NCBI GenBank assembly: GCA_938004185.1 | Contig: CALKWN010000065.1 | Location: forward strand, 90,371 to 154,370 | Origin: an uncultured candidate division WWE3 bacterium | GTDB lineage: Bacteria > Patescibacteriota > WWE3 > UBA101185 > UBA10185 | Direction: 5' to 3' | Length of the DNA stretch: 64,000 bases | Part shown: piece after piece, positions 1-64,000 of the stretch | Numbering within the stretch: position 1 is the first letter of the stretch | Layout of the letters: each line of letters begins with the position of its first letter | Program-made: the position numbers and the translations under genes | The notes under the pieces: model-generated | The model's input: only the letters and a program-made list of their open reading frames with translations | Database searches by the model: none | Told to the model about the DNA's origin: nothing

Positions 1-12
1 AAGATTATAGAC

Positions 13-255
13 ATGGGAAAAAAAGAAGTACTTCTCCGCTCTATCGATACTAGGGAAGAAAAAACTTACATTTTCGATTGTTCTCCCGATAGGGTTTTTT
101 CTTACAAAAATCTTAATTTTGAGTTTGTTTCTTCAGGTTTTATGTTTATCGAAGCGTTGAAGCCGGGTAATACTGTAATAACAAAATGTGCTAATGAGGA
201 ATGTAGCGTGTTAGGCCCGGACTGTATTATCAGAATTGAGTATAAGGGAAGATAG
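13..255 (+). CDS. hypothetical small protein (80 aa)
   Basis: ORF from the six-frame track. It ends 2 nt before the next gene. No recognisable motifs. Confidence 0.3.
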   Translation: MGKKEVLLRSIDTREEKTYIFDCSPDRVFSYKNLNFEFVSSGFMFIEALKPGNTVITKCANEECSVLGPDCIIRIEYKGR

Positions 256-257
256 TT

Positions 258-2432
258 ATGGAAAGTCGATCTACACATACCGTAGTTTTAAGAAAATTTT
301 TATTGAATCTTTTTATTTTTGCTTTTGTCTATTTTTTTGCAGGATTTTTTGGTAAGGACACCATTGCAGCAACGTGTGCACCAGGTGAGTGTGGGGATTG
401 GTGGGCATGCCAGGGAGGGACATTTTGTTGTAATCAGGTCCCGGGTGTGGAGGCTTGTCCCAGTTATTACTGTGAGCACTATTTAAACGCTTGTTGGTAT
501 TTACTACCAAGTGGCGATGGGGTCTGTAAGACTAAAGTTGCAGGTGTGTGTCCCGGAGCGTCATCCGGAAGTTCTCTCGATGTTGGCGGGCGGGAATGTT
601 ACGCATGTGCAGGTATTCCGCCGTGTACCGAAACTTCACCCGATGCAACAACGCTAACATCACCTGCCAATAACTCTGTTTTTTACGACAGGTCTAACAT
701 CACATTTACGTGGAGTGCTATAAGCGATTGGGGGGAGAATTGTGGTTCCAATAACACGAAAAACTACAAACTGTACGTTAAAAGGAATTCCGGGAGCTTT
801 GTTTTGATTACTACAACAACAGGCACGTCTTATACTTACACGCTTCCTATAGAAAACGCTACTTATCAATGGTACGTAAAAACCGACAACGGGGCAAAAA
901 GTTCGGACTCAAGCACGTTTACATTTACAAACTACATGTTTATGAATTTGACTTTACGGGTGCAGGAAGTTTCCTGGTTAACGAATTCCTGCCCCTCCGC
1001 GGATATTTACAGGCCCCTTGCCAATGTATCAGTAACTGTAGTTGTGAGAAGAAGCACGGGTGAGGTAATTAACCATACTGGAAAAACCGACGCAAACGGC
1101 ATTTTGGTTATTCCGGTCAGATACTCTACGACAAGTCCTCCGGTCCTAGATATATGTTTGCAGTACTCCGAAGCTATGTGCCAAGTTTATAATTTGAAAT
1201 GTCGGGATAATGTTTTGCTGGCAGGCGGGCAAAATTGTGCAAGCGTAACGCAGCTGGCAAACACTACTACTCAAAATGTTAATTTTCAGATGTCAAAAGT
1301 GAAGAAGGATTCATGGATCGCTGTTGTTGATAGCGATGGGCTCGCTTCAGAATATTCCAGTTTGGGTCCGTGTACTGCCGAGCAGGTTTTAGGAGGTTTT
1401 TACGGGGCAATGCTGAACATCAATAAACTTCCTGCAAACAGTAACATTTACGCAATATCTTTGCTGGATCAGTTTTTTCCGACGGATGTAGTTGAGGGCT
1501 CGGGCGGCGGATACGCAAAAAATATAGGTGAGTTGGAAACAGTTCAGGAAGATTTGAAGTTCGAAGCTCCGGAAACTGCCAAAACGTTAAACACAATTAG
1601 CGGTTTTATTAAGCCCGGAATATATAGCATGACTGCGGCCGCTTTTAATAGTAGCCCGAATGATTATTTCTTTACCCCGATGGGTTGTGTATACGGACCT
1701 GCCGCGCATACGTGCTCACCGGATGATTCTTATTGTTTCGATCCGTCCAATCCACCGACTTACTGCCGTCCGTGGTGCGAGACTATGGTTGTTTTCAAAT
1801 GTGACCCTACGGATATTTGTTACAGCAAAGATGCCCCGGGAGGTTGTGATCCGTATTGTGTTAATTGGCCTGCGTGCGGATCTATGTCTCTTGCGTACAC
1901 AGGGGATAACGCACCCAGAGCAGCGGTAGTATATGTTGAAGGCACTCCTGCAGACGAACTTGTAATTGATGATTCTATAAGGGCTCTCGATATTCCCGAC
2001 GCATCGACAGCTCCCGGAAATCTTATCTTCATCACACGCGCAAAAATAAGAATAGCATCCAATCTGTCAGCTCCGTTGGCAGGATACGGTATAGGTAGTC
2101 CTTCTCAAATCAATGCTGTCTTAATTTCTTCTACAGGTATAACGGTTGATTCCCAATATACTCCGGCAACTCCCGACAATCCCATAATTTTTGACGGAGC
2201 TCTTATCAGTACTAAAGCCGGATCAGCAACAGACAAAGGTTTGGAACTTCTTCGCGATCTCGGAATAAATAACAACACTTACCCCGCCACGGTAGTTAGA
2301 TACCCGTTAAACCTGCTAAAACAAATAAACGGGCTTATCAAGCTGTATTCCGAGTACGGAATAGACACAGGTTTGGAAAATTATGATATCGAATTTGATT
2401 ACTCCCCTTCCGGAGAGATAGGTGTTCAATAA
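258..2432 (+). CDS. Large secreted Cys-rich protein with an FN3-like domain. Candidate pilus-associated adhesin.
   Basis: 724 aa. N-terminal hydrophobic signal/anchor (FLLNLFIFAFVYFFAGFF). Two Cys-dense regions (CAPGECGDWWACQGGTFCC..., CSPDDSYCFDPSNPPTYCRPWCETMVVFKCDPTDICY...). An FN3-like segment (ITFTWSAIS...YKLYVKRNSG...YQWYVKT). First gene of the pilus locus. Confidence 0.55.
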   Translation: MESRSTHTVVLRKFLLNLFIFAFVYFFAGFFGKDTIAATCAPGECGDWWACQGGTFCCNQVPGVEACPSYYCEHYLNACWYLLPSGDGVCKTKVAGVCPGASSGSSLDVGGRECYACAGIPPCTETSPDATTLTSPANNSVFYDRSNITFTWSAISDWGENCGSNNTKNYKLYVKRNSGSFVLITTTTGTSYTYTLPIENATYQWYVKTDNGAKSSDSSTFTFTNYMFMNLTLRVQEVSWLTNSCPSADIYRPLANVSVTVVVRRSTGEVINHTGKTDANGILVIPVRYSTTSPPVLDICLQYSEAMCQVYNLKCRDNVLLAGGQNCASVTQLANTTTQNVNFQMSKVKKDSWIAVVDSDGLASEYSSLGPCTAEQVLGGFYGAMLNINKLPANSNIYAISLLDQFFPTDVVEGSGGGYAKNIGELETVQEDLKFEAPETAKTLNTISGFIKPGIYSMTAAAFNSSPNDYFFTPMGCVYGPAAHTCSPDDSYCFDPSNPPTYCRPWCETMVVFKCDPTDICYSKDAPGGCDPYCVNWPACGSMSLAYTGDNAPRAAVVYVEGTPADELVIDDSIRALDIPDASTAPGNLIFITRAKIRIASNLSAPLAGYGIGSPSQINAVLISSTGITVDSQYTPATPDNPIIFDGALISTKAGSATDKGLELLRDLGINNNTYPATVVRYPLNLLKQINGLIKLYSEYGIDTGLENYDIEFDYSPSGEIGVQ

Positions 2433-2434
2433 TT

Positions 2435-3316
2435 ATGTCAGGACAGTTTAAAAATATTTTAAAAAATAAAGGTCAGGCGCTACTATTTGTGTTAGTTGCC
2501 CTAACCATAGCAATAACACTGGGAGTTGCTGTAAGCACCAGAACTTTGCAAATGTCCTCAAGAGTTTCAAGAACCGATACATCGGCGCGTGTTTTTGCCG
2601 CAGCTGAGGGGGGATTAGAAATGCTATTGGTGCAAAAATCAAAGTTTTTAAACGACCTGTCTGCCGGAAATGCGGATTGTACTTCGGTCGGTCTCGAGGC
2701 CATTGCAGGAGACAACACTAGGTGCTTATTAAGGTACGAAAAAGCTTCGGGGGATAAAATCGAATCGGTTGCCGTATTAAGTGCAAAAGTATTCAGACAC
2801 ACCGATATTTTGGGCGGAACACCTTACTACGGTTTTACCTTAGCTCCAAACGAAACCAAAAATATTGAACTAACAGGCATGAATTCTATAAGGTTGTGCT
2901 GGGAAAATCCTGACACGGCTGTAGAGTACGTAGTTTACGGAGACACCGTAGTTAGAAATTTTTTGAAGGCCGCCGGATCTGTATCTTTCAGTTCCGATAT
3001 TTCTTCAACGGGTTTTACCGAGCTAAGTTCCCACGCAATAATTGAAGGATATCCCCTACCCTACTGTTCCAACATAAATGTATCGGGAGCATCCGGCATG
3101 AGAGTAAAAAGCATATTTAAGGGTACGAGAGCTGCGATAGTTCCTTTAAATCCGACATCACTGCCTCCCCAGGGTTTCCGTTTATATTCCAGAGGAGAAT
3201 TAAGCCAGGAGGGGGATATTAAGACAACCAAAGCTATAGTTGCTCACAGATCGTACAACAGCGCCCCGTCCTTTTTTGATTATGCAATCTACTCTTACAA
3301 CACCGTACCCAGATAA
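2435..3316 (+). CDS. PilX N-terminal domain-like pilus assembly/minor pilin protein
   Basis: N-terminus GQALLFVLVALTIAITLGVAVSTRTLQMSSRVSRTDTSARVFAAAEGGLE resembles the PilX_N hydrophobic helix plus AEaGle motif. C-terminal motif IAPSFFDYAIYSY is shared with the paralog at 6576..7415. Confidence 0.5.
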   Translation: MSGQFKNILKNKGQALLFVLVALTIAITLGVAVSTRTLQMSSRVSRTDTSARVFAAAEGGLEMLLVQKSKFLNDLSAGNADCTSVGLEAIAGDNTRCLLRYEKASGDKIESVAVLSAKVFRHTDILGGTPYYGFTLAPNETKNIELTGMNSIRLCWENPDTAVEYVVYGDTVVRNFLKAAGSVSFSSDISSTGFTELSSHAIIEGYPLPYCSNINVSGASGMRVKSIFKGTRAAIVPLNPTSLPPQGFRLYSRGELSQEGDIKTTKAIVAHRSYNSAPSFFDYAIYSYNTVPR

Positions 3317-3352
3317 ATTTGTAAGGACAATTTGAGGAAAGTCGGGAATTTA

Positions 3353-3382
3353 TTGACTTATTAATAGAAAAAAGACTATTAT
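3353..3382 (+). promoter_or_regulatory. candidate sigma70-like promoter of the major pilin gene
   Basis: TTGACT (3353-3358), 18-nt spacer, TATTAT (3377-3382). Lies in an AT-rich 146-bp intergenic region. A strong SD (AAGGAGGGGGG) precedes the ATG at 3463. Confidence 0.35.
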
Positions 3383-3462
3383 TTAATGGTACATATTATG
3401 CTGCCTATTTATAAAGAAATTTTTGAAAAAATTTTCAATTTAAGGAGGGGGGTGAGAAGCAG

Positions 3463-3882
3463 ATGAACGAATTAAAGAAGAAACTTAGCTCTGCTTCCGG
3501 TTTTACACTCATCGAGCTTTTGTTGGTTATTGTTATCATCGGTATTTTGTCGGGTATTGTTATCGCAGTTATTAACCCGGCTCAGACCAGACTTAGAGCT
3601 AACGAGACCATATTGAAAGGTAATACCGATAAGGTTTGCTATGCCATGTTTTCATGTGCTACATCGAGAACCGCTCCTCTTACAATGTGTAATACACCAG
3701 CAGGTGTCGAAATTGCATTACCCAACGGTGCTCCGACAGGATCAACCTACAATGTTACTGAGGCGGCTGGCGTTTTAACCGGTACTGGAACATTGGGCGC
3801 ATGTACTTATACATGTACTTACACAGTTTCCACGGGTGTAGCGGTCCAGGCTACAGCGGGCGCAGGTTGTCAGACTCTATAA
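3463..3882 (+). CDS. type IV (major) pilin with class III prepilin signal
   Basis: N-terminus MNELKKKLSSASG|FTLIELLLVIVIIGILSGIVIAVINP: prepilin peptidase site with G-1, F+1, E+5. Cys-rich C-terminus (GACTYTCTYT...AGCQTL). Strong RBS, own promoter, and a terminator downstream. Confidence 0.85.
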   Translation: MNELKKKLSSASGFTLIELLLVIVIIGILSGIVIAVINPAQTRLRANETILKGNTDKVCYAMFSCATSRTAPLTMCNTPAGVEIALPNGAPTGSTYNVTEAAGVLTGTGTLGACTYTCTYTVSTGVAVQATAGAGCQTL

Positions 3883-3895
3883 TTTTTTGATTGTT

Positions 3896-3930
3896 AAAGC
3901 CCCGCGCGCTATGGGCGGGGCTTTGGGTTT
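3896..3930 (+). terminator. intrinsic terminator/attenuator after the major pilin gene
   Basis: GC stem GCCCCGC (3899-3905) pairs with GCGGGGC (3915-3921). It is followed by TTTGGGTTT. Confidence 0.5.
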
Positions 3931-3938
3931 ACGAGCAA

Positions 3939-4463
3939 ATGTCCAAATTCACTAAACGTTTAAATTTCAAGGAACTGGGTTCAGGATTCACTCTGATAGA
4001 GCTGATGATAGCTATGGGGGTAATATCCATTTTAAGTGGGATAATTATTACTGTCATAAACCCCGCAGCATTACGAGCTCGTGGCAGGGATGCACAAAGA
4101 GTTGCGGATCTTAAGAAACTACAAACCGCTCTTGAGCTTTATTATTCAGATAACAGAGCTTATCCCGTGCAAGCCACGTTGGCACCTATAGCTACTCCTC
4201 TTGCAGTGTTAATTCCAAATTACTATAGCGGGACAACATCATCGGATCTTCCTAGAGATCCTAGTTTCACTGGGGGTTATAGCTGTTCCGGGAGTTTTGG
4301 GTACCAATACGCAGGAAGTGTCGGGCTTTATGTGTTAGTGTCTGACATGGAAACTTCTGTTAGTGTTTCTGATTATACTCCATGCAGCAATGTTTCGAAC
4401 TGTAGTACTTTTGGTTGCAGCACATGCGCAAATTTTTGCCATGCCGTACAAAACCCACTTTAA
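3939..4463 (+). CDS. prepilin-type pilin/pseudopilin
   Basis: MSKFTKRLNFKELGSG|FTLIELMIAMGVISILSGIIITVINP. The start was moved to the ATG at 3939; the track's upstream start at 3891 overlaps the terminator hairpin. Confidence 0.7.
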   Translation: MSKFTKRLNFKELGSGFTLIELMIAMGVISILSGIIITVINPAALRARGRDAQRVADLKKLQTALELYYSDNRAYPVQATLAPIATPLAVLIPNYYSGTTSSDLPRDPSFTGGYSCSGSFGYQYAGSVGLYVLVSDMETSVSVSDYTPCSNVSNCSTFGCSTCANFCHAVQNPL

Positions 4464-4950
4464 AAACTGTTTGTTTCTATCCTCTGGTTTAACTCTAATT
4501 GAGTTAGTAATTGTTGTAGCTTTAATATCAATAATGACCGGAATAAGCTATTCATTAATTTCTTCCTCGGTTACTAAACCAGAGGCACGTGACAATAGGA
4601 GAATGTCTGATATTTCGAATTTAGATAGAGCAATAAATGAGTATAGATTGGATAGAGGAGCGTATCCTGGCGAGGCCGGCGTAATATATGGTAGTAATAC
4701 CCTTCCTGTAGGATCTACGGCCATTTACAATGCAAATATGGGCTGGATAAAAGCCGATTTAGCGGAATATTTGGCGAAGAGCCCAATCGATCCCACAAAC
4801 GATGTATCCTATCATTATGAATACACACACAATGTTTCCGGTTATGAGATAAGTTCACGTTTGGAAAGTCTTTTCGATGACTCAAACTCTGACGGTGGAA
4901 ATAATTCGGAAAAGTATGAGTTAGGTAATAATCTTTCGCTCATACCTTAG
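4441..4950 (+). CDS. prepilin-like minor pilin
   Basis: MPYKTHFKNCLFLSSG|LTLIELVIVVALISIMTG. The internal Met was chosen as start; the track ORF began at 4363. Confidence 0.55.
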   Translation: MPYKTHFKNCLFLSSGLTLIELVIVVALISIMTGISYSLISSSVTKPEARDNRRMSDISNLDRAINEYRLDRGAYPGEAGVIYGSNTLPVGSTAIYNANMGWIKADLAEYLAKSPIDPTNDVSYHYEYTHNVSGYEISSRLESLFDDSNSDGGNNSEKYELGNNLSLIP

Positions 4951-4971
4951 TTGTTGTGCTACTATTTATGT

Positions 4972-5535
4972 ATGAAACTGCCCTGTTCCGTCTGTGCATA
5001 TAAAAAAGGTTTCACTTTGATAGAGTTGTTGTTGGTTATTGCAATTATCGCTACTGTTTCAGGTTTAGCAATTCCTACTTTCTCAAGATACACAAAAGAT
5101 CAAAGTTTAAAACAAGCTCAAGAAGTTTTGAAAAGCGAGTTGAGAAGTGTACAAAATAAGGCTTTAGTAGGAACGGGATCAGATAGTATGGATGCTTCGG
5201 GATCAAGAGCAATTGTAGCTTGGGGGGTATATACAAATCACGGTAGTGACGTGAGTGTGGTTGCGAATACAAAGTACAGGGTTTTTATGAGTTCTTATAC
5301 ATCTACAGGAAGCACGGGATGCACCGATGTTACTAGGCAAGCAGATATTCAAGTACTTGATTTGCCTCCAAATATAACCTTCACTAATACATCCTGCATA
5401 ATTTTCAGAATGGAAGACGGTAATGTTTCAAATATTTCTGAATCTTCTTCTATCGATGTAAATCTGGCCGGTCCGGGAGGCTCCACGAAGACGGTGAGGA
5501 TAACACACCCCGGTCTTATAAGGAGTTATAACTAG
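4972..5535 (+). CDS. prepilin-type pilin
   Basis: MKLPCSVCAYKKG|FTLIELLLVIAIIATVSGLAIP. The start was moved to the Met at 4972. Confidence 0.65.
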   Translation: MKLPCSVCAYKKGFTLIELLLVIAIIATVSGLAIPTFSRYTKDQSLKQAQEVLKSELRSVQNKALVGTGSDSMDASGSRAIVAWGVYTNHGSDVSVVANTKYRVFMSSYTSTGSTGCTDVTRQADIQVLDLPPNITFTNTSCIIFRMEDGNVSNISESSSIDVNLAGPGGSTKTVRITHPGLIRSYN

Positions 5536-6002
5536 TGCTCTTAAGTAAAATTTTTAAAAACAGAAAAGGTATGGGTTTGGTAGAAGTCATTGCGGCGCTC
5601 GGTATATCCGTAGTAGTAATAACTTCCCTGCTTTCTCTTACACTGTTTTCACTTAGAACTTCACTTACCAGCTCGCTGCTTATGGAAGGAACAAAAGCTG
5701 CGAATGTCGAAACCGAATTGATAAGGGCTTACAGGGACAGTATTGATTGGGACACTTTTTCGGGGGAGTTTTTATCTTGTACTGACAGCAGTGTGGGGTG
5801 TCATATAGATAAGACATCTTTAAAAGTTACTACGGGATACGAAAGCTTTGTATCGTCAGGAGTCACTGTAACTACAGGATTTTACGTTACCGACAGTGAC
5901 ACTAATATAATTCATGTTACTGTAAAGTCGAGTTGGGATATCGGCGGACAGACAAAAAACACTTATGTATACACCGATTTTACTAATTGGCAGAAAAAAT
6001 GA
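5535..6002 (+). CDS. prepilin-like minor pilin (PilV/PilW-like)
   Basis: GTG start. KNRKG|MGLVEVIAALGISVVVITSLL has G-1 and E+5 followed by a hydrophobic helix. Confidence 0.5.
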   Translation: MLLSKIFKNRKGMGLVEVIAALGISVVVITSLLSLTLFSLRTSLTSSLLMEGTKAANVETELIRAYRDSIDWDTFSGEFLSCTDSSVGCHIDKTSLKVTTGYESFVSSGVTVTTGFYVTDSDTNIIHVTVKSSWDIGGQTKNTYVYTDFTNWQKK

Positions 6003-6574
6003 ACCTAACAAGTATAAAATCAAAAAATAATAAAGGTTTCACTTTGGTGGAACTACTTGTGGTTGTTGCGCTACTTGGTATCTCGCTGGGCGTCACGAGC
6101 GATATCTTAATATCCCTGGTTCGAAGTTACGGAAAAACTCAAGTAAAAAATGAGCTCGAGCAGCAGGCCAGTTTTATCGGATTAAAATTGGAGAAAGAGA
6201 TAAGAAACGCAAATTATGTGGATTCTTACCCCGCCAATACTTTATCGGTAAACAGAATAGAGATAACTAAAAAAGACGGTACTGTAGTAATGTATAGAGT
6301 ACAGGACAATGTTTTATCTGTTTGTTATTCCAGCTGCGGTACGGGAACAAACTGGCGAGCAGTAAACTTTTACGAAACAACCAACACCAAAGGTGCCGTA
6401 AGAGTAGAATGCATTCCCGGTGAGAATAGTGGTTATTGCTTCGGTGTTTCTCAAACAAATCCGCAGGTAATATCGATGTATATAAACATTAGCCCCGCAG
6501 TTAACCCCGGTTCCACAACCTACAGCGGTAGCATACCCATAAGAAACGCCATAACCGTAAGAAACTACAACTAA
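5987..6574 (+). CDS. prepilin-type pilin
   Basis: SKNNKG|FTLVELLVVVALLGISLGV. Confidence 0.65.
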   Translation: MAEKMNLTSIKSKNNKGFTLVELLVVVALLGISLGVTSDILISLVRSYGKTQVKNELEQQASFIGLKLEKEIRNANYVDSYPANTLSVNRIEITKKDGTVVMYRVQDNVLSVCYSSCGTGTNWRAVNFYETTNTKGAVRVECIPGENSGYCFGVSQTNPQVISMYINISPAVNPGSTTYSGSIPIRNAITVRNYN

Positions 6575-6575
6575 A

Positions 6576-7415
6576 ATGAGAAGCATAAGTACTCAAAAAA
6601 ATCGCAACTGCCTGAAAAATAATAGCGGTCAAACGCTGGTAGTGATCGTATTTTTACTTCTATTTTCAACCATGGTCGGTATAACCATTTCAACAAGATT
6701 TGTAAACACACTAAGAGGTTTTGTCAGGACGGACGACAGCGTAAAAGCCTTAAAAGCTGCTGAAGCAATAATAGAACGTATGCTCATAACACCGAATTCA
6801 GTGCTGGAAGGTTACATAGCGGCCGGAAACTGCGACGGAAACTGCCTTTACAGTGTTACGGAGCCTAACGGCAACATTGTCAGTGCTGATGTAACCTTAA
6901 AATATTCGGGAGACACCGACGGCCCGTATACCATTTATATTCAACCCGGTGAGGCAGGCCAGGTAAATATGACCGGGTACGGCACAGGAAAAGTCGTGGA
7001 TATTTGCTGGCACGGTTCTGCTTCGGTTTATGCTGCCTATGCATACGAAGAAAGTGGTGAGACAAAAATCGCTTCTTATGCGGTAAACTCCGTAGCCTCT
7101 CCCTATAACGACAACGGTTTTGATACAGCTGCGGCAAACTATGGTTACCCCAACTGTTTCCCCGTATCTACAACCGGCACGCCCAAATACATAAGACTAA
7201 GAACTTATTACGAGTCCGCTTATGTCACTTCCCTACCCACTCCGGGAGAAACTATTCCGAGACAGGGAATTATACTGGACGCACACGGATATTCCGGGGA
7301 TTCGGTTAAAAACGTGGTTGTCCTTAAAACAGATGCTATTGCCCCAAGTTTTTTTGATTACGCAATTCTGCAAACGAGTACAACTTCCCCGCTAACCAAT
7401 AGTTATAGCCCATAA
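6576..7415 (+). CDS. PilX N-terminal domain-like protein (paralog of 2435..3316)
   Basis: NNSGQTLVVIVFLLLFSTMVGITISTRF...AAEAIIE. C-terminal IAPSFFDYAILQT motif shared with 2435..3316. Confidence 0.5.
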   Translation: MRSISTQKNRNCLKNNSGQTLVVIVFLLLFSTMVGITISTRFVNTLRGFVRTDDSVKALKAAEAIIERMLITPNSVLEGYIAAGNCDGNCLYSVTEPNGNIVSADVTLKYSGDTDGPYTIYIQPGEAGQVNMTGYGTGKVVDICWHGSASVYAAYAYEESGETKIASYAVNSVASPYNDNGFDTAAANYGYPNCFPVSTTGTPKYIRLRTYYESAYVTSLPTPGETIPRQGIILDAHGYSGDSVKNVVVLKTDAIAPSFFDYAILQTSTTSPLTNSYSP

Positions 7416-7465
7416 TTTGTATAAACAGTCTTGTCTATGATGTTAAAGGATAGTAAAATCTTTAT

Positions 7466-8497
7466 ATGCCCATTGTAGGTTTAAATTTCGGTAGAAGTAC
7501 TTTCCGAGCCGTAGAATTGGATAAGAGAAAAGATATCATTACGGTTGCGAATATAGGTACTTACGAAAACCCCAAAGTTAACTTTTTTTCCGATAAAAAA
7601 GAGGACATGGATGTTATTGCCGACCATGTGGGCGAATTTTTTAAAGAAATGGGTTTCGGAACCTCCCATGTAGTAATAGGCTTGGATGAAAGCCAGATTT
7701 TTATGCGTATAATCAAGGTTCCCGCCATGAGCGACAAAGAATTAAGAAGCGCCGTAAGATACGAGGCTGAGCAGTATATTCCCCTTCCCTTAGATCAGAT
7801 AAACCTTTCATATCAAAGATTAGACCCGGACTTAAACGAAAAAGACAAAGTTAATGTTCAGGTTGTTGCCGCCAAAAAAGATGTTCTTGAAAGGTATGTG
7901 ACGATAGCGAAAAAGGCAAAACTCGTACCCTATGCCATTGAGCCCGAAACTATTGCGCTGGGAAGAGTGTTGGGAGATTCCAAGACAGCTCCTCTAGGCA
8001 CAATAATCATGGATATGGGTTTTTCAGGATCGATCCTAGTTGTTACTTACGGCGGATTTGTAAGATTTACAAGAAGCATACCGATCGGAGGAGACATTAT
8101 TACCAAAGCTATTCAGCAGGAGCTTAATCTTGATGTACAGCAGGCGGAAGAATACAAAAAGATCTACGGTATGGATCCAATGCAGGTTGAATCAAAAATA
8201 TTCAACGTAATTAAGCCTGTGGTAGATAACCTTATTTTGGAAATTAAACGTGCAACTGTCTTCTTCACAAAGCACAACAGCTCTGCTAGCATTAAGAGGT
8301 TAATACTAACAGGAGGAACTGCCCTAATGCCTGAACTCTTAACTTATATTGCTAAAAACGTTGATTTTGAAGTGCAGCTGGCCAACCCCTTGGCAAACTT
8401 CCAGTTTTCCTCCAAAATTGAGTCAAAGAGAAAGGATCTTACACTAGACGGGCCTATGTATTCTACGGCCGTCGGTTTGGCCTTGAGGGAAATATAA
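7466..8497 (+). CDS. pilM: type IV pilus assembly ATPase-fold protein PilM
   Basis: 343 aa. N-terminus IVGLNFGRSTFRAVEL and an actin-like fold arrangement. Located directly upstream of pilN/pilO-like genes. Confidence 0.8.
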   Translation: MPIVGLNFGRSTFRAVELDKRKDIITVANIGTYENPKVNFFSDKKEDMDVIADHVGEFFKEMGFGTSHVVIGLDESQIFMRIIKVPAMSDKELRSAVRYEAEQYIPLPLDQINLSYQRLDPDLNEKDKVNVQVVAAKKDVLERYVTIAKKAKLVPYAIEPETIALGRVLGDSKTAPLGTIIMDMGFSGSILVVTYGGFVRFTRSIPIGGDIITKAIQQELNLDVQQAEEYKKIYGMDPMQVESKIFNVIKPVVDNLILEIKRATVFFTKHNSSASIKRLILTGGTALMPELLTYIAKNVDFEVQLANPLANFQFSSKIESKRKDLTLDGPMYSTAVGLALREI

Positions 8498-9073
8498 ATG
8501 GAAAATATTAATCTAATTCCGCAGGAAGAGGTTCAGCTTCAACAGAAGGGCAAAGCTGTTAAAGGTACCAGCGTTCTTTTTATACTCCTTACCGTGATTG
8601 CGATAGGTTTGTCAGGCTACCTGTATTACAAAACATCCGATCTTAAACAAAAAACCAACGATGTTAATTCCCAAATAGATGCACAGAGAGCGAAAATTAA
8701 GTCCATGTCCTCTACCGAAATTCTTCTCAGAAACCTCGATAAAAAATATAACTCTATATCAGGCATGATTGATGGGAGAAACCATTATTCTAGACTGTTA
8801 TCAGAACTCAAAGTAAGACAGCCGCAGGGAATTTCAATTGAATCGGTTGAAGTAAAGGACGGAGTTGTTAATTACACGGGCGACGCCGAAAACTATTTAT
8901 TGATCGCTCAATTTGTAAACAGTTTGTTAAACAAGGATTTTCCTGGCGGCGACCCTGAACTTAAAGATCTTTTTTCAGAAGTTAAACTTAACTCCGTATC
9001 TTTAGATCAAAATAAAACAGAGGTAAGGTTTTTTATAGTGATAGTTTACGATTCATCGAAGTTAAAAATATGA
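8498..9073 (+). CDS. pilN: type IV pilus assembly protein PilN
   Basis: N-terminal INLIP motif, then a single TM helix (VLFILLTVIAIGLSGYLYY), then a coiled-coil region. Start abuts the pilM stop. Confidence 0.7.
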   Translation: MENINLIPQEEVQLQQKGKAVKGTSVLFILLTVIAIGLSGYLYYKTSDLKQKTNDVNSQIDAQRAKIKSMSSTEILLRNLDKKYNSISGMIDGRNHYSRLLSELKVRQPQGISIESVEVKDGVVNYTGDAENYLLIAQFVNSLLNKDFPGGDPELKDLFSEVKLNSVSLDQNKTEVRFFIVIVYDSSKLKI

Positions 9074-9996
9074 ACGAAGAAAGTATAGAAAATAAAATTA
9101 AAGAACTTAATGTAGGCGCTTTTAAAGATGTGCTTTTCGATTTTCTTTTTCCATTAATCGGGTTGGCTATCACCGTTTTGTTGTTTTTCTTTTACATGAA
9201 ACCGACATACACAAAAATGAAAGAACTTGAAACTGAGCTTTCCACTCAAACAACGGTATTGGAGATTTTAAATACAAAAGTCGCCGCCCTGTCCAAGCTC
9301 ACTGATTTTAATGATGTTTTGAAAGAAAATTCCGAAATGGTTGAAAAGCTTTATGTTTCGGAATCTAATGTTCCTCAGCTTTTAGATCAGATACACCAAA
9401 TATCTACAAATGCCGGAATGATGGTGGATAGAATGAATTACTCTTACTCCGACGCCGGAGCCAAAGATGCCGCGGCTCAAGGTAAATCGGCTGATGCGAC
9501 GGCAGAACTTAGAACAGACGATACAAGCGGAATCGTAAATGTAGCGGCTACCGTTATAGGTACTTACGAGCAACTTCAGGTTTTCATGCAGGAAATTGAG
9601 AAGGCGGCCCGTTTTACTTACGTAACAACATTCAGATTCGGGGCTTCGACTGAAGAAGGTAAAGAAGGACAGTTCAGCGTAAACGTAAATGTCGATTCTC
9701 CTTACATGTATGTTCAATCGGTTGCTGTCACGGACGATCCGATAAAACTTGATATTCAAAATCCTAAATTTGTTGAATTTATAAACAGCATAAAAGAATA
9801 TAAATATTACGATTTCCTAAATCAGCAAATTGTTGCGGAAGAAGTTGAGAGCATTGAAGAGCCTGAAGAGGAAACATTGTTCCCCGCCGCCGGTACTTTA
9901 GAAGAAATTCCCGTTGAACAGCCTGTTGTCGAAGAACAGCCTGTTGCAGAAGGAACTGAAGAACCTGCAGAAGAAGAAACACCGTTCGGATTTTAA
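9070..9996 (+). CDS. PilO-like pilus assembly protein with acidic Glu/Pro-rich C-terminal tail
   Basis: Single TM (FPLIGLAITVLLFFFYM), coiled coil, then the tail EEVESIEEPEEETLFP...EQPVVEEQPVAEGTEEPAEEE. Overlaps pilN by 4 nt. Confidence 0.45.
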   Translation: MNEESIENKIKELNVGAFKDVLFDFLFPLIGLAITVLLFFFYMKPTYTKMKELETELSTQTTVLEILNTKVAALSKLTDFNDVLKENSEMVEKLYVSESNVPQLLDQIHQISTNAGMMVDRMNYSYSDAGAKDAAAQGKSADATAELRTDDTSGIVNVAATVIGTYEQLQVFMQEIEKAARFTYVTTFRFGASTEEGKEGQFSVNVNVDSPYMYVQSVAVTDDPIKLDIQNPKFVEFINSIKEYKYYDFLNQQIVAEEVESIEEPEEETLFPAAGTLEEIPVEQPVVEEQPVAEGTEEPAEEETPFGF

Positions 9997-10024
9997 TCGC
10001 AGTTATCAGTCGGTCTTAAATTGC

Positions 10025-10708
10025 TCAATCCCCCAAATTTTTCAGAGGTTTAGAATTTTCTTTTTTCCACTTTTCTATTTCGGCGTGATTGCCTGATAAT
10101 AAAACTTCAGGAACTTTTAATCCTTTAAAGTTTTCGGGTCTTGTGTATTGCGGGTATTCTAACAAGCCTTCGGAGAAAGATTCATTTACTACGGCGTCAT
10201 CTTTTTCAATTACATTCGGTAGCAACCTTGTAATGCTCTCCATAATTACCAGAGCCGGTACTTCCCCTCCCGACAGTACGTAATCACCTATGCTTATTAC
10301 ATCGGTAACATAATTTTCTTCAATTCTTGCATCCACGCCCTCGTAGCGTCCGCAAATAAGAGTAATTTCCTGTTCTTTAGCGAGTTCTTCGGCTAGCGCC
10401 TGGGTGTATTTTTGGCCCCTGGGCGATAAAAGCACTACCCTCTTCTTTCCCGAAGTTACCGCATCTTCCGGAGATTCCCCGTGAATATCGTTTAAAGCTT
10501 TATAAATAGGTTCGGGCATTAAAATCATTCCCGTACCTCCCCCATATGGGCGGTCATCAACAGTGCCCCTGGAATCAATGGCGTAGTCGCGGAGATTCCA
10601 CAGACGATAAGAAGCCGCTTCTTTTTCAACAGCTCTTTTAAAAGGTAAAAATTCAATATGTGGTTGTATGAGTTCCGGAAATAAGGTAAGGATGTTAAAT
10701 CTCATCAT
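10025..10708 (-). CDS. trmD: tRNA (guanine37-N1)-methyltransferase TrmD
   Basis: MRFNILTLFPE...DDRPYGGGTGM matches TrmD (SPOUT fold) signatures. Confidence 0.85.
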   Translation of the reverse strand: MMRFNILTLFPELIQPHIEFLPFKRAVEKEAASYRLWNLRDYAIDSRGTVDDRPYGGGTGMILMPEPIYKALNDIHGESPEDAVTSGKKRVVLLSPRGQKYTQALAEELAKEQEITLICGRYEGVDARIEENYVTDVISIGDYVLSGGEVPALVIMESITRLLPNVIEKDDAVVNESFSEGLLEYPQYTRPENFKGLKVPEVLLSGNHAEIEKWKKENSKPLKNLGD

Positions 10709-10937
10709 CTTCTTTTATGTTAACACTTATTCTTATGTCGTCTCTTATAGCCTTGGCTTTAGCCATATTTCTTATGCTTTTAATATTTCTGCCTTCTTTG
10801 CCTATTAAAGTTCCCATGTCTTCTTTTGCAGCAATAATCGTATAAATGAAAGTTCCGTTTTCCTCAACCTCTTCCACTTCAACGGCGTCGGGTTGGGAAA
10901 CAATTTGCTGGACAATGTATTTTATAAAATCTTTCAT
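10695..10937 (-). CDS. KH-domain RNA-binding protein (YlqC/UPF0109-like)
   Basis: LIGKEGRNIKSIR is a GXXG KH motif. Position between rpsP and trmD is conserved. Confidence 0.7.
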   Translation of the reverse strand: MKDFIKYIVQQIVSQPDAVEVEEVEENGTFIYTIIAAKEDMGTLIGKEGRNIKSIRNMAKAKAIRDDIRISVNIKEDDEI

Positions 10938-10940
10938 ACT

Positions 10941-11312
10941 TTATTCTTGGGGTTCTGCTGTAGTTTCTTCTGCGGTTTCTTCCACAGGAGCTTCTTCGAC
11001 CGGGCTTTCAGAAACTGTACTTTCGGCAGCTTTTTCCTCAGTCCCTTTATCTTTGTTAGGGCTGTACTTAACATATTCGTAGTTACCGTCAATAAGTTTT
11101 TTCACGGCTTCAGAAACGATAGCACCTTTTGAAACCCAATCCATGTATTTTTTCTTGTCGTAATCAAATGAAACAGGTGTATTAGACGGATTAAAGTGCC
11201 CGATTATATCCAACACTTTGCCGTCTCTTTTGGTTCTGGTTTGAGTAGCTACCAGCCTATAAGAAGGTAAGTTTTTTCTTCCTGTTCTTGATAATCTAAT
11301 TGATACCGACAT
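10941..11312 (-). CDS. rpsP: 30S ribosomal protein S16 with acidic C-terminal extension
   Basis: MSVSIRLSRTGRKNLPSYRLVATQTRTKRDGKVLDIIGHFNP. Confidence 0.9.
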   Translation of the reverse strand: MSVSIRLSRTGRKNLPSYRLVATQTRTKRDGKVLDIIGHFNPSNTPVSFDYDKKKYMDWVSKGAIVSEAVKKLIDGNYEYVKYSPNKDKGTEEKAAESTVSESPVEEAPVEETAEETTAEPQE

Positions 11313-11347
11313 AACTGGTTGATTTTAGCAGAAGGTGTTGTGGTTGT

Positions 11348-12067
11348 CTATATTTCCGCCACTTCTTCCGAATTGCCTTTTTCCAATCTTTTTAAACCAT
11401 TTTCCGCGGCCGACTGCTCGGCTCTCTGTTTACTTTTTCCCTCACCTACTCCCCAATTTTCCTTTCCTACAAAAACGCCCATTTTAAAAGTTTTTTCGTG
11501 GTCAGGTCCCCACGAATCGATGACTTGATAAACGGGAGTAACGCCGAATTTATCCTGAGCTGCTTCTTGAAACAAAGATTTGGCGTCCTTATAAACATTA
11601 TTTTCAACCATGCCTCTTACTTTGTAGAAAAGCTCTTTTTCGAGGAATTTTCTGCAGGTTTCAAGTCCTCTATCAAGGTAAAGGGCGCCGAGCACAGCCT
11701 CAAATGTGTTAGCTAAAATGTACTCACGGTCTCTGCCTCCGGTAGCTTCTTCTCCGTTGGAAAGCTGGAGAAGGGCTCCGTAACCCATTCTTTTCGCTTC
11801 TTCGGCGAGTGATGTAGTGCAAACGATGGATGATCTATAGTTTGTCAGATCTCCTTCAGGAGCTTCGGTGTATGAATTGTATAGATAATCGCTGGATAAA
11901 AGCTGCAATACAGCGTCACCGAGAAATTCCAACCTTTCGTTGGATTTACCTTCATATTCATGGTGTTCGTTAAGGTAAGATCTGTGTGTAAATGCGGTTT
12001 TGAAAAGTGTTTCATTTCCCAAATCTTCGCCAATTATTTCTTTCGTTTTTTCGAAATCAAATCCCAT
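11348..12067 (-). CDS. rnc: ribonuclease III
   Basis: ERLEFLGDAVLQL RNase III signature, followed by a dsRBD-like C-terminus. Confidence 0.9.
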   Translation of the reverse strand: MGFDFEKTKEIIGEDLGNETLFKTAFTHRSYLNEHHEYEGKSNERLEFLGDAVLQLLSSDYLYNSYTEAPEGDLTNYRSSIVCTTSLAEEAKRMGYGALLQLSNGEEATGGRDREYILANTFEAVLGALYLDRGLETCRKFLEKELFYKVRGMVENNVYKDAKSLFQEAAQDKFGVTPVYQVIDSWGPDHEKTFKMGVFVGKENWGVGEGKSKQRAEQSAAENGLKRLEKGNSEEVAEI

Positions 12068-12140
12068 CTTTTACTTTCCGGTGCCGGTTCCCAACTTTCT
12101 CCGCGACTTATGTCACGGGTAAAATACGGCGCGGCACTAT

Positions 12141-12377
12141 TTAATCAATTTGTTCACTAATAAGGTCAATTATGTCCTGAACGGTTGAAACGTCGTCCTG
12201 TTCAGAAACTAAATCCACCTTGTATATTTCTTCAAGCTCCGAGAGTATTTCAAGAAGCTCCATTTCTCCGACATTTAAGTCGTCTTCAAAAAAAGAGTTT
12301 TCATGTATATCCGAAGGAGACACTCCTGCTTTTTCTTCAACTACCTTTTTAATTTTGTTTAAGTATTCGCTAGACAT
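12141..12377 (-). CDS. acyl carrier protein-like small acidic protein lacking the phosphopantetheine-attachment Ser
   Basis: 78 aa, ACP-like helical pattern. DLNVGEMELLEILSELEE aligns to DLGADSLDTVELVMALEE with Ser replaced by Glu. Confidence 0.4.
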   Translation of the reverse strand: MSSEYLNKIKKVVEEKAGVSPSDIHENSFFEDDLNVGEMELLEILSELEEIYKVDLVSEQDDVSTVQDIIDLISEQID

Positions 12378-12808
12378 TATTTTTTCTCCAAATGGTTGCT
12401 AATTACAGTACCCAGAACCCCGTTTACGAACTTATGGGAAGTGTCGTTTCCGAATTCTTTTGCAAGTTCCACGGCTTCATCAACGGCAACTTTAACCGGA
12501 GTCTTTTTTCCGAACAAAAGCTCAAATACCGAGATTCTTAATATTACTAAATCAACTTTGGCTATTTTGTCAATAGGCCATTCCGGCGCACTTTCCTCGA
12601 TTATTTTGTCAATTTCTTTTATGTGTTCTCGCACGCCCTCGAAAATGTATTCCGTAAGTTCGGTGTCCTGTTCGCCTATCGGTTCTTCCAGTAAATCTCC
12701 GGCCATCGAAATCGAGTCATTTTTATCAGCTTCGTTAAAAAGCCAACAAAAAATAGAGGCCAAAGCTAGTTTTCTGGAAGTGTGCCTGGGGTCAGCAAGA
12801 GATTTCAT
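12377..12808 (-). CDS. nusB: transcription antitermination factor NusB
   Basis: N-terminus PRHTSRKLALASIF and an overall NusB-like helical pattern. 143 aa. Confidence 0.65.
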   Translation of the reverse strand: MKSLADPRHTSRKLALASIFCWLFNEADKNDSISMAGDLLEEPIGEQDTELTEYIFEGVREHIKEIDKIIEESAPEWPIDKIAKVDLVILRISVFELLFGKKTPVKVAVDEAVELAKEFGNDTSHKFVNGVLGTVISNHLEKK

Positions 12809-12844
12809 TTCACAATTATAACCGAATTAAAGCTCTATGTATTC

Positions 12845-12973
12845 TTCAACATGAGGCCTTTTGTAGGCTTTTTTGTCCGAAGTCTTTACAACATGCACAC
12901 GCTCCCTTTTATAGTGAGCGTTTCTCTTTTTTCTTGTTCTCGATAACGAGTGTTTTCTTTTTGGTACTGCCAT
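12845..12973 (-). CDS. rpmF: 50S ribosomal protein L32 (short ORF missed by the ORF track)
   Basis: Minus-strand translation from the ATG at 12973 gives MAVPKRKHSLSRTRKKRNAHYKRE..., the canonical L32 N-terminus. It is 42 aa with a CxC/C-containing tail. Confidence 0.65.
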
Positions 12974-13165
12974 ACAGAGTGAAATATAAAGGTAAAGGGC
13001 GCCGGTGTCAAATACCGGTTTTTATGTAGGTTTGTAGTAACGGGCGCGTATCTACCGCCCCATATTGCCCCGGAAAAGTTTTGAGCCGCTAATATAAACT
13101 TTGTGGGTTTAATATTAACGGCTCGGTTTAGTCTTGATTATCGACGTTGCAGGAAAATTGTTCCT

Positions 13166-13504
13166 TTAATCGTATCTAAACAGGTGTCTAAATGATATTC
13201 GGCTTTCAGGTGTCGTGTTTCTGTTTCGATGGATCTCAGCGTTTTGAACCGCAGGATAGGCTTCATTTAACCACCAAAGACGTATGGTTTGGAAGCAATC
13301 GGTTCCGTGTTGGCTGAAAAACCACTCCAACTTATCGAAGGAGTCCCTGGAAAGCCGGGATTTGATTTTCAGACTATCGACCTTTTTTCCGTTTTTAATA
13401 ACGGTTGCGACAGCTTTTATGTCTCCGTTGAATGGTGCTATCTCAACGTGAACCTCGGCAGAACAGTTTTCCTTGTTTCCCTTAAAAATCTTTTCTATTA
13501 GCAT
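13166..13504 (-). CDS. hypothetical protein (position corresponds to yceD/DUF177 upstream of rpmF, but no motif support)
   Basis: 112-aa ORF immediately upstream of rpmF. Confidence 0.3.
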   Translation of the reverse strand: MLIEKIFKGNKENCSAEVHVEIAPFNGDIKAVATVIKNGKKVDSLKIKSRLSRDSFDKLEWFFSQHGTDCFQTIRLWWLNEAYPAVQNAEIHRNRNTTPESRISFRHLFRYD

Positions 13505-13595
13505 CAGTACATCTCCTTTTTTGTTTTATTGGTTTATTAAGTTTTCAAGACTATGGGGGAATTTTACTACAACACCCAAAAATGGGCAAGTGGCT

Positions 13596-14144
13596 CTATG
13601 ATAACTTTATTATAGAAAAGGTACTCTGTCCGAATGTCCTACTATCGGTTATCTTCATTCCGGCTTTTTCGGCCATTTCTTCGACATTTTCATCGGTAGA
13701 ATGAAAGTAAAACAGAATACCGTCGTCCTTTAAAATACCTCTTATAAGGTTAAGTAGATGTTGCTGGGCGGTGTCATTATAAAAAGGATCCATGAATACA
13801 AAATCATATGATCTGCCTGTCGAAGCGGCAAATTTTACTGCATTCTTAAGGTAAACCGCACTTTTTTCAGTAAAACCGCACTTTTCAAGGTTATTTTTTA
13901 TAACATCAACACTTTTGCTTTCTCCATCAACAAAATCGCAGTAAGAGGCACCCCGTGACAGTGCTTCGATTCCTAAATTTCCGCTGCCGGCAAAAAGGTC
14001 TAAGCACAAAGAATCCTTAATTTTATCGCCAATTATTGAAAAAACGGCTGATTTTGCAATTTCCTGAACTGCCCTATAACCCGGAATATCCGGCGCCTCG
14101 AGTTTTTTATTTTTTGCTGTTCCTGTAGTTACTCTTAGTTGCAT
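13596..14144 (-). CDS. rsmD: 16S rRNA (guanine966-N2)-methyltransferase RsmD family
   Basis: DLFAGSGNLGIEALSRGA SAM-binding motif and a DPFY-like (MDPFY) motif. Confidence 0.8.
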   Translation of the reverse strand: MQLRVTTGTAKNKKLEAPDIPGYRAVQEIAKSAVFSIIGDKIKDSLCLDLFAGSGNLGIEALSRGASYCDFVDGESKSVDVIKNNLEKCGFTEKSAVYLKNAVKFAASTGRSYDFVFMDPFYNDTAQQHLLNLIRGILKDDGILFYFHSTDENVEEMAEKAGMKITDSRTFGQSTFSIIKLS

Positions 14145-14146
14145 AT

Positions 14147-16156
14147 TTAATTATTGGGAACGAATTCCCCCGCTTCTTCGGCTAGCCTTTCTTTTAAAAG
14201 CGGGTAGTGGTCAAGAAAGGGGTAAATTTCCTGGGCTTCCTCTTTGGCCTCCTCTAACATTCTAACATTGAATACGTCTGCGACCTTGAACTTTTTAAAA
14301 CCATGCTGAAGAGAGCCGAATATATCTCCCTGCCCCCTTACTCGCATGTCAATTTCTGCTAGTTCTGTTCCGTTGTCGATTTTTTCAAGATTTTTTAATC
14401 TCGCATAGGCGTTTCTTGACGATGTGCCTAAAAATGCCAGGCAGAAGCCCTCTTTTTCGCCTCTACCGACCCTTCCCCGCAATTGGTGTAAACTTGCCAG
14501 CCCGTACCTTTCGGCGCTCTCTATAACCATTACGGAGGCTTCAGGTACATCTATTCCCACTTCTATAACAGGGGTAGACACTAAGACCTTAATTTCGCCT
14601 TTTCTGAATTTTTCGACCACACTCTCTTTCTCGGCCGATTTCATCCTACCGTGTAGCAGGCCCATCGAAAACCCATTAAAATAGGTTTTTTTAAGCTCCT
14701 CATATTCGGCTTCGGCGGCCTTAACATTTTCAAAAATTTGATTTTCACTGGTTTCTATTAAAGGGCAGACTATAAAAGTGGGTTCATTTTTTTGTCTAAT
14801 CCATTTGTATGCTTGATCTCTGGCGTTTTCAGGAATTACTTTGGTTGTAATTTTTCTTTTTTCATTGGGGTGGGTTTTTAATACCGAAATTGAAAGGTCT
14901 CCGTAAATGGTAAGGGCAAGTGTTCTTGGTATCGGTGTTGCGGTCATAGCCAGTAAATGAGGTACGGCGCCTTTTCCGGCTAAATCCAGGATTTTTCCCC
15001 TCTGCTCTACTCCGAACCTGTGTTGCTCGTCTATTACTACAAAACCTATTTTGCTAAATTTTTCTTTGGAATATATAAGAGCGTGTGTTCCTATAAGTAT
15101 GTCGTAGTCATCAGTTTCTGGTTTGTTTGAGCCCGTAATGAGAGAAATTTTTACTCCCGTCGGTTCCAGTAAGGTTTTAAAAGTTTCAAAATGCTGTTTT
15201 GCCAGTATTTCGGTAGGTGCCATATACAGCGACTTGTAACCGTTAAGGTGGGTATTATAAGCGATTATAAGGGCAACGATCGTTTTTCCCGTTCCCACAT
15301 CTCCCTCCAGAAGCCTGTTCATGGGGTGTTTATTTTCGGTGTCTTTTAGGATTTCTTGTACGGCTTTTTGTTGGGAGTCAGTGAGTTTAAACGGCAACGA
15401 CGCTATTAAAGTATTAATTTGAGTATTTTTTATTGCCATTGGAGTACCTTTGAGCGTCCTTGTCCACTGATCGCGTCTTTTTTCTACTTTCAATAGTTCC
15501 AGGAATAATTCTTCGAATTCAAAGCGTTCCCGCGCTTTTTCTGCGTTTATGGGTGTATCGGGAAAGTGAATTTGTTTCACACTCCAATTAAATGTGTTCA
15601 AATTACGTTTTTTTATTGTAATTTCGGGTAAAAATTCGGTAAAGTCATTTTCCCCTAATACGACGTCGTTAATCCTAGCCCGAAGCCACTTGGAAGTTAC
15701 TCCGTAGGTTTCGGGATACACAGGTACCAACCGCCCGGTGTTTATGTTTACTTCCCTACTCTCCTCCAGCTCGGGGCTAATAAAAGCCAGTTTCCTATCA
15801 AATAATCCGGTTTTACCGCTTACAGTATATTCACGGCCTGTTTTTAATGTTGATTTAAGGTAGTGCTGGTTAAAAAAAATTAAATTTATTTCGCCCGTGT
15901 GATCGGCAACTAAAACTTTTGTGAGGCGTTTTCCGTTTTTGGTAAATATGTTAGTGACCGAGCCCAGAACCCCCTTGATAGTCGCTGTTTCATTTTCCAG
16001 CAGTTGAGTAACGGATTTTACATTTGAGTAGTCCTCGTATCTGAAAGGAAAGTGATATAACAAATCACGAACTGTCCTAACCTCTAAATTTTCCAAAAGT
16101 TTTTTATACTTAGGTCCGACTTTTGGTACTACACCTACGGGTGAAGATAGTTTCAT
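14147..16156 (-). CDS. recG: ATP-dependent DNA helicase RecG
   Basis: GDVGTGKT Walker A, DEQHRFGVEQR, and an N-terminal wedge/OB region. 669 aa. Confidence 0.9.
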   Translation of the reverse strand: MKLSSPVGVVPKVGPKYKKLLENLEVRTVRDLLYHFPFRYEDYSNVKSVTQLLENETATIKGVLGSVTNIFTKNGKRLTKVLVADHTGEINLIFFNQHYLKSTLKTGREYTVSGKTGLFDRKLAFISPELEESREVNINTGRLVPVYPETYGVTSKWLRARINDVVLGENDFTEFLPEITIKKRNLNTFNWSVKQIHFPDTPINAEKARERFEFEELFLELLKVEKRRDQWTRTLKGTPMAIKNTQINTLIASLPFKLTDSQQKAVQEILKDTENKHPMNRLLEGDVGTGKTIVALIIAYNTHLNGYKSLYMAPTEILAKQHFETFKTLLEPTGVKISLITGSNKPETDDYDILIGTHALIYSKEKFSKIGFVVIDEQHRFGVEQRGKILDLAGKGAVPHLLAMTATPIPRTLALTIYGDLSISVLKTHPNEKRKITTKVIPENARDQAYKWIRQKNEPTFIVCPLIETSENQIFENVKAAEAEYEELKKTYFNGFSMGLLHGRMKSAEKESVVEKFRKGEIKVLVSTPVIEVGIDVPEASVMVIESAERYGLASLHQLRGRVGRGEKEGFCLAFLGTSSRNAYARLKNLEKIDNGTELAEIDMRVRGQGDIFGSLQHGFKKFKVADVFNVRMLEEAKEEAQEIYPFLDHYPLLKERLAEEAGEFVPNN

Positions 16157-16275
16157 TTTAAAGTATGTAAGGCAGTATAGATGTTGCGATTAGAGCCAGC
16201 CCGCTTATTGCGATGACGGTTCTGTAAATGTTTTCTCTTTTGAAAAGCTTTTTTATTTTTTTCTTTATTTCTTTT

Positions 16276-17496
16276 TTAGTCATTTTTTCCTCCGACTTTA
16301 AAATATTTTCTTTTACCGAATTTTACAAGTGTTCCTTCGGCGAATTCAACTTCTTTTTGGAATTCCGTAATTTTTTGGCCGTTTACTTCTACCCCTCCTT
16401 GTGTGATCACTCTTTTTATTTGGCTCGAAGATTGGGAGTTTTGTAAAGCTTTCTGCAAGAATTCGGCAACTGTCATTTTCCCTGTTATAGCAACATTTTC
16501 GGTGTCTTCGTCTGTAATTTCTTTTTTCTGAACGGTTCTTTCGAAATGTTCCTGTGCTTTTGCTGCTTTTTGAGCGCCTTTTATAACTTTTACAATTTCA
16601 AATGCCATCAGCTTTTTGAATTGCATTGGGTTTTCGCCGGCTTGAATTTGTTTGTTTATTTCCCATATGTCTTCCATAGGGATATCGGTTAGTAAGCGCA
16701 TGCCTTTAGTAATGAGCTCGTCGGGGTAAGACATGGCTTTTCCGTACATTACTTCGGGTGTATCCGAAAGATTTATTCCGTTTCCTTTGGTTTTGCTCAT
16801 TGTAAGGGCGTCGGGTGCTTCCATCATTTCGTTTGCGCGCACGAATTTTTCTTTACCTAGGTATCTTTTTACTAGTTCTCGACCCATCATCATGTTAAAA
16901 ATTTGGTCGGTTCCGCCTATTTCAAGGTCTATGTTCATCGCAACACTATCGAACCCCTGCATTAAAGGGTAAATAAATTCGTGCAGTCCTATGGGGTTGT
17001 TTTGTTTAAGTCTTCTTGCAAAAAGGTCCCTTTCCATCATTTGCTGAACGGTGGCGTTTGACATTAGTTTTATAAGGTCTGCCAGACCGAGTTTTGAAAG
17101 CCACTCATGATTACGCACGAATTGCACGGGGTTTTTTCCTTCAAAATCTATAAGTTGGGCTGCTTGTTCTTTCCAACCTTCCATATTTTTTTGAATTTCT
17201 TCTTCGCTTAGTAAAGGTCGGGTGGTCTCCTTATCAGGGTCTCCGGCTAAAGCAGTAAAATCACCCACTAAAAACATTACCTCATGGCCTAATTCCTGGA
17301 GGATTTTGAGAGCGCGGGCTCCCATTGCGTGGCCGACATGAAGATGCGGCCCCGAAGGGTCGTAGCCTTGGTATGCGCGGATTTTTTCTCCCGACATAAG
17401 TTTCTTTTTAAGCTCTTCTTTTGAAGGATAGATTGAGTCGACACCCCTCTCAAGAAAAGTGTTGATTAGTTTTTCATCTGTGCTGACTTTGGTCAT
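16276..17496 (-). CDS. tyrS: tyrosine--tRNA ligase
   Basis: YQGYDPSGPHLHVGH (HIGH), TMSKTKG (KMSKS-like), and a C-terminal S4-like domain. Confidence 0.85.
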   Translation of the reverse strand: MTKVSTDEKLINTFLERGVDSIYPSKEELKKKLMSGEKIRAYQGYDPSGPHLHVGHAMGARALKILQELGHEVMFLVGDFTALAGDPDKETTRPLLSEEEIQKNMEGWKEQAAQLIDFEGKNPVQFVRNHEWLSKLGLADLIKLMSNATVQQMMERDLFARRLKQNNPIGLHEFIYPLMQGFDSVAMNIDLEIGGTDQIFNMMMGRELVKRYLGKEKFVRANEMMEAPDALTMSKTKGNGINLSDTPEVMYGKAMSYPDELITKGMRLLTDIPMEDIWEINKQIQAGENPMQFKKLMAFEIVKVIKGAQKAAKAQEHFERTVQKKEITDEDTENVAITGKMTVAEFLQKALQNSQSSSQIKRVITQGGVEVNGQKITEFQKEVEFAEGTLVKFGKRKYFKVGGKND

Positions 17497-17613
17497 GTTA
17501 ACAGTATATTATAATTTAGGATTGAAGACTATTATTTAAAGCCGGAAAAGGCCTGAAAAAAATTTGAGCCGCCAATACCCCTGAAAAAGATAAGTATAAG
17601 CGGCTCATAAGAA

Positions 17614-17880
17614 CTAAATCATTCCGATCGGTCTAGCTCTGTAGCAAAAAACATAACCGTCGTTGGATGCTTGCGGTAACGAGGTTATTTGATAGACCCC
17701 ACGGTTGTATATTACATACGATCCTACACCGTAATATCCGTTATTGGACATAAGTTCACTTCTGCTGGCAGGTTCCCCGTCGAAAATAATCGGGTTGCGA
17801 AAACTGCCGGGCGGTGATCTTCGGTCAGGCTTTATTGCAAGTATTTTTCTTGCTTTGGAACAGTTTTTAGAACCGTTCAT
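17614..17880 (-). CDS. hypothetical protein
   Basis: ORF only. Confidence 0.25.
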   Translation of the reverse strand: MNGSKNCSKARKILAIKPDRRSPPGSFRNPIIFDGEPASRSELMSNNGYYGVGSYVIYNRGVYQITSLPQASNDGYVFCYRARPIGMI

Positions 17881-18084
17881 GATTCCCTCCTCTTGTTTGG
17901 ATGAGGGCGGTACAAAAATCAGCTTTCAATGGGTGAGCGAACCGAGTTTCTTTTACGTCGCAGCTCCTCCAGTCTGTCTTTTTCCTGTTTGCAAAGACGG
18001 CAGTCTTTGTCGACTGCTTTTTTCTCCAAATTTGCCAACTCGGCTAACTCTTTCCGTTTCAGCTTCATACCCATTTTGTCTCCT

Positions 18085-18339
18085 CTATTTATTTACAGTT
18101 TTTTGTGATACGACAGTATGAACACAGGGAAATTCTTTCCTCGCGAAATCATACCTAAGATAATCTACCTGTAAAATTTTTTTTGTACCGTCGGGTTCGG
18201 TTATCATTATGCCAACTCTCTTTCCTAACTGCGCGTTTGCACAAAGAAGTGTTTTTTCCGAACCCTCCTCTTGGATCAACTCAGCGTTATCCAACAATTG
18301 CGGAGTTCCTCGATATACGAGGCTTAATCGAACTCTCAT
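18085..18339 (-). CDS. hypothetical protein
   Basis: ORF only. Confidence 0.25.
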   Translation of the reverse strand: MRVRLSLVYRGTPQLLDNAELIQEEGSEKTLLCANAQLGKRVGIMITEPDGTKKILQVDYLRYDFARKEFPCVHTVVSQKTVNK

Positions 18340-18400
18340 TCAGTCTCCTTTCTCTTAGAATTTGCACATATTATAACAAAAACGCCGATTAATCAAATGA

Positions 18401-21127
18401 GTGCGGGAGTGGTATAATTTTGTAATGCCGGTTGTAAACTCAAGAAAGTACAAAAGGTATCGTTCAAAAAAGGGCCTTTTAAATAAAATTAAAAAATATT
18501 TTGATTTTTCACACGTCTCCGATGTTTATGAGAAGGCCAAACCGACTAACATGTCTTTAGCCGGTTTGGGCGAAAAAAAGCTTAAAAGACTGACAATTCT
18601 TTCATCTGCCGTGCTTTTTTTAATGGTTGTCGGTTTATTCGGCACCATAATAGTATTTGCCTATTTTTCCAGAGAACTTCCCGACCCTACCAGACTTCTT
18701 GAAAGAAGCTTTGAACTTTCCACAAGGTTTTACGACCGAAACGACAAGTTGATTTACGAGGTTTTCGGTGACAAAAACAGGACTTTAGTAAAACTCGAGG
18801 AAGTTAATCCTTACGTTACTTACGCTACTCTTTCAGTTGAGGATTCGGAGTTTTATCTTCACAAAGGTTACTCGATAAGAGGTATGGCAAGGGCTTTAAG
18901 AAACACCTTTACCGGTGAAGGCCTTCAGGGAGGCTCTACATTAACCCAGCAGGTTATAAAGAACACACTTTTAACCCAGGATAGAACTATCGTCCGTAAA
19001 ATCAAGGAAATGATACTTTCTTTGCAGTTAGAGAATAAGTACAGCAAAGATGAAATTATCCAGATGTATTTAAATGAAACTCCTTACGGAGGTCAGAATT
19101 ACGGTATATACAGCGCCTCAAAGGCGTATTTCAATAAACTTCCTAAAGACTTAACTGTGGCTGAATCGGCTTATTTGGCCGGATTACCTCAAAGACCGAG
19201 TTACTACTCACAGTTCGGCGCCAATCCCGAGGCGGGCCTTGAAAGAAAAGACTATGTTTTGTACTTAATGCATGAGCGCGGGTGGGTTGCCGGAGACAGC
19301 AAACGCCACTACTTAAGCACCGAAGATTACGAGGCGGCAAAAAGCGAGGAATTAAGGTTTGAAACCGCCCGTGTTCCGCTTGAAGCGCCACACTTTGTAT
19401 TTTATGCAAAGTCATACCTTGTAGATTTACTGGGCGAGGATGCCGTTGAAAAAGGCGGATTAAAAGTAAAAACCTCAATAGACTTGGATGTGCAGAAACT
19501 TGCCCAGGATACAGTAACAAACGAATTAGATAAATCAGCAAATTTAAATGTTTGGAATGGCGCGATGGTGGTACTAGATCCCAAAACAGGCCAGATTCTA
19601 GCTATGGTGGGTTCAAAAGGATACAACCTTGATCCCCAGCCTGAAGGATGTGTTTCCGGAACTTCGGGAGAAAATTCGTGCAAATTCGACCCTTACGTTA
19701 ATGTCGCTCTTTCACTAAGACAACCCGGCTCCGCAATAAAACCCGTAACTTACGCTTCCATGCTCCAGCAGGGTTACTCAGCCGCGTATCCCTTTTTGGA
19801 TATGCCTATCGCCTTTGAGGGTTCAGCTCCCGACAAGCCTTACGAGCCGGAAAACTACGACGGAATATTCAGAGGTGTTGTTTCTATGAGGCGTTCGCTG
19901 GCTAACTCATTAAATATTCCGGCGGTAGAGGCGTTAAAAATAGGTGGAATCGACAACATGATTGATCTGGCCGAAAAAATGGGTATTTCCACATTTACGG
20001 ACCGCGACAGATACGGTTTGGCTTTAACACTTGGTGGCGGAGAAACAAGGCTCCTGGAACTGACAGGCGCTTTCTCGGTTTTCGCGGCTGAAGGAATGTA
20101 CAACAAACCCACTCCTATAATAGAAGTGTTGGATTCCAACGGTAAGGTTGTTTATAAAGCACAGCATCAAAGTACTCGAGCTCTCGACGAAGGAACCGCG
20201 TTTTTAATTTCAGATATACTTTCCGACAACGGAGCCCGTTCAGATGTATTTGGGTCTAACAGCCTTTTAAACATTCCCGGCCACACAGTAGCGGCCAAAA
20301 CCGGAACGACCGATGATAAAAGAGATAACTACGCAATGGGATACACTCCTTTTGTTGTCGTGGGTGTGTGGGTCGGTAACAGCAATAACGAAAAAATGAA
20401 TCCTTACATTGCTTCAGGTATTTCGGGGGCGTCTCCTATTTGGAATACCTTCATGAAAGAATACCTTAAGAACAAAGAAGATCAAAAATTCAACATTCCT
20501 TCAAACGTTGAAAAATTCGAGGTTGATAGGCTGACAGGCGGCTTACCTTATGATGATTTTGAAAAAAGAAGTGAATGGTTTGTAAAGGGCACCGAGCCCA
20601 CCGCCAGAAGCGACTGGTTTCAGAGGCTCGAAATATGCGAAATCGACGGCCGCATCGCCAACGAAGGATGTAAGGATGCGGGCAAAACCGACGAGGAAAG
20701 TTTTGTACGCATAACCGCTCCTTACAGCGAATGGCAACCTGCGGTAGATGCGTGGGTAAAAGAAAAATATAAAGATGACGACAAATTCTTCCCTCCCCTT
20801 ATGGTGTCAAAACTGGAATTTGACGGAGACAGTGTTTCAAATAAAGACGATGTTAATGTCGAAATAGTTGGGGTTAAAGACGGTCAAAGCGTTCCGCTTA
20901 AGTTTAGATTAAACGTTGAAATTTCAGCATACAACGATATAAAGGTTGTAAGAATTTACATGGACGACAACAAGATTGCCGAGGACGACAGCAGTCCTTA
21001 TGGTTACAACTTCGAGCTCTCGGCATCGGATATCGGAAGTCACGAATTTAAGGCAACAGTTACGGACGAGGACGGAAACAAGGGTGAGGCAAAAATCAGG
21101 CTCAATGTTATCGGTTACGCAAGATAA
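18401..21127 (+). CDS. class A penicillin-binding protein (bifunctional glycosyltransferase/transpeptidase) with a C-terminal extension
   Basis: GT51 motifs SVEDSEFYLHKG and GGSTLTQQ. Transpeptidase motifs SAIK (SxxK), SLN (SxN) and KTGTT. N-terminal TM. The true start may be an internal Met. Confidence 0.85.
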   Translation: MREWYNFVMPVVNSRKYKRYRSKKGLLNKIKKYFDFSHVSDVYEKAKPTNMSLAGLGEKKLKRLTILSSAVLFLMVVGLFGTIIVFAYFSRELPDPTRLLERSFELSTRFYDRNDKLIYEVFGDKNRTLVKLEEVNPYVTYATLSVEDSEFYLHKGYSIRGMARALRNTFTGEGLQGGSTLTQQVIKNTLLTQDRTIVRKIKEMILSLQLENKYSKDEIIQMYLNETPYGGQNYGIYSASKAYFNKLPKDLTVAESAYLAGLPQRPSYYSQFGANPEAGLERKDYVLYLMHERGWVAGDSKRHYLSTEDYEAAKSEELRFETARVPLEAPHFVFYAKSYLVDLLGEDAVEKGGLKVKTSIDLDVQKLAQDTVTNELDKSANLNVWNGAMVVLDPKTGQILAMVGSKGYNLDPQPEGCVSGTSGENSCKFDPYVNVALSLRQPGSAIKPVTYASMLQQGYSAAYPFLDMPIAFEGSAPDKPYEPENYDGIFRGVVSMRRSLANSLNIPAVEALKIGGIDNMIDLAEKMGISTFTDRDRYGLALTLGGGETRLLELTGAFSVFAAEGMYNKPTPIIEVLDSNGKVVYKAQHQSTRALDEGTAFLISDILSDNGARSDVFGSNSLLNIPGHTVAAKTGTTDDKRDNYAMGYTPFVVVGVWVGNSNNEKMNPYIASGISGASPIWNTFMKEYLKNKEDQKFNIPSNVEKFEVDRLTGGLPYDDFEKRSEWFVKGTEPTARSDWFQRLEICEIDGRIANEGCKDAGKTDEESFVRITAPYSEWQPAVDAWVKEKYKDDDKFFPPLMVSKLEFDGDSVSNKDDVNVEIVGVKDGQSVPLKFRLNVEISAYNDIKVVRIYMDDNKIAEDDSSPYGYNFELSASDIGSHEFKATVTDEDGNKGEAKIRLNVIGYAR

Positions 21128-21170
21128 CAAAAGGCAATTCCCTTGACACATCCGCCCCTTACTGCAATAT

Positions 21171-22217
21171 TTGGTTAGGGATATGAAAAACGATTTAAAC
21201 TCAATTAAACAACAGGCGCAGGAAGAATTGGCGTCTTCCTCTACCTCGCAGGATGCGTCGGAATGGTACTCAAAGTATCTGGGCAAAAAGGGAATTTTAA
21301 GAAATCTAACTTCCGACGTGAAAGGTCTTTCAGAAGAAGAAAAGCGGACTTTAGGCCGTGGTGTCAATGAACTCAAACTGTTTCTTCAAGAAATTTACTC
21401 AAACAGGCAAGAAACCCCCTCAGTACAAGAAAAAGACGAGAAATTAGCGGATTTTTACAAAACTCTGCCGGGCAAAAAACCCGACATCGGGCATCTGCAT
21501 TTAATCACCCAGGCCATACGTGAGATAAATGCCGTTTTTGCAAAATTGGGTTTTGTGCGTGTGCGTTACCCCGAAGTCGAGTGGGACTACTACGCTTTTG
21601 AGGCATTAAACATGCCCGCCACCCACCCCGCCCGTGACGAGTGGGAAACTTTCTTTGTCGACCTTCCAGAAGACAAAAAGATGGGAAAAGTTGTTATTAC
21701 TCCCCATACATCGAGCGGCCAGGTTCGCGAAATGCTCAAAGGCGACCTACCAATTAGAATGATAAACATTTCAAGATGCGGACGCAGACAAATCGACATA
21801 AACCACGTGCCGACCTTTTACCAGTTCGAAGGCCTTTTAATAGACAAAAACATTAGCATCACCCATCTAAAGGGCGTTCTCGAATATTTCATTCATAATT
21901 TTTTTGGTAAGGACACCAAGTTCCGTCTGCGTCCCTATGACTTTAGGTTTACAGAGCCCAGCTTTGAGGTAGACGTAACCTGCAGTATCTGTGGAGGGAA
22001 AGGCTGCCGTTTCTGCAAAGAAGGATGGGTTGAGCTTGGCGGCGCCGGAATGGTTCACCCGAACGTACTAAAAGCAGGAGGTATCGATCCTGAAGAATAT
22101 TCTGGATTCGCTTTTGGCTGGGGAGTTGAAAGAGTTTTGATGATGAGATCAGGATTAAAAATCGACGACATCCGCCACCTGTTGGAAAATAACTTAAAAT
22201 TTTTGGAGCAATTTTAA
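21171..22217 (+). CDS. pheS: phenylalanine--tRNA ligase alpha subunit
   Basis: FEALNMPATHPARDEWETFF and class II aaRS motifs. Confidence 0.9.
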   Translation: MVRDMKNDLNSIKQQAQEELASSSTSQDASEWYSKYLGKKGILRNLTSDVKGLSEEEKRTLGRGVNELKLFLQEIYSNRQETPSVQEKDEKLADFYKTLPGKKPDIGHLHLITQAIREINAVFAKLGFVRVRYPEVEWDYYAFEALNMPATHPARDEWETFFVDLPEDKKMGKVVITPHTSSGQVREMLKGDLPIRMINISRCGRRQIDINHVPTFYQFEGLLIDKNISITHLKGVLEYFIHNFFGKDTKFRLRPYDFRFTEPSFEVDVTCSICGGKGCRFCKEGWVELGGAGMVHPNVLKAGGIDPEEYSGFAFGWGVERVLMMRSGLKIDDIRHLLENNLKFLEQF

Positions 22218-22218
22218 A

Positions 22219-24087
22219 ATGAACGTACTAATACCCCACTCATGGATAAAAGACTTCGTAAAAACAAATGCCGACGTAAAAGAAATTGCGCGAGTTTTGT
22301 CGGCTCATTCGTTTAGTGTTGAGAAAATAATTGACGAAGACGTTTTTGAAATCGAAGTTACTCCCAACCGCGGAGACGCTTTGTCTGTGGCGGGAATCGC
22401 GAGGGAACTGATGGCGGTACTTCCTGCAAACGGGTATTCTGTAGAGTGGGTTAAAAAAGAATTCCCACCTGCTGTATTTTCAGGTAAAGACAGTTTAAAA
22501 GTAAAAATTACCGACAGCACTTTAGTTCCGCGTTTCAGCGCTGTGGTTATAGATAATATAAAGGTAAAGGAATCCCCAGACTACATTAAAAATAGATTAA
22601 ATAAAGTAGGAATAAGGCCAATCAACAACGTCGTGGATGTTACTAATTACTATATGATTGAGCTCGGTCAGCCGATGCACGCCTTTGATTACGACAAAAT
22701 TTCAAAACACGAAATGATAGTGCGCGAAAGCAAAAAAGGCGAAGTTATCACCACTTTGGATGGGGTAAAAAGAACTTTGCCCGAAGGCGTGATAGTTATT
22801 GAAGACGGCGACGGAAGGTTAATAGACCTTTGCGGAATAATGGGTGCTGAAAACAGCGAGGTCGATGAGAATACAGAAAAAGTTTTGCTGTTTGTTCAGG
22901 TTTACGATCCGGTCAAAATTAGAAAAGCCTCGATGAGCCTGGGTCACAGAACCGAAGCTGCACTAAGATTTGAAAAAGGCGTGGACTTCGAGGGCGTTGT
23001 TCCTTCCCTCGTGACTGCTGCGAGAATGTTGGCGGAACTTGGGGGCGGCGAGGTGTCATCAGAGCTTATAGATATTAAAGGCGTCGAATACAAAGAGAAA
23101 AAAATAAAAGTTGATTACGAGAAAATCGACAGGATCGCGGGAATAGACATCGGTAAAGATTTTGTTGACGCGACTTTAGAGTCTTTGGGATTTGAGATTA
23201 AGGGAGGCGAAGCCCTCGTTCCGTCATGGAGATACGACGATATTGAAATTTCAGAAGATCTTGCCGAGGAAGTTGTGAGGATTTACGGATACGAAAAACT
23301 TGAAGGCGTTCTTCCGGGCGGTGCACTTCCCTACTCTGCCGGACGAGACACATTTGTTTTGGAAGACAAGGCAAAAGATTTTTTGAAACACATGGGATTT
23401 TTTGAATGTTATAACTATTCTGCAGTTTCAAAAGAACTCGCGGGGGAAAATGGGGATGCGATAAAGATTAAAAATCCATTAAATGAGGACTTCGAGTATT
23501 TGAGAACAAGCCTGACGCCAAAGTTGTTGGAAGTTTTAAATAAGAACCGTGGATATTCGGATAAAATCAAGGTTTTCGAGCTGGCTCCGGTTTTTCTGCC
23601 TTCAAAAGAAGATTTACCCGAACAGCCGTTACACCTTGGAATAGCGGCTAAAGGCCATAACTACCTCGAATTTAAAGGTTTCGTTGAGGCCTTGCTAGAT
23701 GAACTGAAGATTAAAAAAGAGATTTCTCACAAGATTAGAGAACACGTGAGCGGAATATTTTCCTGCGAGATGTGTTTTGATTGTTTGATGTCGTCTGCGG
23801 TTACACCACTCACCTACTCTACTCTAACCGGCTTTAACTCGATAAAGGAAGATATAACAATTATTGTAAAGGGCGGTTTTAGCTACGGTGACGTAGTCGA
23901 AGAAATAAAAGGAGCCGACGCAAGAGTAAACAAAGTATTGTTTAAGGATATATACGGAGACGCTTTGACTTTATCTATAGATTTTTTGGACAGGCATAAA
24001 CAAATCACCTCGGAAGAAACGAAAAATATCCGTGAGGATATTTTGAAGGGACTCGAGAGGAAGTTTGGAATAAAGCTGAAGGTTTAG
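22219..24087 (+). CDS. pheT: phenylalanine--tRNA ligase beta subunit (short form lacking the N-terminal tRNA-binding OB domain)
   Basis: Immediately follows pheS. B3/4 and B5-like regions. 622 aa against a typical ~800. Confidence 0.8.
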   Translation: MNVLIPHSWIKDFVKTNADVKEIARVLSAHSFSVEKIIDEDVFEIEVTPNRGDALSVAGIARELMAVLPANGYSVEWVKKEFPPAVFSGKDSLKVKITDSTLVPRFSAVVIDNIKVKESPDYIKNRLNKVGIRPINNVVDVTNYYMIELGQPMHAFDYDKISKHEMIVRESKKGEVITTLDGVKRTLPEGVIVIEDGDGRLIDLCGIMGAENSEVDENTEKVLLFVQVYDPVKIRKASMSLGHRTEAALRFEKGVDFEGVVPSLVTAARMLAELGGGEVSSELIDIKGVEYKEKKIKVDYEKIDRIAGIDIGKDFVDATLESLGFEIKGGEALVPSWRYDDIEISEDLAEEVVRIYGYEKLEGVLPGGALPYSAGRDTFVLEDKAKDFLKHMGFFECYNYSAVSKELAGENGDAIKIKNPLNEDFEYLRTSLTPKLLEVLNKNRGYSDKIKVFELAPVFLPSKEDLPEQPLHLGIAAKGHNYLEFKGFVEALLDELKIKKEISHKIREHVSGIFSCEMCFDCLMSSAVTPLTYSTLTGFNSIKEDITIIVKGGFSYGDVVEEIKGADARVNKVLFKDIYGDALTLSIDFLDRHKQITSEETKNIREDILKGLERKFGIKLKV

Positions 24088-24192
24088 GGTTTTTTTATTT
24101 ATATCGGTTGAAGGTTAGATGCCGATTTAATCCAGATTTTATTTTTACTTAATGCTTAGGTAGTATTACGGAAAAAGTGCGGATAGGTGTCT

Positions 24193-27100
24193 TTAATCCC
24201 CGAACCTTATTGCCCCACCCTCGTTGTACAAAACTCTTATCAGATGATCGGTTAAAGGTGCGTTATGTATGGTAACTTCATCAATCTGGCCGTCAAAATA
24301 TCCTGAACCTGCAGAATCTCGGCCGATGTTTAGTGCGGTAGAACTTAGAACAGTAACGGAATCTGTTTCCTCTTGGGTGTCTTCTAAAGTTCCATTTACG
24401 TAAATTTTAATATTTGCTCCGTCGTACGTGCACATTATGTGTGTCCAACTGCTTGCAGTCAGAGAACTTGTAGCTACAGCTGGGGTTTGATAAGTGCCGC
24501 TGGAATATATCTCACATTGCGGATTACCCGACGCATTTGTTGTAAGCTTAAATTCACCAGGTTTATGAATCAGCGTATCAGAGGCTGGAGAGGAATCAGG
24601 ATTAAACCAAGCACCGTAAGAAATGTTGCTGTAGCTAATCCCGTTTGCATGGAACAAGGGTGAGGTGGAACCTACTAGATAGTCATCAACACCGTCAAAA
24701 TCCAGACTTCCGTTAAACTTACCTTCTTTACCTCCGTACCACATCTCCCCAGACGATCCCTCGCAAGTGCCGACAGTAGTATTTCCCGATGACTGTGGGT
24801 AGATTGTTAAATCAATACCAACGGAGGTATCGTCAGAAGATCTACCAGAGTTGTGGGCCGTGCTTCCCGAACACTCATTAAATTTATAGTAGTACTTAGG
24901 TGCAATTCTGTTATATTCCCAAGCTATTTGTGCTTGAGTTCTGGTGTAGTCATAAAGTTTTACATTATCCATGGTTCCGTAAAAATAGCTGGATGCTGCG
25001 GGGGCGTTGGAACCAAAATATAACGGCATATTAGAATTTAGAATTACTCCAGAAGCACCGGTTGCGGGTGCGTGGGACAGTTCCTTATTTAAGTAAGCGT
25101 ATAGAACTGTACCATCTCTAACTAGAGCAAAGTGATACCACTTGTCTGTTGTAATTGAGAGCGTGTTGATAGTTGTATTTGACGACGCCCTCGAAGACGC
25201 GACCCACCTACATTCTATTATGTCGGTGGTAGTTATATAGCATAGATAGCTACTATAAGGATCTGTATTGTCAGATTTTACAAAGAGGTAGTATGTATTA
25301 CCCGCATCCGAAGGTAGTTGGTCAAGTTTAAACCACATCGATACGGTAATACCGTTTACAGGTGTAAGAAGATCGTTATCAGGAACGTTGGTATAGTCGT
25401 TTGTTCCGTCAAAAGCTAACCCACCACCGTTTTTCCCTGTATCCCATGTAGGATCGTTTGTGGCTGGAGAAGATGTATCTCCTAACATACCGAACAAATT
25501 GTTAGCACCGCTATCGTAAAACAATTGCCCTGACATCTCGTCCATTCTCCACTCTGCTACCGGTGGGCTACACGCAGCCGTATCCCCTGGAACACAATAC
25601 ATTCGGTCATACGAATTGCTGGGTGTTACCCCATCACTTTCAGTAGACAAAGCACCCCACTGCGATGTCTTGCCCTGATTCAACAAAACATTCGCCTCGC
25701 CCTGATTAATTTCATAATTAAAAATCGTAACCTCATCAATTGAACCCACAAACTTTCCTGTGTAGTCGTCTCCCCGGCCCCCGATAACAAGGGTGTTGTC
25801 TCCGTCGATACTGCCTGTTGCCGTAAGGTTTGTATTTGAATCGTTAAGTACGCCATCAATGTAAAGGTCAATTTGACTTGTCCCTATTTTTACAGCTGTT
25901 ACACTATGCCACTGGCCGTCGTACACGTCATCATCGCTGGAAACTGTGTCATCAGGTGACCATGTCGAGTCATCGTCAATTCCAAAGATTATGTTTCCTC
26001 CGGAGTTGAAATACAGCGCATACCCTGCGGTTGAGTTTCCACCACGACCAAGTACATACTCGGTACTTGAGGGGTTTGAGGAGGAGTCGGACTTAAACCA
26101 CATGTTTATGGCAAAGCTTTCGTCGTCAAAGACAAAGGCATTGTCATCTACATATGCGTAGTTTGTTCCCCCGTCATAAAATGCTTTATTAAATTTACCT
26201 GAAGTGGTAAATGCTGTGGCAGATGGAGGTGAGGCAACAAGTGTCAGGTTTCGGGAGTTTCCTGTTCGGTCGTAAATTGTTGTGCCTCCGTTTTCGTCGA
26301 ATCTATAGTGAGCGATTGGTGCACCAAGGGTTGAATCGGGTGCTGGGATTTGAGCGTCAAGATCTTTTGTCACTTGTTTTACATCAGGTGCGTATGAATA
26401 TATTTTGAAGTCGTCGAGGCGTCCCTCAAAGTTTTCGCCGGATCCGCCTTCCATTTGAGAGCCGTATGTTTTGCCGAGGAGAAGTGGTTTGTCTTCGGAG
26501 GCGAGTGAAAATGGAGTTGCGTTAGTAGTTGTATTTTCAAGGACACCGTTGACGTAGATTTTTAAATCGGAGCCGTCGAATGTTCCGGAGAGGTGATACC
26601 AGGTGTCTGCGGTCCAGGAGGAGGTGGTTGACGCAACACTAACATCAGATGTGTTCCCATATTTTGCAATTTGATTTACAGTCGTCCCCCCTGCTGTGGT
26701 AAAGGCTCCCCCCACATACAAATACCCGTTATACACACTCAAGGTACGGACCTGATTATTTGTCCCCACAGTAGCCCCTCCTATGGGGAGGCAGGTATCA
26801 GTTGAATCATCGTACTTTGCAATATTATTTACAGTTGTTCCTTCTGATGTGGTACCAGAAAAACCCACATACAAATACCCGTTATATGCTGCGAAAGCAT
26901 AGGTATCGGAGATATCTCCATCGTTTCCACCACATATGGCACTAATTGTATCCGTACTATCATTATATCTTGCAACTCTATTTCCATGGCTTGTAAAGCT
27001 TCCACCTAAATACAAATATCCGTTGTATTCTCCTAATGCGTAAATATAGCCACTTGTACCGGTTGCTCCCGCTATAGCACTGAAGGTATTAGTACTACCA

Positions 27101-30100
27101 TCATATTTTGCAATGTTTCCTGTAGCAGTGCCACCCGCAGAGGAAAAATCACCGGCCAAATACAAGTACCCTTTATATACTGTAAGAGCATAAACTTCTG
27201 CTGAAGCCGGAAAACCTATAGATACCCCCACAGTAGCTCCACCAATAGCAGAGAAGGTATCAGTACCATCATCATATTTTGCTATTCTGTTTACAGTCGT
27301 CCCCCCTGCTGTGGTAAAGTCTCCTCCCAAATACAAATACCCGTTATACACACTCAAGGTACGGACCTGACCATTTGTCCCCACAGTAGCACCGCCTATT
27401 GCACTAAATGTATCTGTTTCATCATCATATTTTGCAATGTAATTTACAGTCGTCCCCCCGGCTGTGGTAAAACTTCCTCCCACATACAAGTGCCCATTAT
27501 ATGCTGCGAGGGACCAGACAATACTACTTGTCCCCACAGTAGCTCCACCAATAGCAGAGAAGGTATCAGTACTATCATCATATTTTGCAATGTTATTTAC
27601 AGTCGTCCCCCCTGCTGTGGTAAATTCTCCCCCCACATACAAATACCCGTTATATACTGCTAGGGCGTGGACCCAATAACTTGTCCCCACCGTCCCCCCA
27701 CCCAACGCACTAAAAGCCTTCGCCGTCGCATCATTCACCACCCACTTCGCTTTCCCATCCGACTTATCCAAAAAGAACTGATAGTCACCCTTATCAACAA
27801 TGCCTTGGTTATAGTCCGCACCGGTAGAAAACTCCTCACCCATCTGCACCCACCCCGAAACAGCAACTCCCGCCTCGGGCGAAATGTACGCACTGCTGTC
27901 TGTGGTAACAAAATCATCAACTCCGTCAAAAGTCGCGCCCGTCCCATACCTTCCCGGAGCCCACGAGGCGCCGTTTGTTAAGGTTCCGGTGAGCTGGTTT
28001 CCGCTCGAGTCGTGTGCGGAAGTTTCTGTGTTTTCTTCAAATTTATAGTAAAGGTCGGGTGGAGGTGAGTGCTGATACAAACTATATATTTCGGAATCGG
28101 AGAGCGCCGTATTGTATATGCGCAAGTCGTCGATAAGTCCGTCGAAGGACTCGTCGGATCCGCCGGCCATTTGCGACCCGTAGGTCTTGCCGATGAGGAG
28201 GTCTCTGTTGTTGGTCGCGAGGGTAAAGGGCGTGGAGTTGGTGGTTGTGCTTTCCAGCACGCCGTTGACGTAGATTTTTAGGTTGGTTCCGTCGAATGTT
28301 GAGGCGAGGTGGTACCAGGTGTCGGGTGTCCAGGTTGAGGTTGAGGTGGAGACGGCGGCGGGGGTGTCGGAAGATGAGCCGTATTTCGCAATTCCATTTA
28401 CAGTCGTCCCCCCGGCTGTTGTCACATGATATCCCCCCAAATACAAATACTCGTCATATACCGCCAAGACTCTAACATGGGGGTCAGTGTTGCCTACCCC
28501 CACAGTAGCCCCACCGATGGCAGAGAAGGTATCAGTACTATCATCATATTTTGCAATTTTATTTACAGTTGTCCCCCCCGCTGCCGAAAACTCCCCCCCG
28601 AGATACAAATATCCTTCATACACTGCTAAGGAGTGGACGGAATAAGTTGCCCCCACAGTAGCTCCACCAATAGCAGAAAAGGTATCAGTACTATCATCAT
28701 ATTTTGCAATATTATTTACAGTCGTCCCTCCTGCCGCTGTCATATCATGTCCCCCTACATACAGATATCCGTTATATACCGCTAGGGATGAGCCCGCGAC
28801 GTATGATCCGCCACTAATTCCTACAGTGGCACCCCCTATTGCAGAAAAGGTATTAGTACTATCATCATATTTTGCAATGTAATTTACAGTCGTCCCCCCC
28901 GCTGTGGCAGTAAAATTTCCCCCTAAATACAAATGTCCGTTATATACTGCTAAGACTCTGACTGTAGGAGGGTCAGCTCCCGGCTCGAAGAGGCCGGGAC
29001 TAGCCCCACCAATGGCAGAGAAGGTATCAGTAACATCATCATATTTTGCAATTCCATTTACAGTCGTCCCCCCTGCTGTAAAAATATCTCCCCCAGCATA
29101 CAAATGTCCGTTATACACTGCCAAGGCATAGACAGAACCACTTGTCCCCACAGTAGCTCCACCAATGGCAGAGAAGGTATCAGTAACATCATCATATTTT
29201 GCAATGTAATTTACAGTCGTCCCCCCTGCTGCGGTAAATTGTCCCCCCACATATAAATACCCGTTATACACTGCCAAGGCATAGACAGAAACACTTGTCC
29301 CCACAGTAGCTCCACCAATGGCAGAGAAGGTATCAGTAACATCATCATATTTTGCAATGTAATTTACAGTCGTCCCCCCTGCTGTGGCAAAGCTCCCTCC
29401 CAAATATAAATACCCTTTATACACTGCCAAGGCATAGACAGAATCACTTGTCCCCACAGTAGCTCCACCTATAGCACTAAACACCTTCGCCGTCGCATCA
29501 TTAACCACCCACTTCGCCTCCCCACCAGACTTATCAAGATAGAACTGGTAGTCCCCTTTATCAACAATTCCCTGGTTGTAGTCTGCGCCTGTTGAAAACT
29601 CTTCATCCATTTGTACCCATCCTGAAACCGTAACCTCATTAGATACAGATAAAGATGGTGAGCTTCCCGCGTTAAGGTAGTCTGTCGTTCCGTCATATGA
29701 AGTAGCTCCCCCGTAAACTCCCCTATCCCACGCCACATCCTCATTTAGAGTTGCATCGTTATCAAACCCTGAAGAATCTGTTGCAGTAGCTCCCGTTGCG
29801 TCATCCATTTTCCAATAGGCAACAAGCCCGTCTGTAGTGTAGCTTGTATGATCATTTCCAAATGCAGCCGACGTCCCGTGCAAGGTGGGAGAGTAGCGGA
29901 TAATATCTGTTTGAAGCTCTGTGAAAGATCTTTCCTCTGCGTAAATTTTGAATTCATCAATATATCCGTCAAAGCGGTTTGAGGCTGAAGTTCCCCCGAT
30001 AGTTAGTGTATTTGTTTCTGTCGCCGGAGCTCCGTCTCCGTTTGTACTTGTTCCCATAAGAACCCCGTCAACATAAATTGAAATCTCATCATCCGAATCA

Positions 30101-32910
30101 TCTTTGTATGTTAATGCTATGTGGTGCCACTGCCCTAATGTTATTGCATCATCAACCGTTATGGTCGCATCCGTCGTTCCAAGATCTATTGAGGCAACAA
30201 TATCGGCGACCGAAGAATCACTTCCCGCGCCGAGCCTTAAATAGCTTGAAGTCCCTTTTTGAAAAATTGCACCCGCACTTCCCTCCCCTGCAGACAAAGG
30301 ACGTATCCAAGCCTGAACGGTAAACTCATCATTTAACTTCTCTCCGAAATTTACGGATTCGTGGTCATCAATTCGTAACATGTCGTTTACCCCGTCAAAG
30401 AGAATACACCCGTTTGATACACAGTAGTCATTTGATGCTACCCATGTGGGATATGTTAGTGTAGGTAAAGTTTCAAGAGCTATTTTTCCAAGTATTGCAG
30501 ATGAATATATGTCGCTATTATTAGTGGTTGCCACAACATCTACCGTTTGTGCCGAGCTTGGAGCTGAAATTGCCGTAGTTATTGCGTAATTTGAAGGCGT
30601 AAGAGTTGAATTTGAAATATCACTTGGTGAGCTATTCGGGTCAGTCTGTAGTTTTATTGAAGATGAGCTTGACGCAGCTCCCGCCGCCTCGTGATAGTAT
30701 GTAGTTGAGGCGTCGTTTCCTATTTCATCAGGGTCAAAGTATGTGTCAAAGTTTTGAGGTGCTGTCCCCGATGACAAAAGTGTGTTGGCCACAAGGTATC
30801 TTGACTCTGTTTTTGTTATTACCGTTCCCGTTTGGGTAGCAACTACCTTGGCGTTATATATATCATAAGTATTTGCAGCGTTACTTACCGAACCCACTAT
30901 TCTGTAGTGTCTTCCGTCTGTAGGTGTAAATGAGACTCTTGTTCTTGTTGGTGTGGTTACACTTGAAACAGCGTTGACTATTGTTTGTTTGTCTGTCCAT
31001 GAACCGAACGAGCCGTTGTCTTCCTGAAGTTTTATTGTAACGGTGTATGTGGTAACAATGGAGTCATATGTTATTTTTATTTGTCCTGGTCGGCCCGGAC
31101 CACCGCTTCTGTTTCTTGATGCTCCTGAACCATCTTTATCTCCTGCACCACCGCCACCACCGCCCGGACCTGTTGCGGGTGCAGAACCATTTGTACCGGT
31201 CGAACCTCCATTACCTCCCGGCCCTCCGTCAGTCACCGCTGTAGCTCCTGTTTGTCCTGTAGCATCGTTTCCGTCAGACGAAGGACCTGCAGATCCGCCA
31301 CCGCCTCCTCCGGTGGAAGCATTATTATCCGCCCCATCACCACCGTTATATTTCGTAGTACCGTTACTTGCCGCAGCGGATCCTCCCGCACCTGGAGAAC
31401 CGCCTTCGGATCCGCCCCCGCCCCCTCCCTTGACATTTACACCCGAAGTATCGAAGGATGAGTCGCCTCCCACACCGCCATTACCGGTGCCTGCTGAGCC
31501 ACCCGCACCTACTGTGTAAGAAAAATTACCGGGACATGACAACGATACAGTGCTGGCTGCATAAGCGCCACCACCACCACCCGCTCCCGCTACCGAGTTA
31601 TCTGTAGTATCCCCACCTCCTGCACCGCCACCTCCCCACGCCTCAACATAAATGTTTGATGCTGTTGAAGGACAGCTCCAACTGTATGTTCCCGCGGTTG
31701 TAAAAGTTTCGGTAGTTGAAGAAGCATCCCCCAGAATCTTCTTCCAACTAACCTCTGCCGAAAAAGTTGTTGTTCCGTCCCAGTTGTCGTCATCGTACTT
31801 CCAATATTTAGGGTAATTTAAGGCTGCTGCTGTAGTATTAGACTTTCCGACCTCGTAATTTCCAAGCTCGATTTGAGCTTCAGTTGCAGTCATTGGTTCC
31901 TCGCCAACATTCTGTATTACTATTATTCTCGCGGACTTAACCTCAGGCGAAGTTCCCCCCGACAAGTTTATATTGTATTCCGTCTCCCCCGCAGGGGGTG
32001 TAAATGCAGTACCTCTTTTTCTGGTAAAGTCAGTTTCAGTAACGGTTACGGTCGTATCCTGCGTTGCAGTACCCGACCTCTCAAGTGCCACCGTCAAAGT
32101 GCCGGATGAAACTTTTGCCACCACCTCAAAATAGTAAGTCTTTGTTCCGCTGTAATTATCCGTGTCGAGCAGCACCAAAGAAGGATCGTCCCCCGACGCC
32201 GTTGCTATATGGTCAATAATATTTATCTCCCGCCGTATTACCTGATCCTGTGTCATTTCTCCCCCAAACGCTGCGTCGTTTAAATTAGATGTTGAATCGT
32301 GGGCAACTAATCCGTACGCCTCATCCATCTTCAAATACACCGAAGGCGAAGGACCTATTTCAATACTTCCAAGGGTTGGTGTACCGCCCGAAGGCGTTAA
32401 GCCGGAAACGGAAGACACCGTACCATCAGTAGTCGAGTGCGCCGTCGGGTTTGAATAATACATAAAAATATTATTTCCCCCGCTTGTTACGCTTGTCAGT
32501 ACAACATCAAATACCGTAGAAGAAGTATTACATCCCGAAACCACGGTGTATTTTAAAAGATCTCCGCCTATTGTGGTAAAAATCACATCATCACAGTCTT
32601 CCTGCATCTTTCCGTCTGCAATAAGTGAGGCGGTATCAACCGTAATACTTACTCTGCTGTCTGTTGAAACATCCGCATTATGTGTAAAAGATACTTTTTG
32701 CCTTTCGTTATACGCGTCATCGTACCAATCGGCTTTTACCCTTGTTGCTTCAAGTATTGAATATATTGTTACGGGAATTGCGACAGCCAAAAAAGCCAGC
32801 ATTATTTTTTTTCTGGATTTCCTGTCGCGTAAAGCAAGAACAAGCTTGTTTTTTGTCTTGTAGATTACCTGAATATTGTCTTTTAGGCGCAGTTTTTCGA
32901 GGGCATTCAT
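24193..32910 (-). CDS. giant membrane-anchored surface protein (2905 aa) with a Gly-rich region, multiple LamG-like domains and two propeller-like repeat arrays
   Basis: Single uninterrupted ORF. N-terminal TM (MLAFLAVAIPVTIYSIL). At least six LamG motifs (WYHLASTFDG..LKIYVNGVL...FDGLIDDLRIYNTALS and variants). ~15 tandem ~50-aa units (TDTFSAIGGATVGTS.SVYALAVYNGYLYVGG.FTTAGGTTVN.IAKYDD). Confidence 0.85.
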   Translation of the reverse strand: MNALEKLRLKDNIQVIYKTKNKLVLALRDRKSRKKIMLAFLAVAIPVTIYSILEATRVKADWYDDAYNERQKVSFTHNADVSTDSRVSITVDTASLIADGKMQEDCDDVIFTTIGGDLLKYTVVSGCNTSSTVFDVVLTSVTSGGNNIFMYYSNPTAHSTTDGTVSSVSGLTPSGGTPTLGSIEIGPSPSVYLKMDEAYGLVAHDSTSNLNDAAFGGEMTQDQVIRREINIIDHIATASGDDPSLVLLDTDNYSGTKTYYFEVVAKVSSGTLTVALERSGTATQDTTVTVTETDFTRKRGTAFTPPAGETEYNINLSGGTSPEVKSARIIVIQNVGEEPMTATEAQIELGNYEVGKSNTTAAALNYPKYWKYDDDNWDGTTTFSAEVSWKKILGDASSTTETFTTAGTYSWSCPSTASNIYVEAWGGGGAGGGDTTDNSVAGAGGGGGAYAASTVSLSCPGNFSYTVGAGGSAGTGNGGVGGDSSFDTSGVNVKGGGGGGSEGGSPGAGGSAAASNGTTKYNGGDGADNNASTGGGGGGSAGPSSDGNDATGQTGATAVTDGGPGGNGGSTGTNGSAPATGPGGGGGGAGDKDGSGASRNRSGGPGRPGQIKITYDSIVTTYTVTIKLQEDNGSFGSWTDKQTIVNAVSSVTTPTRTRVSFTPTDGRHYRIVGSVSNAANTYDIYNAKVVATQTGTVITKTESRYLVANTLLSSGTAPQNFDTYFDPDEIGNDASTTYYHEAAGAASSSSSIKLQTDPNSSPSDISNSTLTPSNYAITTAISAPSSAQTVDVVATTNNSDIYSSAILGKIALETLPTLTYPTWVASNDYCVSNGCILFDGVNDMLRIDDHESVNFGEKLNDEFTVQAWIRPLSAGEGSAGAIFQKGTSSYLRLGAGSDSSVADIVASIDLGTTDATITVDDAITLGQWHHIALTYKDDSDDEISIYVDGVLMGTSTNGDGAPATETNTLTIGGTSASNRFDGYIDEFKIYAEERSFTELQTDIIRYSPTLHGTSAAFGNDHTSYTTDGLVAYWKMDDATGATATDSSGFDNDATLNEDVAWDRGVYGGATSYDGTTDYLNAGSSPSLSVSNEVTVSGWVQMDEEFSTGADYNQGIVDKGDYQFYLDKSGGEAKWVVNDATAKVFSAIGGATVGTSDSVYALAVYKGYLYLGGSFATAGGTTVNYIAKYDDVTDTFSAIGGATVGTSVSVYALAVYNGYLYVGGQFTAAGGTTVNYIAKYDDVTDTFSAIGGATVGTSGSVYALAVYNGHLYAGGDIFTAGGTTVNGIAKYDDVTDTFSAIGGASPGLFEPGADPPTVRVLAVYNGHLYLGGNFTATAGGTTVNYIAKYDDSTNTFSAIGGATVGISGGSYVAGSSLAVYNGYLYVGGHDMTAAGGTTVNNIAKYDDSTDTFSAIGGATVGATYSVHSLAVYEGYLYLGGEFSAAGGTTVNKIAKYDDSTDTFSAIGGATVGVGNTDPHVRVLAVYDEYLYLGGYHVTTAGGTTVNGIAKYGSSSDTPAAVSTSTSTWTPDTWYHLASTFDGTNLKIYVNGVLESTTTNSTPFTLATNNRDLLIGKTYGSQMAGGSDESFDGLIDDLRIYNTALSDSEIYSLYQHSPPPDLYYKFEENTETSAHDSSGNQLTGTLTNGASWAPGRYGTGATFDGVDDFVTTDSSAYISPEAGVAVSGWVQMGEEFSTGADYNQGIVDKGDYQFFLDKSDGKAKWVVNDATAKAFSALGGGTVGTSYWVHALAVYNGYLYVGGEFTTAGGTTVNNIAKYDDSTDTFSAIGGATVGTSSIVWSLAAYNGHLYVGGSFTTAGGTTVNYIAKYDDETDTFSAIGGATVGTNGQVRTLSVYNGYLYLGGDFTTAGGTTVNRIAKYDDGTDTFSAIGGATVGVSIGFPASAEVYALTVYKGYLYLAGDFSSAGGTATGNIAKYDGSTNTFSAIAGATGTSGYIYALGEYNGYLYLGGSFTSHGNRVARYNDSTDTISAICGGNDGDISDTYAFAAYNGYLYVGFSGTTSEGTTVNNIAKYDDSTDTCLPIGGATVGTNNQVRTLSVYNGYLYVGGAFTTAGGTTVNQIAKYGNTSDVSVASTTSSWTADTWYHLSGTFDGSDLKIYVNGVLENTTTNATPFSLASEDKPLLLGKTYGSQMEGGSGENFEGRLDDFKIYSYAPDVKQVTKDLDAQIPAPDSTLGAPIAHYRFDENGGTTIYDRTGNSRNLTLVASPPSATAFTTSGKFNKAFYDGGTNYAYVDDNAFVFDDESFAINMWFKSDSSSNPSSTEYVLGRGGNSTAGYALYFNSGGNIIFGIDDDSTWSPDDTVSSDDDVYDGQWHSVTAVKIGTSQIDLYIDGVLNDSNTNLTATGSIDGDNTLVIGGRGDDYTGKFVGSIDEVTIFNYEINQGEANVLLNQGKTSQWGALSTESDGVTPSNSYDRMYCVPGDTAACSPPVAEWRMDEMSGQLFYDSGANNLFGMLGDTSSPATNDPTWDTGKNGGGLAFDGTNDYTNVPDNDLLTPVNGITVSMWFKLDQLPSDAGNTYYLFVKSDNTDPYSSYLCYITTTDIIECRWVASSRASSNTTINTLSITTDKWYHFALVRDGTVLYAYLNKELSHAPATGASGVILNSNMPLYFGSNAPAASSYFYGTMDNVKLYDYTRTQAQIAWEYNRIAPKYYYKFNECSGSTAHNSGRSSDDTSVGIDLTIYPQSSGNTTVGTCEGSSGEMWYGGKEGKFNGSLDFDGVDDYLVGSTSPLFHANGISYSNISYGAWFNPDSSPASDTLIHKPGEFKLTTNASGNPQCEIYSSGTYQTPAVATSSLTASSWTHIMCTYDGANIKIYVNGTLEDTQEETDSVTVLSSTALNIGRDSAGSGYFDGQIDEVTIHNAPLTDHLIRVLYNEGGAIRFGD
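26630..27720 (-). repeat. intragenic tandem repeat array 2 (8 units of ~150 bp)
   Basis: Same repeat family as array 1. Separated from it by a LamG-like segment. Confidence 0.8.
28375..29500 (-). repeat. intragenic tandem repeat array 1 (7 units of ~150 bp)
   Basis: Recurring near-identical DNA strings (atcatcatattttgcaat...tttacagtcgtcccccctgctg) spaced ~150-160 bp apart. Confidence 0.8.
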
Positions 32911-32976
32911 TCAGACTAATTTTAACTTTTTTGGTGCGTTTTGTGTAGGGGGTTTAAGGCGTTTATACACACAAAA

Positions 32977-34797
32977 TTACTTGGCGTAACCTTCAGCTTG
33001 AAGATTAAAAGCGTTTGCATAATTTCCGTTTAATTTCATGAGCTCTTCGTGGGTGCCTGTTTCAATAATTTTACCGTTATCCATTACAACTATGCGGTCG
33101 GCGTTTCTTACCGTAGAAAATCTGTGCGAAATAATAATTACCGTCTTCTTTTTGAAGAATTCGTAAATCTTATTGAAAATATTGTATTCCGAAACAGGGT
33201 CGATTGCAGCGGTAGGTTCGTCGAAAATGACAATGGGCGAGTTGCGATAGAAGAATCTGGCCAAAGCAAGTTTTTGCCACTGCCCTGTGCTCGGCCTTAT
33301 TCCGCCTTTGTACTTAACACTTAATATCTGGTCGTATTTGTTGTCGTACTTTTCAATAAACTCGTGAGCGTCGGCGGCCTTTGCGGCAAGCATAATTTTA
33401 TCTGTGTCGGGTTCGATGTCTGCGTCACCCAGCATAATATTTTCTTTCACGGTTAAATGAGGGTACGAATTGAAATCCTGAAACAAAACGCCCATATTTT
33501 TGTAAAGCGTAGCAATTTCAAGTTCGTTAATGTTTTTTCCGTCTACAGTTATTTCGCCCGAACTGACTTTGTAAAATCTTGACAGCAACTTTATAAGTGT
33601 GGTTTTTCCCGCGCCGTTTTCTCCTACAATCGCGATTTTTTCGCCGGGTTTAATTTCCAGGGTAAGATCTTCGATTACCGGCTTTGTTGTGTTGGGGTAG
33701 GCAAAAGTAATTTTGTTAAAGACAATTGAAGGTCCTTCTAAATATTTGGGGAGTTGTACAGTGCCGTCTTCAAACGCGGGCTCGGTCTGAAATAGAAGAT
33801 AGGTGTCCTTTAACTGTAAAGAAAACTCGAACAAATCATTAAAGCCCTGAATAACATTCGACATCGAAGTCTGAAGAATTCCTATCGTCCTCATCCAGAA
33901 AACAGTATCTCCGACGGTAATAGCTTTTTCTATAAGGCGCTGAAAAATTTTTACATACCCGAAAAGAATTACAATGTCGTTTAAAAATCCGAAAGAATGA
34001 CCGCCGATTCTACCCTTTTTAAAAATTTTTAGCCTGTTTTCTACTAAGTAACCCTGGAGTTCGGTATATTTTTTATCAAGGTAAGAAAAAGCGTTATTTA
34101 TTCCGATTTCGTGAAGCCTGACCGAGCTTGTTAAGTCGCCCGCGATGTTACCTGCTACCCTTCCCCGCTCTGTGTTGTTGTAATTAAATTGGTAGAGCTT
34201 TCTTCTAATAGATTTATCAAATAGTAAGTAAGGGGTTGAAGCGACCAGAAGTAGGGGAGCAAACCAGGGCATAAATTTTATTGTAATTATTAAAGCCGTC
34301 GCCAGTTTTACAATATCTGCAATTAAAGACACCGACTTTTCCATATACGGCATTATGTTGTAAAGGTATTCATCTGCGCGCGTAATTTTGTTGTTGACTT
34401 CAGGAATTTCGAGAGTTTGTATTCCGAGAGATTTTAATTTAAAGTACTCGGATTTTCTTATATTAAATCTACTTACCACTCTAATATGAGTAGACGAATA
34501 ACCTCTTAGAAAACTTATAATCGTCTCAAAAAAATTATATCCGAGAAGAATTGCAAGATATGGATATAGGTAAGAAAGATTTGCACCGGGCATTTGTGCA
34601 ACATTTATGAGTTCGTCAATTGCTTTGGCAAAAATGTAAGTGTATATAAGGTCCTGCCACTTATTAACTATCGTTGTTGCAATGTAAATTGAAAAATGTA
34701 CCGGGTCGATGCGAAAAATCATTGCCAACGACCATTTACTGATTTTGACAAACTCGTTTAAATCGATTTTGTCTGCAGGTGTAACGGCAGTTTGCAT
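32977..34797 (-). CDS. ABC transporter, fused permease/ATP-binding exporter (MsbA-like type)
   Basis: N-terminal 6-TM domain. GENGAGKTT Walker A, LSTGQWQKLALAR signature, IVIFDEPTAAID Walker B. Confidence 0.85.
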   Translation of the reverse strand: MQTAVTPADKIDLNEFVKISKWSLAMIFRIDPVHFSIYIATTIVNKWQDLIYTYIFAKAIDELINVAQMPGANLSYLYPYLAILLGYNFFETIISFLRGYSSTHIRVVSRFNIRKSEYFKLKSLGIQTLEIPEVNNKITRADEYLYNIMPYMEKSVSLIADIVKLATALIITIKFMPWFAPLLLVASTPYLLFDKSIRRKLYQFNYNNTERGRVAGNIAGDLTSSVRLHEIGINNAFSYLDKKYTELQGYLVENRLKIFKKGRIGGHSFGFLNDIVILFGYVKIFQRLIEKAITVGDTVFWMRTIGILQTSMSNVIQGFNDLFEFSLQLKDTYLLFQTEPAFEDGTVQLPKYLEGPSIVFNKITFAYPNTTKPVIEDLTLEIKPGEKIAIVGENGAGKTTLIKLLSRFYKVSSGEITVDGKNINELEIATLYKNMGVLFQDFNSYPHLTVKENIMLGDADIEPDTDKIMLAAKAADAHEFIEKYDNKYDQILSVKYKGGIRPSTGQWQKLALARFFYRNSPIVIFDEPTAAIDPVSEYNIFNKIYEFFKKKTVIIISHRFSTVRNADRIVVMDNGKIIETGTHEELMKLNGNYANAFNLQAEGYAK

Positions 34798-34807
34798 AAT
34801 AGAGGTC

Positions 34808-35167
34808 TTAGTTTGTTATAAATTTCTTTACGGCTTCAACGACTTTTTCGAAGTCTTTAGGTTCGTTGATAGCCATTTCGGAAAGCGTTTTTCTGTTGAG
34901 TGTTATGTTCGCTTTTTTAAGACCTGCAATAAATCTCGAATATTTTACATTGTATTGGGATAGAGCTCCGTTTAATCGGGCAATCCACAATCTTCTCATA
35001 TCTCTTTTTTTCTGTTTTCTTCCCTCAAAAGCATGCTCACCCGCTCTTATTACGGCTTCCTGTGCTCTTTTGAAAAGTCTGCTTCTGGTTCCTCTATAAC
35101 CTTTTGCCAGTTTTAATACTTTTTTATGTTTTCTGTGGCCTCTAGGCCCTCCTTTTACTCTAGACAT
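34808..35167 (-). CDS. rplT: 50S ribosomal protein L20
   Basis: MSRVKGGPRGHRKHKKVLKLAKGYRG... Confidence 0.9.
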   Translation of the reverse strand: MSRVKGGPRGHRKHKKVLKLAKGYRGTRSRLFKRAQEAVIRAGEHAFEGRKQKKRDMRRLWIARLNGALSQYNVKYSRFIAGLKKANITLNRKTLSEMAINEPKDFEKVVEAVKKFITN

Positions 35168-35382
35168 TACTTTATTCCTTTATCCTTTTTTACCAAAAGG
35201 CTCTTAAAAATTTTTATGTGTCCTCTGTTTGTCTGTTCCTCAAGACCTTTTTTTCTGCATTTTCTCCCAGCGCTCCATTTTCTTTTTAGGTGCCCTGAGT
35301 TAACACTTTTTCTCATAAGTTTTCCTGATTTAGTTATTTTTATTCTTTTTAATAATGTTTTTTTCGATTTCATTTTAGGCAT
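35167..35382 (-). CDS. rpmI: 50S ribosomal protein L35
   Basis: MPKMKSKKTLLKRIKITKSGKLMRK. Start placed at an internal Met of the 35167..35403 ORF. Confidence 0.8.
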   Translation of the reverse strand: MPKMKSKKTLLKRIKITKSGKLMRKSVNSGHLKRKWSAGRKCRKKGLEEQTNRGHIKIFKSLLVKKDKGIK

Positions 35383-35430
35383 TTTTAAAACCCCTTCTCT
35401 CATTTAGAAAGCGTGTCTTTCTAAACTTAC

Positions 35431-35973
35431 TCATTTAGGAAGAAATATTTCCGATACCAAAGGACCCATGCGTTTTGCAGGCCCTTCAGGTTTCGCGTCT
35501 TCCGCCAATCCCTGCTCAATTTTTTTGAGCTTCTCAAAAGCCATTTCAGGAAACATTGCTTGTCTTCCCTTCATTCTTACGGTGACCTTTACTCTATTTC
35601 CGTCATCCAAAAATTCTTTTGCTCTCTCTATGTACCTGTTTATATCCCCTTCTCCGGTTGTAGGAGAAAGTCTTAACTCTTTAAGCTCGCTTTTTTTGCT
35701 TTTAACTTTCGCGGCGCTTAATTTTTTTCTCTCTTCGTACAAAAATTTAGAGTAGTCAACAAACTTTGCCACGGGAATTTTAGCATTAGGCGCTACCAAG
35801 AGAAGATCCAATTCTCTTTCTTTGGCAGCTCTTACGGCCTTAGGTGTATCCATAACACCAAGGTTCTTGCCTTCTTCGTCTATAACCACTACCTGAAAGA
35901 CTCTTATTCTTTCGTTTAAGATGTGCTGGTTATTTATAGACGAATTCCTCCCATAACTGCAATAAATTACCAC
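35431..35973 (-). CDS. infC: translation initiation factor IF-3
   Basis: INERIRVFQVVVIDEEGKNLGVMDTPKAVRAAKERELDLLLVAPNAKIPVAKFVDYSKF. The real start is probably a non-ATG codon downstream of the track start. Confidence 0.8.
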   Translation of the reverse strand: MVIYCSYGRNSSINNQHILNERIRVFQVVVIDEEGKNLGVMDTPKAVRAAKERELDLLLVAPNAKIPVAKFVDYSKFLYEERKKLSAAKVKSKKSELKELRLSPTTGEGDINRYIERAKEFLDDGNRVKVTVRMKGRQAMFPEMAFEKLKKIEQGLAEDAKPEGPAKRMGPLVSEIFLPK

Positions 35974-37766
35974 AAAGACAGGTCTCTGGTCAAATATATT
36001 TCCCTGATTTTACTTATAATTTCGGCTGTCTTTACCGGACCCAGGTTTTCGCCCGTTCTTAAGCGGACGCTGGCGGTTTCGCTTTCTATCTCTTTATCCC
36101 CCACCACAAGCATATAAGGCACTTTTTGCATTTGAGCGTCGCGAATTCTGGCGTTCATGGGTTCGTTTCGGTCGTCCGAATGTACGCGCAATCCTTCTTC
36201 CTTCAACATTTGAGCAAGGTCCGCACAGTATTTTGCATGCTTTTCGCCGATCGGAATGATTACTATTTGTAGAGGTGACAGCCACACAGGCATATTTCCG
36301 GCAAAATGCTCCAGCAAAAACCCTACAAATCTTTCGTCGGAGCCCAATGGTGCGCGATGCTGAATTATTACCGGCTTTTCCTGTCCGTCCTTATCAGTAT
36401 ATGTAAGGCCGAACCTTCCCGGCATGTAAAGATCGATTTGGTTGGTCGAAATGGCATATTCATTGCCAATAGCAGACTTAATTTTGAGATCCATTTTCGG
36501 TCCGTAATGAGCGGCGCCACCTATTTCCGTCTCATATTCGACTCTTGCGGCTTTCATACCCTCTATCGAGAGTTTTTCAGCCTTTTTCCACATTTCTTCG
36601 TCGCCATGGTATTTATCTTTTTTCTCGGGATCGGGCAAGCCCAAAACTATGTGATAATCTTTTAATCCCAACTTGTCGTAGTAATATCGATGCATATCCA
36701 TTATTTCAACAAAAACGTCAATGGCCTGCTCTTCTGAGCAATAAATATGAGCGTCATTCTGAGTAAATACCCTCGGTCGTAAAATTCCGTTCAGGGCGCC
36801 TCTATTTTCATATCTTGCCACCGTGCCATATTCCGCCAGGCGGTAAGGTAAATCACGATAGCTTCTCGGTTTTGACCTAAAAACTAAATGATGGAAAGGA
36901 CAGTTCATGGGTTTTAAGAAATACTCTTCTTCACCCTCGCCCGGTATCTGCACTTTATACATCTCTTCTTCAAAGTAAGGAACATGTCCTGAAATTTCAA
37001 AAAGTGTTCTTTTAGTCATGGGAGGCGTCATTACGCGGTGGTATCCCCACTCTTCTTCGGTCTCTTTGCCCCATTTTTCAAGTTCTTCGCGTATTATTGC
37101 CCCGTTGGGGAGCCAAATCGGAAGACCGGGACCGACTTCGTCGCTAAGCATGAATATTTCAAGTTCTCTGCCGAGCTTTCTGTGGTCGCGCCTTTTCTGT
37201 TCTTCGAGCAATTCCAGGTATTTTTCGAGGTTTTGCTTGTTGTCAAAGGCTGTAGCGTATATTCGGGTAAGCATTTTGTTCTTTTCGTCACCTCTCCAAT
37301 AAGCACCGGCAATAGATAGCAGTTTAAACGCTTTTATTTCTTTGGTATTTTCTACATGAGGGCCGGCGCATAAATCAATATCATAGTATTTATCACCCTC
37401 TTCGCCGAATGTATAAAAAGTGAGTTTTTCACCGTCTTTTGAATGCTCTTCTATTAGCTCAAGTTTAAACGGGTTATTTTTAAACAGTTTCTTGGCTTCC
37501 GCGGCGGTTAAAGTGTGTTTTTTTACGGGCATTGCCGCGTCAATAATTTCCTTCATTACGTGCTCGATTCGGCCGAAATCTTCTTCACTGATTTTGCCGT
37601 CGTAATCGAAGTCGCAGTAGAAACCGTCCTCTATAGGAGGTCCCATGACTTTTTTTGCACCCGGAAATACCGATTCTACCGCGGTATGAAGTACGTGTTC
37701 AGCGGTATGTCTTAAAGGCATTAACGGATCGTTTTTTAATTTATCTATTACCTTTTCTTTAGCCAT
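35967..37766 (-). CDS. thrS: threonine--tRNA ligase
   Basis: Class II core plus anticodon-binding domain. Conserved thrS-infC-rpmI-rplT order. 599 aa. Confidence 0.9.
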   Translation of the reverse strand: MAKEKVIDKLKNDPLMPLRHTAEHVLHTAVESVFPGAKKVMGPPIEDGFYCDFDYDGKISEEDFGRIEHVMKEIIDAAMPVKKHTLTAAEAKKLFKNNPFKLELIEEHSKDGEKLTFYTFGEEGDKYYDIDLCAGPHVENTKEIKAFKLLSIAGAYWRGDEKNKMLTRIYATAFDNKQNLEKYLELLEEQKRRDHRKLGRELEIFMLSDEVGPGLPIWLPNGAIIREELEKWGKETEEEWGYHRVMTPPMTKRTLFEISGHVPYFEEEMYKVQIPGEGEEEYFLKPMNCPFHHLVFRSKPRSYRDLPYRLAEYGTVARYENRGALNGILRPRVFTQNDAHIYCSEEQAIDVFVEIMDMHRYYYDKLGLKDYHIVLGLPDPEKKDKYHGDEEMWKKAEKLSIEGMKAARVEYETEIGGAAHYGPKMDLKIKSAIGNEYAISTNQIDLYMPGRFGLTYTDKDGQEKPVIIQHRAPLGSDERFVGFLLEHFAGNMPVWLSPLQIVIIPIGEKHAKYCADLAQMLKEEGLRVHSDDRNEPMNARIRDAQMQKVPYMLVVGDKEIESETASVRLRTGENLGPVKTAEIISKIREIYLTRDLSLW

Positions 37767-37925
37767 AATTTGCTCCTGTCAGATTAATTTATTATAGAAC
37801 ATAAACGGAAAAAATATATGTTTAACAAGCCAAATATACCCCCGCGGGGGTTGTCGTGGTATAAAAGAATCTGAAATAAGCCATTTGTCTATTTATAAGC
37901 ACTTTTCGGCTTTTAGTCAATAAAA

Positions 37926-38597
37926 ATGATCATAAATGTATACAAACCTAAAGATTGGACAAGTTTTGACGTGGTAGCAAAAACGCGGGGTATCTTCCGT
38001 GAGAAAAAGGTCGGCCATGCCGGTACCTTAGATCCCCTCGCCGAAGGAGTTTTAGTTGTACTTACGGGAAATGATACTAAAAAGCAGGAACAATTTATGA
38101 AAATGAAAAAAGAGTACGTCGCTGAAATTGCCTTCGGTGCCGTATCTCCCAGCTACGACATGGAATTTGTACCCGAATTTACGGGAAACACCGATATAAC
38201 GGAATTACAGAACATTTTATCCGTCTTTACCGGAAAGATTACCCAAATCGTACCGCCTTACTCAGCAAAAAAGATTGAGGGCAAAGAAATGTATAAATTA
38301 GCCAGAAAAAATATTGAAATTCCGGTGCAGTACAAAGAGGTAGAAATTTTTTCGTGCGACGTCGTTAATCAAGAAATCAGGGAAGTTGAAACCTCGGACG
38401 GTAAAAAACCGCTTCCCTGCTCTACTCTAAGGGTTGAATGCTCTTCGGGAACTTACATAAGGTCTCTGGCACACGAAATGGGTGAGAAATTGGAAACGGG
38501 AGCCGTTTTACTGAATCTTGTAAGAACCGCCGTAGGACCCTATCGCGTAGAGGATGCCGTTAAAATCGAAGATCTTCCTTCTCTACAGTCTCGGTAA
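37926..38597 (+). CDS. truB: tRNA pseudouridine55 synthase TruB
   Basis: VYKPKDWTSFDVVAKTRGIFREKKVGHAGTLDPLAEGVLVV. Confidence 0.85.
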   Translation: MIINVYKPKDWTSFDVVAKTRGIFREKKVGHAGTLDPLAEGVLVVLTGNDTKKQEQFMKMKKEYVAEIAFGAVSPSYDMEFVPEFTGNTDITELQNILSVFTGKITQIVPPYSAKKIEGKEMYKLARKNIEIPVQYKEVEIFSCDVVNQEIREVETSDGKKPLPCSTLRVECSSGTYIRSLAHEMGEKLETGAVLLNLVRTAVGPYRVEDAVKIEDLPSLQSR

Positions 38598-39459
38598 CAA
38601 CCCTCAAAATACCGGTTTTCTTTGCGATCGCGATAAAAATTCCGACGAAAACGCTGTAAAGTACATACGAAATTGTCGCGTAAAGTTGAAAAACCCCGAA
38701 CATCAGCACAGCTATAACCGGCCTTACCAATTCTTTATACGGTTCGATAGCGGAATTAACCTGTTCTTCTATCATCGATTTAATATCAACATCAACGCTA
38801 GAAGCATCGGGGGCGGCACTTAATCCCGTTTCAAGACCGTATTGTTTTAAAAGTTCATTTACCTCTTCTTCAGTGTACCCCGAATATATTGTCTGATTTT
38901 CAATAGTTTCCTGAAGCTGCGTATTTACCGAGTTTTTTATCGGTTTTTCGGCTACAGTCGCGACCATTTTTCCGAAATCCAAATCCTTTATGTTGTTTGA
39001 GCCGAGAATAATTATTAAACCCGCCAAAATACTGAATACTAAAAGAATTCCCTTGGCGGCAAACCTTAACACAAGCAAAGCCTCAAACTTTATTAAGATC
39101 TTTTTTATTCTGTAACTTCGGTAAGATTCAAGTGTAATTACGATAAAGGCTATTCCCGCCGCAATTATTGCGTACGTAGGTTGGTAAGCTAAAAGAGGAA
39201 TCATTATCCCCGAGGCAATTGCCAGTGGAGACAAGATATTAAAGTACCAAACTTCCCACGCGCCGACCGTGAGCGAATATGTAAGTATTAGCAATGCCAT
39301 GAGACCTACAATTTGTGCGCTGAATTGCAGATTAATATTGAAAAAATCTCCCTCACCGACATAGTTATTTATAAGAGTTGTAAGTAAAAAAGATTCTCCA
39401 AATAAAACTACTACCAAGAAAAAAAGTTTCACATAATAAACCCAGCTTCTCATATACAT
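38560..39459 (-). CDS. hypothetical polytopic membrane protein
   Basis: Multiple hydrophobic helices. No recognisable motif. Confidence 0.35.
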   Translation of the reverse strand: MYMRSWVYYVKLFFLVVVLFGESFLLTTLINNYVGEGDFFNINLQFSAQIVGLMALLILTYSLTVGAWEVWYFNILSPLAIASGIMIPLLAYQPTYAIIAAGIAFIVITLESYRSYRIKKILIKFEALLVLRFAAKGILLVFSILAGLIIILGSNNIKDLDFGKMVATVAEKPIKNSVNTQLQETIENQTIYSGYTEEEVNELLKQYGLETGLSAAPDASSVDVDIKSMIEEQVNSAIEPYKELVRPVIAVLMFGVFQLYATISYVLYSVFVGIFIAIAKKTGILRVVTETVEKEDLRF

Positions 39460-39501
39460 TTATCGTACATTTATTTTCTTTTATAGTAAATGACGCCCGT
39501 A

Positions 39502-39882
39502 TTAATGGTGGTGTTCTGCGGCATCTGCCTCTGCCTTGGTTTTATGTATTGTTCCGTCGGCATGTTCGGCAGGACTGTAAATGGTGTACAGCTTCATCAC
39601 TTCTGTTTCCGAAGTATTAATTATGTTGTGTTCTGTCCCTGCGGGAATAACTATCGCAAAATCGTCGGCAATAGAAAATGTCTCTCCGTCAAGAATTGCC
39701 TGACCGGTGCCCTGCTCTATCCTTATAAACTGATCGATGTGGTTGTGAATTTCGGTGCCGATTTCTTCACCGGGCTGTAAGGACATTACTACTAGCTGAC
39801 TAAATTCATTTGTGGTTAATACTTTTCGAAAATTTTCATTCGATAATGTTTCTTCCATTATATTTGTTACAAGTTTTGCCAT
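39502..39882 (-). CDS. cupin-domain protein
   Basis: Two-His-containing cupin motif pattern (GTEIHNH...GTEHNI). Confidence 0.55.
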   Translation of the reverse strand: MAKLVTNIMEETLSNENFRKVLTTNEFSQLVVMSLQPGEEIGTEIHNHIDQFIRIEQGTGQAILDGETFSIADDFAIVIPAGTEHNIINTSETEVMKLYTIYSPAEHADGTIHKTKAEADAAEHHH

Positions 39883-40020
39883 AAATTTTCTCCTTTATAC
39901 AAATTTTATACACATACACTTTAACTTTTATATCTGTTTAGTTCAAGTTGAGAGGTTTTATGTTGCGACATAGGGAAAGAAAAATATTGTAACTATATAA
40001 AGAATAAGTAATATTTATCT

Positions 40021-42537
40021 ATGCGCTTCGCAAAATATACTGCCCTTACCCCTGAGAAGTGCGCTTCACTTTTAGGCGGAGATTTAGTTCGCGGTCTCAC
40101 TCAACGGCAGCTTAATTACAATCTTAAAAAATACGGTGCAAACACTTTGCCGGATCACTCTGTTTCTTGGTTTAAGGTCTTAATAAGACAATTTCAGTCG
40201 CCGTTTATTTACATTTTATTTTTCGCGGCCTTCATTTCACTTTTACTAAAAGAAACAACCGACGCATTTTTTATCGCGGTGTTCGTATTTATAAATACAG
40301 TGTTAGGTTTCTTTCACGAATACCGTTCGGAAAAAACCGTACGTTTGTTAAAAAAGTATATTGCTTACGATGCCCATGTAATAAGAGGTGGTATGGCAAA
40401 AAGTTTAGATACCAAAGATTTGGTTGTAGGGGATCTTGTAATTTTAGAAGCCGGTGACATAGTTCCGGCCGATATAAGACTGGTAAGCACAAATGACTTT
40501 TCGGTCAACGAATCCGGCTTAAGCGGAGAATCCATTGTAATAGCAAAGAAATCAACCCCCATGAAAAGAAGTGCAGACCACATTTTTACTGCCGAGAACA
40601 TTGTTTTTTCAGGAACAAGTGTAGTAAGCGGTCACGCAAAAGGATTGGTAATTGCAGTAGGAAAGGACACCCAGCTGGGTAAAATTTCAGGTCTTGCGAC
40701 CGAAACCGCGCGCGAAGGAGCTTTTGAAAAAGATTTAAAAAAGCTAAGCGGGTTCATTTTAAAATTGGTCTTCTCTACCCTACTGCTGGTTTTTATATTA
40801 AATATTTTTGTAAAAACAGACAGCGCCGATATTATTAAGCTTTTACTGTTTTCAATCGCCCTTGCCGTTTCCGTTATACCCGAAGCATTACCTGTTGTAA
40901 CCACATTCGCACTTTCAAACGGAGCATTAAATCTTGCAAAAAACAAAGTTGTAGTAAAAAGGCTGGCATCGATCGAAGATCTTGGTTCGATAGAAGTTTT
41001 ATGTTCCGACAAAACCGGAACACTTACCGAAAACAAACTTGAAGTCCGTGAAGTACTATCTTCCGACATGGGGAAAACATTATTTTACGCAGGTATATGC
41101 AGCTCGGAAATCTTAGATAAGAAAAATGCAACTAATTCATTTGATTTGGCAATTCATGAAAAACTAACCGACAAGGCTCGTGATTTAATGAACAAAGTTC
41201 CTAAAATTATGGAACTTCCTTTCGACCCGGAAAGAAAAAGAAACAGTGTTTTTGTTCAGCTCGGTTCTTCTTATGAGCTTATTGTACGGGGGGCTCCTGA
41301 AGTAATTCTCGATTGCTCGCCTTTAAAAGCCACAGATAAACAGCAGGCGATGAACTGGGTGGCCGCCAGGGGTAGGTTGGGTGAAAGAGTTTTAGCCGTT
41401 GCATCTAAAAAACTCAAAAAGCCCGGAGATTACAGCCCTAAATTTGAAGAGACAGGCCTTGAAATTATCGGATTAATTTCATTTAGTGACCCGTTAAAAA
41501 AATCCACGGTTGCAGCTGTTAGAAAAGCACAGAGGCTGGGTGTTGAAATTAAAATTCTTACAGGAGATAGCAGGGAAATCGCGGGTGCTGTTGCGTTTAG
41601 CGCAGGTTTATCTAATTCTCCCGAAGAAGTTATGACCGGACCTGAGTTAGAAAAACTTAGCCCGGCCGAGCTCGCGGATGTGTGCATGAGATACAGCGTA
41701 TTTGCCCGCGTCTCTCCAGAACAAAAATACAAAATAATTCAAACACTTAAAAACTTTTACTCCGTTGGTTATCTTGGAGAAGGAATAAACGATGCGCCTG
41801 CATTAAAAGTTGCGAATGTCGGAATAGTTGTAAAGGACGCCAGCGATATTGCCAGAGAATCAGCTGACTTAATTTTACTTCACAAAAGCTTAGACGTTCT
41901 TGTCGACGGTGTTCAGGAAGGAAGGAAAGTTTTTGCCAACGTTTCAAAATATATCCGCGCAACCCTGGCTTCAAATTTCGGAAATTTTTACGCGGTCGCG
42001 ATTTCAACTTTATTTATAGATTTTTTACCTATGCTTCCCGTGCAGCTTCTTTTGTTGAATTTGTTAAGTGATTTTCCGATGATTGCAATTTCAGGTGACA
42101 ATGTAGATAGTGCAGAACTTCAAAAGCCGTCAAAATTTAATTTAAGACAGTTTGCGATTGTTGCTACCCTGCTGGGTCTGGTAAGCACCATATTCGACCT
42201 TTCAGTTTTCGGGCTATTCTATGGAAAAGGAGAAGCCACACTTCAGACTTATTGGTTTATTTCTTCCGTGATAACTGAGCTTGTGTTTATTTATTCAATA
42301 AGAACTAAAGGATGGTTCTTTAAAGCGAAGCAATCCTCCACCGCGCTGGCGGTTTTGTCGATTACGGCTCTGGTTGTTACGCTTGCACTGCCGTTTTCGG
42401 TTTTGGGACGGGTGTCCTTTAACTTTGTAACACCCGAACCTTATTATCTCGGGGTATTAGCTTTGGTAGTACTGGGATACTTCACGGTTTCGGAAATCGT
42501 CAAGAAACTTTACTTTTCCAGAGCTGAAGCTAATTAA
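40021..42537 (+). CDS. P-type cation-transporting ATPase (type II/III-like)
   Basis: CSDKTGTLTEN phosphorylation motif, GEGINDAPAL hinge motif, and about 10 TM segments. Confidence 0.85.
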   Translation: MRFAKYTALTPEKCASLLGGDLVRGLTQRQLNYNLKKYGANTLPDHSVSWFKVLIRQFQSPFIYILFFAAFISLLLKETTDAFFIAVFVFINTVLGFFHEYRSEKTVRLLKKYIAYDAHVIRGGMAKSLDTKDLVVGDLVILEAGDIVPADIRLVSTNDFSVNESGLSGESIVIAKKSTPMKRSADHIFTAENIVFSGTSVVSGHAKGLVIAVGKDTQLGKISGLATETAREGAFEKDLKKLSGFILKLVFSTLLLVFILNIFVKTDSADIIKLLLFSIALAVSVIPEALPVVTTFALSNGALNLAKNKVVVKRLASIEDLGSIEVLCSDKTGTLTENKLEVREVLSSDMGKTLFYAGICSSEILDKKNATNSFDLAIHEKLTDKARDLMNKVPKIMELPFDPERKRNSVFVQLGSSYELIVRGAPEVILDCSPLKATDKQQAMNWVAARGRLGERVLAVASKKLKKPGDYSPKFEETGLEIIGLISFSDPLKKSTVAAVRKAQRLGVEIKILTGDSREIAGAVAFSAGLSNSPEEVMTGPELEKLSPAELADVCMRYSVFARVSPEQKYKIIQTLKNFYSVGYLGEGINDAPALKVANVGIVVKDASDIARESADLILLHKSLDVLVDGVQEGRKVFANVSKYIRATLASNFGNFYAVAISTLFIDFLPMLPVQLLLLNLLSDFPMIAISGDNVDSAELQKPSKFNLRQFAIVATLLGLVSTIFDLSVFGLFYGKGEATLQTYWFISSVITELVFIYSIRTKGWFFKAKQSSTALAVLSITALVVTLALPFSVLGRVSFNFVTPEPYYLGVLALVVLGYFTVSEIVKKLYFSRAEAN

Positions 42538-43232
42538 AGTTTTGAAATAGAATACTCAGCTCTCAGAACAGGTTTTTCTATTGTTCCTCCGTACACTGTT
42601 AATGTATTTCCAATTCTTACAATGTCGCCGTGCTCACTTTTTACGGGTTTTAGTTGAAGCGCCGTTTTATATTTGTTAACCCTTAGGTAACCGCTAAGTT
42701 CAATTAAATTATTTTCGTAATCTTGGTAGAGGGCCGGAATATCATAAAGTGATAAATATTGTTCATCTAACGTACCCCTGTATCCGTTTAAAGTTACAAC
42801 CTTATCGTTCGGAAGAAATTCCATATCAAGTAGTGTTGAGGTACCCCACACATCGAAAGTGTTTATTACGCCGGTTTCAGTTGAAAATATTCTGATCCAA
42901 AGGTCCACTCCGCCCATTACATCTGCAAACATAAGGTACTTGCCGGAGTCGGAAACTATATACTTGGACGGCATTCCGCATTTTACCGAGCCGTCACCGA
43001 GCTCGCCTATTTTATGATTCAAGCCGTTCTCGTCTTTAACTATTATGTCGCAATCATCGAACAGCACTTGTTTTATTGTGTTTATTTTTTTATCTACGAT
43101 CACATTTTTTGTTGACGGAAATTTGTTTTTCGGAAAGAGTTTGTTTTTAATTATCGGGAAGTACGGCGAGACGCTAAGAACTACAGCGGCAATTACCGCA
43201 ACTATAACGAACTTTTTTTCGATGGGTTTCAT
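42534..43232 (-). CDS. hypothetical secreted/membrane-anchored protein
   Basis: N-terminal hydrophobic segment. No motifs. Confidence 0.3.
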   Translation of the reverse strand: MKPIEKKFVIVAVIAAVVLSVSPYFPIIKNKLFPKNKFPSTKNVIVDKKINTIKQVLFDDCDIIVKDENGLNHKIGELGDGSVKCGMPSKYIVSDSGKYLMFADVMGGVDLWIRIFSTETGVINTFDVWGTSTLLDMEFLPNDKVVTLNGYRGTLDEQYLSLYDIPALYQDYENNLIELSGYLRVNKYKTALQLKPVKSEHGDIVRIGNTLTVYGGTIEKPVLRAEYSISKL

Positions 43233-43284
43233 GGATTAATTGTACATTAAAAGTTTTAGGTAGCGGATTTTAAGATGAAGTTTA

Positions 43285-43361
43285 TGGTGGGCGGTAATGG
43301 ACTCGAACCAATGACCTCCACAATGTCAATGTGGCGCTCTAACCAGCTGAGCTAACCGCCC
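43285..43361 (-). tRNA. tRNA-Val (anticodon GAC), CCA encoded
   Basis: Manual cloverleaf: GGGCGGT/ACCGCCC acceptor, GCTC/GAGC D-stem, CCACA-TTGACAT-TGTGG anticodon arm, TTCGAGT T-loop. Confidence 0.8.
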
Positions 43362-43403
43362 TAAGTATTTTTTATCTAACGTGCATCTAATCTACATTGA
43401 GCA

Positions 43404-43464
43404 GTGGCGCTCTAAGTTCGCCTTCGGCGAAGTTTGCTGACGCAAAGTCAGCTGAGCTAACCGC
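43404..43464 (-). pseudogene. tRNA-Val 5-prime-part pseudo-copy interrupted by a 34-nt double-hairpin insertion
   Basis: GCGGTTAGCTCAGCTG and TTAGAGCGCCAC match tRNA-Val positions ~3-31. They are split by the insertion (GCTGAC-GCAAA-GTCAGC and TTCGCC-TTC-GGCGAA hairpins). No T-arm or 3-prime half. Confidence 0.4.
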
Positions 43465-43472
43465 TGTCAACG

Positions 43473-44108
43473 TCACTTTTTCTTCGGTTGCATTATCTTG
43501 TCAATCAAACCGTACTTCAAAGTTTCTTCAGCACTCATCCAGTAATCACGTTCCATGTCCTTTAACACTTCTTCAACCGGCTTACCTACATTATCTGCTG
43601 TAATCTGAGCCAACTTGTGTTTAAGTTCTACCATATGTTTTGCTTCGATTTCAATATCGGTAGCCTGCCCCTGCAAGCCTCCAGAAATTATGGGTTGGTG
43701 AATCATTGCGTAGGTATTAGGCAAAGCATATCTTTTTCCCTTAGTGCCGCTGGCTAAAAGCAGTGAGGCCGCGCTGGCCGATAAACCGACATTTATAGTT
43801 ACTATGTCGTTTTTCACGTGTTTTATGGTGTCGTACATGGCGATTCCTGCGTAGACTTCTCCGCCCGGGCTATTAACGTATACTTTTATATCGCGCTCGG
43901 AATCCTGGTTTTCCAAAAACAAGAGCTGGGCAATAAAAGTGTTGGCAACTCCCATGTCGATGGGGCCGGTCACAAAAACTATAAAGTCCTTTAAAAGTCT
44001 TGAATAAATATCGTAGGAGCGTTCCATTCCGCTCGGTTCTTTTTCTACGACTATAGGAACTAAATTGTTATTTATGCTCATGGTGTTTTTCTCCTTCTGC
44101 TTCTTCAA
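43473..44108 (-). CDS. clpP: ATP-dependent Clp protease proteolytic subunit
   Basis: ClpP fold motifs including YVNSPGGEVYAGIAMYDTI. Confidence 0.9.
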   Translation of the reverse strand: MKKQKEKNTMSINNNLVPIVVEKEPSGMERSYDIYSRLLKDFIVFVTGPIDMGVANTFIAQLLFLENQDSERDIKVYVNSPGGEVYAGIAMYDTIKHVKNDIVTINVGLSASAASLLLASGTKGKRYALPNTYAMIHQPIISGGLQGQATDIEIEAKHMVELKHKLAQITADNVGKPVEEVLKDMERDYWMSAEETLKYGLIDKIMQPKKK

Positions 44109-44967
44109 TTAACTTAGTAATAAGTTTATTTTTCTGCAAAACACTTTTTATGTAAAGTCTCTGCATAGGATCTTCGGCTTTTACAAGCTTCGGGTCTCCC
44201 GCGACTTTTATCATTTCTTCCACTTCTTCATCGGAAACTTCGATGTTTTCTTTTTTAATTAATTCTGAGAGGACAAATTCGGATTTAATGTTATTTTCGG
44301 CAATTTTCTCGTAATCTTTTCTTAACTGCTCTCCGGTTTTATTTTGGGATTTTAGATACTGTTCCAACGAGAGCCCTATTGACTGTGCCTGATCCATAAA
44401 TCTGGACAGGAGTCTGTCGGTTTCGTCTTCGAGTATAATATCCGATACTTCCATTTCGGTTGCGGCCAATAACTCTTCCAACACGTCGGAAGTGGACATG
44501 TGAACATGAGGTTCGGCGGCCTTTTCACCTTCTTTAGTGTTCTTTTTAATCTCCTCTTCGGCGTCCTTATACTTTTTATCGAATTTTTGTTTGAGTTTCT
44601 CTTTGTACTCGCCGATTTTTATTTCGGGCCTGATAGCTACGGTTGCGGTAAATTCAAGGTCTTTTTCGGGGTCAAACACTTCAATTTCAACCTTAGGATT
44701 GGACACTGGTACTACAAGGTTTTCCTTTAAAGCTTGGGGATAGTAGGTTTCAAGAAGATCGTTTATCACGTCTCCGTAAAGCTTAGACTCCCCTATTTTC
44801 TCTTTCACTATGTCTTTGGGCGCAGTCCCGGGTCTGAAACCCTCGATTTTTGCTGTTTTAACGGCTTCATCAAGCGTTTTTTCGTAGGCTTTTTTTACAG
44901 AATCAGCCTCGATAGTAACGGTCAATTTTACTGTAGATTTAGGTAGTTTTTCGATTTTGGTTTTCAT
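44068..44967 (-). CDS. tig: trigger factor (short form, ~299 aa)
   Basis: N-terminal ribosome-binding domain similarity (GFRPGTAPK). Conserved tig-clpP order. The length implies loss of the PPIase/C-terminal portion. Confidence 0.7.
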   Translation of the reverse strand: MKTKIEKLPKSTVKLTVTIEADSVKKAYEKTLDEAVKTAKIEGFRPGTAPKDIVKEKIGESKLYGDVINDLLETYYPQALKENLVVPVSNPKVEIEVFDPEKDLEFTATVAIRPEIKIGEYKEKLKQKFDKKYKDAEEEIKKNTKEGEKAAEPHVHMSTSDVLEELLAATEMEVSDIILEDETDRLLSRFMDQAQSIGLSLEQYLKSQNKTGEQLRKDYEKIAENNIKSEFVLSELIKKENIEVSDEEVEEMIKVAGDPKLVKAEDPMQRLYIKSVLQKNKLITKLIEEAEGEKHHEHK

Positions 44968-44999
44968 AGCCTGCTAATATTATCATATGGTGCGGGTTT

Positions 45000-46286
45000 T
45001 TACATAGATTCCGCACCTGCGGTTTCGATAAGCTCTTTTTGTGGCATTTTTATCTTTCTAGGTACTACGAGTAGACACATAATAGATATTATTAATAGAA
45101 TCAGTCCTATAGTGGCAAAAGCTTTATGCGCTCCCAATGAAACTGCCAGTCCTCCGGCAAGAGGTGGACCTATTATGTATCCGATGCTTACGGCCGATTG
45201 TTCCAAACCTATCATGTCGTTTCTGAACTTTCCCAGCCTTGAAACATAATCTTCGTAAGCTGCATAAAGTGCGGGTGTTGCCAAAGACAAAAAAACAGAG
45301 CTTATAAAAACAAGAATAAGCAGAAGGTAAACTCCGTTTAAAAATCCGAAAAGTGATATAAGTGCGGACGCAACAAGGGCGCTTACAAAAGAAGTTCTCT
45401 TTTTACCGAATTTTGCTGAAATTTTCGGAATCGCAAAACCCATAAAAACAGGAGGTATCATGTAAGCCGTTAGCAAAAAACCTCCCACAGGATCCGTAGC
45501 TTTTAGTTCCTCTGCAAAAAGTACTCCAACCGACCAGAAAGAGGCATCCACTAAGGTTGCTGCGAGAGTAAATAGCCATAATGGCCAAACCTTTCCCATG
45601 AGAGTAGCCCAAACCCTCATTGTCCTTAAAAATGAGTGTCTGTCGTTTTCTGATTCCGGTTCTTTTACTTGCTCGTGTTTCTTTTTTGTTCTCGAATTTA
45701 AAAAAAGGAAAACAATATAGGCGCCTACAAAAAATATTAAAGAGGCCGACAGCGAAAGTTTTAGGGAATAAACGATTATAAAGGTTGCGATAAGGGGCCC
45801 CAATAAATACGCAAGAGAATTATTTACACTTATAAGGCCCCACGATTTTGCATAATCACTCTTTGGAACATGTTTATCTATAAAGTGAAACTCAGCAAAA
45901 ATTTTCGTTTCGTAGTAAATGCCCCAAAAAATCATTGCCAACAGGACAAATATTTTGAATGGCGGAAGAAAAATTAATGTAATTGGAAGAAGCACCGCAA
46001 ATAGAACAGTCATCTTTACAAAGTAGGCATAAGGTTTGTTAGGCATTCGCTCACTTGCCAACAGATCGTATATCAAACCGGCCATTGATGACGCCGACAT
46101 AACAAGCCCCACCATAAAAGTGTTGTGAAGAGCACTTTCGAGAAAAACCGGAACAGTGTAGGCGATTATTGCATCTCCCAGTGTTATTAGAAATATTAAA
46201 GCAGCAAATAAAGGAAAGGACGCCGAAGTTTGTCTGCTGAAAACCGCACTTTTTATGGCGGTATGCAAACTTGATTTTGTTCTCAT
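45000..46286 (-). CDS. MFS transporter
   Basis: About 12 predicted TM helices. Confidence 0.65.
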   Translation of the reverse strand: MRTKSSLHTAIKSAVFSRQTSASFPLFAALIFLITLGDAIIAYTVPVFLESALHNTFMVGLVMSASSMAGLIYDLLASERMPNKPYAYFVKMTVLFAVLLPITLIFLPPFKIFVLLAMIFWGIYYETKIFAEFHFIDKHVPKSDYAKSWGLISVNNSLAYLLGPLIATFIIVYSLKLSLSASLIFFVGAYIVFLFLNSRTKKKHEQVKEPESENDRHSFLRTMRVWATLMGKVWPLWLFTLAATLVDASFWSVGVLFAEELKATDPVGGFLLTAYMIPPVFMGFAIPKISAKFGKKRTSFVSALVASALISLFGFLNGVYLLLILVFISSVFLSLATPALYAAYEDYVSRLGKFRNDMIGLEQSAVSIGYIIGPPLAGGLAVSLGAHKAFATIGLILLIISIMCLLVVPRKIKMPQKELIETAGAESM

Positions 46287-46377
46287 AGTTTAATTGTATG
46301 TGATATTGGATTTTTTATGAATGGGTGTTTTTGTGTTGGATTTAAATATACGTGGCTACTAGAATAACACGTAAGTG

Positions 46378-46758
46378 CTATCGGACAGAATATTTTTTAA
46401 AAACAGATGCTATTTCTTTGTGTCCCACAACGTTGTTAGCAACATCTAGCCCCAACATTGATAGTTTTTTTTGTGGAATATTTATTTGTACATCATTTAG
46501 CTCCAAAAAAGTAAGCGCCGCATATAAACCTGTTCTCTTGTTTCCGTCAACGAATGGGTGGTTTTTAATTATTGAATACGCCAGTACCGCTGCTTTTTCA
46601 TGGAGCGTTTTGTACATGTCCGCACCGGATATATTTGTAGCAGGTCGATTCATTGCAGACTCGAGTAAAGGAAGATTAAGTAACCCGTGTTTACCGCCAA
46701 ATCTTTCTATTTGGTAATCGTGGAGAGCTAGGACTTCTTCGACACTTAGATATCTCAT
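46378..46758 (-). CDS. Fic/Doc family toxin
   Basis: HPFVDGNKRTG Fic motif. Confidence 0.8.
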   Translation of the reverse strand: MRYLSVEEVLALHDYQIERFGGKHGLLNLPLLESAMNRPATNISGADMYKTLHEKAAVLAYSIIKNHPFVDGNKRTGLYAALTFLELNDVQINIPQKKLSMLGLDVANNVVGHKEIASVFKKYSVR

Positions 46759-46991
46759 TCTTTAGCTAATTCTTTAAAGGCTTCTTGATACCTATCAGCG
46801 AGAGACTCGGCAACCTTCAAAAATTCCGGAGAAACATTACCGGAATCTTCCTTCTCTATTAACAGCTTGTTCTGAATTTGTTCAACAAATACCTCAGTTC
46901 CAACTCCTATATTGAGTTTTTCAAGTATGTGACTTGGAATAATCAATCCTACGGAATTTCCTATTTTTTTAAGTTTTTGTGCGTATTTCAT
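46755..46991 (-). CDS. AbrB/MazE-fold antitoxin (Phd-like partner of Doc)
   Basis: KIGNSVGLIIP swapped-hairpin motif. 4-nt overlap with the downstream doc gene. Confidence 0.65.
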   Translation of the reverse strand: MKYAQKLKKIGNSVGLIIPSHILEKLNIGVGTEVFVEQIQNKLLIEKEDSGNVSPEFLKVAESLADRYQEAFKELAKE

Positions 46992-47038
46992 AGTAATAAC
47001 ATGTTATAACATGTGGAGATTTAAGTCAATTGTATTAT

Positions 47039-47059
47039 TGGTGGGCGAGAGAGGACTCG
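47039..47059 (-). repeat. 21-nt direct repeat of the tRNA-Leu(TAG) 3-prime end (T-loop C56 to CCA), att-like
   Basis: tggtgggcgagagaggactcg is identical at 47039-47059 and 47220-47240. Confidence 0.8.
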
Positions 47060-47162
47060 GTCACGTGTCTCAACATCTTGTAGTTCGCTAGCGCTCGCAC
47101 AATCTGTAAAGCTCGCGACCCCGTCTCCTTCGCTACGCTCAGTCCGACATTCTCGTCCTCTC

Positions 47163-47214
47163 TCAAAATAAAAAGTTCCCGCTAACCTTTCGTAAACTCA
47201 AGGCTAACGGGAAC
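47163..47214 (-). terminator. candidate intrinsic terminator downstream of tRNA-Leu(TAG)
   Basis: Minus-strand hairpin GTTCCCG...CGGGAAC with inner GCCUU/AAGGU pairing, followed by UUUUUAUUUU. Confidence 0.45.
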
Positions 47215-47219
47215 TTTCA

Positions 47220-47304
47220 TGGTGGGCGAGAGAGGACTCGAACCTCCAATCCTTTCGGAACACGGTTCTAAGCCGTGCGCGTATGCCAGTTCCGCCACTC
47301 GCCC
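47220..47304 (-). tRNA. tRNA-Leu (anticodon TAG), type II with long variable arm, CCA encoded
   Basis: Manual fold: GGGCGAG acceptor, CACGG-CTTAGAA-CCGTG anticodon arm, long variable arm, GGAGG-TTCGAGT-CCTCT T-arm. Confidence 0.85.
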
Positions 47305-47379
47305 ATGTAACTCTATTTTCTTATTTGTTTTTAAATCTGCTTTTTTCGTCCGCACGTCTTACGCCCTGTCGGTCCAAAA

Positions 47380-47413
47380 CCGTGCGCGTATGCCAGTTCC
47401 GCCACTCGCCCAT
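47380..47413 (-). repeat. 34-nt duplicate of the tRNA-Leu(TAG) 5-prime half (positions 1-31 plus 3 nt upstream)
   Basis: ccgtgcgcgtatgccagttccgccactcgcccatg matches exactly, located 76 bp on the 5-prime side of the intact gene. Confidence 0.75.
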
Positions 47414-47520
47414 GCAACTACCCCCTCACTCAAGCGCTAACATATTATACCAACAGAACACTCAACTTCTAGCAAAAAGAAAGGGCGGTTATTAAACCGC
47501 CCTTCCCCACTAATATTCAA

Positions 47521-48093
47521 TTAAATTTGTCCTTCCAGCGTTTCCATTTCACTGTAGAAGAAGTTAACACCTTTCAACCAGTTAACGTGGTTAGGAGGGG
47601 TATAGATCGGCGCAATCTCTTCCGGAGTATCGTACCCCTTAGAAGCATATTTTTCAGCCAATCCTTTACCTACCGTCTCAATTGCTTCGTCAAACGATTC
47701 AAAAGAGATGTAAGAATTACTATGTATTCCCCACCCAAAAGGGTTGTATGACCCGGGAATTATCCGCTTACCGCAGGTGGATTCCATGCAGGATATCGCA
47801 GGCAGCAAACGATAATCTAACCCGTATTTGTCGGCAACTTCAATAAACTTCTTAACATTAGGTTTTAAGGGAGATCCGAGGTCTTCAAAAAAAGCCTCGA
47901 GCACCTTTTCCCTATCTATCTGCTTATAATCAACAGTTACCGTTTCCAAAGCCGCTTCGGGTGCTTCCAAAGAAGCTAATACCCTACTTCGATCTTCGGC
48001 TCTGGCAGAAGTCATTCCCCCCAGTACCGCTACAGCGTAAACTAGCGCAGAAAAGACTATGACCGTCGGTCTAAACCGAGGTTTTTTCTGCAT
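47521..48093 (-). CDS. secreted glucosaminidase-like (FlgJ-type) peptidoglycan hydrolase candidate
   Basis: N-terminal signal/TM. ISCMESTCGKRIIPGSYNPFGWGI resembles the glucosaminidase E-S-x-x-G ... N-x-F-G pattern. Confidence 0.4.
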   Translation of the reverse strand: MQKKPRFRPTVIVFSALVYAVAVLGGMTSARAEDRSRVLASLEAPEAALETVTVDYKQIDREKVLEAFFEDLGSPLKPNVKKFIEVADKYGLDYRLLPAISCMESTCGKRIIPGSYNPFGWGIHSNSYISFESFDEAIETVGKGLAEKYASKGYDTPEEIAPIYTPPNHVNWLKGVNFFYSEMETLEGQI

Positions 48094-48166
48094 ACAAGGG
48101 AGTATTGTACCATACTCAGATCAGTAGTCAAATACTATAGGATTAAATTAAGGGGAGGGGGAGTTT

Positions 48167-48970
48167 CTACTTTGTTTGATAATTCTCAAAAATATCCCTG
48201 AAATACATAACGTCCGCACACCAGGAGCCGTCTGACGGCGGTGTGTAGACCTTCATGATTTCACACGGATCTTCAATGCCGAAAGAGTAGAAGTTATTCC
48301 AGAAATACTTGGATACGGTTTCTATACCGCGGGCGAAGTTTTCAAAAGAATGTTTATTGTCTCCGTAAACTCCCCAGCCCCAAGCATTATAAGTTTCTGC
48401 CCCGTCAATTTTCGGAGTGTTTTTTCCGCAGCTGGATTCTTTAAATGCAACGGAGGCCACAAGCCACCATGGTATGCCGTACTTATCCGCTTCTTCTACA
48501 AATTTACCGCCGAGACCCTCGAGGGGGCAGCTGTATCTGGCAAATACGCCGTCTATTTTATCCGCTCGCGAGTCCTTAGTGTTTATTTGTGAAACCGCAT
48601 AATTGTAGGTTAAAGGTTTGGATGAAAAGATATTGTATCCGTGATTTTCGTAAGGTTCTATTTTAGCAGGAACTACTGCACCGAAAGATGCAACTCCGGT
48701 AAATAAAAAAAGTGCAACCGCGACACCCATTACTGCGTATTTTTGCACCGGCATTGCGTTATAAGTTTCTAAAATTTTTGTTTCTAAATACTTAATATAA
48801 TTTTTCTTTTGAGTTTCGCCACTGATGTTGTAAATGACTGTGGGTTCATCCATTAAAGAACTTATCGGGTCAAACGTTTTTTCTTTTGAATATGTGAACG
48901 CAATTGAAGAAACGCTCTGAGGTTTTAGTGACTTTCCTTCTCTTTTAAAAAATTTGGGGTAGCTGCTCAT
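48167..48970 (-). CDS. paralog of 47521..48093 with N-terminal extension and TM anchor
   Basis: Shared motifs: KESSCGKNTP...NAWGWGVYGDNKHSFENFARGIETVSKYF versus MESTCGKRII...NPFGWGIHSNSYISFESFDEAIETVGKGL. Confidence 0.4.
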   Translation of the reverse strand: MSSYPKFFKREGKSLKPQSVSSIAFTYSKEKTFDPISSLMDEPTVIYNISGETQKKNYIKYLETKILETYNAMPVQKYAVMGVAVALFLFTGVASFGAVVPAKIEPYENHGYNIFSSKPLTYNYAVSQINTKDSRADKIDGVFARYSCPLEGLGGKFVEEADKYGIPWWLVASVAFKESSCGKNTPKIDGAETYNAWGWGVYGDNKHSFENFARGIETVSKYFWNNFYSFGIEDPCEIMKVYTPPSDGSWCADVMYFRDIFENYQTK

Positions 48971-49080
48971 ATATCCGTCCCAAAAAGGATAGCATAAATA
49001 ATTTTACATGTACAAAGTTTTTTCTAACTTAATTAGAATATTTTTCGCTTACTGTAAAAGGCTTGAAATCGGGGTAAAAC

Positions 49081-50031
49081 TTAAATTGTCCTATCCAATA
49101 TTTTTGAAAAATACGAAATAGTTTCTTTAAGTCCGGTATCCAAATTTATTTTAGGTTCCCAATCAAGTTTTTCTTTTGCTAGCGTAATATCCGGTTTTCT
49201 TTGCATAGGATCGTCTTGTGGTAAAGGCTTGTATATAAGTTCTGATTTAGAACCTGTTTGTTGAATAACTTTTTCTGCCAATTCAAGCATTGTAAATTCA
49301 CCGGGATTTCCGATATTTACAGGTCCCGTCAAATCTTCGGAGTTCATTAGTCTATACATGCCTTCAATAAGATCCGAAACATAACAGAAAGATCTTGTTT
49401 GTTTGCCGTCACCGTAAATTTGTATCGGCTCGTTTTTTAGAGCCTGCAAAATAAAATTCGACACTACTCTACCGTCATTCTGGGCCATGCGCGGACCGTA
49501 GGTATTAAAAATACGCATCACTTTTATATCTATTTTGTGTTGTCTGTGATAATCAAAAAATAATGTTTCGGCTACCCGTTTTCCTTCGTCATAACATGCG
49601 CGCGGACCGATTGTATTTACATTTCCTCTGTAGGTTTCTTTTTGAGGGTGTTCCAACGGATCTCCGTAAACTTCGGAAGTTGATGCCTGGAGAATTCTGG
49701 CTTTGTGTTTTTTTGCCATTCCCAACATGTTTATAACACCTATCGTGTTAGCTTTAATTGTTCTTACGGGATTGTATTGATAGTGAATAGGCGAAGCCGG
49801 ACAGGCCAAATTGTATATTTGATCTATTATTGTATCGTCAATGTATAGCGGATCTATGATGTCATGGTTTATAAATTTAAAGTTCGGGTTATCTAGTAAG
49901 TGCTCAATGTTTTTTTTATCGCCTGTAAATAAATTATCGACGCAAATTAGTTTCTCATTTTTATTTATTAAATAATCGCAGAGGTGGCTTCCTAAAAAAC
50001 CTGCTCCCCCAGTTACTAGTATTGTTTTCAT
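49081..50031 (-). CDS. NAD-dependent sugar-nucleotide epimerase/dehydratase (UDP-glucuronate decarboxylase, UXS-like)
   Basis: [15 protein letters not shown] Rossmann motif, YxxxK-type catalytic region. 316 aa. Confidence 0.75.
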
Positions 50032-50035
50032 ACGC

Positions 50036-50584
50036 TTATAGTATCACGGCGTCTTTATTATCGGTAAAGGACAGTTCGTGAATAATTTTATAATCCGTAC
50101 CTTCTTTGTGCTGTAAGGACTCAAACATTATCACTCCCTCGGGAATAAATTCCCAGTTTAGTTCTATATCGGGTAGCTGTAACTCTGAAGATACTTTACG
50201 TGCAATTGTTATGTGCATTTGAAAGTCTCTTTTTTCTTTTGGTCTGTTTAGTTTTTCATGAAGTTTATTTGTGAGTCCGATAAGTGAGTCGTGCGCACTT
50301 CCTTCAGCTCTAAGAAAAGCCCCTCTTTTTACATGCGTAATTTTTTCAAATCTTAAAGGCTCGGTCGGCGATGATATTTGAAGTTTTTTGAAAAGTGTTA
50401 AATCTTTATTAAAATCTTCGGGTTTCCACGGAGGAACCAGCGTGATGTGCAGATTTTCAGGAGGCACCCATTTTATCGGAAGGTACGAGAACTCGGTTTT
50501 TAGCTCCTTAACATTTTGCTTTATGAAGTTTGGGACTGATAGGCCAAGAAAAATTCTTTTGGTCATACATGAAGTATAATTCAA
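50036..50584 (-). CDS. 2H phosphoesterase (LigT/ThpR-like RNA 2',3'-cyclic phosphodiesterase)
   Basis: Two HxT/S motifs (LHITLV and MHITIA). Confidence 0.7.
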
Positions 50585-50587
50585 ATT

Positions 50588-51190
50588 ATGAATATTTTCG
50601 CTATCGTAGGGCCTTCGGGGGTCGGAAAGTCACTTTTGGTCAGTGAGCTGGTTAAGGAAGATTTTTACTCTATTCCTGTTTTCACAGATCGGGCAAAAAG
50701 ACCGGGAGAAAAAAAAGTAGTTGATAGAGAGTACTTGACAGTAGAAGAATTTGATAAATTTTTAGAAAAATTTATTTATTGGTTTGAGTTTCAGGGACAC
50801 AGGTACGGTTATAAAAAATCCGATATTGAAAAGTGTAAGAGGAAAAATTTAAACGCATGTCTCAATATCACTCCCACTCACCTACCCTATCTAATAAACA
50901 AGTTGCCGGAACTGATAACAATTTATTTACGTGTTTTACCCGATAATTATGATTTACTTTTCAAGCGTATGGTTAAAAGAGACATTTCATCAGAGGATTC
51001 TGAGTCAGCCAAAGAGGATAAAATCGACAAGATTAAATCAAGATTAAATCATGCTTTATCTGAAGAGGATAATTTTGGTTCTCTCGAGTTATTATTAAAG
51101 CAGAACAAATTGAGTAGAGTTTTTAATATTACCGGAGACGGCGAGCTGTTTGATGAAGTTTTGCCATACATTTCTTCTGTCTGTGCCTGA
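50588..51190 (+). CDS. guanylate kinase-like P-loop kinase (divergent)
   Basis: IVGPSGVGKSLL Walker A. FTDRAKRPGEKKVVDREYLTVEEFDKF parallels the Gmk SxTTR..GE..G.dYhFv..eeF pattern. Confidence 0.5.
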   Translation: MNIFAIVGPSGVGKSLLVSELVKEDFYSIPVFTDRAKRPGEKKVVDREYLTVEEFDKFLEKFIYWFEFQGHRYGYKKSDIEKCKRKNLNACLNITPTHLPYLINKLPELITIYLRVLPDNYDLLFKRMVKRDISSEDSESAKEDKIDKIKSRLNHALSEEDNFGSLELLLKQNKLSRVFNITGDGELFDEVLPYISSVCA

Positions 51191-51243
51191 ATCTACAGCG
51201 TTCCCGTGCTATAATACCCAAAATATTAAATAAGGAGGAGTAA

Positions 51244-52164
51244 ATGTTTAGTTTTATCACCAAATTGGCCATGTTTAGGGCTGATGCTATGTTAAAAGAC
51301 CTAACGGATGGTCGCAACGTGTTGCACGAAGGTGAGGGGTCCGGTTCTTTGGTCAATGACCGAGAATTAAAAGCTGATACCGAAATCGGTCAAGCCGTTT
51401 CAAAAGTATTCTTAGAAGATTCACGATTCAAGTATGCTGTTGTTGAGGGAGGAACGCCAAATTGCGTGTTTAACTTCAAAGCAAAAGATAGTTACGTAGT
51501 TGGAATTGACCCAATAGACGGATCTCTTGCTTACGAAAAAGCCCGGCTTACAGCAGGTGCTCCATACTCGTTGGTTGTCACAATCGCCAGAGCAAGAAAC
51601 GGTGAAGACATTTTGTTTAAAGATATCGTCGCCTCCCTTGTATACGATTTCCGTGTAAATGGATATTGGATAAGACAGCCAAACAAAGACGGAACTGTAG
51701 GTCACACGATGGTGCGCAGCAGCTTAAGGGGAATGTTAAAAAAAGCTATTCCCGATAAGTCCAAGACTGTTGATTTAGGTAAGCAATTCGTTGTTTTCGA
51801 AAGCTATTATCCGCAAACGCGTGATATTGCTTTTAAGGCTTTCGAGGGCGAAAAAGGCTACCTCAGGAGCTTTTGCTCAGCGGCTTGGGAAATGGCCATG
51901 GTTTCATCGGGAGACTTTTCGGCGCAATTTTGCTTATCGCAGAAAAACCATGAGTTGGGAGCAGCATACAACCTGGTTACCGGTGCAGGAGGCAGTGTTA
52001 TTAACGCAATGTCGGGTGAATCTATTGCCGATGAAGTATGGATGAAATGGACAGGAAAGCTCGGGAAGCAATACGACTGGAATATTCAAACCCCGGTTAT
52101 TGTGGCTTGTAACGAAGCTTACGGAAAGGAAGTGTACAAGAAGATTAAGCCTTATGTAGGTTAA
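51244..52164 (+). CDS. inositol monophosphatase/FBPase-superfamily protein
   Basis: VVGIDPIDGSLAY matches the IMPase DPIDGT motif. A later GAGG segment is present. Confidence 0.4.
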   Translation: MFSFITKLAMFRADAMLKDLTDGRNVLHEGEGSGSLVNDRELKADTEIGQAVSKVFLEDSRFKYAVVEGGTPNCVFNFKAKDSYVVGIDPIDGSLAYEKARLTAGAPYSLVVTIARARNGEDILFKDIVASLVYDFRVNGYWIRQPNKDGTVGHTMVRSSLRGMLKKAIPDKSKTVDLGKQFVVFESYYPQTRDIAFKAFEGEKGYLRSFCSAAWEMAMVSSGDFSAQFCLSQKNHELGAAYNLVTGAGGSVINAMSGESIADEVWMKWTGKLGKQYDWNIQTPVIVACNEAYGKEVYKKIKPYVG

Positions 52165-52196
52165 TCGCAAAAAACCCAAAGTGTTTTTTAAACATT

Positions 52197-53735
52197 TTGG
52201 GTTTATTTTTAGACTTTTATATGTTATTGATCTATCATTTTCTCAACGTTATGGTTGTTAAAAAAACAAAATATATCGCAGAAATTTTTTTATTCGCTTT
52301 TGTTACTTTGATATTTTTATATAAGCTTGATTATCACTATTTTTTTACGGATGAAATTCTTTATGTTCAACGCGGGATTGAGCAAATTGATGGAACATTT
52401 GATGATACTTTACAGGTACCTCCTTTAGTCAAATACATAGCAGGTGCAGTTGCCGTATTATTTAATGAAAATATTTACCTAATGAGATTTGTTTTTGCTT
52501 TAGCCGGTATAGCTAGTGCAGCAATCTTATACTTAATAGTAAAACGCGAGTTCGGCAAAAGCTTAGGGATTTTAGCTGTTTTGACATATTGTACAAGTCG
52601 GATAATTTTTGATTCTTCACGCATGGTTATGCTAGAGCCTTTTATGCACCTTTTTTGGCTCGGTTTTCATTATTTTTACTATCAAACCTTTACAAATAAC
52701 AAAACGAAGCTTTACATATATTCGGGGATACTTATAGGACTGGCCTTAACAGTTAAAGTAACTTCTCTGCTGTTACTACTTTTCATATCGCTCGGTTTCA
52801 TTTACAAAACTATCAACAGAACAGATTCATTTAAAAGTCTTTTTAAGAATTATTTAATAATGGGTGTTTTTTCCGGCGCTGTTGTTGCACTTACATACCT
52901 GCACATGTTTGTTAAAAAAGGTTTCATGTTGTCGGTAGTAGAGACATTGAAATCTATAAGAAATGTTTATATGGACAAAAGTTCTGAAGGAAAAACTCAT
53001 GTCATAGGCAATGTTGTATATGAGAAGTCTCCCTGGTGGGCATACTTCTACTACCACTTTGATCTGAACGGTTTAGCTAGAAGTATCGTCTATCCCGTAT
53101 TTTTAATTGTCGCGTTAGTTAAAAGAAATTTTTTTGTTACTTACTGGTTTGTTTTCCTAGTAATTACTTTTATGTTTCATCAATTCTCAGGAGTTAAAAA
53201 TGTCCGGTACTTTTCTAGCGTTGAACTGTCTTTAATAATTTTATTTATCGCAGGATTTTATAGATTTTGTTCCTTTATAAAAAGTAAAAACAAGATTCTT
53301 ATTGCCAAAATAACTTTGTTAGTTATTTTGATGCTCCCTTTTGTGTGTTACCTGAAAAATCTTAAACCTACAGAATATCTTGGTCTATACATTTACTTTA
53401 AAGAAGAAACAGCCGATTTCACAAAATATAAAAGACTCTACGTTTTCGGGTCGGTAAGAAGTATGAAATGGTACAGAGATATGGTTCCCGACAAAAATAT
53501 GTTTATTTACAGACGTGACTACGAAATAATGTGCTCTGAATTCGGCAATTTCGATTACTTTGCTTTCGACAGACAAGAACTTATGAAGGATCCGGATAAT
53601 CTGCTATATAAATTTGTAAAAGACAATTCATATAGTTTTGAAAAAGTTAATGATGTTTCGGATATGGATGTATACAAAAAGGTAACCCCAATTGAACAGG
53701 AGTTTGAGTGCCCGGTGCTGGAGGTTTACAAGTAA
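52197..53735 (+). CDS. polytopic membrane glycosyltransferase candidate (GT-C fold, PMT/ArnT-like)
   Basis: About 12 TM helices. An early loop carries the acidic motif FTDEILY. 512 aa. Confidence 0.4.
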   Translation: MGLFLDFYMLLIYHFLNVMVVKKTKYIAEIFLFAFVTLIFLYKLDYHYFFTDEILYVQRGIEQIDGTFDDTLQVPPLVKYIAGAVAVLFNENIYLMRFVFALAGIASAAILYLIVKREFGKSLGILAVLTYCTSRIIFDSSRMVMLEPFMHLFWLGFHYFYYQTFTNNKTKLYIYSGILIGLALTVKVTSLLLLLFISLGFIYKTINRTDSFKSLFKNYLIMGVFSGAVVALTYLHMFVKKGFMLSVVETLKSIRNVYMDKSSEGKTHVIGNVVYEKSPWWAYFYYHFDLNGLARSIVYPVFLIVALVKRNFFVTYWFVFLVITFMFHQFSGVKNVRYFSSVELSLIILFIAGFYRFCSFIKSKNKILIAKITLLVILMLPFVCYLKNLKPTEYLGLYIYFKEETADFTKYKRLYVFGSVRSMKWYRDMVPDKNMFIYRRDYEIMCSEFGNFDYFAFDRQELMKDPDNLLYKFVKDNSYSFEKVNDVSDMDVYKKVTPIEQEFECPVLEVYK

Positions 53736-53749
53736 CTCGCACCTTTTAG

Positions 53750-54028
53750 TTAAAGCATACTTCTTACCGTAAGCACGTCTTCCGCCCATCTCAACCTATC
53801 TTTATCGGTTTGTAGCTCATGAATCCTTTTTGTCAGTTGTTTAAGCTTTATTCTTAAATCTTTCTCGTGTTTTACCAGTTCGATTTTGTCAAAATCCTTA
53901 TCAGCGTGGTCTAAAAATGTTTTTACAGAATCGTAGGGAATATCTTTAGAAATATCGCCGGTTGCAGTAACAACTCTGTATAAATCCATTTTTATTGAGT
54001 CGATCACAAATTTTTTGTCTCTGTTCAT
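53750..54028 (-). CDS. hypothetical small coiled-coil protein
   Basis: 92-aa ORF. 4-nt overlap with the upstream small ORF. Confidence 0.3.
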   Translation of the reverse strand: MNRDKKFVIDSIKMDLYRVVTATGDISKDIPYDSVKTFLDHADKDFDKIELVKHEKDLRIKLKQLTKRIHELQTDKDRLRWAEDVLTVRSML

Positions 54029-54357
54029 TTTTCCAGATATTCCTTAGTGAGTTTATAAAGCTTATCTCTAATTTGATTATCTGAAATTTCATAAGTGTAT
54101 TTGTTTAGAGCAGGTTTATAGTTACTCATAGCCATGTACTCGACTTCTTTGGTGCTTATCCTATAACCCCCTCCATATAGATTTTCCAATTTCGACCCCT
54201 GTCTTATTAATTCTTCTTCACAGTCTATGTGATACTCTCCGCCAACCGCGATAATATTTTTTTCTATATCTACGACCGTTTTTATGTAATCTCCGTAGAC
54301 TTCTCTAGCCAACTTAAATTCTTCGGGGGTAATTTTTCTATCCAATACGATAATCAT
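54025..54357 (-). CDS. hypothetical small protein
   Basis: 110-aa ORF. Confidence 0.3.
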   Translation of the reverse strand: MIIVLDRKITPEEFKLAREVYGDYIKTVVDIEKNIIAVGGEYHIDCEEELIRQGSKLENLYGGGYRISTKEVEYMAMSNYKPALNKYTYEISDNQIRDKLYKLTKEYLEK

Positions 54358-54420
54358 AGGTTGATTTTATCACAGGGTTTTGTGAAAAGTTTTGGAGGTC
54401 AATATTGCCAAGAACTTTCA

Positions 54421-54497
54421 TGGTCGGGGTGGGCGGACTCGAACCGCCGGCCTCACGGTCCCAAACCGCGCACTCTAGCCAACTGAGCTACACCCCG
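54421..54497 (-). tRNA. tRNA-Pro (anticodon TGG), CCA encoded
   Basis: Manual fold: CGGGGTG acceptor, CGCGG-TTTGGGA-CCGTG anticodon arm, GGCGG-TTCGAGT-CCGCC T-arm. Confidence 0.85.
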
Positions 54498-54576
54498 AAA
54501 AAAACATATAACACCAATACATTACCAATGCTCATGTTACACTAACGGGTTTCCAGCCACAAACTTATGCGTAAGC

Positions 54577-55845
54577 TTAAATTTCAGGCAAAAACTCCGA
54601 CATCACGCCGTCAAAAGGCAATGATTCATAAATCAATCTGCTGTTATTAATCAAATCAATAACATGCACTTTAATAGTGTACTCGCAACTCTCGTTTAAC
54701 TCGCAGATAGGTGCCGATTCGTCTTTTTTATCTATATTTCTGGAAAACTCCGAAATAACAAAAACGTCATTGTCCAAAAAATAAGCGCGGTCAAAGTAAC
54801 AGTTAGCCCTTACTGAGCAGTCGAGTATTCTCGCGTCGATAATTTTGTCCTCTTTTAATCCGTAAAAATGGACTTCGTTGGATTTATATCCGTTTCGGTC
54901 TATGTTCCTGTAATCGATAAACTCTCTGGAACTGGGAGAAAAAACAACTTTGGGTGCGTCCTTAACAGCTTCTACTGTATTGTTGTAAATATCTCTCATT
55001 CCCTCTTGATCAATTGAATAAACACTCATCCACTTTGTGTTGTAAATTTCATTTTCTTCAAGAAGTCTGAACTCATCCGCCTCAATTTCAAACCCTTTAT
55101 TCTTAAGATTAGTAATCCACCTTTGAAATCCGCTACTCTGCTCAACCTTCGAAGGTAATTTGGAGCGGTCTATGCTTCTCTGCTCTCTTACATTTAACAC
55201 AAGCCCGGTAGCTACAGCGACAAATAAAAGAGCTGCAGCTAAAATATTTGCGTATTTTTTCATAAATCGATTATATCCCACATGTTCTTTAGTTGATAAT
55301 GAAACCGCGCCGGTTCTCAAAATATTCACTTCATCGTTTGTGCAATCAATCAGCGTTGAAGGTTCCGATACAACTTTCCCTGAATCAATGTAGAGGTCAA
55401 TTTTTGTTCCGAAATAGTTTTTGGCCTCTTCAATTGTTTCAGCAGGTTTTGCGCCCGAAGGATTAGCTGAAGTGCTTATAAGAGGGCCGGTTTTATCAAG
55501 TATTTCCAGAAGGTTTTTGTCGTCCGGAATACGGAAAGCAAGCGTGTTATCTTTTTCGGAATCGCGTACCTTAAAAATGCAGGTTAACTTTCCGGGCCAG
55601 AATTTTGAGATAAGTTCATGAGCCCGTTTAGAAATTATGGGACCGAAGGTTTTTAGTTGTTGGGCGTCCTTTACAAGAATAATAAAAGGTTTGGTGTCGT
55701 CGCGTCCCTTAATTTCTGAAATTCTTTTTGTCGCGGAGGAATTACCGGCTTTCGTGTGTATTCCGTACAAGGTATCTGATTTGAAAATACAGATTTTATT
55801 ATTGTTAAGGACAGTTATTATTTCTTCCTGATCCCGTTTATTCAT
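54577..55845 (-). CDS. YrdC/Sua5-domain (threonylcarbamoyl-AMP synthase-like) protein fused to a TM helix and a ~200-aa C-terminal extracytoplasmic domain
   Basis: N-terminal KICIFKSDTLYGIHTKAG...ISEIKGRDDTKPFIILV matches the YrdC fold motifs. TM at ANILAAALLFVAVATGLVL. C-terminal domain has no recognisable motif. 8-nt overlap with the upstream permease gene. Confidence 0.55.
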   Translation of the reverse strand: MNKRDQEEIITVLNNNKICIFKSDTLYGIHTKAGNSSATKRISEIKGRDDTKPFIILVKDAQQLKTFGPIISKRAHELISKFWPGKLTCIFKVRDSEKDNTLAFRIPDDKNLLEILDKTGPLISTSANPSGAKPAETIEEAKNYFGTKIDLYIDSGKVVSEPSTLIDCTNDEVNILRTGAVSLSTKEHVGYNRFMKKYANILAAALLFVAVATGLVLNVREQRSIDRSKLPSKVEQSSGFQRWITNLKNKGFEIEADEFRLLEENEIYNTKWMSVYSIDQEGMRDIYNNTVEAVKDAPKVVFSPSSREFIDYRNIDRNGYKSNEVHFYGLKEDKIIDARILDCSVRANCYFDRAYFLDNDVFVISEFSRNIDKKDESAPICELNESCEYTIKVHVIDLINNSRLIYESLPFDGVMSEFLPEI

Positions 55846-57019
55846 ATCTCAGTGCCACAATAGGGTCTTTCTTCGCGGCTTTAATTGCGGGGTAGGTTCC
55901 AAAGCCGACGCCGACAAGAAATGAAAATCCAAGTGAAAGAAAACACGCCCATAATGGGATTTCTACAGGCAACCATCTCTGTCCTACCAGTGTAGCCAAC
56001 CATGCCGCCGTGAGCCCTATTACGCCACCTGTAATGCTTATAAAAATGGATTCCGAGAGGAACTGGAGTGCAATGTCTTTACCTGTGGCTCCCAGGGCCT
56101 TTACCAGGCCGATCTCACGGGTGCGCTCGGTGACTGATACCAGCATAATGTTCATAATTCCGATTCCGCCCACTATAAGTGAAATTGCGGCTATAGCAGC
56201 CAGGCCGGTTTCAATTATTCCTAAAATACCGTTTATTGTTTCAAGCAGGTCTGCCTGAGTGGAGACCGAGAAATCTTCGTCTTTTAAGTCTTTGAGAAGC
56301 GATAATCTTGTTAGGTTTTTAACATCGTCCACATTTTCGCCTGGCTTTGCTCTTAATACTATGGTTCCGATATTTTTCATGTTCAGTTCGGATTCTATTG
56401 TCGTGTAGGGAATATAAATTATATTGTCGTAGTTGGCACTTTTCGTTTTTAGTGTGCCTATAACCATGTAAGTCGTTCCGTCCATTCTGATTTTTTCGCC
56501 AATCGGGTTGCGCGAGTTGAAAAGTTCTTCTACGACATCAGAACCGATTACGGCTACTCTGGCTTTAGTGCTAATTTCGGTGTTTGTAAAAGATTGTCCC
56601 GAGTCTATTTCAAGAAAGAATAAATCAAGCAGGCTGTCGTTTATTCCGCCGATAACCGCGTAGTAAGATTTTGTTTTGTACTCTACTTTTTTAGAGAGTT
56701 CGTACCACGGAGTAATGTGTTCAATTTTGTCTCCAACATCTGCTTCTATCATTTCTACGTGCTTTTTTTGTAGTTTATTTCCAGTAAAGTTCCTTGAAGG
56801 GTCGCCCGTTAAAGAAATTTTTCCAGGCATTATAAAAAGTAGGTTTGACCCCAACGAGTCGAATTCGTCCTGAACATAATTTTGAAATCCTCTTACTATT
56901 GAAACAAGCGATGCTACGGCAAATACCCCTATAATTACCCCAAGCATTGTTAAAAAGCTTCTTACTTTGTTTTTTTGTAGTGATATGAAAGCAGTTTTTA
57001 TTGTTTCCTGTATTTTCAC
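55838..57019 (-). CDS. FtsX/MacB-family ABC transporter permease
   Basis: N-terminal TM, large periplasmic loop, and C-terminal 3-TM bundle with the VTERTREIGLVKALGA motif. Confidence 0.7.
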   Translation of the reverse strand: MKIQETIKTAFISLQKNKVRSFLTMLGVIIGVFAVASLVSIVRGFQNYVQDEFDSLGSNLLFIMPGKISLTGDPSRNFTGNKLQKKHVEMIEADVGDKIEHITPWYELSKKVEYKTKSYYAVIGGINDSLLDLFFLEIDSGQSFTNTEISTKARVAVIGSDVVEELFNSRNPIGEKIRMDGTTYMVIGTLKTKSANYDNIIYIPYTTIESELNMKNIGTIVLRAKPGENVDDVKNLTRLSLLKDLKDEDFSVSTQADLLETINGILGIIETGLAAIAAISLIVGGIGIMNIMLVSVTERTREIGLVKALGATGKDIALQFLSESIFISITGGVIGLTAAWLATLVGQRWLPVEIPLWACFLSLGFSFLVGVGFGTYPAIKAAKKDPIVALRYE

Positions 57020-57047
57020 GATATTAGTTTAGCATTTTTAGGTGTTT

Positions 57048-58364
57048 TTATTGCCGGTTTTGGTATTTTTCCAGGAATCTGGGGTATATACATTCCGTTG
57101 ATTCCATCTCGTGAGGTTTGCATGTGCTTTTTAAGTAAAAAACAGCGTTGGCTTGAAGACATGCTGAGTAGATAATTAACAAGAATATCGGAATTAGTTT
57201 TTTACCTTTTAGGTTTTTTAATGTTTCATAAGTAAGAATAACCATAATCGGAAGGACGTCTGTCATAAATCTGTACCCGAAGCTACTACCTCCGTCCCAA
57301 CCGTACCATTTTGAATACATTAGAATGTATATGATTACTGCAGGGCTGATAAATCTATAAAGCAAATTATTTTCTGCTCCGAAATATTTGTCTCTGTATA
57401 CACGAAAAATTGCATAGAAAGATAACAATAACAATGGGCTGATAATTAAAATACCTTTTCCCGGAGTAAATAATTGTCCCGCCAACCCCTCCAAAATAGG
57501 GGTTGTCCATTTTATATCTCCTCGTGCCTCGTACCCACTAGATAGGATACCTCCAAAAGCTATCTTGTTGTAAATTAAAAGTGGAATTGTAGGTATAAGG
57601 GCACCCAGTGTATAGAAGATCACGTATTTTTTATGTTTAATCAAAACATAAAGACCTACTAAAACCGATACTATAGCAGTTGTTTGTCTCGTTGCGATAA
57701 GCAAGCCACACAACAGCCCTATAATAAAGAAGCTTCTAACTTTCAGTTCTGTTTGTATCAGCAACAGAATTGTTGTGCACAAAATTGTTACAACTAAAGT
57801 ATGGGTCCAAAGTTCGCGGCTGGAAATGGTCCACATACTTGTTCCAAGTGCGAAGAACGTGGTGATAGGATATAGAAGTTTGCTTTTCCTATCGATTTTT
57901 CTCAAAATTGCGTATAGTAACGAAACAGACACTGCAGAATAAAATGCTGCTGCCACTCTTCCTATAAGAAGGATTTTTAAAATATTTTCATGGTAAGTGA
58001 CAGTTGGTATTTTGTTTAATGCCAGAGGAATAATGTAGAACGGGTAGGCAAATAATCCGGTAAGAACGGGGTACGAGGAGTATCTTCCGCTTTCTCCCTT
58101 TGAAATGTAATACTGAATCTTTTTGTTGCTGTCAAATCGTCTTAAGTGGAATGCAATTGGCGAAAAATCAAAAGTGTTGTGGTTATATAACAAAAAAGGC
58201 AAAAAAGTGTTGGGTACGGCATCGGCAGAGGGAAGTAAGTTTGAATGAGTTTGTTTTAAAATGTCTTTTTTAAAATCTTGTGGTGTGTTAATCAGATAAA
58301 TGGAAAATGTGAGCAAGAAAACAACAACGTATTTTACAAAAGGTTTTTTGATTAATTCCCTCAC
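57048..58364 (-). CDS. polytopic membrane protein, GT-C-like glycosyltransferase candidate
   Basis: About 11 TM helices. 438 aa. Confidence 0.35.
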   Translation of the reverse strand: MRELIKKPFVKYVVVFLLTFSIYLINTPQDFKKDILKQTHSNLLPSADAVPNTFLPFLLYNHNTFDFSPIAFHLRRFDSNKKIQYYISKGESGRYSSYPVLTGLFAYPFYIIPLALNKIPTVTYHENILKILLIGRVAAAFYSAVSVSLLYAILRKIDRKSKLLYPITTFFALGTSMWTISSRELWTHTLVVTILCTTILLLIQTELKVRSFFIIGLLCGLLIATRQTTAIVSVLVGLYVLIKHKKYVIFYTLGALIPTIPLLIYNKIAFGGILSSGYEARGDIKWTTPILEGLAGQLFTPGKGILIISPLLLLSFYAIFRVYRDKYFGAENNLLYRFISPAVIIYILMYSKWYGWDGGSSFGYRFMTDVLPIMVILTYETLKNLKGKKLIPIFLLIIYSACLQANAVFYLKSTCKPHEMESTECIYPRFLEKYQNRQ

Positions 58365-58859
58365 AGATTTAGTTTATCACTAAAGGATTTTCCGAGTGTA
58401 CTTGTAATATATTGAGTGCAGAAACCCTACCCTGTCAATATTTGACAAATCCCTCAAAAATCACTATAAACAACATTAGCCGCTTCTCTTGACAACAAAA
58501 TACGTTCCGTGACTTACCAACACTTTTTGTATTTAGAGAAAATCTAGGAGTTTGCATCCGGATTTTCTAACCGACAGTTAAAACGACACAAATACGACCA
58601 AAACGCATCAGCCCGTCTCCATTTACTCTCCGTCCCTGTGTTTACCATGAATATAGGGGCAAAACTCTAATTATCGTTGCGGAACGATTCGGCTACGGCA
58701 ATGTTTATATCCGGCTTAGATATAAATACCGTCCGAAGTTTTTTTGTCAGAGAGCGTAGAAAGCTAGGAAAAGGAATGTAAGACAATACAGGAAAACCCC
58801 TTCCCCGTATTGTTAAACAGCCTGATCCTAGCCTTCTTTTTTTATAGGGTTTTACAGGA

Positions 58860-60167
58860 TTATTTCTCAATTAATTCAATTTTTGCACCTAGGCTTGTGT
58901 AGTCTTCGATAATATTGGGGTATCTCCTCAGAAGAAACTGCGCGTTGTTAATCGTAGTTTCTACCGGGTCAGCCAGTGCCAAAAGAAAAAGCGCCATAAT
59001 AGCTTGTATTACGTCAGGCGGATAAACTTCCGAACTTTTAAGCTTGGCAGGTCCGGAGATGATAACCCTTTGTGGGTCGCATATAAAAACATTGCCTCCC
59101 ATCGAAGCCAGTTCTCTCGAGAATTCCAAACCCGATTCATACATCCAGTTTTGTATAAGAATTTTGCCGTTTAATTTACATCCGAGGGCTACTATTTGGG
59201 GTAAGGCGTCCACCGGAAATCCCGGCCAAGGTCTGGGCGAGAATTTAGGCAGATCGTCAGTTGCCAAAGGCATTCCGGAATTAACAAGGTCGATTTTTAA
59301 CGGGTTTTTGCCGTCGATCTCCAGATCATTTCCGTTTCTTTTTATGTCAATGTTGAATTTTGATAGGTGTCTTATTACGCCGTCAACAATTTCCGGAACA
59401 TTGGCGTCCTTTAAAATAATGTTACCTTTAGTCAGGGCTGCCGCGACAACGTAACCTACTATATCAATAATGTCAGGCCCCGGTTTATATGAAGATTCTT
59501 TTAAGTTTTCACTGCCTTCAATAATTATTTTATTTGTGCCGATTCCGGTAATTTTGGCTCCCATGTTGTTTAACAAAGTAAGCAGTTCGGTAACGTGAGG
59601 TTCGCAGGCCGCGTCAGTAAGCTCAAAAGTACCGTCAACTCCGGCTGCGTACATTGCAAAATTCTCGGTGGCTGTGACACTGGCTTCAAGTTGCCATATC
59701 CGAACATTTTTCGGGTGATCTTTCACTGTAAAAGTAACTGTATCTGTGTCGAATTCAGTTTCAACCCCACACCCTTTAAAAACATCAAAATGGGCGGACA
59801 ACGACCTTTTACCTAAAACGCAACCTCCCGGGACCGGAATTTTTGCTTTGCCGAATCTAGCGAGTAAGGGACCTGCAAACATTACAGAGCCCCTGAATTT
59901 TTTTGAAGACGGGGATATAACTTCCCATTTATTTACGTTGGTGCAGTCTATTATCAGGTTGTTATAGTCGTTGTTGTCAACTTCCGCGCCCAGCTCTTTT
60001 AGTATTTCGAGAATTTTATCTACGTCTGTGGATTTGGGAACATTTTTGTAAGTTGTTTTGCCTTTTACTAAAATACTTGCTGGAAGAGCAGCGACTATTG
60101 AATTTTTGTTTGCTATGGGAGTGACGGTTCCTGTAAGTTTGTTTCCGCCTGTTACTTTTATTTTCAC
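58860..60167 (-). CDS. murA: UDP-N-acetylglucosamine 1-carboxyvinyltransferase
   Basis: KLTGTVTPIANKNSIVAALPA. Active-site Cys context PGGCVLGKR. EPT fold. 435 aa. Confidence 0.85.
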   Translation of the reverse strand: MKIKVTGGNKLTGTVTPIANKNSIVAALPASILVKGKTTYKNVPKSTDVDKILEILKELGAEVDNNDYNNLIIDCTNVNKWEVISPSSKKFRGSVMFAGPLLARFGKAKIPVPGGCVLGKRSLSAHFDVFKGCGVETEFDTDTVTFTVKDHPKNVRIWQLEASVTATENFAMYAAGVDGTFELTDAACEPHVTELLTLLNNMGAKITGIGTNKIIIEGSENLKESSYKPGPDIIDIVGYVVAAALTKGNIILKDANVPEIVDGVIRHLSKFNIDIKRNGNDLEIDGKNPLKIDLVNSGMPLATDDLPKFSPRPWPGFPVDALPQIVALGCKLNGKILIQNWMYESGLEFSRELASMGGNVFICDPQRVIISGPAKLKSSEVYPPDVIQAIMALFLLALADPVETTINNAQFLLRRYPNIIEDYTSLGAKIELIEK

Positions 60168-60244
60168 GTTTCTATTATATCAGGTTACTTCGTAGCAGAA
60201 GTAACCTTGACAAGTTATTCAAAAAAATTGCAGACCGCAAGCAA

Positions 60245-61303
60245 TTAAAATCCTACAAAAACGACCTCGGGAACAAGCTCAATGCCAAATTTGTTTTTTA
60301 CGGACGATTGAATTACGTGGCTAAATTCCATTATTTCTTGGGCTGTTGAGTTGCCTCTGTTAATGATTGCCAGAGCGTGTTTCGTAGAAAGGCCGGTGTC
60401 CTTATAAATATATCCCTTATGAAATCCTGAATTTTCTATCAGCCAGGCGGCTGCGATCTTAAAAGTTTTGTCAGGATTTTCATAAAGCGGAATGTTAGCA
60501 TCGTATTTTTCTCTAAGTTCCCCGGCTTTTTTTGTTGAAATAGAGGGATTTGTAAAGAACGATCCGGCACTTTTCGAATCCGGATCGTTTTTGCTTACCA
60601 CCATAGACTTTGACTTACGGATTTTTAGAACGGCTTTTCTAATTTCCTTAGGAGATTCCTTTTGTTTTTCCGTCAGGTTTTTGAGCTGATCGTGTATTAT
60701 CGAATTTTTGTTTACATTTTTTGTAAGGACAATTTCAGTTGAGTAAATTATTGTTTGATTATTATTTTTAAATTTGCTGTTTCTGTATGAATAGTCGCAT
60801 TTGTTTTTTGGAATTGTAATAAACTTTTTTGCCGAAATATCGTAAAGTTCTACCGATTTAATTACATCGGAAATTTGTTGACCGTATGCCCCGATATTTT
60901 GAACTGCTGAAGCTCCTACAGTTCCGGGAATTCCGGACATGCATTCTACTCCCCGGTAATTTTTGTTTACTGTGTAAAGGACAAAATCGTCCCATTTTAC
61001 GCCTGCTGCAACATTTATAACTACACTTTGCTTGTTTTCCGATTTTTTAGTTATGGACGTGTTTTTGAATTTTATTGCCAGGCCACCAAAGCCTTTATCT
61101 GATATCAGCATGTTACTTCCCTGCCCTATTACTAAGATTTTAAGATTATTAGTTTCCGCAAATTTTATTGCATTTTGAAGGTCGGTTTTTGTTTTTATTT
61201 CAGCGTAGTATTTTAACGGGCCACCTACTCCCAGTGTTGTCATTTGGGCGGCGGATTTGTTTTTTGTTATTTTTAGGTCTTGCAATTGAGTTTGGTGGGC
61301 CAT
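60245..61303 (-). CDS. murB: UDP-N-acetylenolpyruvoylglucosamine reductase
   Basis: FAD-binding N-terminus (ILVIGQGSNML) and C-terminal AAWLIENSGFHKG. Confidence 0.8.
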   Translation of the reverse strand: MAHQTQLQDLKITKNKSAAQMTTLGVGGPLKYYAEIKTKTDLQNAIKFAETNNLKILVIGQGSNMLISDKGFGGLAIKFKNTSITKKSENKQSVVINVAAGVKWDDFVLYTVNKNYRGVECMSGIPGTVGASAVQNIGAYGQQISDVIKSVELYDISAKKFITIPKNKCDYSYRNSKFKNNNQTIIYSTEIVLTKNVNKNSIIHDQLKNLTEKQKESPKEIRKAVLKIRKSKSMVVSKNDPDSKSAGSFFTNPSISTKKAGELREKYDANIPLYENPDKTFKIAAAWLIENSGFHKGYIYKDTGLSTKHALAIINRGNSTAQEIMEFSHVIQSSVKNKFGIELVPEVVFVGF

Positions 61304-61345
61304 CTGTCAGGATGTGCGAACTACGTATACAAAGGATTGTGTGGC

Positions 61346-62071
61346 TCACATTCCTATATAAAGGCCCCTTCCTGTAATCCCCTTTTTATCGTAAATTGCT
61401 TTTAATCCTGCCTCCTCAAAAGCATTCATATATTCATTTTCAGTAAAAAGGCCAATTTCATGTAGTTCGGTAAAATACTCGACTTTACCATTTGTGGCAA
61501 CTAAAAAATGAAAGTCGATAATTGAAACGTTGTCTTTTCTATCACTGATATTAACCCGGGCTAATTTCATTTCAGGTTTGTTTACAAAAACAGCCGAGGG
61601 TCTTCCGATACTCCATTGATCAGGAGAAAACCAAGGTTCGACAATTATCACACCCCCTGGTTTTAGATGTCTCTTAAAAGTTTTTATGGCTATATTTAAA
61701 TTTTTAACCGTAATGGTGTAACCAATAGCGCTGAATAAGCAGGTAATTACATCAAATTTCTTTTTTATAATAAAATTAACCATATCGCCTTGGTGAAAGG
61801 TAATTTTAGGAAATCTTTTTCTTGCTACCTTGAGCATATTTATATCTACATCTAGGCCTTCAGGTTTATACCATTTAGCTAAATATGGAAAATGCCCTCC
61901 CGTACCGCACCCGATATCTAGGAGGTTGTTACCCTTTGTTTTCTTGTATTTTTCTATAATATCCTGGATTTGCTTAGACTCATTTTCGTAATCTTTACCC
62001 TGAGCTTCATATATTGCATCGTAATATTCTGCCTGTTTTTCGTAACTCTTTTCATACGGAGATTTTTTCAT
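61346..62071 (-). CDS. class I SAM-dependent methyltransferase
   Basis: LLDIGCGTGGH motif I. Confidence 0.7.
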   Translation of the reverse strand: MKKSPYEKSYEKQAEYYDAIYEAQGKDYENESKQIQDIIEKYKKTKGNNLLDIGCGTGGHFPYLAKWYKPEGLDVDINMLKVARKRFPKITFHQGDMVNFIIKKKFDVITCLFSAIGYTITVKNLNIAIKTFKRHLKPGGVIIVEPWFSPDQWSIGRPSAVFVNKPEMKLARVNISDRKDNVSIIDFHFLVATNGKVEYFTELHEIGLFTENEYMNAFEEAGLKAIYDKKGITGRGLYIGM

Positions 62072-62135
62072 GAGATAATTATACTAGGTTACACATGGTT
62101 TTTATATGTTGTCTCAATAACAAATGCAAGGATTT

Positions 62136-62221
62136 TGGTGGGCGAGAAGGGAGTCGAACCCTTATATCCTTGCGGACAAAAGATTTTAAGTCTTTCGTGT
62201 ATACCATTCCACCACTCGCCC
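62136..62221 (-). tRNA. tRNA-Leu (anticodon TAA), type II, CCA encoded
   Basis: Manual fold: GGGCGAG acceptor, AAAGA-CTTAAAA-TCTTT anticodon arm, long variable arm, AAGGG-TTCGACT-CCCTT T-arm. Confidence 0.85.
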
Positions 62222-62241
62222 TAAAACGTGGTTGCCAAATT

Positions 62242-62266
62242 TATCTGGCGCCCCCGGAGGGAGTCG
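62242..62266 (-). repeat. 25-nt direct repeat of the tRNA-Arg(TCT) 3-prime end (T-loop to CCA plus 3-4 nt), att-like
   Basis: tatctggcgcccccggagggagtcg is identical at 62242-62266 and 62356-62380. Confidence 0.8.
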
Positions 62267-62359
62267 GTCACCGGTTCGCGCCTGCTGACGCGCCCGTCGA
62301 CCCCGGCTCGGCACCGTCGTGCCTACGCCGTTCGACTCTGAAAAATACCTAACAATATC

Positions 62360-62435
62360 TGGCGCCCCCGGAGGGAGTCGAACCCCCAACCTCTTCCTTA
62401 GAAGGGAATTGCTCTATCCTTTGAGCTACGAGGGC
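62360..62435 (-). tRNA. tRNA-Arg (anticodon TCT), CCA encoded
   Basis: Manual fold: GCCCTCG acceptor, (A)TTCC-CTTCTAA-GGAAG anticodon arm with one mismatch, GGGGG-TTCGACT-CCCTC T-arm. Confidence 0.8.
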
Positions 62436-62566
62436 ATAGCAAGTGTATTTATACCATTTAAAGGCCGAATCGCTCAATAATTAGTAGGGGCGGTTTGTGA
62501 ACATGCCCGTTTCCTCACCCCCTCCCACTACCCCACCCCGCCTAGACCGTCCCCAACCACAGTGCT

Positions 62567-62905
62567 ATGATTAATCACATGGTCGAACAAATAACAGCAA
62601 TAATCAAACCTTTTCTCGATCCCTGGATAATCTTCGGATTTGCCGCCCAGTTCGTGTTTTTTCTAAGATTTGCCGTGCAGTGGTGGGTATCGGAAAAAAA
62701 GAAGGAAAGTGTAATTCCGGTGGCTTTTTGGTACCTAAGCCTTGTAGGTACTTTCATGATTCTTATCTATTCAATAAAAAGACAGGATATCGTTTTTATC
62801 GCGGCTTCGGTGCTAAATTCAATGATTTATATCAGAAATTTGGTTCTCATTTACAATAAAAAGAAGAGATCGGAACAGAGTTCGGGCGAAAATACTACAT
62901 TGTAG
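62567..62905 (+). CDS. lipid-A-disaccharide synthase N-terminal domain (LAB_N) small membrane protein
   Basis: IIFGFAAQFVFFLRFAVQWWVSEKKKESVIPVAFWYLSLVGTFMILIYSIKRQDIVFI...IYIRNL matches the LAB_N pattern. Confidence 0.55.
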   Translation: MINHMVEQITAIIKPFLDPWIIFGFAAQFVFFLRFAVQWWVSEKKKESVIPVAFWYLSLVGTFMILIYSIKRQDIVFIAASVLNSMIYIRNLVLIYNKKKRSEQSSGENTTL

Positions 62906-62944
62906 AGCCAGGTTTATCTTATTACGCCGGGAAACAGTATTTTA

Positions 62945-63019
62945 TGGAGCGGCGGACCGGGCTCGAACCGGCGACCTTCTCCTTGGAAGGGAGACATTCT
63001 ACCACTGAACTACCGCCGC
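62945..63019 (-). tRNA. tRNA-Gly (anticodon TCC), CCA encoded
   Basis: Manual fold: GCGGCGG acceptor, TCTCC-CTTCCAA-GGAGA anticodon arm, GCCGG-TTCGAGC-CCGGT T-arm. Confidence 0.85.
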
Positions 63020-63091
63020 AAATCTTACCTGACTATTCTACATTATTGGCTGAAAAATCCAAGTCAGCCAACCCCCGCACTTTAGTACGGG

Positions 63092-63541
63092 TTACTCCAG
63101 TTTCTTCAATAAATCTCGCTTTTTCCTCTCGTATTCCTTTTTCGTTATTTTTCCGCGGTTTAGCAACTCGCGATATCTGTTTAGCCCTTTTTCATATAAA
63201 TTCATCTTCGAGGGGTCCAGTTCAGCGTCGTGGTGGAGTTTAGAGTGTGCGTGATACAGTTTTTGGTCCAATATTCTCTTTGTTTTAGCTGCCATTTTCT
63301 TGTTTACGAACTTAACGACAATATCGTCTGTGCCTGTAGTTACAATTTCCAAATGTGAAAAGAAAATTCTTGAATGAAGTGTGGCCTGTGCAATCTGGTT
63401 ATACGATATAGTCATTTCCTTAACCACGAACCAGCTTCTTTTTCTGTAAGTTAAAAGGTCGTCATATACCGAAAGAGTGGGCGGCCAGATTGTCCGGTTG
63501 AAGGTAGGGTTTCCCCTAAGCTTCATAAGTAATATTGACAT
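63092..63541 (-). CDS. hypothetical protein with C-terminal SHOCT-like motif
   Basis: C-terminus ELLNRGKITKKEYERKKRDLL resembles the SHOCT pattern (GxIT.eEyE.kK..LL). Confidence 0.35.
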   Translation of the reverse strand: MSILLMKLRGNPTFNRTIWPPTLSVYDDLLTYRKRSWFVVKEMTISYNQIAQATLHSRIFFSHLEIVTTGTDDIVVKFVNKKMAAKTKRILDQKLYHAHSKLHHDAELDPSKMNLYEKGLNRYRELLNRGKITKKEYERKKRDLLKKLE

Positions 63542-63554
63542 CTCTTACATAATC

Positions 63555-63770
63555 CTAGAAAGTGTCGGAAAAATCAACATCACGTTCGAGTTCAGGTATG
63601 TAATCCACATCCGAAGGGGCCGGAATTTTTTTCTTTCTTTTGTTTTCAAGGACTGACAGGACCTCAGGGTCGAGTTCGCCTTCGGGGGAAACAGCTTCGT
63701 CGCCGTCTTCCTCCAAAATTATGTCATCCTTATTTTCTTTTTTCTTACTTTTCGGCATATTTTTGGGCAT
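63555..63770 (-). CDS. hypothetical acidic small protein
   Basis: ORF only. Confidence 0.25.
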   Translation of the reverse strand: MPKNMPKSKKKENKDDIILEEDGDEAVSPEGELDPEVLSVLENKRKKKIPAPSDVDYIPELERDVDFSDTF

Positions 63771-63837
63771 TGTATTTATAGAATTGTAAACTTTTTACTA
63801 CATCGGACGAAATATATATACGATGTATAATAATAAA

Positions 63838-64000
63838 ATGCAAGAGTCAACTTACGATTTAATAATTATAGGTGGAGGTCCTTCGGGGCTTACAGCTGCA
63901 GTGTATTCTTCACGGGCTATGTTAAAAACTTTGGCAGTTACGGGTAATCCTCCCGGAGGCCAGCTTGCTACAACTTCAGATGTTGAAAATTTTCCGGGTT
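63838..64000 (+). CDS. trxB: thioredoxin-disulfide reductase, N-terminal fragment (continues beyond window)
   Basis: [27 protein letters not shown]...[15 protein letters not shown] is the FAD-binding N-terminus typical of TrxB. Confidence 0.7.

Follow-up and report, generated by a model that had tools for sequence, protein, structure and literature searches.

The 64-kb stretch of DNA analysed here (the window) comes from a WWE3 bacterium (Katanobacteria, CPR/Patescibacteria), an uncultivated and ultrasmall organism that is present in samples such as SRR27197511 and SRR30949877. Positions 1-9996 likely represent the distal part, corresponding to the downstream two-thirds, of a cluster of approximately 19 kb encoding a secretin-less type IVa-like pilus. 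All ORFs of the locus are on the + strand, and an ORF check of the window returned the coordinates given in an earlier sequence-only reading of this DNA (Table 1). The remaining 54 kb comprises housekeeping genes (trmD, rpsP, rnc, recG, tyrS, PBP1, pheST, thrS and murA/B), transporters and the gene of a 2905-aa LamG protein, which rules out further pil genes in this part.

Table 1. Genes and expression signals at the pilus locus. Coordinates are those of the window; a slash marks the leader cleavage site.
Feature	Position	Strand	Characteristics
u182 fragment	13..255	+	Last 80 aa of a 182-aa protein with an N-terminal membrane anchor; cut by window start
724-aa Cys-rich protein	258..2432	+	Secreted or anchored; proposed tip adhesin
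X1, 293-aa PilX-like pseudopilin	2435..3316	+	Leader ...KNKG/QALLF; C-terminal APSFFDYAIY
Promoter-like site	3353..3382	+	TTGACT-18-TATTAT, ahead of 139-aa pilin; 10/12 match
139-aa prepilin	3463..3882	+	Leader MNELKKKLSSASG/FTLIE; N_methyl 27.6, TIGR02532 28.5 bits
GC-rich hairpin, likely partial terminator	3896..3924	+	RNAfold of 3883-3945: -24.9 kcal/mol
174-aa GspG-like prepilin	3939..4463	+	Leader ...KELGSG/FTLIE; N_methyl 25.7, T2SSG 20.8 bits
169-aa GspG-like prepilin	4441..4950	+	Leader ...LFLSSG/LTLIE; N_methyl 21.7, T2SSG 21.6, GspG 41.3 bits
187-aa prepilin	4972..5535	+	GspH/ComGD-like minor pilin; N_methyl 30.4 bits
155-aa prepilin-like protein	5535..6002	+	GTG start; leader MLLSKIFKNRKG/MGLVEV; GspI/ComGE position
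191-aa prepilin	5999..6574	+	ComGF/GspJ-position minor pilin; N_methyl 34.7 bits
X2, 279-aa PilX-like pseudopilin	6576..7415	+	Leader ...KNNSG/QTLVV; C-terminal APSFFDYAIL
PilM	7466..8497	+	Actin-like ATPase fold; PilM_2 187 bits, full length
PilN	8498..9073	+	Begins MENINLIPQ; single TM helix around residue 20; 23.3 bits, cut-off 22.8
PilO	9070..9996	+	Acidic Glu/Pro-rich C-terminal tail; 26.8 bits, cut-off 22; T2SSM_b 18.5

The sequence-only reading had noted that pilB, pilT, pilC and pilD are missing from the window. This is literally true, but it is an edge artefact, as the window starts downstream of these genes, which lie directly upstream of position 1. On contig L001, which is 99.4% identical to the window, the upstream region encodes PilB (T2SSE 434 bits, plus MshEN), PilT (T2SSE 137 bits), PilC (T2SSF 208 bits), a pilin and PilD (A24_N_bact 81 bits, plus Peptidase_A24 37 bits), followed by a two-component pair (HK-RR) with a receiver-only response regulator. 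In contig L002, which is 100% identical to the window, the upstream part starts only at the 3' end of pilT. The whole order is pilB-pilT-pilC-pilin-pilD-(HK)-RR-u260-u182-[724-aa protein]-X1-[six prepilins]-X2-pilM-pilN-pilO, and 39 loci of WWE3 and further Patescibacteria genomes show conserved synteny. Among WWE3 genomes, which share the gene order, the nearest locus is that of RAAC2_WWE3_1 (CP006914.1), with the same gene set and order. The species is distinct from RAAC2_WWE3_1, with X1 identities of at most 64% in every genome of the scanned collection. The full u182 gene is present on both L001 and L002; its product has no family match in a Pfam search, and in related WWE3 loci a homolog of it is encoded ahead of the large protein.

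The pilM, pilN and pilO genes proposed to follow the pilin array all pass their profile cut-offs. No secretin or PilQ was found among the window ORFs of more than 400 aa, all but one of which were assigned to other families; the exception, a 438-aa ORF at 57048-58364, has no family match. Nor is there a secretin among the genes in the 10 kb upstream of the window, and in the remaining 54 kb one was ruled out on the gene content listed above. The gene content of the window and of the upstream region supports the earlier view of a monoderm, CPR-style type IV pilus without secretin. This absence is as expected for CPR bacteria, whose type IV pili lack PilQ and whose pil genes co-localise (10.1101/335083). 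A type IV pilus is encoded by WWE3 RAAC2 (PMC3812714), and the type IVa clusters of RAAC2_WWE3_1 and TM7x (T4P-1) resemble the present locus in lacking a secretin and in grouping PilB/T/C/D/M/N/O. As a pilus cluster, the locus is ordinary and adds little.

Scanning the entire 64 kb for the leader motif in six frames yielded exactly six class III leaders, all of them within the array. The array had been counted as seven tandem prepilin genes; six are in the window and a further one is upstream of it, and a seventh in-window prepilin was sought in the same scan without success. All six carry the G-1, F/M/L+1, E+5 motif with its hydrophobic helix, and five exceed the cut-offs of both Pfam N_methyl and NCBIfam TIGR02532. 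The sixth, the 155-aa protein, remains sub-threshold (N_methyl 17.6 vs a cut-off of 21.2; no TIGR02532 match); it has G-1, M+1 and E+5, and its positional orthologs in other loci are 33-58% identical. The best NCBIfam match of the 174-aa prepilin is GspG. For the 187-aa prepilin it is GspH (39.6 bits, N-terminal part only, below cut-off), and the best family-specific match of the 191-aa prepilin is ComGF (26.6 bits, also below cut-off). The GspH, GspI and GspJ identities of the 187-, 155- and 191-aa pilins, deduced from sub-threshold N-terminal matches and from gene order, are putative.

The suggestion that a single gene of the array has its own promoter, strong ribosome binding site and terminator holds for the 139-aa pilin. 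This gene is alone in the array in having a 146-nt upstream gap and an AAGGAGG Shine-Dalgarno sequence. The promoter-like site ahead of it has the top score in positions 1-10200, a region for which shuffled sequence gives at least as many such matches in total. The hairpin that follows the gene was not called by a simple terminator scan because its T-run is weak. The 139-aa pilin looks highly expressed and is a candidate for the major subunit, but the 164-aa pilin encoded upstream, which is better conserved, could fill this role instead.

X1 and X2 align over their full length (BLASTP, 26% identity, E 3e-19; hhalign probability 100%) and share the exact stretch APSFFDYAI. Judging from these alignments, they are true paralogs that diverged anciently; they are homologous yet belong to separate orthologous groups. 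Across 21 X1-type and 15 X2-type sequences, G-1 and Q+1 are invariant, E+5 is absent and position +5 is F, V or L, and both paralogs end in the signature P..FDYxIY. Their assignment to PilX_N (PF14341) fared less well: X1 scores 16.8 bits against a gathering score of 25.5, X2 has no match to this or any other Pfam or NCBIfam family, and only 3 of 21 family members match PilX_N at E<=0.1. Of the profile searches, those with N_methyl (five pilins), PilM, PilN and PilO were successful and that with PilX_N was not. The FDYAI motif, first described as not known from characterised PilX, is not peculiar to the pair but marks the C-termini of a family of proteins of approximately 270-300 aa that occurs throughout the CPR and is already labelled PilX-like by NCBI and JGI. 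A search with an X2-type profile yields some 200 CPR proteins, of which several carry a precomputed PF14341 annotation or are named PilX by NCBI/JGI. Among these, PilX_N proteins of Microgenomates/Gottesmanbacteria, several with PF14341, are found at E values of about 1e-40; they have similar lengths (about 270-300 aa), a G/Q leader, AAEAGIE, conserved Cys/Trp and the C-terminal PASIFDYAVYS, whereas X1 and X2 themselves fall below the PF14341 gathering score.

X2, without E+5, occupies the GspK/ComGG position just before pilM and by this position would close a putative GspH-I-J-K-like minor-pilin set, with X1 outside it. The globular domain of X1 is modelled as jelly-roll-like; an X1-family profile has no match among PDB sequences, and a Foldseek search of the model against the PDB returned generic jelly-roll matches only. 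Like the GspK/ComGG cap pseudopilins, X1 and X2 have a pilin-like N-terminus with a conserved G-1 and no E+5. They differ from GspK in their inserted domain, which is predicted to be an all-beta jelly roll rather than alpha-helical, in the lack of a sequence-level match, and in the presence of a second paralog, X1, outside the quartet. By its description, PilX1 of TM7x is similar to X1 and X2, being a large PilX-type minor pilin with no canonical PilD signal and a jelly-roll-like domain (PMC11623550).

The 724-aa protein begins with a Sec-type hydrophobic segment, and not with a prepilin leader. This N-terminal hydrophobic helix is followed by a Cys cluster (residues 40-123), an Ig-like region (approximately 130-225), a beta-sandwich (approximately 228-355), a second Cys cluster (477-541) and a conserved C-terminal domain (556-715, nt 1923-2402); its 30 Cys residues are concentrated in the two clusters. 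Pfam, NCBIfam and exhaustive phmmer searches detected no homology to PilY1 or to any pilus protein. Across loci, the large proteins consist of a variable N-terminal part and the conserved C-terminal domain of about 150 aa, which structural models suggest is probably beta-solenoid-like. A profile of this domain has no match among PDB sequences, and homology to the X family was rejected (hhalign probability 0.15%). Weak matches to DUF7305 in 4 of 41 C-terminal domains are a lead only. Among nine large proteins of other loci, Pfam searches were mostly empty; the only matches, CBM60 (near the cut-off) and GBS_Bsp-like, represent carbohydrate-binding-type or surface-repeat modules in some relatives.

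X1 does not merely bracket the pilins together with X2, as was first described, but is coupled to the large protein. An ORF of 553-1419 aa ending in the conserved C-terminal domain directly precedes 36 of 40 X1-type genes and none of 19 X2-type genes. Of the four exceptions among the X1-type genes, two lie at contig edges, one reflects an over-called start and one shows a gap of 214 nt. The junctions are 2-nt or overlapping. The distances of X1 and of the C-terminal domain are correlated (Mantel r 0.86, a value reached in none of 2000 permutations), and where a single genome has paralogous cassettes, both partners cluster by cassette type. Satellite cassettes with the large protein and X1 are found between topA and rpsB in related genomes; in them, too, u182 homologs stand ahead of the large protein, and they contain no prepilin genes. 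Few parts of the locus evolve as fast as the large protein, which has 37% identity to its counterpart in RAAC2_WWE3_1, against 88% for PilM/PilT and 64% for X1/X2. The link of the large protein to the pilus is suggested by gene adjacency and co-divergence, both of which operon co-inheritance alone could produce.

From these observations we infer that the large protein and X1 form a PilY1-like tip-adhesin module, with X1 as the proposed cap or adaptor. In Pseudomonas and Myxococcus, PilY1 is likewise a large non-pilin protein encoded beside a PilX-like gene in a minor-pilin operon (FimU-PilV-PilW-PilX), and its C-terminal part is conserved and its N-terminal part variable. Several alternative cassettes per genome, as seen in the WWE3 relatives, occur in Myxococcus (cited in PMC11623550), and the two-component system of the locus is reminiscent of Pseudomonas, where FimS-AlgR controls the minor-pilin operon (PMC5979040). 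The resemblance does not extend to sequence or fold: no PilY1/PilC Pfam family matches the large protein, its C-terminal domain is modelled as beta-solenoid-like and not as a beta-propeller, and the order is reversed, the large protein preceding the PilX-like gene. The large-protein/X1 pair would therefore be functionally analogous, not homologous, to PilY1 with PilX. For Saccharibacteria, the proposed tip adhesins are large minor pilins of the PilX type that lack a canonical PilD signal, and PilX2 is required for host binding (PMC11623550).

By homology, PilD would cut the prepilins after G-1, and PilB, acting on a PilC/PilMNO platform, would polymerise the 139-aa pilin into a filament that crosses the monoderm envelope without a secretin and is retracted by PilT. 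The gene of this pilin would be controlled by its own promoter and strong Shine-Dalgarno sequence, with the hairpin behind it acting as an attenuator. The 187-, 155- and 191-aa pilins and X2, the latter serving as cap in the absence of E+5, would form a priming complex like GspH-I-J-K or ComGD-E-F-G that ends at the tip. X1 would serve specifically the large Cys-rich protein of the preceding gene, whose conserved C-terminal domain would dock on X1 or on the minor-pilin complex, displaying the variable, disulfide-rich, Ig-like N-terminal part as an adhesin. The PilX-like pair is real, and a multi-component tip complex, as previously suggested, is plausible. The additional cassettes without pilins suggest alternative tips on one machine. 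We tentatively propose that WWE3 tips are exchangeable, the C-terminal domain of each adhesin plugging into its own X1 and X2 priming the filament, and that the satellite cassettes at the topA-rpsB site and inter-strain recombination of the entire pilus tract vary the tips. An identical tract of 12.7 kb may reflect such recombination or else an assembly chimera.

The filament could instead be mainly a competence pilus for DNA uptake, with X1 and the large protein as a tip DNA receptor comparable to Thermus ComZ or to the ComG minor-pilin complex. The minor-pilin order is similar to ComGD-E-F-G, with ComGF as the best family-specific match of the 191-aa pilin, and the beta-solenoid-like domain predicted in the large protein has a parallel in ComZ, which also contains a beta-solenoid. 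CPR genomes encode ComEC/DprA, and their type IV pili have been linked to DNA uptake (PMC3812714; 10.1101/335083). However, PilT and PilMNO point to a retractile pilus of the T4aP type rather than a minimal Com pilus, a fast-evolving protein with Ig-like and Cys-rich modules, joined in some relatives by carbohydrate-binding-type or surface-repeat modules, fits the diversification of an adhesin better than a conserved receptor, and TM7x T4P-2 mutants stayed competent (PMC11623550). We consider a mainly DNA-uptake function unlikely, but the adhesin and DNA-receptor roles are compatible and not mutually exclusive.

A reading of the 724-aa protein, and with it u182 and u260, as a separate protein of the cell surface or wall that is merely co-transcribed and lies outside the filament appears quite improbable. 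It would be in line with the Sec-type N-terminal segment in place of a prepilin leader and with the lack of detectable homology to pilus proteins, and linkage alone may yield co-divergence. Against it stand the near-universal adjacency to X1, which persists even in the pilin-less satellites where X1 would otherwise be without purpose, and the fact that the conserved portion of the variable protein is the C-terminal domain adjoining X1. The two GspG-like pilins and the GspH-I-J-K-like minor set are also reminiscent of a T2SS-like pseudopilus piston, with the Cys-rich protein as a secreted substrate rather than a structural tip. This is very improbable, since PilT and PilMNO are present, GspL/M/C and a secretin are not, and pili have been imaged on CPR cells (shown in PMC11623550; cited in 10.1101/335083).

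The secretin-less CPR pilus cluster and the CPR-wide PilX-like family were already known. What is new is the large Cys-rich surface protein almost always encoded beside X1, possibly an adhesive pilus tip that can be swapped; in the CPR pilus literature consulted, neither this large non-pilin partner nor the satellite cassettes are described. Type IV pili are the best-supported device of the ultrasmall CPR bacteria for host attachment and DNA uptake, and their experimental study has so far been limited to Saccharibacteria systems. For the WWE3 pilus tip, the locus offers a testable candidate in the conserved pair formed by the variable large protein and its dedicated cap pilin. If the exchangeable-tip proposal is true, alternative tips on one machine would set the host or substrate range, and a PilY1-like solution would have evolved independently in CPR. 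The extra cassettes of related genomes could then account for host specificity in this uncultivated lineage.

The pilus locus (window 1-9996) comprises thirteen tightly packed ORFs on the + strand, spaced by -23 to 56 nt with a sole exception of 146 nt ahead of 3463 (table). The sequence-only reading had counted seven tandem prepilin genes in the window, which is one too many, since scanning all 64 kb in six frames gives exactly six class III leader matches, all within the array; a further prepilin (164 aa), the seventh of the locus, is encoded upstream and thus outside the window. The N-methylation assignment holds for five genes and falls short for the sixth, whose product has the leader MLLSKIFKNRKG followed by MGLVEV and positional orthologs in other loci, while PilM, PilN and PilO are all confirmed by profile searches. 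The 139-aa pilin, which would form the shaft of the filament, has the best promoter-like match of a region that contains no more such matches than shuffled sequence does, an AAGGAGG Shine-Dalgarno and a nearby hairpin (-24.9 kcal/mol); the promoter, strong RBS and terminator ascribed to it stand as sequence features. The PilO C-terminus (window ~9790-9996) is an acidic, Glu/Pro-rich low-complexity tail whose length varies between strains (PilO 308 vs 297 aa), and ribosomal protein S16 has a similar acidic tail. The remainder of the window carries housekeeping genes. The 2905-aa protein combines six LamG-type stretches with beta-propeller parts (Kelch/DUF5122) and a Gly-rich domain, lacks a prepilin leader and looks like a typical giant surface protein of Patescibacteria (CPR). 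A 438-aa ORF without a Pfam family is found immediately 5' of a gene for a MacB/FtsX-type permease.

Features of the pilus locus, its upstream genes and other genes of the window
Feature	Position	Strand	Evidence
PilB	upstream of window position 1		MshEN + T2SSE, 434 bits
PilT	upstream of window position 1		
PilC	upstream of window position 1		T2SSF, 208 bits
164-aa prepilin	upstream of window position 1		N_methyl 37.8 bits
PilD	upstream of window position 1		A24
GAF-HisKA-HATPase kinase, cytoplasmic	upstream of window position 1; L001 6581-8420 region	opposite	
Response regulator, receiver-only, 127 aa	upstream of window position 1; L001 6581-8420 region		
Membrane-anchored proteins, 260 and 182 aa	upstream of window position 1		
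Tail of 182-aa protein	13-255	+	
Large protein, 724 aa	258-2432	+	
X1, 293 aa	2435-3316	+	
139-aa prepilin	3463-3882	+	above N-terminal methylation cut-offs (Pfam, NCBIfam)
Hairpin	3896-3924		
174-aa prepilin	3939-4463	+	as for 139-aa
169-aa prepilin	4441-4950	+	as for 139-aa
187-aa prepilin	4972-5535	+	as for 139-aa
155-aa prepilin-like ORF	5535-6002	+	methylation domain 17.6 bits, cut-off 21.2
191-aa prepilin	5999-6574	+	as for 139-aa
X2, 279 aa	6576-7415	+	
PilM		+	187 bits
PilN	3' of PilM	+	23.3 bits, cut-off 22.8
PilO	3' of PilM	+	26.8 bits, cut-off 22
Ribosomal protein S16	10941-11312	-	
2905-aa protein	24193-32910	-	
MacB/FtsX-type permease	55838-57019		
438-aa ORF	57048-58364	-	

The absence of pilB, pilT, pilC and pilD is correct for the window but is an edge artefact, because these motor, platform and peptidase genes lie immediately upstream on matching contigs. 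An exact-sequence look-up of the 724-aa protein returned 22 contigs; contig L001 is 99.4% identical to the window and carries the complete upstream gene set, and contig L002 matches window 1-9889 at 100% identity and starts inside pilT. The kinase and response regulator genes, located after pilD and ahead of the putative tip module, are possible regulators of the pilus genes; the pair is kept in several WWE3 loci at 87-90% identity to RAAC2_WWE3_1. In line with the sequence-only reading, no secretin was found among the window's large ORFs or the upstream genes; CPR genomes are reported to lack PilQ (10.1101/335083), which agrees with this.

The PilX-like proteins X1 and X2 show homology along their entire length (BLASTP 26% identity, E 3e-19; profile-profile probability 100%, E 4.5e-57), and since each forms its own orthologous group across WWE3, their duplication is old. 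In both, G-Q is invariant where cleavage is expected and E never occurs at +5; both also retain an RTDTSxRxxAAAEGGIE-type motif, conserved Cys and Trp residues and, at the C-terminus, P..FDYxIY. Their description as PilX_N-like holds through homology to proteins that carry PF14341, but neither reaches the gathering score of that family, and even weak matches occur in only 3 of 21 relatives. The X2-type profile matches ~200 CPR proteins, mainly of Gottesmanbacteria and Microgenomates, which are of equal size, end in PASIFDYAVYS, in several cases carry PF14341, and are named 'pilus assembly PilX N-terminal domain-containing protein' (some, NCBI) or 'Tfp pilus assembly protein PilX' (others, JGI). 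The FDYAI-type motif, which the sequence-only reading flagged as not known from characterised PilX, is thus the signature of an uncharacterised family already annotated throughout CPR. With regard to the minor pilins, NCBIfam matches are all below cut-off and mostly limited to the N-terminal part: the 174- and 169-aa pilins resemble GspG, the 187-aa pilin matches GspH best and also ComGD, and ComGF is the best family-specific match of the 191-aa pilin. Combined with gene order, these matches suggest that 187-155-191-X2 is a GspH-I-J-K/ComGD-E-F-G-like quartet, with the E+5-less X2 as putative cap.

The 724-aa protein exhibits an N-terminal hydrophobic helix, 30 Cys in two clusters and, in Pfam, a weak Big_7 match alone. 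Among 1.84 billion representative proteins it has 85 matches, comprising four near-full-length relatives (38-44% identity), a 267-aa fragment of the same protein as fifth strong match, and a remainder that cover one of two parts, the Ig-like region (~120-226) or the C-terminal ~160 residues. In its AF2 model (pLDDT 66), the Ig-like domain, another beta-sandwich and the C-terminal domain are predicted with confidence, unlike the Cys-rich parts. In iterative HMM searches over the ORFs of every locus, an ORF of 553-1419 aa with the conserved C-terminal domain at its end lies directly 5' of 36 of 40 X1-type genes (of the exceptions, two lie at contig edges, one has an over-called start and one a gap of 214 nt) and of none of the 19 X2-type genes. 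Several genomes contain more than one such pair; X1 distances follow those of the partner C-terminal domains (Mantel r 0.86; 0/2000 permutations as high), and for cassettes of the same genome (L007/L028, L008/L021) both partners cluster by cassette type. Kinship of the C-terminal domain to the X family was rejected, the two being unrelated in profile comparison. Satellite cassettes without pilins, comprising small secreted proteins, a 182-aa-like protein, a large Cys-rich protein and an X1-type gene, occupy a conserved site between topA and rpsB-tsf-frr in related WWE3 genomes (L019, L021, L024, L028 and L030, around 5500-10900 in each); L030 has two, ~5 kb apart.

Two X1 homologues are labelled candidate division WWE3, and 39 loci were recovered by scanning a single genome for each species, the best match being the complete genome of RAAC2_WWE3_1 (X1 identity 64%), whose type IV pili were recorded in 2013 (PMC3812714). 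When every ORF of the loci was compared with the window proteins by BLAST, the order throughout WWE3 was PilB, PilT, PilC, pilin, PilD, kinase, response regulator, (260- and 182-aa proteins), large protein and X1, followed by five to eight pilins, X2, PilM, PilN and PilO. Identity to RAAC2_WWE3_1 is 37% for the large protein, 64% for X1/X2 and 88% for PilM/PilT. Taken as a pilus cluster, the locus is of an ordinary, already known type; its gene content and conserved order are established here together with the coupling and co-divergence of large protein and X1. Between L001 and L002, two strains from different samples, a single SNP is observed over ~12.7 kb of the locus (L002 ~406-13148, pilT 3' end through X2, window 1 to ~6740); in the flanks the divergence is 3-11% (47 differences within the initial 405 nt, 16 in pilN, 35 in pilO). 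The pattern points either to a recent recombination or sweep involving the pilus tract or to a chimeric assembly.

We propose a retractile pilus without secretin, which would be processed by PilD and driven by PilB/PilT, and whose assembly would start from a minor-pilin priming complex capped by X2. The variable, disulfide-rich N-terminal part of the large protein would be displayed at the tip as an adhesin module, its conserved C-terminal domain being docked to X1. Such a module would work like PilY1 with PilX, but the large protein has neither propeller nor homology and cannot be assigned to PilY1. That large-protein/X1 cassettes provide exchangeable pilus tips is a tentative reading. A competence pilus whose tip carries a DNA receptor is unlikely, and slightly less likely still is a large protein that is an unrelated surface protein merely linked to the pilus genes. 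A T2SS-like piston is highly improbable. Earlier papers already describe CPR type IV pilus clusters, the absence of PilQ from them and large non-canonical tip pilins of PilX type (PMC3812714; 10.1101/335083; PMC11623550); our limited literature search found no account of the large-protein/X1 cassette or of the satellites.

Some X1-type proteins (386-451 aa; loci L034, L036, L037, L041 and L043; proteins P0015, P0020, P0032 and P0048) owe their greater length to a Cys-rich insertion of ~100 residues after the second conserved Cys, which provides the putative cap pilin with an extra module of its own.

Follow-up and report, generated by a model that had tools for sequence, protein, structure and literature searches.

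The window, a 64,000-nucleotide stretch of DNA from a candidate division WWE3 bacterium, contains at 258..2432 on the + strand an open reading frame that starts with ATG and encodes a protein of 724 aa. The gene is embedded in a complete type IV pilus locus and is separated from each of its neighbours by 2 nt. The genes of this locus in the window are as follows.

1..255, + strand: C-terminal 84 codons of an upstream 182-aa gene, in a frame that is open from base 1 of the window
258..2432, + strand: gene of the 724-aa protein, which is predicted to be Sec-secreted, Cys-rich and multidomain, with a conserved C-terminal solenoid module
2435..3316, + strand: PilX_N-like protein, 293 aa (PilX_N E=0.0069 over the whole 51-position profile)
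3463-3882, 3939-4463, 4441-4950, 4972-5535, 5571-6002 and 5999-6574, + strand: six prepilin-type genes (N_methyl / IV_pilin_GFxxxE matches)
6576..7415, + strand: second PilX-like paralog, 279 aa (26% identity to the 2435-3316 product, E 3e-19)
7466-8497, + strand: PilM (Pfam PilM_2 match on the identical L003 gene)
8498-9073, + strand: PilN-like, from its position and PilN matches on the L024 and L026 counterparts (no Pfam match recorded here)
9070-9996, + strand: PilO-like (faint PilO match on the identical L003 gene)

The coordinates of the six prepilin-type genes (3463..6574) are gene calls transferred from L003, a longer contig with an identical 724-aa protein; at least 22 public contigs carry this identical protein. 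The full 182-aa gene is found at 9450-9998 of L003 and ends 2 nt before the ATG of the 724-aa gene. Upstream of the latter, L003 encodes PilB, PilT, PilC, a pilin, PilD, a histidine kinase (on the opposite strand), a response regulator, a 260-aa protein and the 182-aa protein, and downstream of it the PilX_N-like protein, six prepilin-type proteins, the second PilX-like protein, PilM, PilN and PilO. An earlier interpretation of the window made from its letters (the sequence-only reading) had the 724-aa gene heading the operon, but because the open frame just upstream, at a gap of 2 nt, is the 182-aa gene of the longer contigs, and further pilus genes precede it in L003, the gene is not the operon head. 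The close spacing to the next gene that it described is borne out, with 2 nt between the stop codon and the ATG at 2435. We propose that the product of this next gene is the cap minor pilin and the docking partner of the 724-aa protein; comparable sub-threshold PilX_N matches occur in three of the eight homologs of the PilX_N-like protein that were scanned.

Searches of the 724-aa protein against Pfam, NCBIfam and PDB sequences gave no match at threshold. The protein is divided as follows.

258..371, + strand: signal peptide, aa 1-38 (hydropathy profile; predicted cleavage)
372..626, + strand: N-terminal Cys-rich region, aa 39-123, with 13 Cys (Cys motif; AlphaFold pLDDT < 50)
627..935, + strand: FN3-like beta-sandwich, aa 124-226, with a conserved W-G-E-x-C motif
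936..1298, + strand: second beta-sandwich, aa 227-347, CnaB / transthyretin / CarboxypepD_reg-like
1299..2429, + strand: family-defining C-terminal module, aa 348-724, modelled with an ice-binding-protein-like beta-solenoid core and a flanking helix at aa 684-699
1686..1901, + strand: second Cys cluster, aa 477-548, with 10 Cys, a lineage-specific loop insertion in the solenoid module

The signal already noted in the sequence-only reading consists of a basic n-region and a hydrophobic core (aa 14-31), followed by an AxA-type candidate SPase I site between TIAA and TC. Nearly all full-length relatives likewise have a Sec-type signal ending in A-x-A, with a Cys immediately after it. The 724-aa protein has no prepilin leader, in that there is no G-1/E+5 and no N_methyl (TIGR02532) match, unlike in the six neighbouring genes, and being without a class III prepilin signal it can be ruled out as a type IV pilin or pseudopilin.

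Cysteine makes up 4.14% of the protein (30 Cys), whereas the window's other long ORFs average 0.83%. Thirteen Cys fall within aa 40-123 (84 aa; P = 3e-13) and ten within aa 477-540 (64 aa; P = 2e-10), based on a binomial background set by the Cys rate of the other window ORFs, and the enrichment of both clusters is far beyond chance. These are the two clusters of the sequence-only reading, although its counts (about 20 Cys in about 90 aa, and 8 in about 60 aa) have to be replaced by those given here. The 13 N-terminal Cys positions are largely kept among close homologs, and the motif C-x4-C-x5-C-x5-CC-x8-C-P-S-x2-C of this region is common to the query and to relatives P0003, P0006, P0016, P0017 and P0050. 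The isolated Cys-rich segments have no Pfam match even at E<=10, and a hevein/chitin-binding-like identity, which had been considered from the Cys spacing, was dropped on this result.

The FN3-like segment of the sequence-only reading is modelled by AlphaFold as a beta-sandwich (residues ~124-226, pLDDT 73-89) that matches FnIII-like modules in structure comparison, while at the sequence level the matches are sub-threshold (Big_7 E=0.0098 for the query; fn3 at 23 bits versus a cutoff of 25 for relatives). The second beta-sandwich, which like the C-terminal solenoid module is absent from the sequence-only reading, contains five Cys that are conserved among close homologs. In a full-length AlphaFold run with five sequences these two central domains were modelled confidently, and the Cys-rich parts and the module were left without a confident model.

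Quick searches brought up few relatives of the protein: a word-index search gave one weak match with the query and five with a 23-sequence module alignment, and the family was recovered only by an exhaustive HMMER search, with 85 matches. Four of these are collinear homologs with 38-44% identity, three full-length (P0003, P0005 and P0006) and one truncated at the N-terminus (P0004). Many of the 85 span only the FN3-like segment, some of them in giant proteins, and another set spans only the C-terminal third. When the latter set is aligned, a module of ~290 aa emerges, which in every case is located at the C-terminal end. It starts with W..V.DGD, followed by AV.YV.G, P.I.A.IIS, D.PI...G.L.S and RDLG..N..YPA..V.Y.P, and ends with TGL..FDVQW.Y in the main group and with W.EVAP in a more divergent subgroup. 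The query module begins with W353-x4-D358-x-D360 and contains the motifs AVVYVEG, IFIT, QINAVLIS, NPIIFDGALIS, RDLG-x2-N-x-YPA and TGL-x3-D. The sequence-only reading had characterized the protein by its Cys regions and FN3 segment, but the part that defines the family is this solenoid at the C-terminus. The second Cys cluster is a lineage-specific insertion in one of its loops, since relatives P0003 and P0006 and all distant members do not have it and P0004 and P0005 have it in part.

In the genome collection, full-length homologs all belong to candidate division WWE3; one source is the complete genome RAAC2_WWE3_1, whose gene order is the same as in the pilus locus of the window. A metagenome scan yielded three loci, of which two break off at the gene. 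Lineage labels of the module proteins are WWE3 and Saccharimonadales, and the named relatives of the subgroup found in loci L015-L020, like the named matches of the W.EVAP subgroup, are from Woesebacteria and Collierbacteria. Named relatives are all annotated as "hypothetical protein", except for one UniRef intein-domain label. The module proteins are a real, unannotated family, restricted to CPR lineages in the sampling done here.

A separate AlphaFold model of the module, based on 32 module sequences, has a pTM of 0.67, with pLDDT values of 85-96 for the core (residues ~430-475 and ~550-715). No usable model was obtained for the Cys insertion (pLDDT < 50) or for the initial ~85 residues of the module, where the invariant W and D.D are located. 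Structure prediction of the protein alone, one of the checks suggested in the sequence-only reading, thus gives the central sandwiches and the module core, and not the Cys-rich parts or the beginning of the module. By structure comparison the module has the solenoid fold of the tip pilin ComZ, with moderate similarity, an assignment that comes from one model of a shallow alignment. The module model had no significant match in Foldseek, where the best was an ice-binding protein (E 0.18), and PDB sequence searches with the protein and with alignments A4 and A6 gave nothing meaningful, so that there is no sequence-level link between ComZ and the module. The module is not considered a PilX paralog, since in profile comparison it showed no relation to the PilX-like protein encoded next to it.

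Among Pfam families, the nearest is DUF7305 (PF23981), which matches relative P0148 with 25.8 bits (E 1.1e-5) and P0051 with 15.7 bits (E 0.014), over only ~70 of the 185 profile positions; neither reaches the 27-bit gathering threshold, and the query and most relatives have no match. The alignment of P0148 with the module profile has a probability of 99%. Nothing is documented about the role of DUF7305 proteins in the searchable literature.

A beta-helix of this kind could also be an enzyme, a glycan lyase or hydrolase that makes way for the pilus through the wall or S-layer of the cell itself, or attacks the host envelope. The pointers to such an activity are a few invariant or nearly invariant residues (W, G and R; D and P) and weak lyase-type matches, and we consider it very improbable. 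Under an enzymatic reading, the invariant residues D358, D360 and R666 would serve in catalysis or bind Ca.

Eighteen module proteins have a genomic context that could be read, and 13 of them are encoded in type IV pilus loci; much of this synteny reflects one broadly syntenic locus type (with trmD, rpsP and RNase III flanks), and the 13 loci are not 13 independent events. The relatives in pilus loci are divergent, with 20-50% identity in the module. In nine cases (the window, L007, L008, L009, L010, L023, L024, L026/L028 and the P0010 locus) the module gene is directly upstream of a PilX_N-like gene, which is followed by pilins and PilMNO. In four others (L015, L017, L019 and L020) it is convergent with a pilin array; PilD was seen in L015 and L017, and PilC, PilT and PilB in L015. 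Two contigs (L021 and L022) are cut on the informative side, and three proteins are encoded away from pilus genes (P0050 in L025, P0090 in L027, and the half-module P0001 in L001). The homologs are mostly inside pilus loci, and by sequence the protein belongs to no non-pilus family; the sequence-only reading had named the opposite of these two findings as what would contradict it.

The 182-aa gene repeatedly accompanies the module gene. Its product is small, with an N-terminal membrane anchor and a C-terminal C-x2-(E/D)C-x5-C motif, and its homologs precede the module genes in L007-L009 and also in the non-pilus locus L027 (E 2.6e-5), where the homolog overlaps the start of the module gene by 4 nt. 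No similarity was found between the small proteins encoded upstream in L001 and those of the window. In L028 (Saccharimonadales), a cassette consisting of a small membrane protein, a module protein and a PilX-like protein occurs twice in tandem, with identities between the paralogs of 27%, 44-54% and 59%, respectively. The three genes have here duplicated and diverged as a unit.

These contexts also bear on a different explanation, in which the 724-aa protein is a secreted or surface adhesin or an envelope protein whose expression is regulated together with that of the pilus (e.g., via the histidine kinase and response regulator) but which is not in the filament, and either stays on the surface or is released. 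Full-module members away from pilus genes (those of L025 and L027) and the location of the module gene on the strand opposite the pilins in four loci are consistent with it, as are the ordinary Sec type of the signal peptide and the central domains, which are generic stalk domains of surface proteins. However, this explanation accounts for neither the repeated adjacency to PilX-like genes nor the co-duplication of the cassette and the ComZ-like fold, and no LPXTG, lipobox or C-terminal TM is visible in the 724-aa sequence. We regard it as unlikely, though not so unlikely as the enzymatic reading.

N-terminal to the module, relatives vary freely, with Cys-rich stretches, FN3-like domains, faint PKD-like domains, TSP1 repeats and CnaB-like sandwiches, and full-length family members range from about 490 aa to 1254 aa. 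The 724-aa protein is among the fastest-diverging products of the locus: it is 37-38% identical to its WWE3 orthologs, versus 60-88% between WWE3 genomes for PilB, T, C, D, M, N and O and the PilX-like proteins. The products of the two small genes upstream are equally divergent (26-39%). This variation argues against a structural component of the pilus machine that resides in the CPR envelope and is not borne on the filament, for example an exit conduit, or an anchor that would replace the secretin and alignment components. The constant position of the gene between the regulatory genes and the minor pilins would suit such a part, and a secretin gene was not seen in the CPR locus stretches that were read; however, both the low identity relative to the machine components and the free exchange of N-termini, with the accompanying range of lengths, speak against it, and the duplicated and diverged cassettes of L028 fit alternative tips better than a fixed conduit. 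A machine part is, in our estimation, about as improbable as an enzyme.

The closest parallels are found among pilus tip proteins. ComZ of Thermus thermophilus (PDB 6qvi) has an ice-binding-protein-like triangular beta-solenoid, which according to the model is also present in the module. The ComZ solenoid is itself closest to an ice-binding protein, and a structural argument has been made that ComZ must cap the pilus (PMC6561018); a 2026 preprint describes the same kind of solenoid in cyanobacterial PilX and proposes that it replaces PilY1 as tip plug. In ComZ and cyanobacterial PilX, the solenoid is inserted in a pilin fold with an N-terminal pilin helix, whereas here it is on a separate Sec-secreted non-pilin: the 724-aa protein has neither an N_methyl nor a PilX_N match that would indicate a pilin-type helix or pilin fold, and its solenoid is preceded by the FN3-like and CnaB-like domains. 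Its gene instead adjoins that of a short PilX_N-like protein. Other differences are the undetectable sequence similarity and the additional Cys-rich, FN3-like and CnaB-like domains of the 724-aa protein, in which nothing suggests DNA binding. The 724-aa protein would be a split, two-polypeptide counterpart of ComZ and cyanobacterial PilX. A literature search for a solenoid in Patescibacteria pili found nothing.

The 724-aa protein resembles PilY1/PilC of Proteobacteria and Myxococcus in being a large non-pilin with a signal peptide that is encoded with minor pilins, in combining a conserved C-terminal domain with a variable N-terminal part, and in its presumed role (tip plug, adhesin, assembly priming). 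The parallel is one of layout and not of fold. The protein has no PilY1-type beta-propeller (Pfam Neisseria_PilC), and membership in the PilY1/PilC family is thereby ruled out, in agreement with the sequence-only reading, which had seen no resemblance to PilY1; neither the Pfam scan nor structure comparison found any. Nevertheless, the conserved ~290-aa module behind hypervariable N-terminal regions makes a PilY1-like pattern of one docking end and one variable end, and the 724-aa protein would be a functional analogue of PilY1. With no propeller, no prepilin signal and only the fold in common with ComZ, it would act most like a ComZ/PilX solenoid made as a separate subunit, or like PilY1, while belonging to neither family.

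Two other groups of proteins can be compared. Ice-binding proteins (IBP-1/DUF3494; PDB 3wp9, 7bwx, 6bg8 and 5uyt) appear, from the model, to share with the module the beta-solenoid and the flanking alpha-helix, but neither the query nor the 32 module sequences have an Ice_binding/DUF3494 Pfam match at E<=1, and the query is found in a pilus locus, with no reason to expect ice binding. The tapirins of Caldicellulosiruptor (PDB 6n2c, 6n2b and 4wa0) are, like the module, beta-helix proteins; they are adhesins but not pilins, and the bacterium, which lacks an outer membrane, encodes them in its type IV pilus locus.

The reading that we favor, with a probability of roughly 0.55, is that the 724-aa protein, secreted by Sec and not itself a pilin, is an accessory protein of the WWE3 type IV pilus and serves as a pilus-associated adhesin or tip plug, with its solenoid docked on the PilX-like cap pilin. 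The docking is proposed because solenoid and cap pilin, which form a single polypeptide in ComZ and PilX, are here encoded by neighbouring genes (a Rosetta-stone argument), and the argument is strengthened by the synteny and by the co-duplication of the cassette. In the proposed sequence of events, the protein would be exported by Sec and its signal peptide would then be removed, and its many cysteines would form disulfides outside the cytoplasm. The C-terminal beta-solenoid would dock onto the PilX_N-like cap pilin, the product of the next gene, possibly with the help of the small membrane-anchored protein encoded upstream. As the minor-pilin complex primes assembly, the 724-aa protein would be carried to the tip of the pilus, where the solenoid would act as a "plug" and the variable, disulfide-rich head, projecting outward on an FN3/CnaB stalk, would bind a ligand or host.

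A bolder extension is that CPR bacteria have a modular three-gene "tip cassette" made up of the small membrane protein, the Sec-secreted solenoid protein and the PilX-like cap pilin, in which the head domains choose the host and duplicates provide alternative tips. We consider this extension tentative, and clearly less probable than the adhesin or plug reading itself. If it is true, swappable Cys-knot-like, FN3, PKD and TSP1 domains would set which host cell is gripped by the pilus of the epibiont, and duplicated cassettes such as those of L028 would give one machine alternative tips.

To our knowledge, every member of the CPR/Patescibacteria in culture lives attached to host cells, and this attachment requires type IV pili. 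As a host-recognizing molecule, only PilX2, from one Saccharibacterium, has been put forward (PMC11623550). If the adhesin or plug reading is true, the "solenoid plug", seen in Thermus and cyanobacteria as a fused part of cap pilins, can also be secreted as a subunit of its own, which would connect the pilus-tip solutions of the PilY1 and ComZ types. If the protein is instead a co-regulated surface protein, the module family is still an unannotated and widespread family of CPR surface proteins that is worth a Pfam entry. The role of the family as a pilus-borne adhesin or plug is credible but unproven. It is a concrete candidate for CPR host recognition that is conserved across phyla, and with the proposed combination of a constant pilus-docking end and a fast-changing outer end, host specificity becomes testable.

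In many loci the module gene is directly preceded on its 5' side by a gene for a small protein of about 160-260 aa with an N-terminal membrane anchor, as in the following examples.

Small membrane-anchored protein genes upstream of the module gene
Window 1-255 (+), adjoining the module gene
L003 9450-9998, in the locus that carries the identical protein
L027 9213-10004, in a module locus away from pilus genes
L017 1064-1549
L028 5106-5606 and 9463-10011, two copies in a Saccharimonadales-labelled locus

These small proteins frequently end at the C-terminus in a C-x2-(E/D)C-x5-7-C motif, and they are also found away from pilus loci (L027). In L028 the small protein gene and the module gene are duplicated together, as part of a tandem duplicate, in the pilus locus of a Candidatus Saccharimonadales-labelled genome, of a cassette comprising the small transmembrane protein, the module protein and a PilX-like protein (L028 5106-13810, and L026 1-5927). 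The module proteins of the two copies are 999 and 1059 aa long and the PilX-like proteins 282 and 288 aa, with the second PilX-like gene of L028 broken by a run of N. Possible roles for the small protein are those of a chaperone, an anchor or a third subunit.

In the window, two PilX_N-like paralogs (2435-3316 (+) and 6576-7415 (+); 26% identity, E 3e-19) flank six pilin genes, and have in common a conserved C-terminal motif, APSFFDYAI. PilX_N matches, all of them below threshold, were obtained for the window protein and three of the eight homologs scanned. The true starts of three of the pilin genes are uncertain, because the mechanical ORFs (3891-4463, 4363-4950 and 4951-5535), which overlap or start far 5' of the prepilin motif, disagree with the public gene calls, in which these genes begin at 3939, 4441 and 4972.

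In several family members, the solenoid module is preceded by thrombospondin type-1-like repeats (WSxWSxCSxxCGxGxxxRxC; P0029, P0043, P0111, P0113, L022 3-1760 and L023 1-1470), a domain type that is unusual in bacteria; for P0113 the Pfam TSP_1 score is over threshold. The FN3-like domain (window 627-935; signature W-x5-W-G-E-x-C) is repeated up to 20 times in giant metagenome proteins of 1600-2700 aa (P0008, P0009, P0012, P0027, P0030 and P0066, from the exhaustive HMMER search), and seems to represent an FN3 subtype of its own, belonging to large surface proteins. A divergent subgroup, whose named relatives are Woesebacteria and Collierbacteria, has a strictly conserved C-terminus, RR.(R/K)W.EVAP (P0023, P0048, P0051, P0081, P0083, P0086-P0088, and most matches of one further homolog search), which resembles a signal for sorting or processing; the window protein does not have this ending.

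A DsbB-family gene (L001 5255-5719) lies about 1.6 kb 5' of the remote half-module relative P0001. A giant window ORF (24193-32910 (-), 2905 aa) contains at least six Laminin_G_3 (ConA-like lectin) stretches, together with Kelch/beta-propeller, sialidase-N-like and Gly_rich_2 domains, in a region of raised G+C (0.465-0.479 vs about 0.41 elsewhere), and is probably another large surface protein. A 150-aa ORF with 8.7% Cys (20924-21376 (-)), antisense inside the penicillin-binding-protein gene (18401-21127), is most likely spurious.

In the pilus locus, a conserved pair made up of a histidine kinase, on the opposite strand, and a response regulator separates PilD from the block that holds the module gene (L003 6581-8420; also in L007, L024 and the P0010 locus). 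This conserved placement suggests dedicated regulation of the genes downstream of the pair.

Follow-up and report, generated by a model that had tools for sequence, protein, structure and literature searches.

Two LamG domains interrupted by seven-bladed Kelch-like propellers in a giant predicted surface protein of a WWE3 bacterium

A 2905-residue protein of an uncultured candidate division WWE3 bacterium carries two copies of a composite module in which a complete seven-bladed propeller interrupts a LamG domain. The gene was analysed within a stretch of 64,000 nucleotides, referred to here as the window, and lies, with all parts of the protein described below, on its (-) strand. Sequence comparisons confirm that LamG is split by propeller insertion and that the whole unit is duplicated, and they identify the nested unit as real, conserved, and rare. 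The architecture appears to be undescribed so far; its component families and the LamG-rich surface proteins seen in CPR bacteria and in archaea of the DPANN group were known before. The protein is best read, with a probability of about 0.6, as a binding protein of many domains that a CPR bacterium with a small genome is predicted to export and expose on its surface, with two propellers as binding heads.

The reading frame (24193..32910) starts with ATG and extends over 8.7 kb with zero internal stop codons, as the initial annotation had stated, and the protein recorded on a 721,246-bp contig is identical to the 2905-aa product. The protein is acidic (320 D+E vs 145 K+R) and rich in Gly, Thr, and Ser. 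Its sole hydrophobic segment, aa 34-58 (32737..32811), is preceded by a K/R-rich N-region and may act as a Sec signal peptide or a signal anchor. A putative cleavage after VKA (aa 59-60) is possible, and an equivalent segment in the orthologue L003 ends in ...ANA before GW. The signal-anchor TM helix proposed earlier thus holds as a lone N-terminal hydrophobic segment, for which anchor and cleaved signal peptide are not distinguishable. No further membrane or cell-wall anchor was found in the 2905-aa protein, in which a LamG domain forms the C-terminal end and no sorting signal follows.

Two regions precede the LamG domains. The first, aa 105-164 (32419..32598), resembles DUF2341 (PF10102) and scores slightly under the Pfam cut-off (22.6-22.9 bits vs 23.4); the homologues P0347 and P0426 contain a clear DUF2341 at 60 bits. 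The second, aa 404-615 (31066..31701), matches the full-length Gly_rich_2 profile (PF21722; positions 1-225 of 226, 61.1 bits vs a cut-off of 24.3). Hence, the stretch initially described as about 190 residues of Gly-rich low complexity is indeed Gly-rich, and it constitutes a recognised domain. A placement of Gly_rich_2 as an insert between two related beta-sandwich halves is unsupported at the sequence level, as BLASTP of the flanks returned nothing (E 6.4).

The earlier count of at least six LamG-like domains becomes six in all, the two split ones included, with the Laminin_G_3 profile (PF13385), which scores 451.7 bits over the whole protein against a cut-off of 27.6 (E 8.5e-137). Four domains are contiguous, with 82-103 bits each: aa 860-998 (29917..30333; 96 bits), aa 2246-2405 (25696..26175), aa 2501-2663 (24922..25410), and the C-terminal aa 2758-2890 (24241..24639). 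The remaining two are split. In module 1 (aa 1030-1615), the LamG N-half (aa 1030-1138; 29497..29823) ends in the conserved hairpin ADYNQGIVDKGDYQFYLDKSGGEAKWVVND and is followed by the propeller insert (aa 1139-1513; 28372..29496) and the LamG C-half (aa 1514-1615; 28066..28371). Module 2 (aa 1620-2186) repeats this order, with an N-half (aa 1620-1727; 27730..28053), a propeller (aa 1728-2087; 26650..27729), and a C-half (aa 2088-2186; 26353..26649). The modules are 62% identical (63% in a second comparison), which agrees with the duplication noted at the outset.

Evidence for nesting, as opposed to mere adjacency, comes from rejoining the halves. By itself, the C-half covers only profile positions 67-150 in module 1 and 63-150 in module 2. 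A module 1 chimera with the propeller deleted instead yields a single Laminin_G_3 match spanning positions 1-150 of 151 at 107.9 bits, and contiguous LamG homologues align across 96% of this chimera, including the junction. Profile continuity of the LamG halves, together with the occurrence of the same unit in unrelated organisms, confirms the nested arrangement that had been suggested from the sequence.

Each insert contains exactly seven repeats of 46-58 aa, which narrows the earlier estimate of seven to eight repeats of about 50 aa. The repeats belong to the Kelch/Rax2/DUF5122 type. Kelch_6 (PF13964) reaches 65.3 bits against a cut-off of 25.3, Rax2 (PF12768) 55.8 against 28.8, and DUF5122 (PF17164) 47.1 against 27, so that the domain-profile check placed these families, like Laminin_G_3, beyond their curated cut-offs. 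In phmmer searches, the propeller retrieved the designer Kelch protein SAKe6 (1e-24) and Keap1 (5e-7). The insert conforms to a propeller closed into a toroid, with four strands to each blade. All blades follow nearly the same consensus and lack conserved residues specific to any one of them, and the most variable columns fall in the D-A loop and, within the B-C loop, directly behind GG.

An AlphaFold model of the module, computed from an alignment without propeller fragments, gave a mean pLDDT of 78.5 and a pTM of 0.69. Judged from its confidence scores rather than its coordinates, the N-half (pLDDT 69-91) comprises eight strands and the C-half (pLDDT 61-95) five. With propeller fragments and LamG-only sequences in one alignment, the rows of LamG were misplaced by MAFFT, and most of both halves stayed below a pLDDT of 60. 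The structural matches listed for the model all fall on the propeller part, and the 13-16% identity between propeller and glycan sensors represents generic fold similarity.

In all, at least 16 modules show the nested unit together with the conserved hairpin at its junction; they are distributed over other Patescibacteria, one Woesearchaeota archaeon, and one Phycisphaerales bacterium, with inserts of 7 or 14 blades. Seven blades are present in the Woesearchaeota loci P0028 and L005 and in L003 (Patescibacteria AMAZON02); this last protein exceeds 2395 aa and shares the N-terminal layout. L008 contains two modules of seven blades each, P0282 has four modules (three with seven blades), and P0347, P0416, and P0426 hold one seven-bladed module each. 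The Phycisphaerales locus L006 is the 14-blade case. These giant relatives were located through DNA-pattern scans and a representative library, and among 185,579 GTDB species representatives the module was found at four loci. The best 150 matches of a search with a LamG N-half profile were inspected; they are LamG arrays 927-7282 aa long, often with DUF2341, and only 5 of them share the nested feature. Proteins rich in LamG copies dominate the ranking, so that the overall match counts of this search are uninformative on family size. For protein evolution, the unit offers a clean case of an entire repeat propeller in a jelly-roll loop, with one to four modules per protein and an insert of 7 or 14 blades.

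In a neighbour-joining tree, the 16 split LamG units group as one clade, separate from 25 contiguous ones that these proteins also contain, with a bootstrap of 84/100, a test biased by the recruitment of nested units through their N-half signature; with the C-half only, support for the clade is 13/100. Regarding the order of module duplication and divergence from L008, the neighbour-joining pairing has a bootstrap of 33-34%. Module 1 is closer to module 2 (63%) than to module 1 of L008 (59%), and this closeness would fit either independent duplication or gene conversion.

From this architecture, a binding mechanism can be proposed. Export would proceed through the single N-terminal hydrophobic segment, and the remainder is a string of beta-rich domains, in which the DUF2341-like region and Gly_rich_2 precede the six jelly rolls of LamG type. 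Two neighbouring LamG domains hold a complete seven-bladed Kelch-like propeller in the loop behind the conserved hairpin (…DKGDYQFYLDKsdGkAKWVVND). With the repeat order D-A-B-C, the first strand closes the last blade ('velcro' closure) and the N and C termini of the propeller meet, so that insertion into the loop can leave the LamG fold unbroken. The LamG array may hold the heads at a distance, like a stalk or spacer, and offer a secondary lectin surface. Both propellers would act as multivalent binding heads, in which each near-identical blade presents an equivalent site and the variable D-A and B-C loops are expected on one propeller face. Jointly, the heads may attach to epitopes that recur on a host cell or another surface, with glycans or glycoproteins as the likeliest candidates.

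We infer from these features that the protein is exposed at the surface, which class of ligand it binds, and that it takes part in attachment; a lectin or adhesin function is plausible. The 2905-aa protein yielded neither a catalytic motif nor one known to be specific to adhesins. The homologue P0347 carries a CBM_4_9 domain, and LamG-rich surface proteins of CPR and DPANN organisms have been proposed to act in host recognition and in fixing the cell to its host (PMC10266531); the lectin or adhesin idea agrees with both. Host association of the WWE3 organism itself is assumed from general CPR biology; its nearest named relatives belong to candidate division WWE3 / Katanobacteria, and the relatives of its ThrRS come from WWE3 or Patescibacteria. 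The protein thus represents a concrete, testable candidate, with a module of about 590 residues that can be expressed alone and is conserved in small-genome bacteria and archaea.

A mainly structural role, as an S-layer-like or envelope scaffold in which LamG domains and propellers self-assemble or bind the cell's own wall, is unlikely. Such a role would suit a large, acidic, Thr/Ser/Gly-rich exported protein that lacks an enzymatic domain. It would also suit the housekeeping neighbourhood, in which the gene follows thrS-infC-rpmI-rplT and an ABC transporter and is convergent with pheST, and the protein-mannosyltransferase-like and sugar-nucleotide epimerase/dehydratase-like genes within the window. 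However, the nested module is rare among GTDB representatives, its copy number per protein varies in a way more often seen in accessory interaction proteins that evolve fast than in core parts of the envelope, and the CBM of the homologue likewise points to binding.

A different question concerns the blade number of propeller 1. Blades 1-3 (29024..29496) form a near-identical tandem DNA repeat and the sole spot where assemblies disagree. An exact 93-nt repeat is shared by blades 1 and 2 (copies at about 29292-29384 and 29139-29231, offset by 153 nt), and DNA identity reaches 90% between blades 2 and 3, against 59-84% for the other blade pairs compared. Across three independent assemblies, propeller 1 has seven blades, six blades, or a gap of 100 Ns. 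The six-blade version stems from an ENA contig, whose 2854-aa product lacks aa 1177-1227, and the gap in the 842-kb NCBI contig OZ337356.1 sits exactly in place of blade 3. The population is represented in ERZ724098, SRR6007444, SRR8925812, and the source of GCA_976988485.1. The segment might therefore be a contingency locus, in which slippage or recombination changes the number of blades and varies the binding head within the population: samples differ by exactly one blade, in frame, at a perfect repeat, and the similarity of blades 2 and 3 suggests recent duplication or gene conversion. Despite this scenario, six blades in an otherwise seven-bladed family would require refolding, the third assembly shows a plain gap, and short-read collapse accounts more simply for the same data; real variation is accordingly judged improbable. 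For metagenomics, the case warns that short-read assemblies are unreliable for blade counts in such genes.

A broader version of this idea is speculative and just as doubtful. LamG-with-propeller would be a single-origin adhesion module exchanged among CPR bacteria, DPANN archaea, and Planctomycetota, with the head as a contingency element that gains and loses blades in frame through recombination at perfect repeats. If true, ultrasmall symbionts would need no dedicated diversification system to adjust their binding to hosts.

Catalytic propellers, such as a lyase or hydrolase that has host polysaccharide as its substrate, with LamG domains as carbohydrate-binding accessories, are very unlikely. 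The LamG halves do resemble the lectin domains of sialidases, trans-sialidases, and an arabinanase, and the Pfam Sialidase N-terminal (PF02973) and TS_C models match the LamG C-halves. Nonetheless, no enzyme family reaches threshold in Pfam or NCBIfam, the nearest sequence relatives are non-enzymatic Kelch-type propellers, and uniform blades are expected of binding propellers and not of active sites. Moreover, the protein contains no Asp-box (S-x-D-x-G-x-T/S-W) at any position. Sialidases and trans-sialidases, such as Vibrio cholerae neuraminidase and T. cruzi trans-sialidase, likewise join a propeller to a ConA-like lectin fold within a single chain, and in these enzymes the lectin domain flanks or inserts into a catalytic six-bladed propeller. 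In the 2905-aa protein, the nesting is reversed, the seven blades are Kelch-like, and no catalytic signature was found; assignment to this family was rejected, as its matches are limited to lectin-domain models on the LamG halves.

The weakest alternative, an assembly artefact in which collapsed or misjoined tandem repeats simulate an intact 2905-aa frame that does not exist as such, could draw on the exact repeat, the six-blade version, and the N gap described above, on a Logan contig that terminates within propeller 2, and on the related loci L009 and L010 with only 2-3 blades, but it is highly improbable: assemblies are 99.9-100% identical over the entire gene outside the disputed spot of about 150 nt, no variant loses the frame, the longest version is that of the window, with the canonical seven blades also present in module 2, P0028, L003, both modules of L008, three of the four in P0282, P0347, P0416, and P0426, the remaining repeats are mostly just 60-82% identical in DNA, and the nested unit is independently present in many assemblies and lineages. 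The initial concern about collapsed repeats applies to the blade count of propeller 1, which differs between assemblies, and not to the ORF.

Comparison with known systems places the binding-protein reading in context. LamG-rich proteins of CPR and DPANN organisms are likewise exported, contain several LamG domains, and occur in ultrasmall organisms with small genomes; here, in contrast, complete propellers interrupt two of the LamG domains. Free-standing propellers of the Rax2 C-terminal, DUF5122, and Kelch type belong to the same blade family (35-46% identity) and usually form units of 7 or 14 blades, yet they are terminal or tandem, not embedded in a further domain, and many are accompanied by T9SS sorting domains, which the 2905-aa protein lacks. 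Beta-propeller lectins such as tachylectin-2, RSL, AAL, and PLL/PHL possess regular, near-identical blades with equivalent sites for multivalent glycan binding, and they are compared here for the proposed mechanism only. Integrin alpha subunits nest an I domain within their seven-bladed propeller, and TSPEAR combines LamG and an EAR-propeller in tandem. Nesting in the former thus runs the opposite way, domains of the TSPEAR type remain in tandem, and no homology to the 2905-aa protein was found beyond the fold.

Several further assignments were tried and rejected. A Pfam search of the protein gave no PF18962 match for T9SS, and no LPXTG motif for sortase anchoring is present. In place of the features of an RTX/T1SS adhesin, the protein has only three scattered GGxGxD matches and a LamG domain at the C-terminal end. 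An ABC exporter gene (32977-34797) adjoins upstream, and no other T1SS parts were seen around it. The gene does not qualify as a target of a diversity-generating retroelement, as no repeat outside it matches it within the 64-kb window. A prophage origin was discarded, as PHROGs matches include only LamG/propeller-type virion and unknown families and the neighbours are housekeeping genes. SPEARE-type proteins of Nanohaloarchaeota comprise 8,000-9,400 aa, with Ig-like arrays, a C-terminal TM region, and a VirB4/TraG-like ATPase (PMC10266531); the Pfam search recovered none of those domains, and the only hydrophobic segment here is N-terminal. A type IV pilus cluster is encoded within the same window.

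The giant gene (24193-32910, minus strand) runs for 2905 codons from an ATG start with zero internal stops, which bears out the uninterrupted ORF described in the initial annotation. Its repeat region has a G+C content of 0.465-0.479 versus approximately 0.40 in the flanks, consistent with the Gly/Ala/Thr-rich composition of the protein. Pfam searches returned seven stretches of Laminin_G_3 (E 8.5e-137), and Kelch_6, the Rax2 C-terminal propeller, and DUF5122 each exceeded the curated cut-off; DUF2341 scored slightly under its own, and an NCBIfam search of the protein gave zero matches. Domain coordinates were derived from scans of sub-segments. The sole hydrophobic segment (aa 34-58), preceded by a K/R-rich stretch, is followed by the sub-cut-off DUF2341-like region (aa 105-164) and by a region previously described as Gly-rich and of low complexity. 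That region is more than low-complexity sequence, since aa 404-615 match Pfam Gly_rich_2 over the entire profile. Contiguous LamG domains occupy aa 860-998, 2246-2405, 2501-2663, and 2758-2890; together with two split ones, they bring the total to six, where the initial annotation proposed at least six LamG-like domains besides the two composite modules. Two beta-rich stretches on either side of Gly_rich_2 (aa 190-400 and 620-850, approximately window 30361-32343) showed no Pfam, PDB, or internal similarity and are possibly novel domains. The idea that Gly_rich_2 is itself an insert between halves of one domain found no support in BLASTP of these flanking stretches.

The central feature of the protein is a LamG domain interrupted by a repeat array, present in two copies. 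Each module opens with an N-terminal piece ending …SGWVQM…ADYNQGIVDKGDYQFYLDKSGGEAKWVVND, continues with exactly seven repeats of 46-58 aa (aa 1139-1513 and aa 1728-2087, from motif positions and blade alignment), and closes with a C-terminal piece from …TWYHL…IYVNGVL…FDGLIDDLRIY. The modules share 62% identity, in agreement with the reported duplication of the whole composite unit; of the 7-8 repeats of about 50 aa suggested per module, seven proved correct and eight did not. For the split itself, the repeats were removed in silico. The resulting chimera (aa 1030-1140 joined to 1511-1620) matched Laminin_G_3 at 107.9 bits (E 6.9e-31) as a single stretch, from position 1 to position 150 of the 151-position profile. 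By itself, the C-piece of module 1 matched positions 67-150 only (87 bits), that of module 2 matched positions 63-150, and the N-piece stayed below threshold against the same profile. Two contiguous LamG proteins (P0121 and P0122) are 36-37% identical to the chimera over 96% of its length and span the insert cleanly in a multiple alignment. Because the chimera restores one full-length match and contiguous homologs bridge the insert, the LamG domain is, at the sequence level, truly split by the repeat array. The insertion site lies after a beta-hairpin, near profile position 63-67.

In a first AlphaFold run, the propeller was confident and the LamG halves fell mostly below pLDDT 60, owing to a poor alignment over these halves. 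A second run on a clean alignment (the two modules, the archaeal homolog, and 18 LamG-only rows) reached a mean pLDDT of 78.5 and a pTM of 0.69. Averaged over 10-residue blocks, pLDDT ranged from 69 to 91 in the N-half and from 61 to 95 in the C-half; DSSP assigned 8 strands to the former and 5 to the latter. Foldseek and phmmer related the insert to Kelch domains, including SAKe6 designer proteins (1e-24) and Keap1. These Kelch-type matches and the profile continuity of the chimera sustain the earlier reading of a propeller-like array inside a LamG fold. Every sequence repeat follows a D-A-B-C strand register, so the first strand (FSAIGG) would have to complete the last blade, placing the propeller termini side by side. 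Such adjacency, deduced from the repeat register and general propeller topology, is what insertion into a loop demands.

Repeat collapse during assembly was considered as an alternative source of this architecture. Internal DNA repeats of the gene are mostly 60-82% identical, and similarity is far higher among blades 1-3 of propeller 1: blades 2 and 3 share 90% DNA identity, and blades 1 and 2 have a common 93-nt exact repeat at an offset of 153 nt. Independent assemblies of the same population differ precisely at these three blades. The window version, recorded on a 721-kb contig, encodes 2905 aa and seven blades; a 20.6-kb ENA contig encodes 2854 aa, its sole difference being the absence of aa 1177-1227, or one blade. 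The 842-kb NCBI contig OZ337356.1 carries a 100-N gap in place of exactly blade 3 and is otherwise 100% identical, and a Logan contig ends within propeller 2. The gene and its architecture are thus reproducible across assemblies, and the blade number of propeller 1 is the sole uncertain detail. The seven-blade version is probably right, given that module 2 and nearly all homologous modules have seven. Orthologous nested modules at two metagenome loci, L009 and L010 (Ga0155733_124 and Ga0209641_10002051), have only 2 and 3 blades, too few to close a propeller, most likely through repeat collapse in short-read assemblies. These cases advise caution on blade counts throughout the gene family.

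Most proteins recovered by a whole-module search are stand-alone Rax2/DUF5122-family propellers at 35-46% identity; 7 or 14 blades are typical, and many carry a T9SS sorting domain. One 883-aa protein among the matches (P0028) has the nested layout of the giant protein, and its cluster contains Candidatus Woesearchaeota records. Among 185,579 GTDB species representatives, the junction-hairpin pattern occurred at only 4 loci: in a Patescibacteria MAG, an unclassified bacterium, a Woesearchaeota genome, and a Phycisphaerales MAG in which LamG is interrupted by 14 blades. The Patescibacteria protein (>2395 aa) follows the giant protein's order of parts, with a hydrophobic N-terminus, a DUF2341-like start, a Gly-rich domain, LamG, one nested module, and further LamG. 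The scan also yielded 10 loci from metagenomes. One of them, L008 (532-kb contig), is a closer ortholog with two seven-blade modules. Three others, L012-L014 (e.g., Ga0209053_1000004, a 973-kb contig), have a LamG domain with the junction hairpin (36% identity), but the array that splits it, approximately 720 aa long, is built from another propeller-type repeat (…LYAGLGxTAGDxEVWxWNGxxWxKIGGD…). More than one repeat family is therefore found inserted in this LamG loop. When 1.84 billion representatives were searched by profile, multi-LamG proteins dominated the ranking, and 5 of the best 150 matches contained the nested unit. Among these five is P0282 (5314 aa, on a 44.7-kb NCBI contig), the largest array seen, with four consecutive modules of 7, 7, 7, and 9 blades by blade HMM. 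A neighbor-joining tree placed 16 split LamG units in one clade (84/100 bootstrap), apart from 25 contiguous units taken from the same proteins. The split units had been collected through their N-half signature, and the C-half alone supported the clade weakly (13/100). It is thus likely, though not certain, that the unit arose once and then spread across bacteria and archaea.

Every component family of the protein is already known, as are giant LamG surface proteins of ultrasmall prokaryotes, and the module is neither a new fold nor a new system. Sialidases, integrin alpha chains, and TSPEAR combine lectin and propeller domains in reverse nesting or in tandem, whereas here the propeller sits inside LamG. 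No published description of a propeller inserted into a LamG domain came up in a literature search, and Pfam represents the unit solely as separate pieces. As a conserved unit, the module is well suited to experiments on the surface biology of CPR/DPANN organisms.

The protein is of exported type, acidic, and devoid of a recognized catalytic domain, consisting of beta domains like beads on a string, with two complete propellers borne in LamG loops. That these propellers are catalytic is improbable, as the protein has no Asp-boxes, no blade-specific residues, and no enzyme family matches in Pfam or NCBIfam. The protein would be displayed on the cell surface, with the propellers acting as multivalent heads that bind repeated epitopes. 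This proposal draws on near-identical blades whose variable positions concentrate in the D-A and B-C loops, on a CBM_4_9 carbohydrate-binding module in one homolog, and on the LamG-rich surface proteins of DPANN/CPR organisms, for which host recognition is widely proposed (PMC10266531). Counting against it, the protein has no anchor beyond the N-terminal segment: LPXTG motifs, T9SS domains, and RTX arrays are all absent.

The window holds a type IV pilus cluster (258-9996, plus strand); pili have likewise been proposed to make contact with the host in CPR bacteria. The cluster comprises two ORFs that lack a Pfam match (724 and 293 aa, 258-3316), followed by five pilin-like genes whose products carry N-terminal methylation motifs (3891-6574), then PilM (7466-8497), and PilN-like (8498-9073) and PilO-like (9070-9996) genes. 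A 310-aa CPR protein from Minisyncoccales (P0130) joins a type IV pilin N-terminal methylation motif to a LamG related to the split one, which suggests that CPR pili display LamG heads as well. An epimerase/dehydratase-like sugar-nucleotide gene (49081-50031, minus) and a PMT_2 family glycosyltransferase resembling protein O-mannosyltransferases (52197-53735, plus) could serve in the glycosylation of surface proteins rich in Ser and Thr, the giant protein among them.

Its ThrRS relatives, together with contigs of 721-842 kb, mark the source organism as a CPR bacterium of small genome size. The nearest named ThrRS sequences come from candidate division WWE3 (84% identical across half the length, 57-60% across the full length) and from the 'Patescibacteria group' (65-67%). 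Housekeeping genes surround the giant gene: PBP1a, pheS, and pheT upstream on the plus strand, and thrS, infC, rpmI, rplT, and an ABC exporter on its own minus strand, the exporter gene ending 66 nt upstream of it. The classical thrS-infC-rpmI-rplT / pheS-pheT neighborhood is disrupted here (21171-37766), with the exporter (32977-34797) and the giant gene between rplT and pheST, the latter on the opposite strand and convergent with the giant gene. Outside the giant gene, the 64-kb window contains no repeat that matches it, and hence nothing points to a diversity-generating retroelement. One copy of a 50-nt direct repeat (47263-47312 and 47370-47419, 92% identical) overlaps tRNA-Leu(tag) (47220-47304, minus) in its 5' half; the second copy, which received no tRNA call from ARAGORN or Rfam, may be what is left of a tRNA or a fragment of one.

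Follow-up and report, generated by a model that had tools for sequence, protein, structure and literature searches.

The window analysed here, the whole 64-kb stretch of DNA from a candidate division WWE3 bacterium (its sequence matches that of a 649-kb contig, ENA ERZ724101, and of NCBI GCA_036824375.1 without difference, and one of its proteins has homologues that bear the name of WWE3, a CPR lineage), contains two tRNA genes that are each followed, on the same strand, by a small structured element ending in a copy of the gene's own 3' end. The element linked to tRNA-Leu(TAG) starts 54 nt past the gene, beyond a spacer with a long hairpin. The element linked to tRNA-Arg(TCT) begins 13 nt past its gene, and tRNA-Leu(TAA) lies 24 nt downstream of it. 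The features are given below together with the helices (P1 to P3) and junctions (J1/2 and J2/3) of the predicted fold; element scores are those of the model R1, built from members of the family.

47039..47165, minus strand: Leu-linked element, type A, whole unit, 127 nt (R1 model, 61.9 bits, E=2.7e-14)
47039..47059, minus strand: tRNA-derived tail of the Leu element, C56 to CCA (exact 21-nt repeat), comprising the P1 3' strand (47046-47059) and an unpaired 3' tail (47039-47045)
47060..47119, minus strand: P3, with base GUCGCG/CGUGAC containing a near-invariant G-U pair, and a long variable apex
47120..47122, minus strand: junction J2/3, GGG (a motif imposed by the search pattern)
47123..47148, minus strand: P2, with base GUC/GAC, internal loop GGA/GA and a small hairpin with GCGUAGC
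47149..47151, minus strand: junction J1/2, AAU, both A at least 96% conserved in the family
47152..47165, minus strand: P1 5' strand, U-GAGAGAGGAC (complementary to tRNA positions 59-69) followed by GAG
47166..47219, minus strand: spacer with a long terminator-like hairpin, then UUUUUAUUUU on the minus strand (repeat search; energy scan)
47220..47304, minus strand: tRNA-Leu(TAG), complete, CCA encoded (ARAGORN; Rfam tRNA, 54.8 bits)
62246..62346, minus strand: Arg-linked element, type B, its P1 5' strand ending in UCGAA (R1 model, 91.2 bits, E about 1e-22)
62360..62435, minus strand: tRNA-Arg(TCT) (ARAGORN; Rfam tRNA)

The last 21 nt of tRNA-Leu(TAG), which read C56 through CCA on the tRNA strand, are the source of the direct repeat TGGTGGGCGAGAGAGGACTCG, found without mismatch at 47220-47240 in the gene and at 47039-47059 in the element; recurrence of one given 21-mer within 64 kb is expected by chance only about 3e-8 times. 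This exact copy had been described in the original prediction, along with several other properties of the segment that we also find. It is a discrete element whose ends are made of tRNA-derived sequence, and it folds, with a minimum free energy of -47.5 kcal/mol (z=-3.1 relative to shuffles). The 10-bp inverted repeat GAGAGAGGAC / GTCCTCTCTC is present at 47047-47056 and 47155-47164; taken alone it is unremarkable, because further 10-nt inverted repeats are present in the same 1.5 kb around the element, and it acquires meaning only through covariation in the family. The terminator hairpin proposed after tRNA-Leu has arms at 47172-47189 and 47200-47217 that are 89% complementary, a 10-nt loop, and a T-run behind it, with an energy of about -26 kcal/mol (-26.3). 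An automatic terminator scan did not call this hairpin, and our guess at the cause is an 8-nt limit on loop length. The spacer that contains it is 100% conserved in three other loci (L022, L051, and L125). The GC richness of the segment was somewhat overstated: the unit with its tail has 56.7% GC vs. 41% in the window, and its body without the tail (106 nt) has 55%, although this does place the unit in the top 1% of 127-nt windows. The toxin-antitoxin genes that flank the element had been read as a Doc/Phd module; the Fic/Doc toxin (PF02661) is there, but the antitoxin is of the MazE/AbrB type (PF04014), not of the Phd family.

The sole ORF listed inside the insert is a 43-codon frame with a TTG start (47035-47166). 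We regard it as probably not a gene; it overlaps the covarying stems described below, and no support for it was seen. A degenerate 50-nt 5' fragment of tRNA-Leu lies 107 nt upstream, and a short-word blast search with the 57-nt spacer beside this fragment (47313-47369) found no relative anywhere.

At the Arg locus, the tail (62246-62266) matches the tRNA-Arg 3' end at 21 of 21 nt, and the repeat as a whole is 25 nt long (62242-62266 = 62356-62380), with 4 nt running past the CCA. The junction between body and tail, GTGAC/CGA, is the same as in the Leu element. Thus, the claim that the same T-loop junction occurs at tRNA-Arg holds more strongly than it was made, except that the copy ends at 62246, not at 62247. 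The body of the Arg element has about 70-73% GC, and it has the motifs GCGTAG, CGGGGTCG, and GCGAAC in common with the Leu body, as well as the predicted three-way junction. R1 scores both elements over its full length (model positions 1-102); with filters off, it detects no further copy in the rest of the 64-kb window.

The end of tRNA-Leu is also the site of a mobile element in other strains of the same species. In L022, L023, and other strains, a 7.58-kb element is inserted exactly where the gene ends. Its genes include those for a large serine recombinase of 519 aa and a REP_ORF2-G2P replication protein, and the 8-bp repeat on either side of it, GCCCACCA, is its crossover. It is located between tRNA-Leu and the insert, and to the right of it both hairpin and insert match the window at 100% identity; thus, the insert is neither part of the 7.58-kb element nor disturbed by it. 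The right junction, AATG/GCCCACCA/TGAAAG, is also found in L016, L051, and L125. The Leu-linked element itself is present in all same-species strains examined, and no insertion polymorphism was caught.

Range and fold of the element family

A genome-wide search for the junction had been proposed with the original prediction; a scan across the genomes of many species found further copies. The pattern, derived from the two window copies (GGGGTCG, 22-52 nt, GTGACCGANTCC, 11 nt, CCA), was scanned against one genome per species, and at least 118 genome loci match it, vs. about 9 expected by chance according to our estimate; at least 120 metagenome loci match as well. The genome matches listed are almost all from Patescibacteria/CPR (Saccharibacteria, Paceibacteria, WWE3, Berkelbacteria, Peregrinibacteria, and others), and they also include Elusimicrobia and a few Burkholderiales MAGs; Acidovorax, Bordetella, and Burkholderiaceae MAGs (L052, L029, and L109) are among the sources of hits. 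In 77 of the 125 genome pattern hits, the identical 18-nt tail is found again no more than 700 nt upstream; with few exceptions this second copy belongs to a called tRNA gene of the same orientation, and the usual distance is 100-220 nt. In family members, which are roughly 100-150 nt in size, the last 18-21 nt are the 3' end of the upstream tRNA or tmRNA; this segment begins in the T-loop (C56/R57), takes in the discriminator, and in most cases includes CCA. Elements beside tRNAs with a TTCAAGT T-loop carry CAAGT; thus, position 57 is copied and the junction lies at T-loop position 55/56. At least 17 tRNA species are represented, and one copy follows a tmRNA gene (L105). Both window elements are members of a large family of small structured elements that lie downstream of tRNA or tmRNA genes and end in a copy of the gene's 3' end.

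Tandem arrays of these elements occur in six loci (L072, L077, L123, L053, L088, and L107), and in three others the copies are orphans or lie kilobases from their tRNA (L026, L069, and L090). Approximately 40% of the tRNA genes in the sampled loci carry an element, a figure biased by the choice of loci for having one. A terminator-like hairpin with a T-run is found between the tRNA and the element in about half of 114 copies and after the element in about a quarter. In viral contigs, a degenerate 26-nt tail pattern had no match, and the general pattern had 32 matches; none of these passes the R1 model, so we regard them as chance matches. A blastn search of phage and plasmid collections with the Arg element returned no match.

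The R1 model was built from an alignment of 34 short-form copies. Read 5' to 3', a family member starts with the P1 strand, complementary to tRNA positions from 56 or 59 up to 63-69, followed by AA(A/U). P2 has a GNC/GNC base, an internal loop of G-S-A vs. G-A, and a variable hairpin, and is followed by GGG; P3, which leads into the tRNA-derived tail, has a GUCG/UGAC base that includes a G-U pair, together with an A-rich bulge, and its loop is often CAGCAG. Two types of P1 can be distinguished. In type A, to which the Leu copy in the window belongs, the strand ends in GAGAA, with two G-A mismatches opposite G57 and A58; in type B, which includes the Arg copy, it ends in UCGAA and is fully paired. 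In the Leu element, GAGAGAGGAC followed by GAGAA stands opposite GUCCUCUCUC, and its GAG faces A58, G57, and C56, forming the two G-A mismatches and one G-C pair.

The paired columns of this alignment covary. In the 34 copies, 83.5% of the cells are paired, vs. 67.2% after shuffling, and covariation is 0.415 vs. 0.128, a value reached by none of 500 shuffles; in controls with the partner slid by 1-3 columns, it is 0.06-0.09. The P1 pair at tRNA position 59 is CG in 9 copies, UA in 9, AU in 7, and GC in 6. An independent metagenome set of 79 model hits gave 88.2% paired cells vs. 65.3% and covariation of 0.535 vs. 0.151, with slid controls at or below 0.10; this second alignment was fitted to R1, which biases it toward the structure. 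In this set, the middle pair of the P2 base covaries (CG 29, GC 24, AU 11, UA 4). G-U and U-G pairs (152) are far more numerous than A-C and C-A pairs (36), and one G-U pair is nearly invariant; this excess indicates that it is the tRNA-sense strand that folds, which points to RNA. The tRNA-sense strand thus forms a three-way junction: pairing in P1 joins the 5' end to the tRNA-derived segment, and the conserved core consists of P2 and P3. In most copies, 7-13 nt of the tail are predicted to be single stranded. We also compared the junction by eye with the K-turn, the hammerhead, and HDV-like junctions and rejected these readings, as loop sizes and strand topology do not fit.

Relation to known systems

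Rfam, searched over the whole window at gathering thresholds, identifies six tRNAs and nothing else. In permissive scans of the two window elements, the best match was RtT, which scores 18.6 bits on the Leu element (threshold, 45 bits). Neither known self-cleaving ribozymes nor other Rfam families came near their gathering scores, and in eight family loci no family other than tRNA was found over the elements at E<=0.1.

RtT (RF00391), which models the repeat at tyrT, represents the E. coli tRNA-linked repeats (TLRs), which also include rttR and the rrA/rrB/rrF small RNAs. TLRs were first described in 1978 and are known in 22 copies at ten loci in E. coli; they are defined by their position immediately downstream of tRNA or rRNA genes, with operon and orientation shared, and by their last 18-19 nt, which are the gene's 3' end (PMC8144298). 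They are transcribed by terminator read-through and then processed, and a role as a 3' processing signal has been suggested (PMC8144298). Both window elements have the position, the orientation, and the 3' identity that define TLRs, with 21 nt of tail identity vs. 18-19 nt in E. coli. Like the window elements, TLRs have an outer helix that joins the 5' end to the tRNA-derived segment. Their 5' module is also alike: units at the E. coli tyrT locus contain GGGGAAGGAT, the complement of tRNA-Tyr positions 59-68, followed by GAGAA, and end in a 19-nt tRNA tail. This is the arrangement of the Leu element, the Arg element having the UCGAA variant. Tandem arrays and a terminator that often stands between gene and repeat are further likenesses (PMC8144298). 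The alignment of RtT with the Leu element is full length and takes in GGAYGAGAA, GAGCGWAGCGA, and the outer helix.

The cores, however, differ. The CPR family has a P2 with GNC/GNC, the GGG, a P3 with GUCG/UGAC, and the junction GUGAC/C56, whereas the units in E. coli are of greater length, differ in their internal hairpins, and are joined at A58. No 5S-linked copies were seen among the CPR family matches. For E. coli rrA/B/F, binding of Hfq and CsrA has been reported. The outer helix and GAGAA are found in the window, but the RtT gathering score of 45 bits is not reached; the RtT model has no hit on the Arg element, and R1 has none on the E. coli tyrT locus even at E<=10. Because RtT is far below its threshold and R1 misses tyrT, these comparisons support a common design with E. 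coli TLRs but do not extend to common descent. Within the R1 family, both window copies have a significant full-length score and a tRNA 3'-end tail joined at position 55/56. We therefore file the window elements as the same kind of element as E. coli TLRs, forming a new and much larger variant family.

Two other known systems bear comparison. The attL/attR repeats of tRNA-integrating islands and of cis-mobilizable, CIME-like remnants likewise are direct repeats of a tRNA 3' end from the T-loop, and the Leu locus hosts a real integrative element in other strains. In contrast to these, the window element is small and of constant size, has a covarying core, occurs in many lineages, has a 5' strand that complements the repeat, and comes with no recombinase gene or remnant. 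RNAs of the 3'ETS-leuZ type are by-products of tRNA-operon transcripts that are freed by tRNA-processing nucleases (PMC8144298). Their proposed likeness is that they too are small RNAs from tRNA transcripts; however, they do not form a repeated family and have neither a copy of the tRNA 3' end nor a complementary strand.

Tail ends, turnover, and explanations

In the genome scan, at least 19 copies end in CCA although the adjacent tRNA gene has no encoded CCA, an excess that is biased because the pattern demanded CCA. In the metagenome scan, which did not demand it, tRNA genes with CCA are followed by elements with CCA in 16 of 18 cases, and tRNA genes without CCA in 7 of 21. The remaining elements at CCA-less genes have CAA, CTA, CCT, or similar triplets, and the flanks of the tRNA genes themselves are alike. 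Judging from these sequences, elements and tRNA genes alike seem to retain, at their ends, an ancestral encoded CCA in various states of decay. Drift affects the 3 nt at the CCA position, but the 18 nt ahead of them remain identical, which shows that the tail is kept the same as the tRNA by selection or gene conversion. In several copies, the repeat runs past the tRNA end (4 nt at the window tRNA-Arg and 7-8 nt in L154 and L159), and this continuation into flanking DNA indicates copying at the DNA level.

The presence of the element differs between related species. In a related WWE3 locus (L266), gene order is kept at 75% protein identity, with tRNA-Arg(TCT), a MazG gene, and tRNA-Leu(TAA), and the element is absent at tRNA-Arg(TCT). 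Three of the four relatives compared at the Arg locus have no synteny (L263-L265, L268) and are uninformative, so that this comparison rests on L266/L267. The original prediction had asked for a comparison with relatives: presence does vary between related species, but every same-species strain examined has the Leu element. In the orthologous Leu elements of L051 and L125, P1, the junction, and P2 are as in the window, and the P3 apex is replaced by one that resembles elements at other tRNAs in other genomes (L073 and L089). Moreover, cores located at different tRNAs are more similar within a genome than between genomes (0.73 vs. 0.63, p=5e-6). Thus, the family turns over, by gene conversion or some form of spread.

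The explanation that we favour, at a probability of roughly 0.6, is that the element is a small RNA, co-transcribed and resembling a tRNA at its 3' end, and that recombination underlies the turnover of its family. The element would work as an RNA made together with its tRNA. The transcript would arise by read-through of the hairpin at the Leu locus, and as the RNA that separates two tRNAs at the Arg locus. Nucleases that process tRNA would release the element, and its tail, identical to that of the tRNA, would direct the same 3'-end maturation as in the tRNA, as proposed for E. coli TLRs. The outcome would be a stable small RNA produced in step with transcription of the tRNA. The 18-21-nt repeats could serve as substrates for unequal recombination and gene conversion, which would explain the tandem arrays, the swapping of cores, and the gain and loss among relatives. 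Two properties of the elements count against such an RNA: the strong terminator-like hairpin that follows tRNA-Leu may restrict the element to low levels, and the predicted 7-13-nt single-stranded tail might be removed by exonucleases. Nor does a role as processing signal account for the need of the P1 5' strand to match each tRNA, or for the way in which guide and tail would be adapted to a new tRNA.

This gap keeps alive the alternative of a MITE-like, nonautonomous mobile element, which would target the T-loop and 3' end of tRNA genes, duplicate its target, and have its core recognised by an enzyme supplied in trans. On the one hand, the elements are multicopy and always occupy the same sublocation of the tRNA with the identical junction GTGAC/C56; one core subfamily follows different tRNAs across genomes, and different subfamilies follow the same tRNA. 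The differences in presence between related species, the greater likeness of cores within a genome, and the orphan or distant copies (L026, L069, and L090) are also what a mobile element would leave. On the other hand, no transposase, integrase, or reverse transcriptase stood out beside the elements in the gene tables examined, all 32 viral pattern matches fail the model, and the phage and plasmid collections have no matches. A 21-bp target duplication combined with an internal strand complementary to the target fits no known transposition chemistry, the G-U bias and the conserved junction nucleotides look like those of a selected RNA, and no polymorphism was seen among the same-species strains examined, every one of which has the Leu element. 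Compared with MITEs, the inverted repeat is specific to each tRNA and not common to all copies, the "duplication" is 18-21 nt long, most copies follow tRNA or tmRNA genes with few orphans, and no transposase has been identified; turnover, as in a mobile family, is seen. On balance, we consider a mobile origin unlikely, while taking it seriously.

Three other origins are far less probable. The original prediction offered, beside a MITE-like element, an att-like scar or a degraded integration hotspot. On such a reading, an island or prophage with a T-loop integrase was deleted down to about 160 bp, the distal repeat being the displaced tRNA 3' end. Williams reportedly described, in 2002, the T-loop-to-CCA direct repeat left by tyrosine integrases that use the T-loop sublocation, and the repeat in the window resembles this footprint; the tRNA-Leu locus is a real integration site, with its 7.6-kb serine-recombinase element in other strains, and the 50-nt 5' tRNA fragment upstream would suit such a history. 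However, the family data already contradict this reading: the same size, core, and covarying stems occur after many tRNA species in many lineages, as random deletion remnants would not; a 5' strand complementary to the tail is unexpected in an attR; the real mobile element has a different 8-bp crossover and leaves the insert untouched; and there is no integrase remnant, just the 43-codon ORF. We therefore regard a scar as very improbable. A decayed tandem duplicate of the tRNA that keeps only its 3' end is more improbable still. Tandem tRNA duplications are common, and the degenerate 5' tRNA-Leu fragment could be read in the same way; but neither ARAGORN nor the Rfam tRNA model recognises a tRNA in the body, position 55/56 is the boundary in every case, and the same non-tRNA core follows unrelated tRNAs and a tmRNA, a shared core that already contradicts this origin. 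An RNA-templated tail, either reverse transcribed from mature tRNA or derived from a tRNA 3' fragment captured by a ribozyme and copied into DNA, would account for the 19 or more pattern-selected copies that have CCA beside CCA-less genes. The tRNA segment copied at retroviral primer-binding sites is 18-21 nt, the same length as the tail counted from the T-loop. Yet only 7 of 21 elements at CCA-less genes have CCA when it is not demanded, the repeat extends into flanking DNA (4 nt at Arg; 7-8 nt in L154 and L159), and there is no reverse transcriptase in the gene tables of the window's own locus, so that we hold this origin to be highly doubtful.

A more speculative idea concerns what the elements would do. 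They might be a previously undescribed, widespread class of structured RNA "addressed" to its own tRNA by a strand complementary to the 3' strand of the T-arm and acceptor, with a spare copy of that 3' strand, and acting on the tRNA or its gene. We put this forward as a tentative suggestion that we consider unlikely; candidate roles would be a regulator of, or decoy for, tRNA 3'-end enzymes, a catalytic RNA that exchanges tRNA 3' ends, and an RNA-guided mobile element. If it were true, E. coli TLRs would belong to this class as a branch that has diverged.

The E. coli copies are too few and too similar to each other for comparative analysis. In CPR/Patescibacteria, elements built to this design around another conserved core are frequent, and some other lineages have them as well; such numbers of copies are notable given the tiny, streamlined genomes of these organisms. 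In annotation, repeats of this kind can pass for the att sites that mark genomic islands. A covariance model and a supported secondary structure are now available for the family, as are rules, namely, that the junction lies at position 55/56 and that the 5' strand and the tail track the tRNA. With these in hand, the old question of what tRNA-linked repeats do becomes testable.

An integrative element and a gene fragment at tRNA-Leu(TAG)

The 3' end of tRNA-Leu(TAG) is the insertion site of an integrative element, which is carried by some strains of the window's species and also occurs in other Patescibacteria MAGs. In every case, the insertion separates the tRNA from its linked element, the structured repeat that ends in a copy of the tRNA 3' end.

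Features at and around tRNA-Leu(TAG), in the window unless a comparison locus (L) is named
L022:7125-14704, integrative element of 7.58 kb, inserted at the tRNA-Leu(TAG) 3' end
47370-47419, minus, partial copy (50 nt, 5' part) of tRNA-Leu(TAG), 92% identical
47313-47369, minus, 57-nt spacer between this fragment and the gene
47001-47029, minus, sigma-70-like promoter match, TTGACT-17 nt-TAACAT

The 7.58-kb element is flanked on both sides by the 8-bp repeat GCCCACCA and encodes a large serine recombinase (519 aa), whose called ORF runs antisense across the tRNA, together with a REP_ORF2-G2P replication protein. It is also present in L023 and L002-L007, and its right junction was found in L016, L051, and L125.

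The tRNA-Leu(TAG) fragment comprises positions 1-42 plus 8 nt of upstream sequence and has a changed anticodon loop; the real gene lies 107 nt downstream. A search for relatives of the spacer by short-word blast found none. The 107-nt duplication is absent from the strains with the 7.6-kb element (L022 and others), which have an intact tRNA-Leu where the window has the fragment.

On the other side of the Leu-linked element, the promoter match starts 10 nt past the element's CCA and precedes the MazE/Doc operon; therefore, judging from sequence, the toxin-antitoxin genes may be transcribed as a unit of their own, separate from the element.

Variation at the Leu and Arg loci and in base composition

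Orthologues of the Leu-linked element were found at L051:1188-1386 and L125:3960-4163. Their P1, junction, and P2 are identical to those of the window copy, whereas the P3 apex is wholly different from window positions 47060-47119. The L125 apex matches the apices of elements beside other tRNAs in other genomes (L073 and L089), and this pattern suggests exchange among paralogous element copies. At the orthologous Arg locus of a related WWE3 genome, a MazG-family gene stands where the window has the Arg-linked element.

L266:1892-2394, orthologous cluster tRNA-Arg(TCT), MazG-family gene (109 aa), tRNA-Leu(TAA)

Elsewhere in the window, positions 26000-32000 have a GC content of 0.47-0.48 versus 0.41, with several patches of 60-68% GC; Rfam detected no family at threshold over this stretch.

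Example parts of the raised-GC stretch
27657-28425
31083-31654

Other linked repeats and the encoded CCA

A family element was also detected downstream of a tmRNA gene (L105:1-452; Rfam tmRNA, 55 bits). The tail of this element seems to repeat the 3' end of the tmRNA, and the tail of L119 is almost identical to it. A second, distinct class of tRNA-linked repeat, not recognised by R1 (the covariance model of the family), occurs in L024, L054, L083, L092, and L128, with GTAAG..., GTAGT..., or GTAAT... rather than GTGAC ahead of the tRNA 3'-end copy and CAA or CAT after it.

Across the Patescibacteria family loci (L024-L262), many tRNA genes do not encode CCA; their discriminator is followed instead by CAA or by some other variant with a single mismatch. 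From these sequences, the encoded CCA looks to be decaying lineage-wide.
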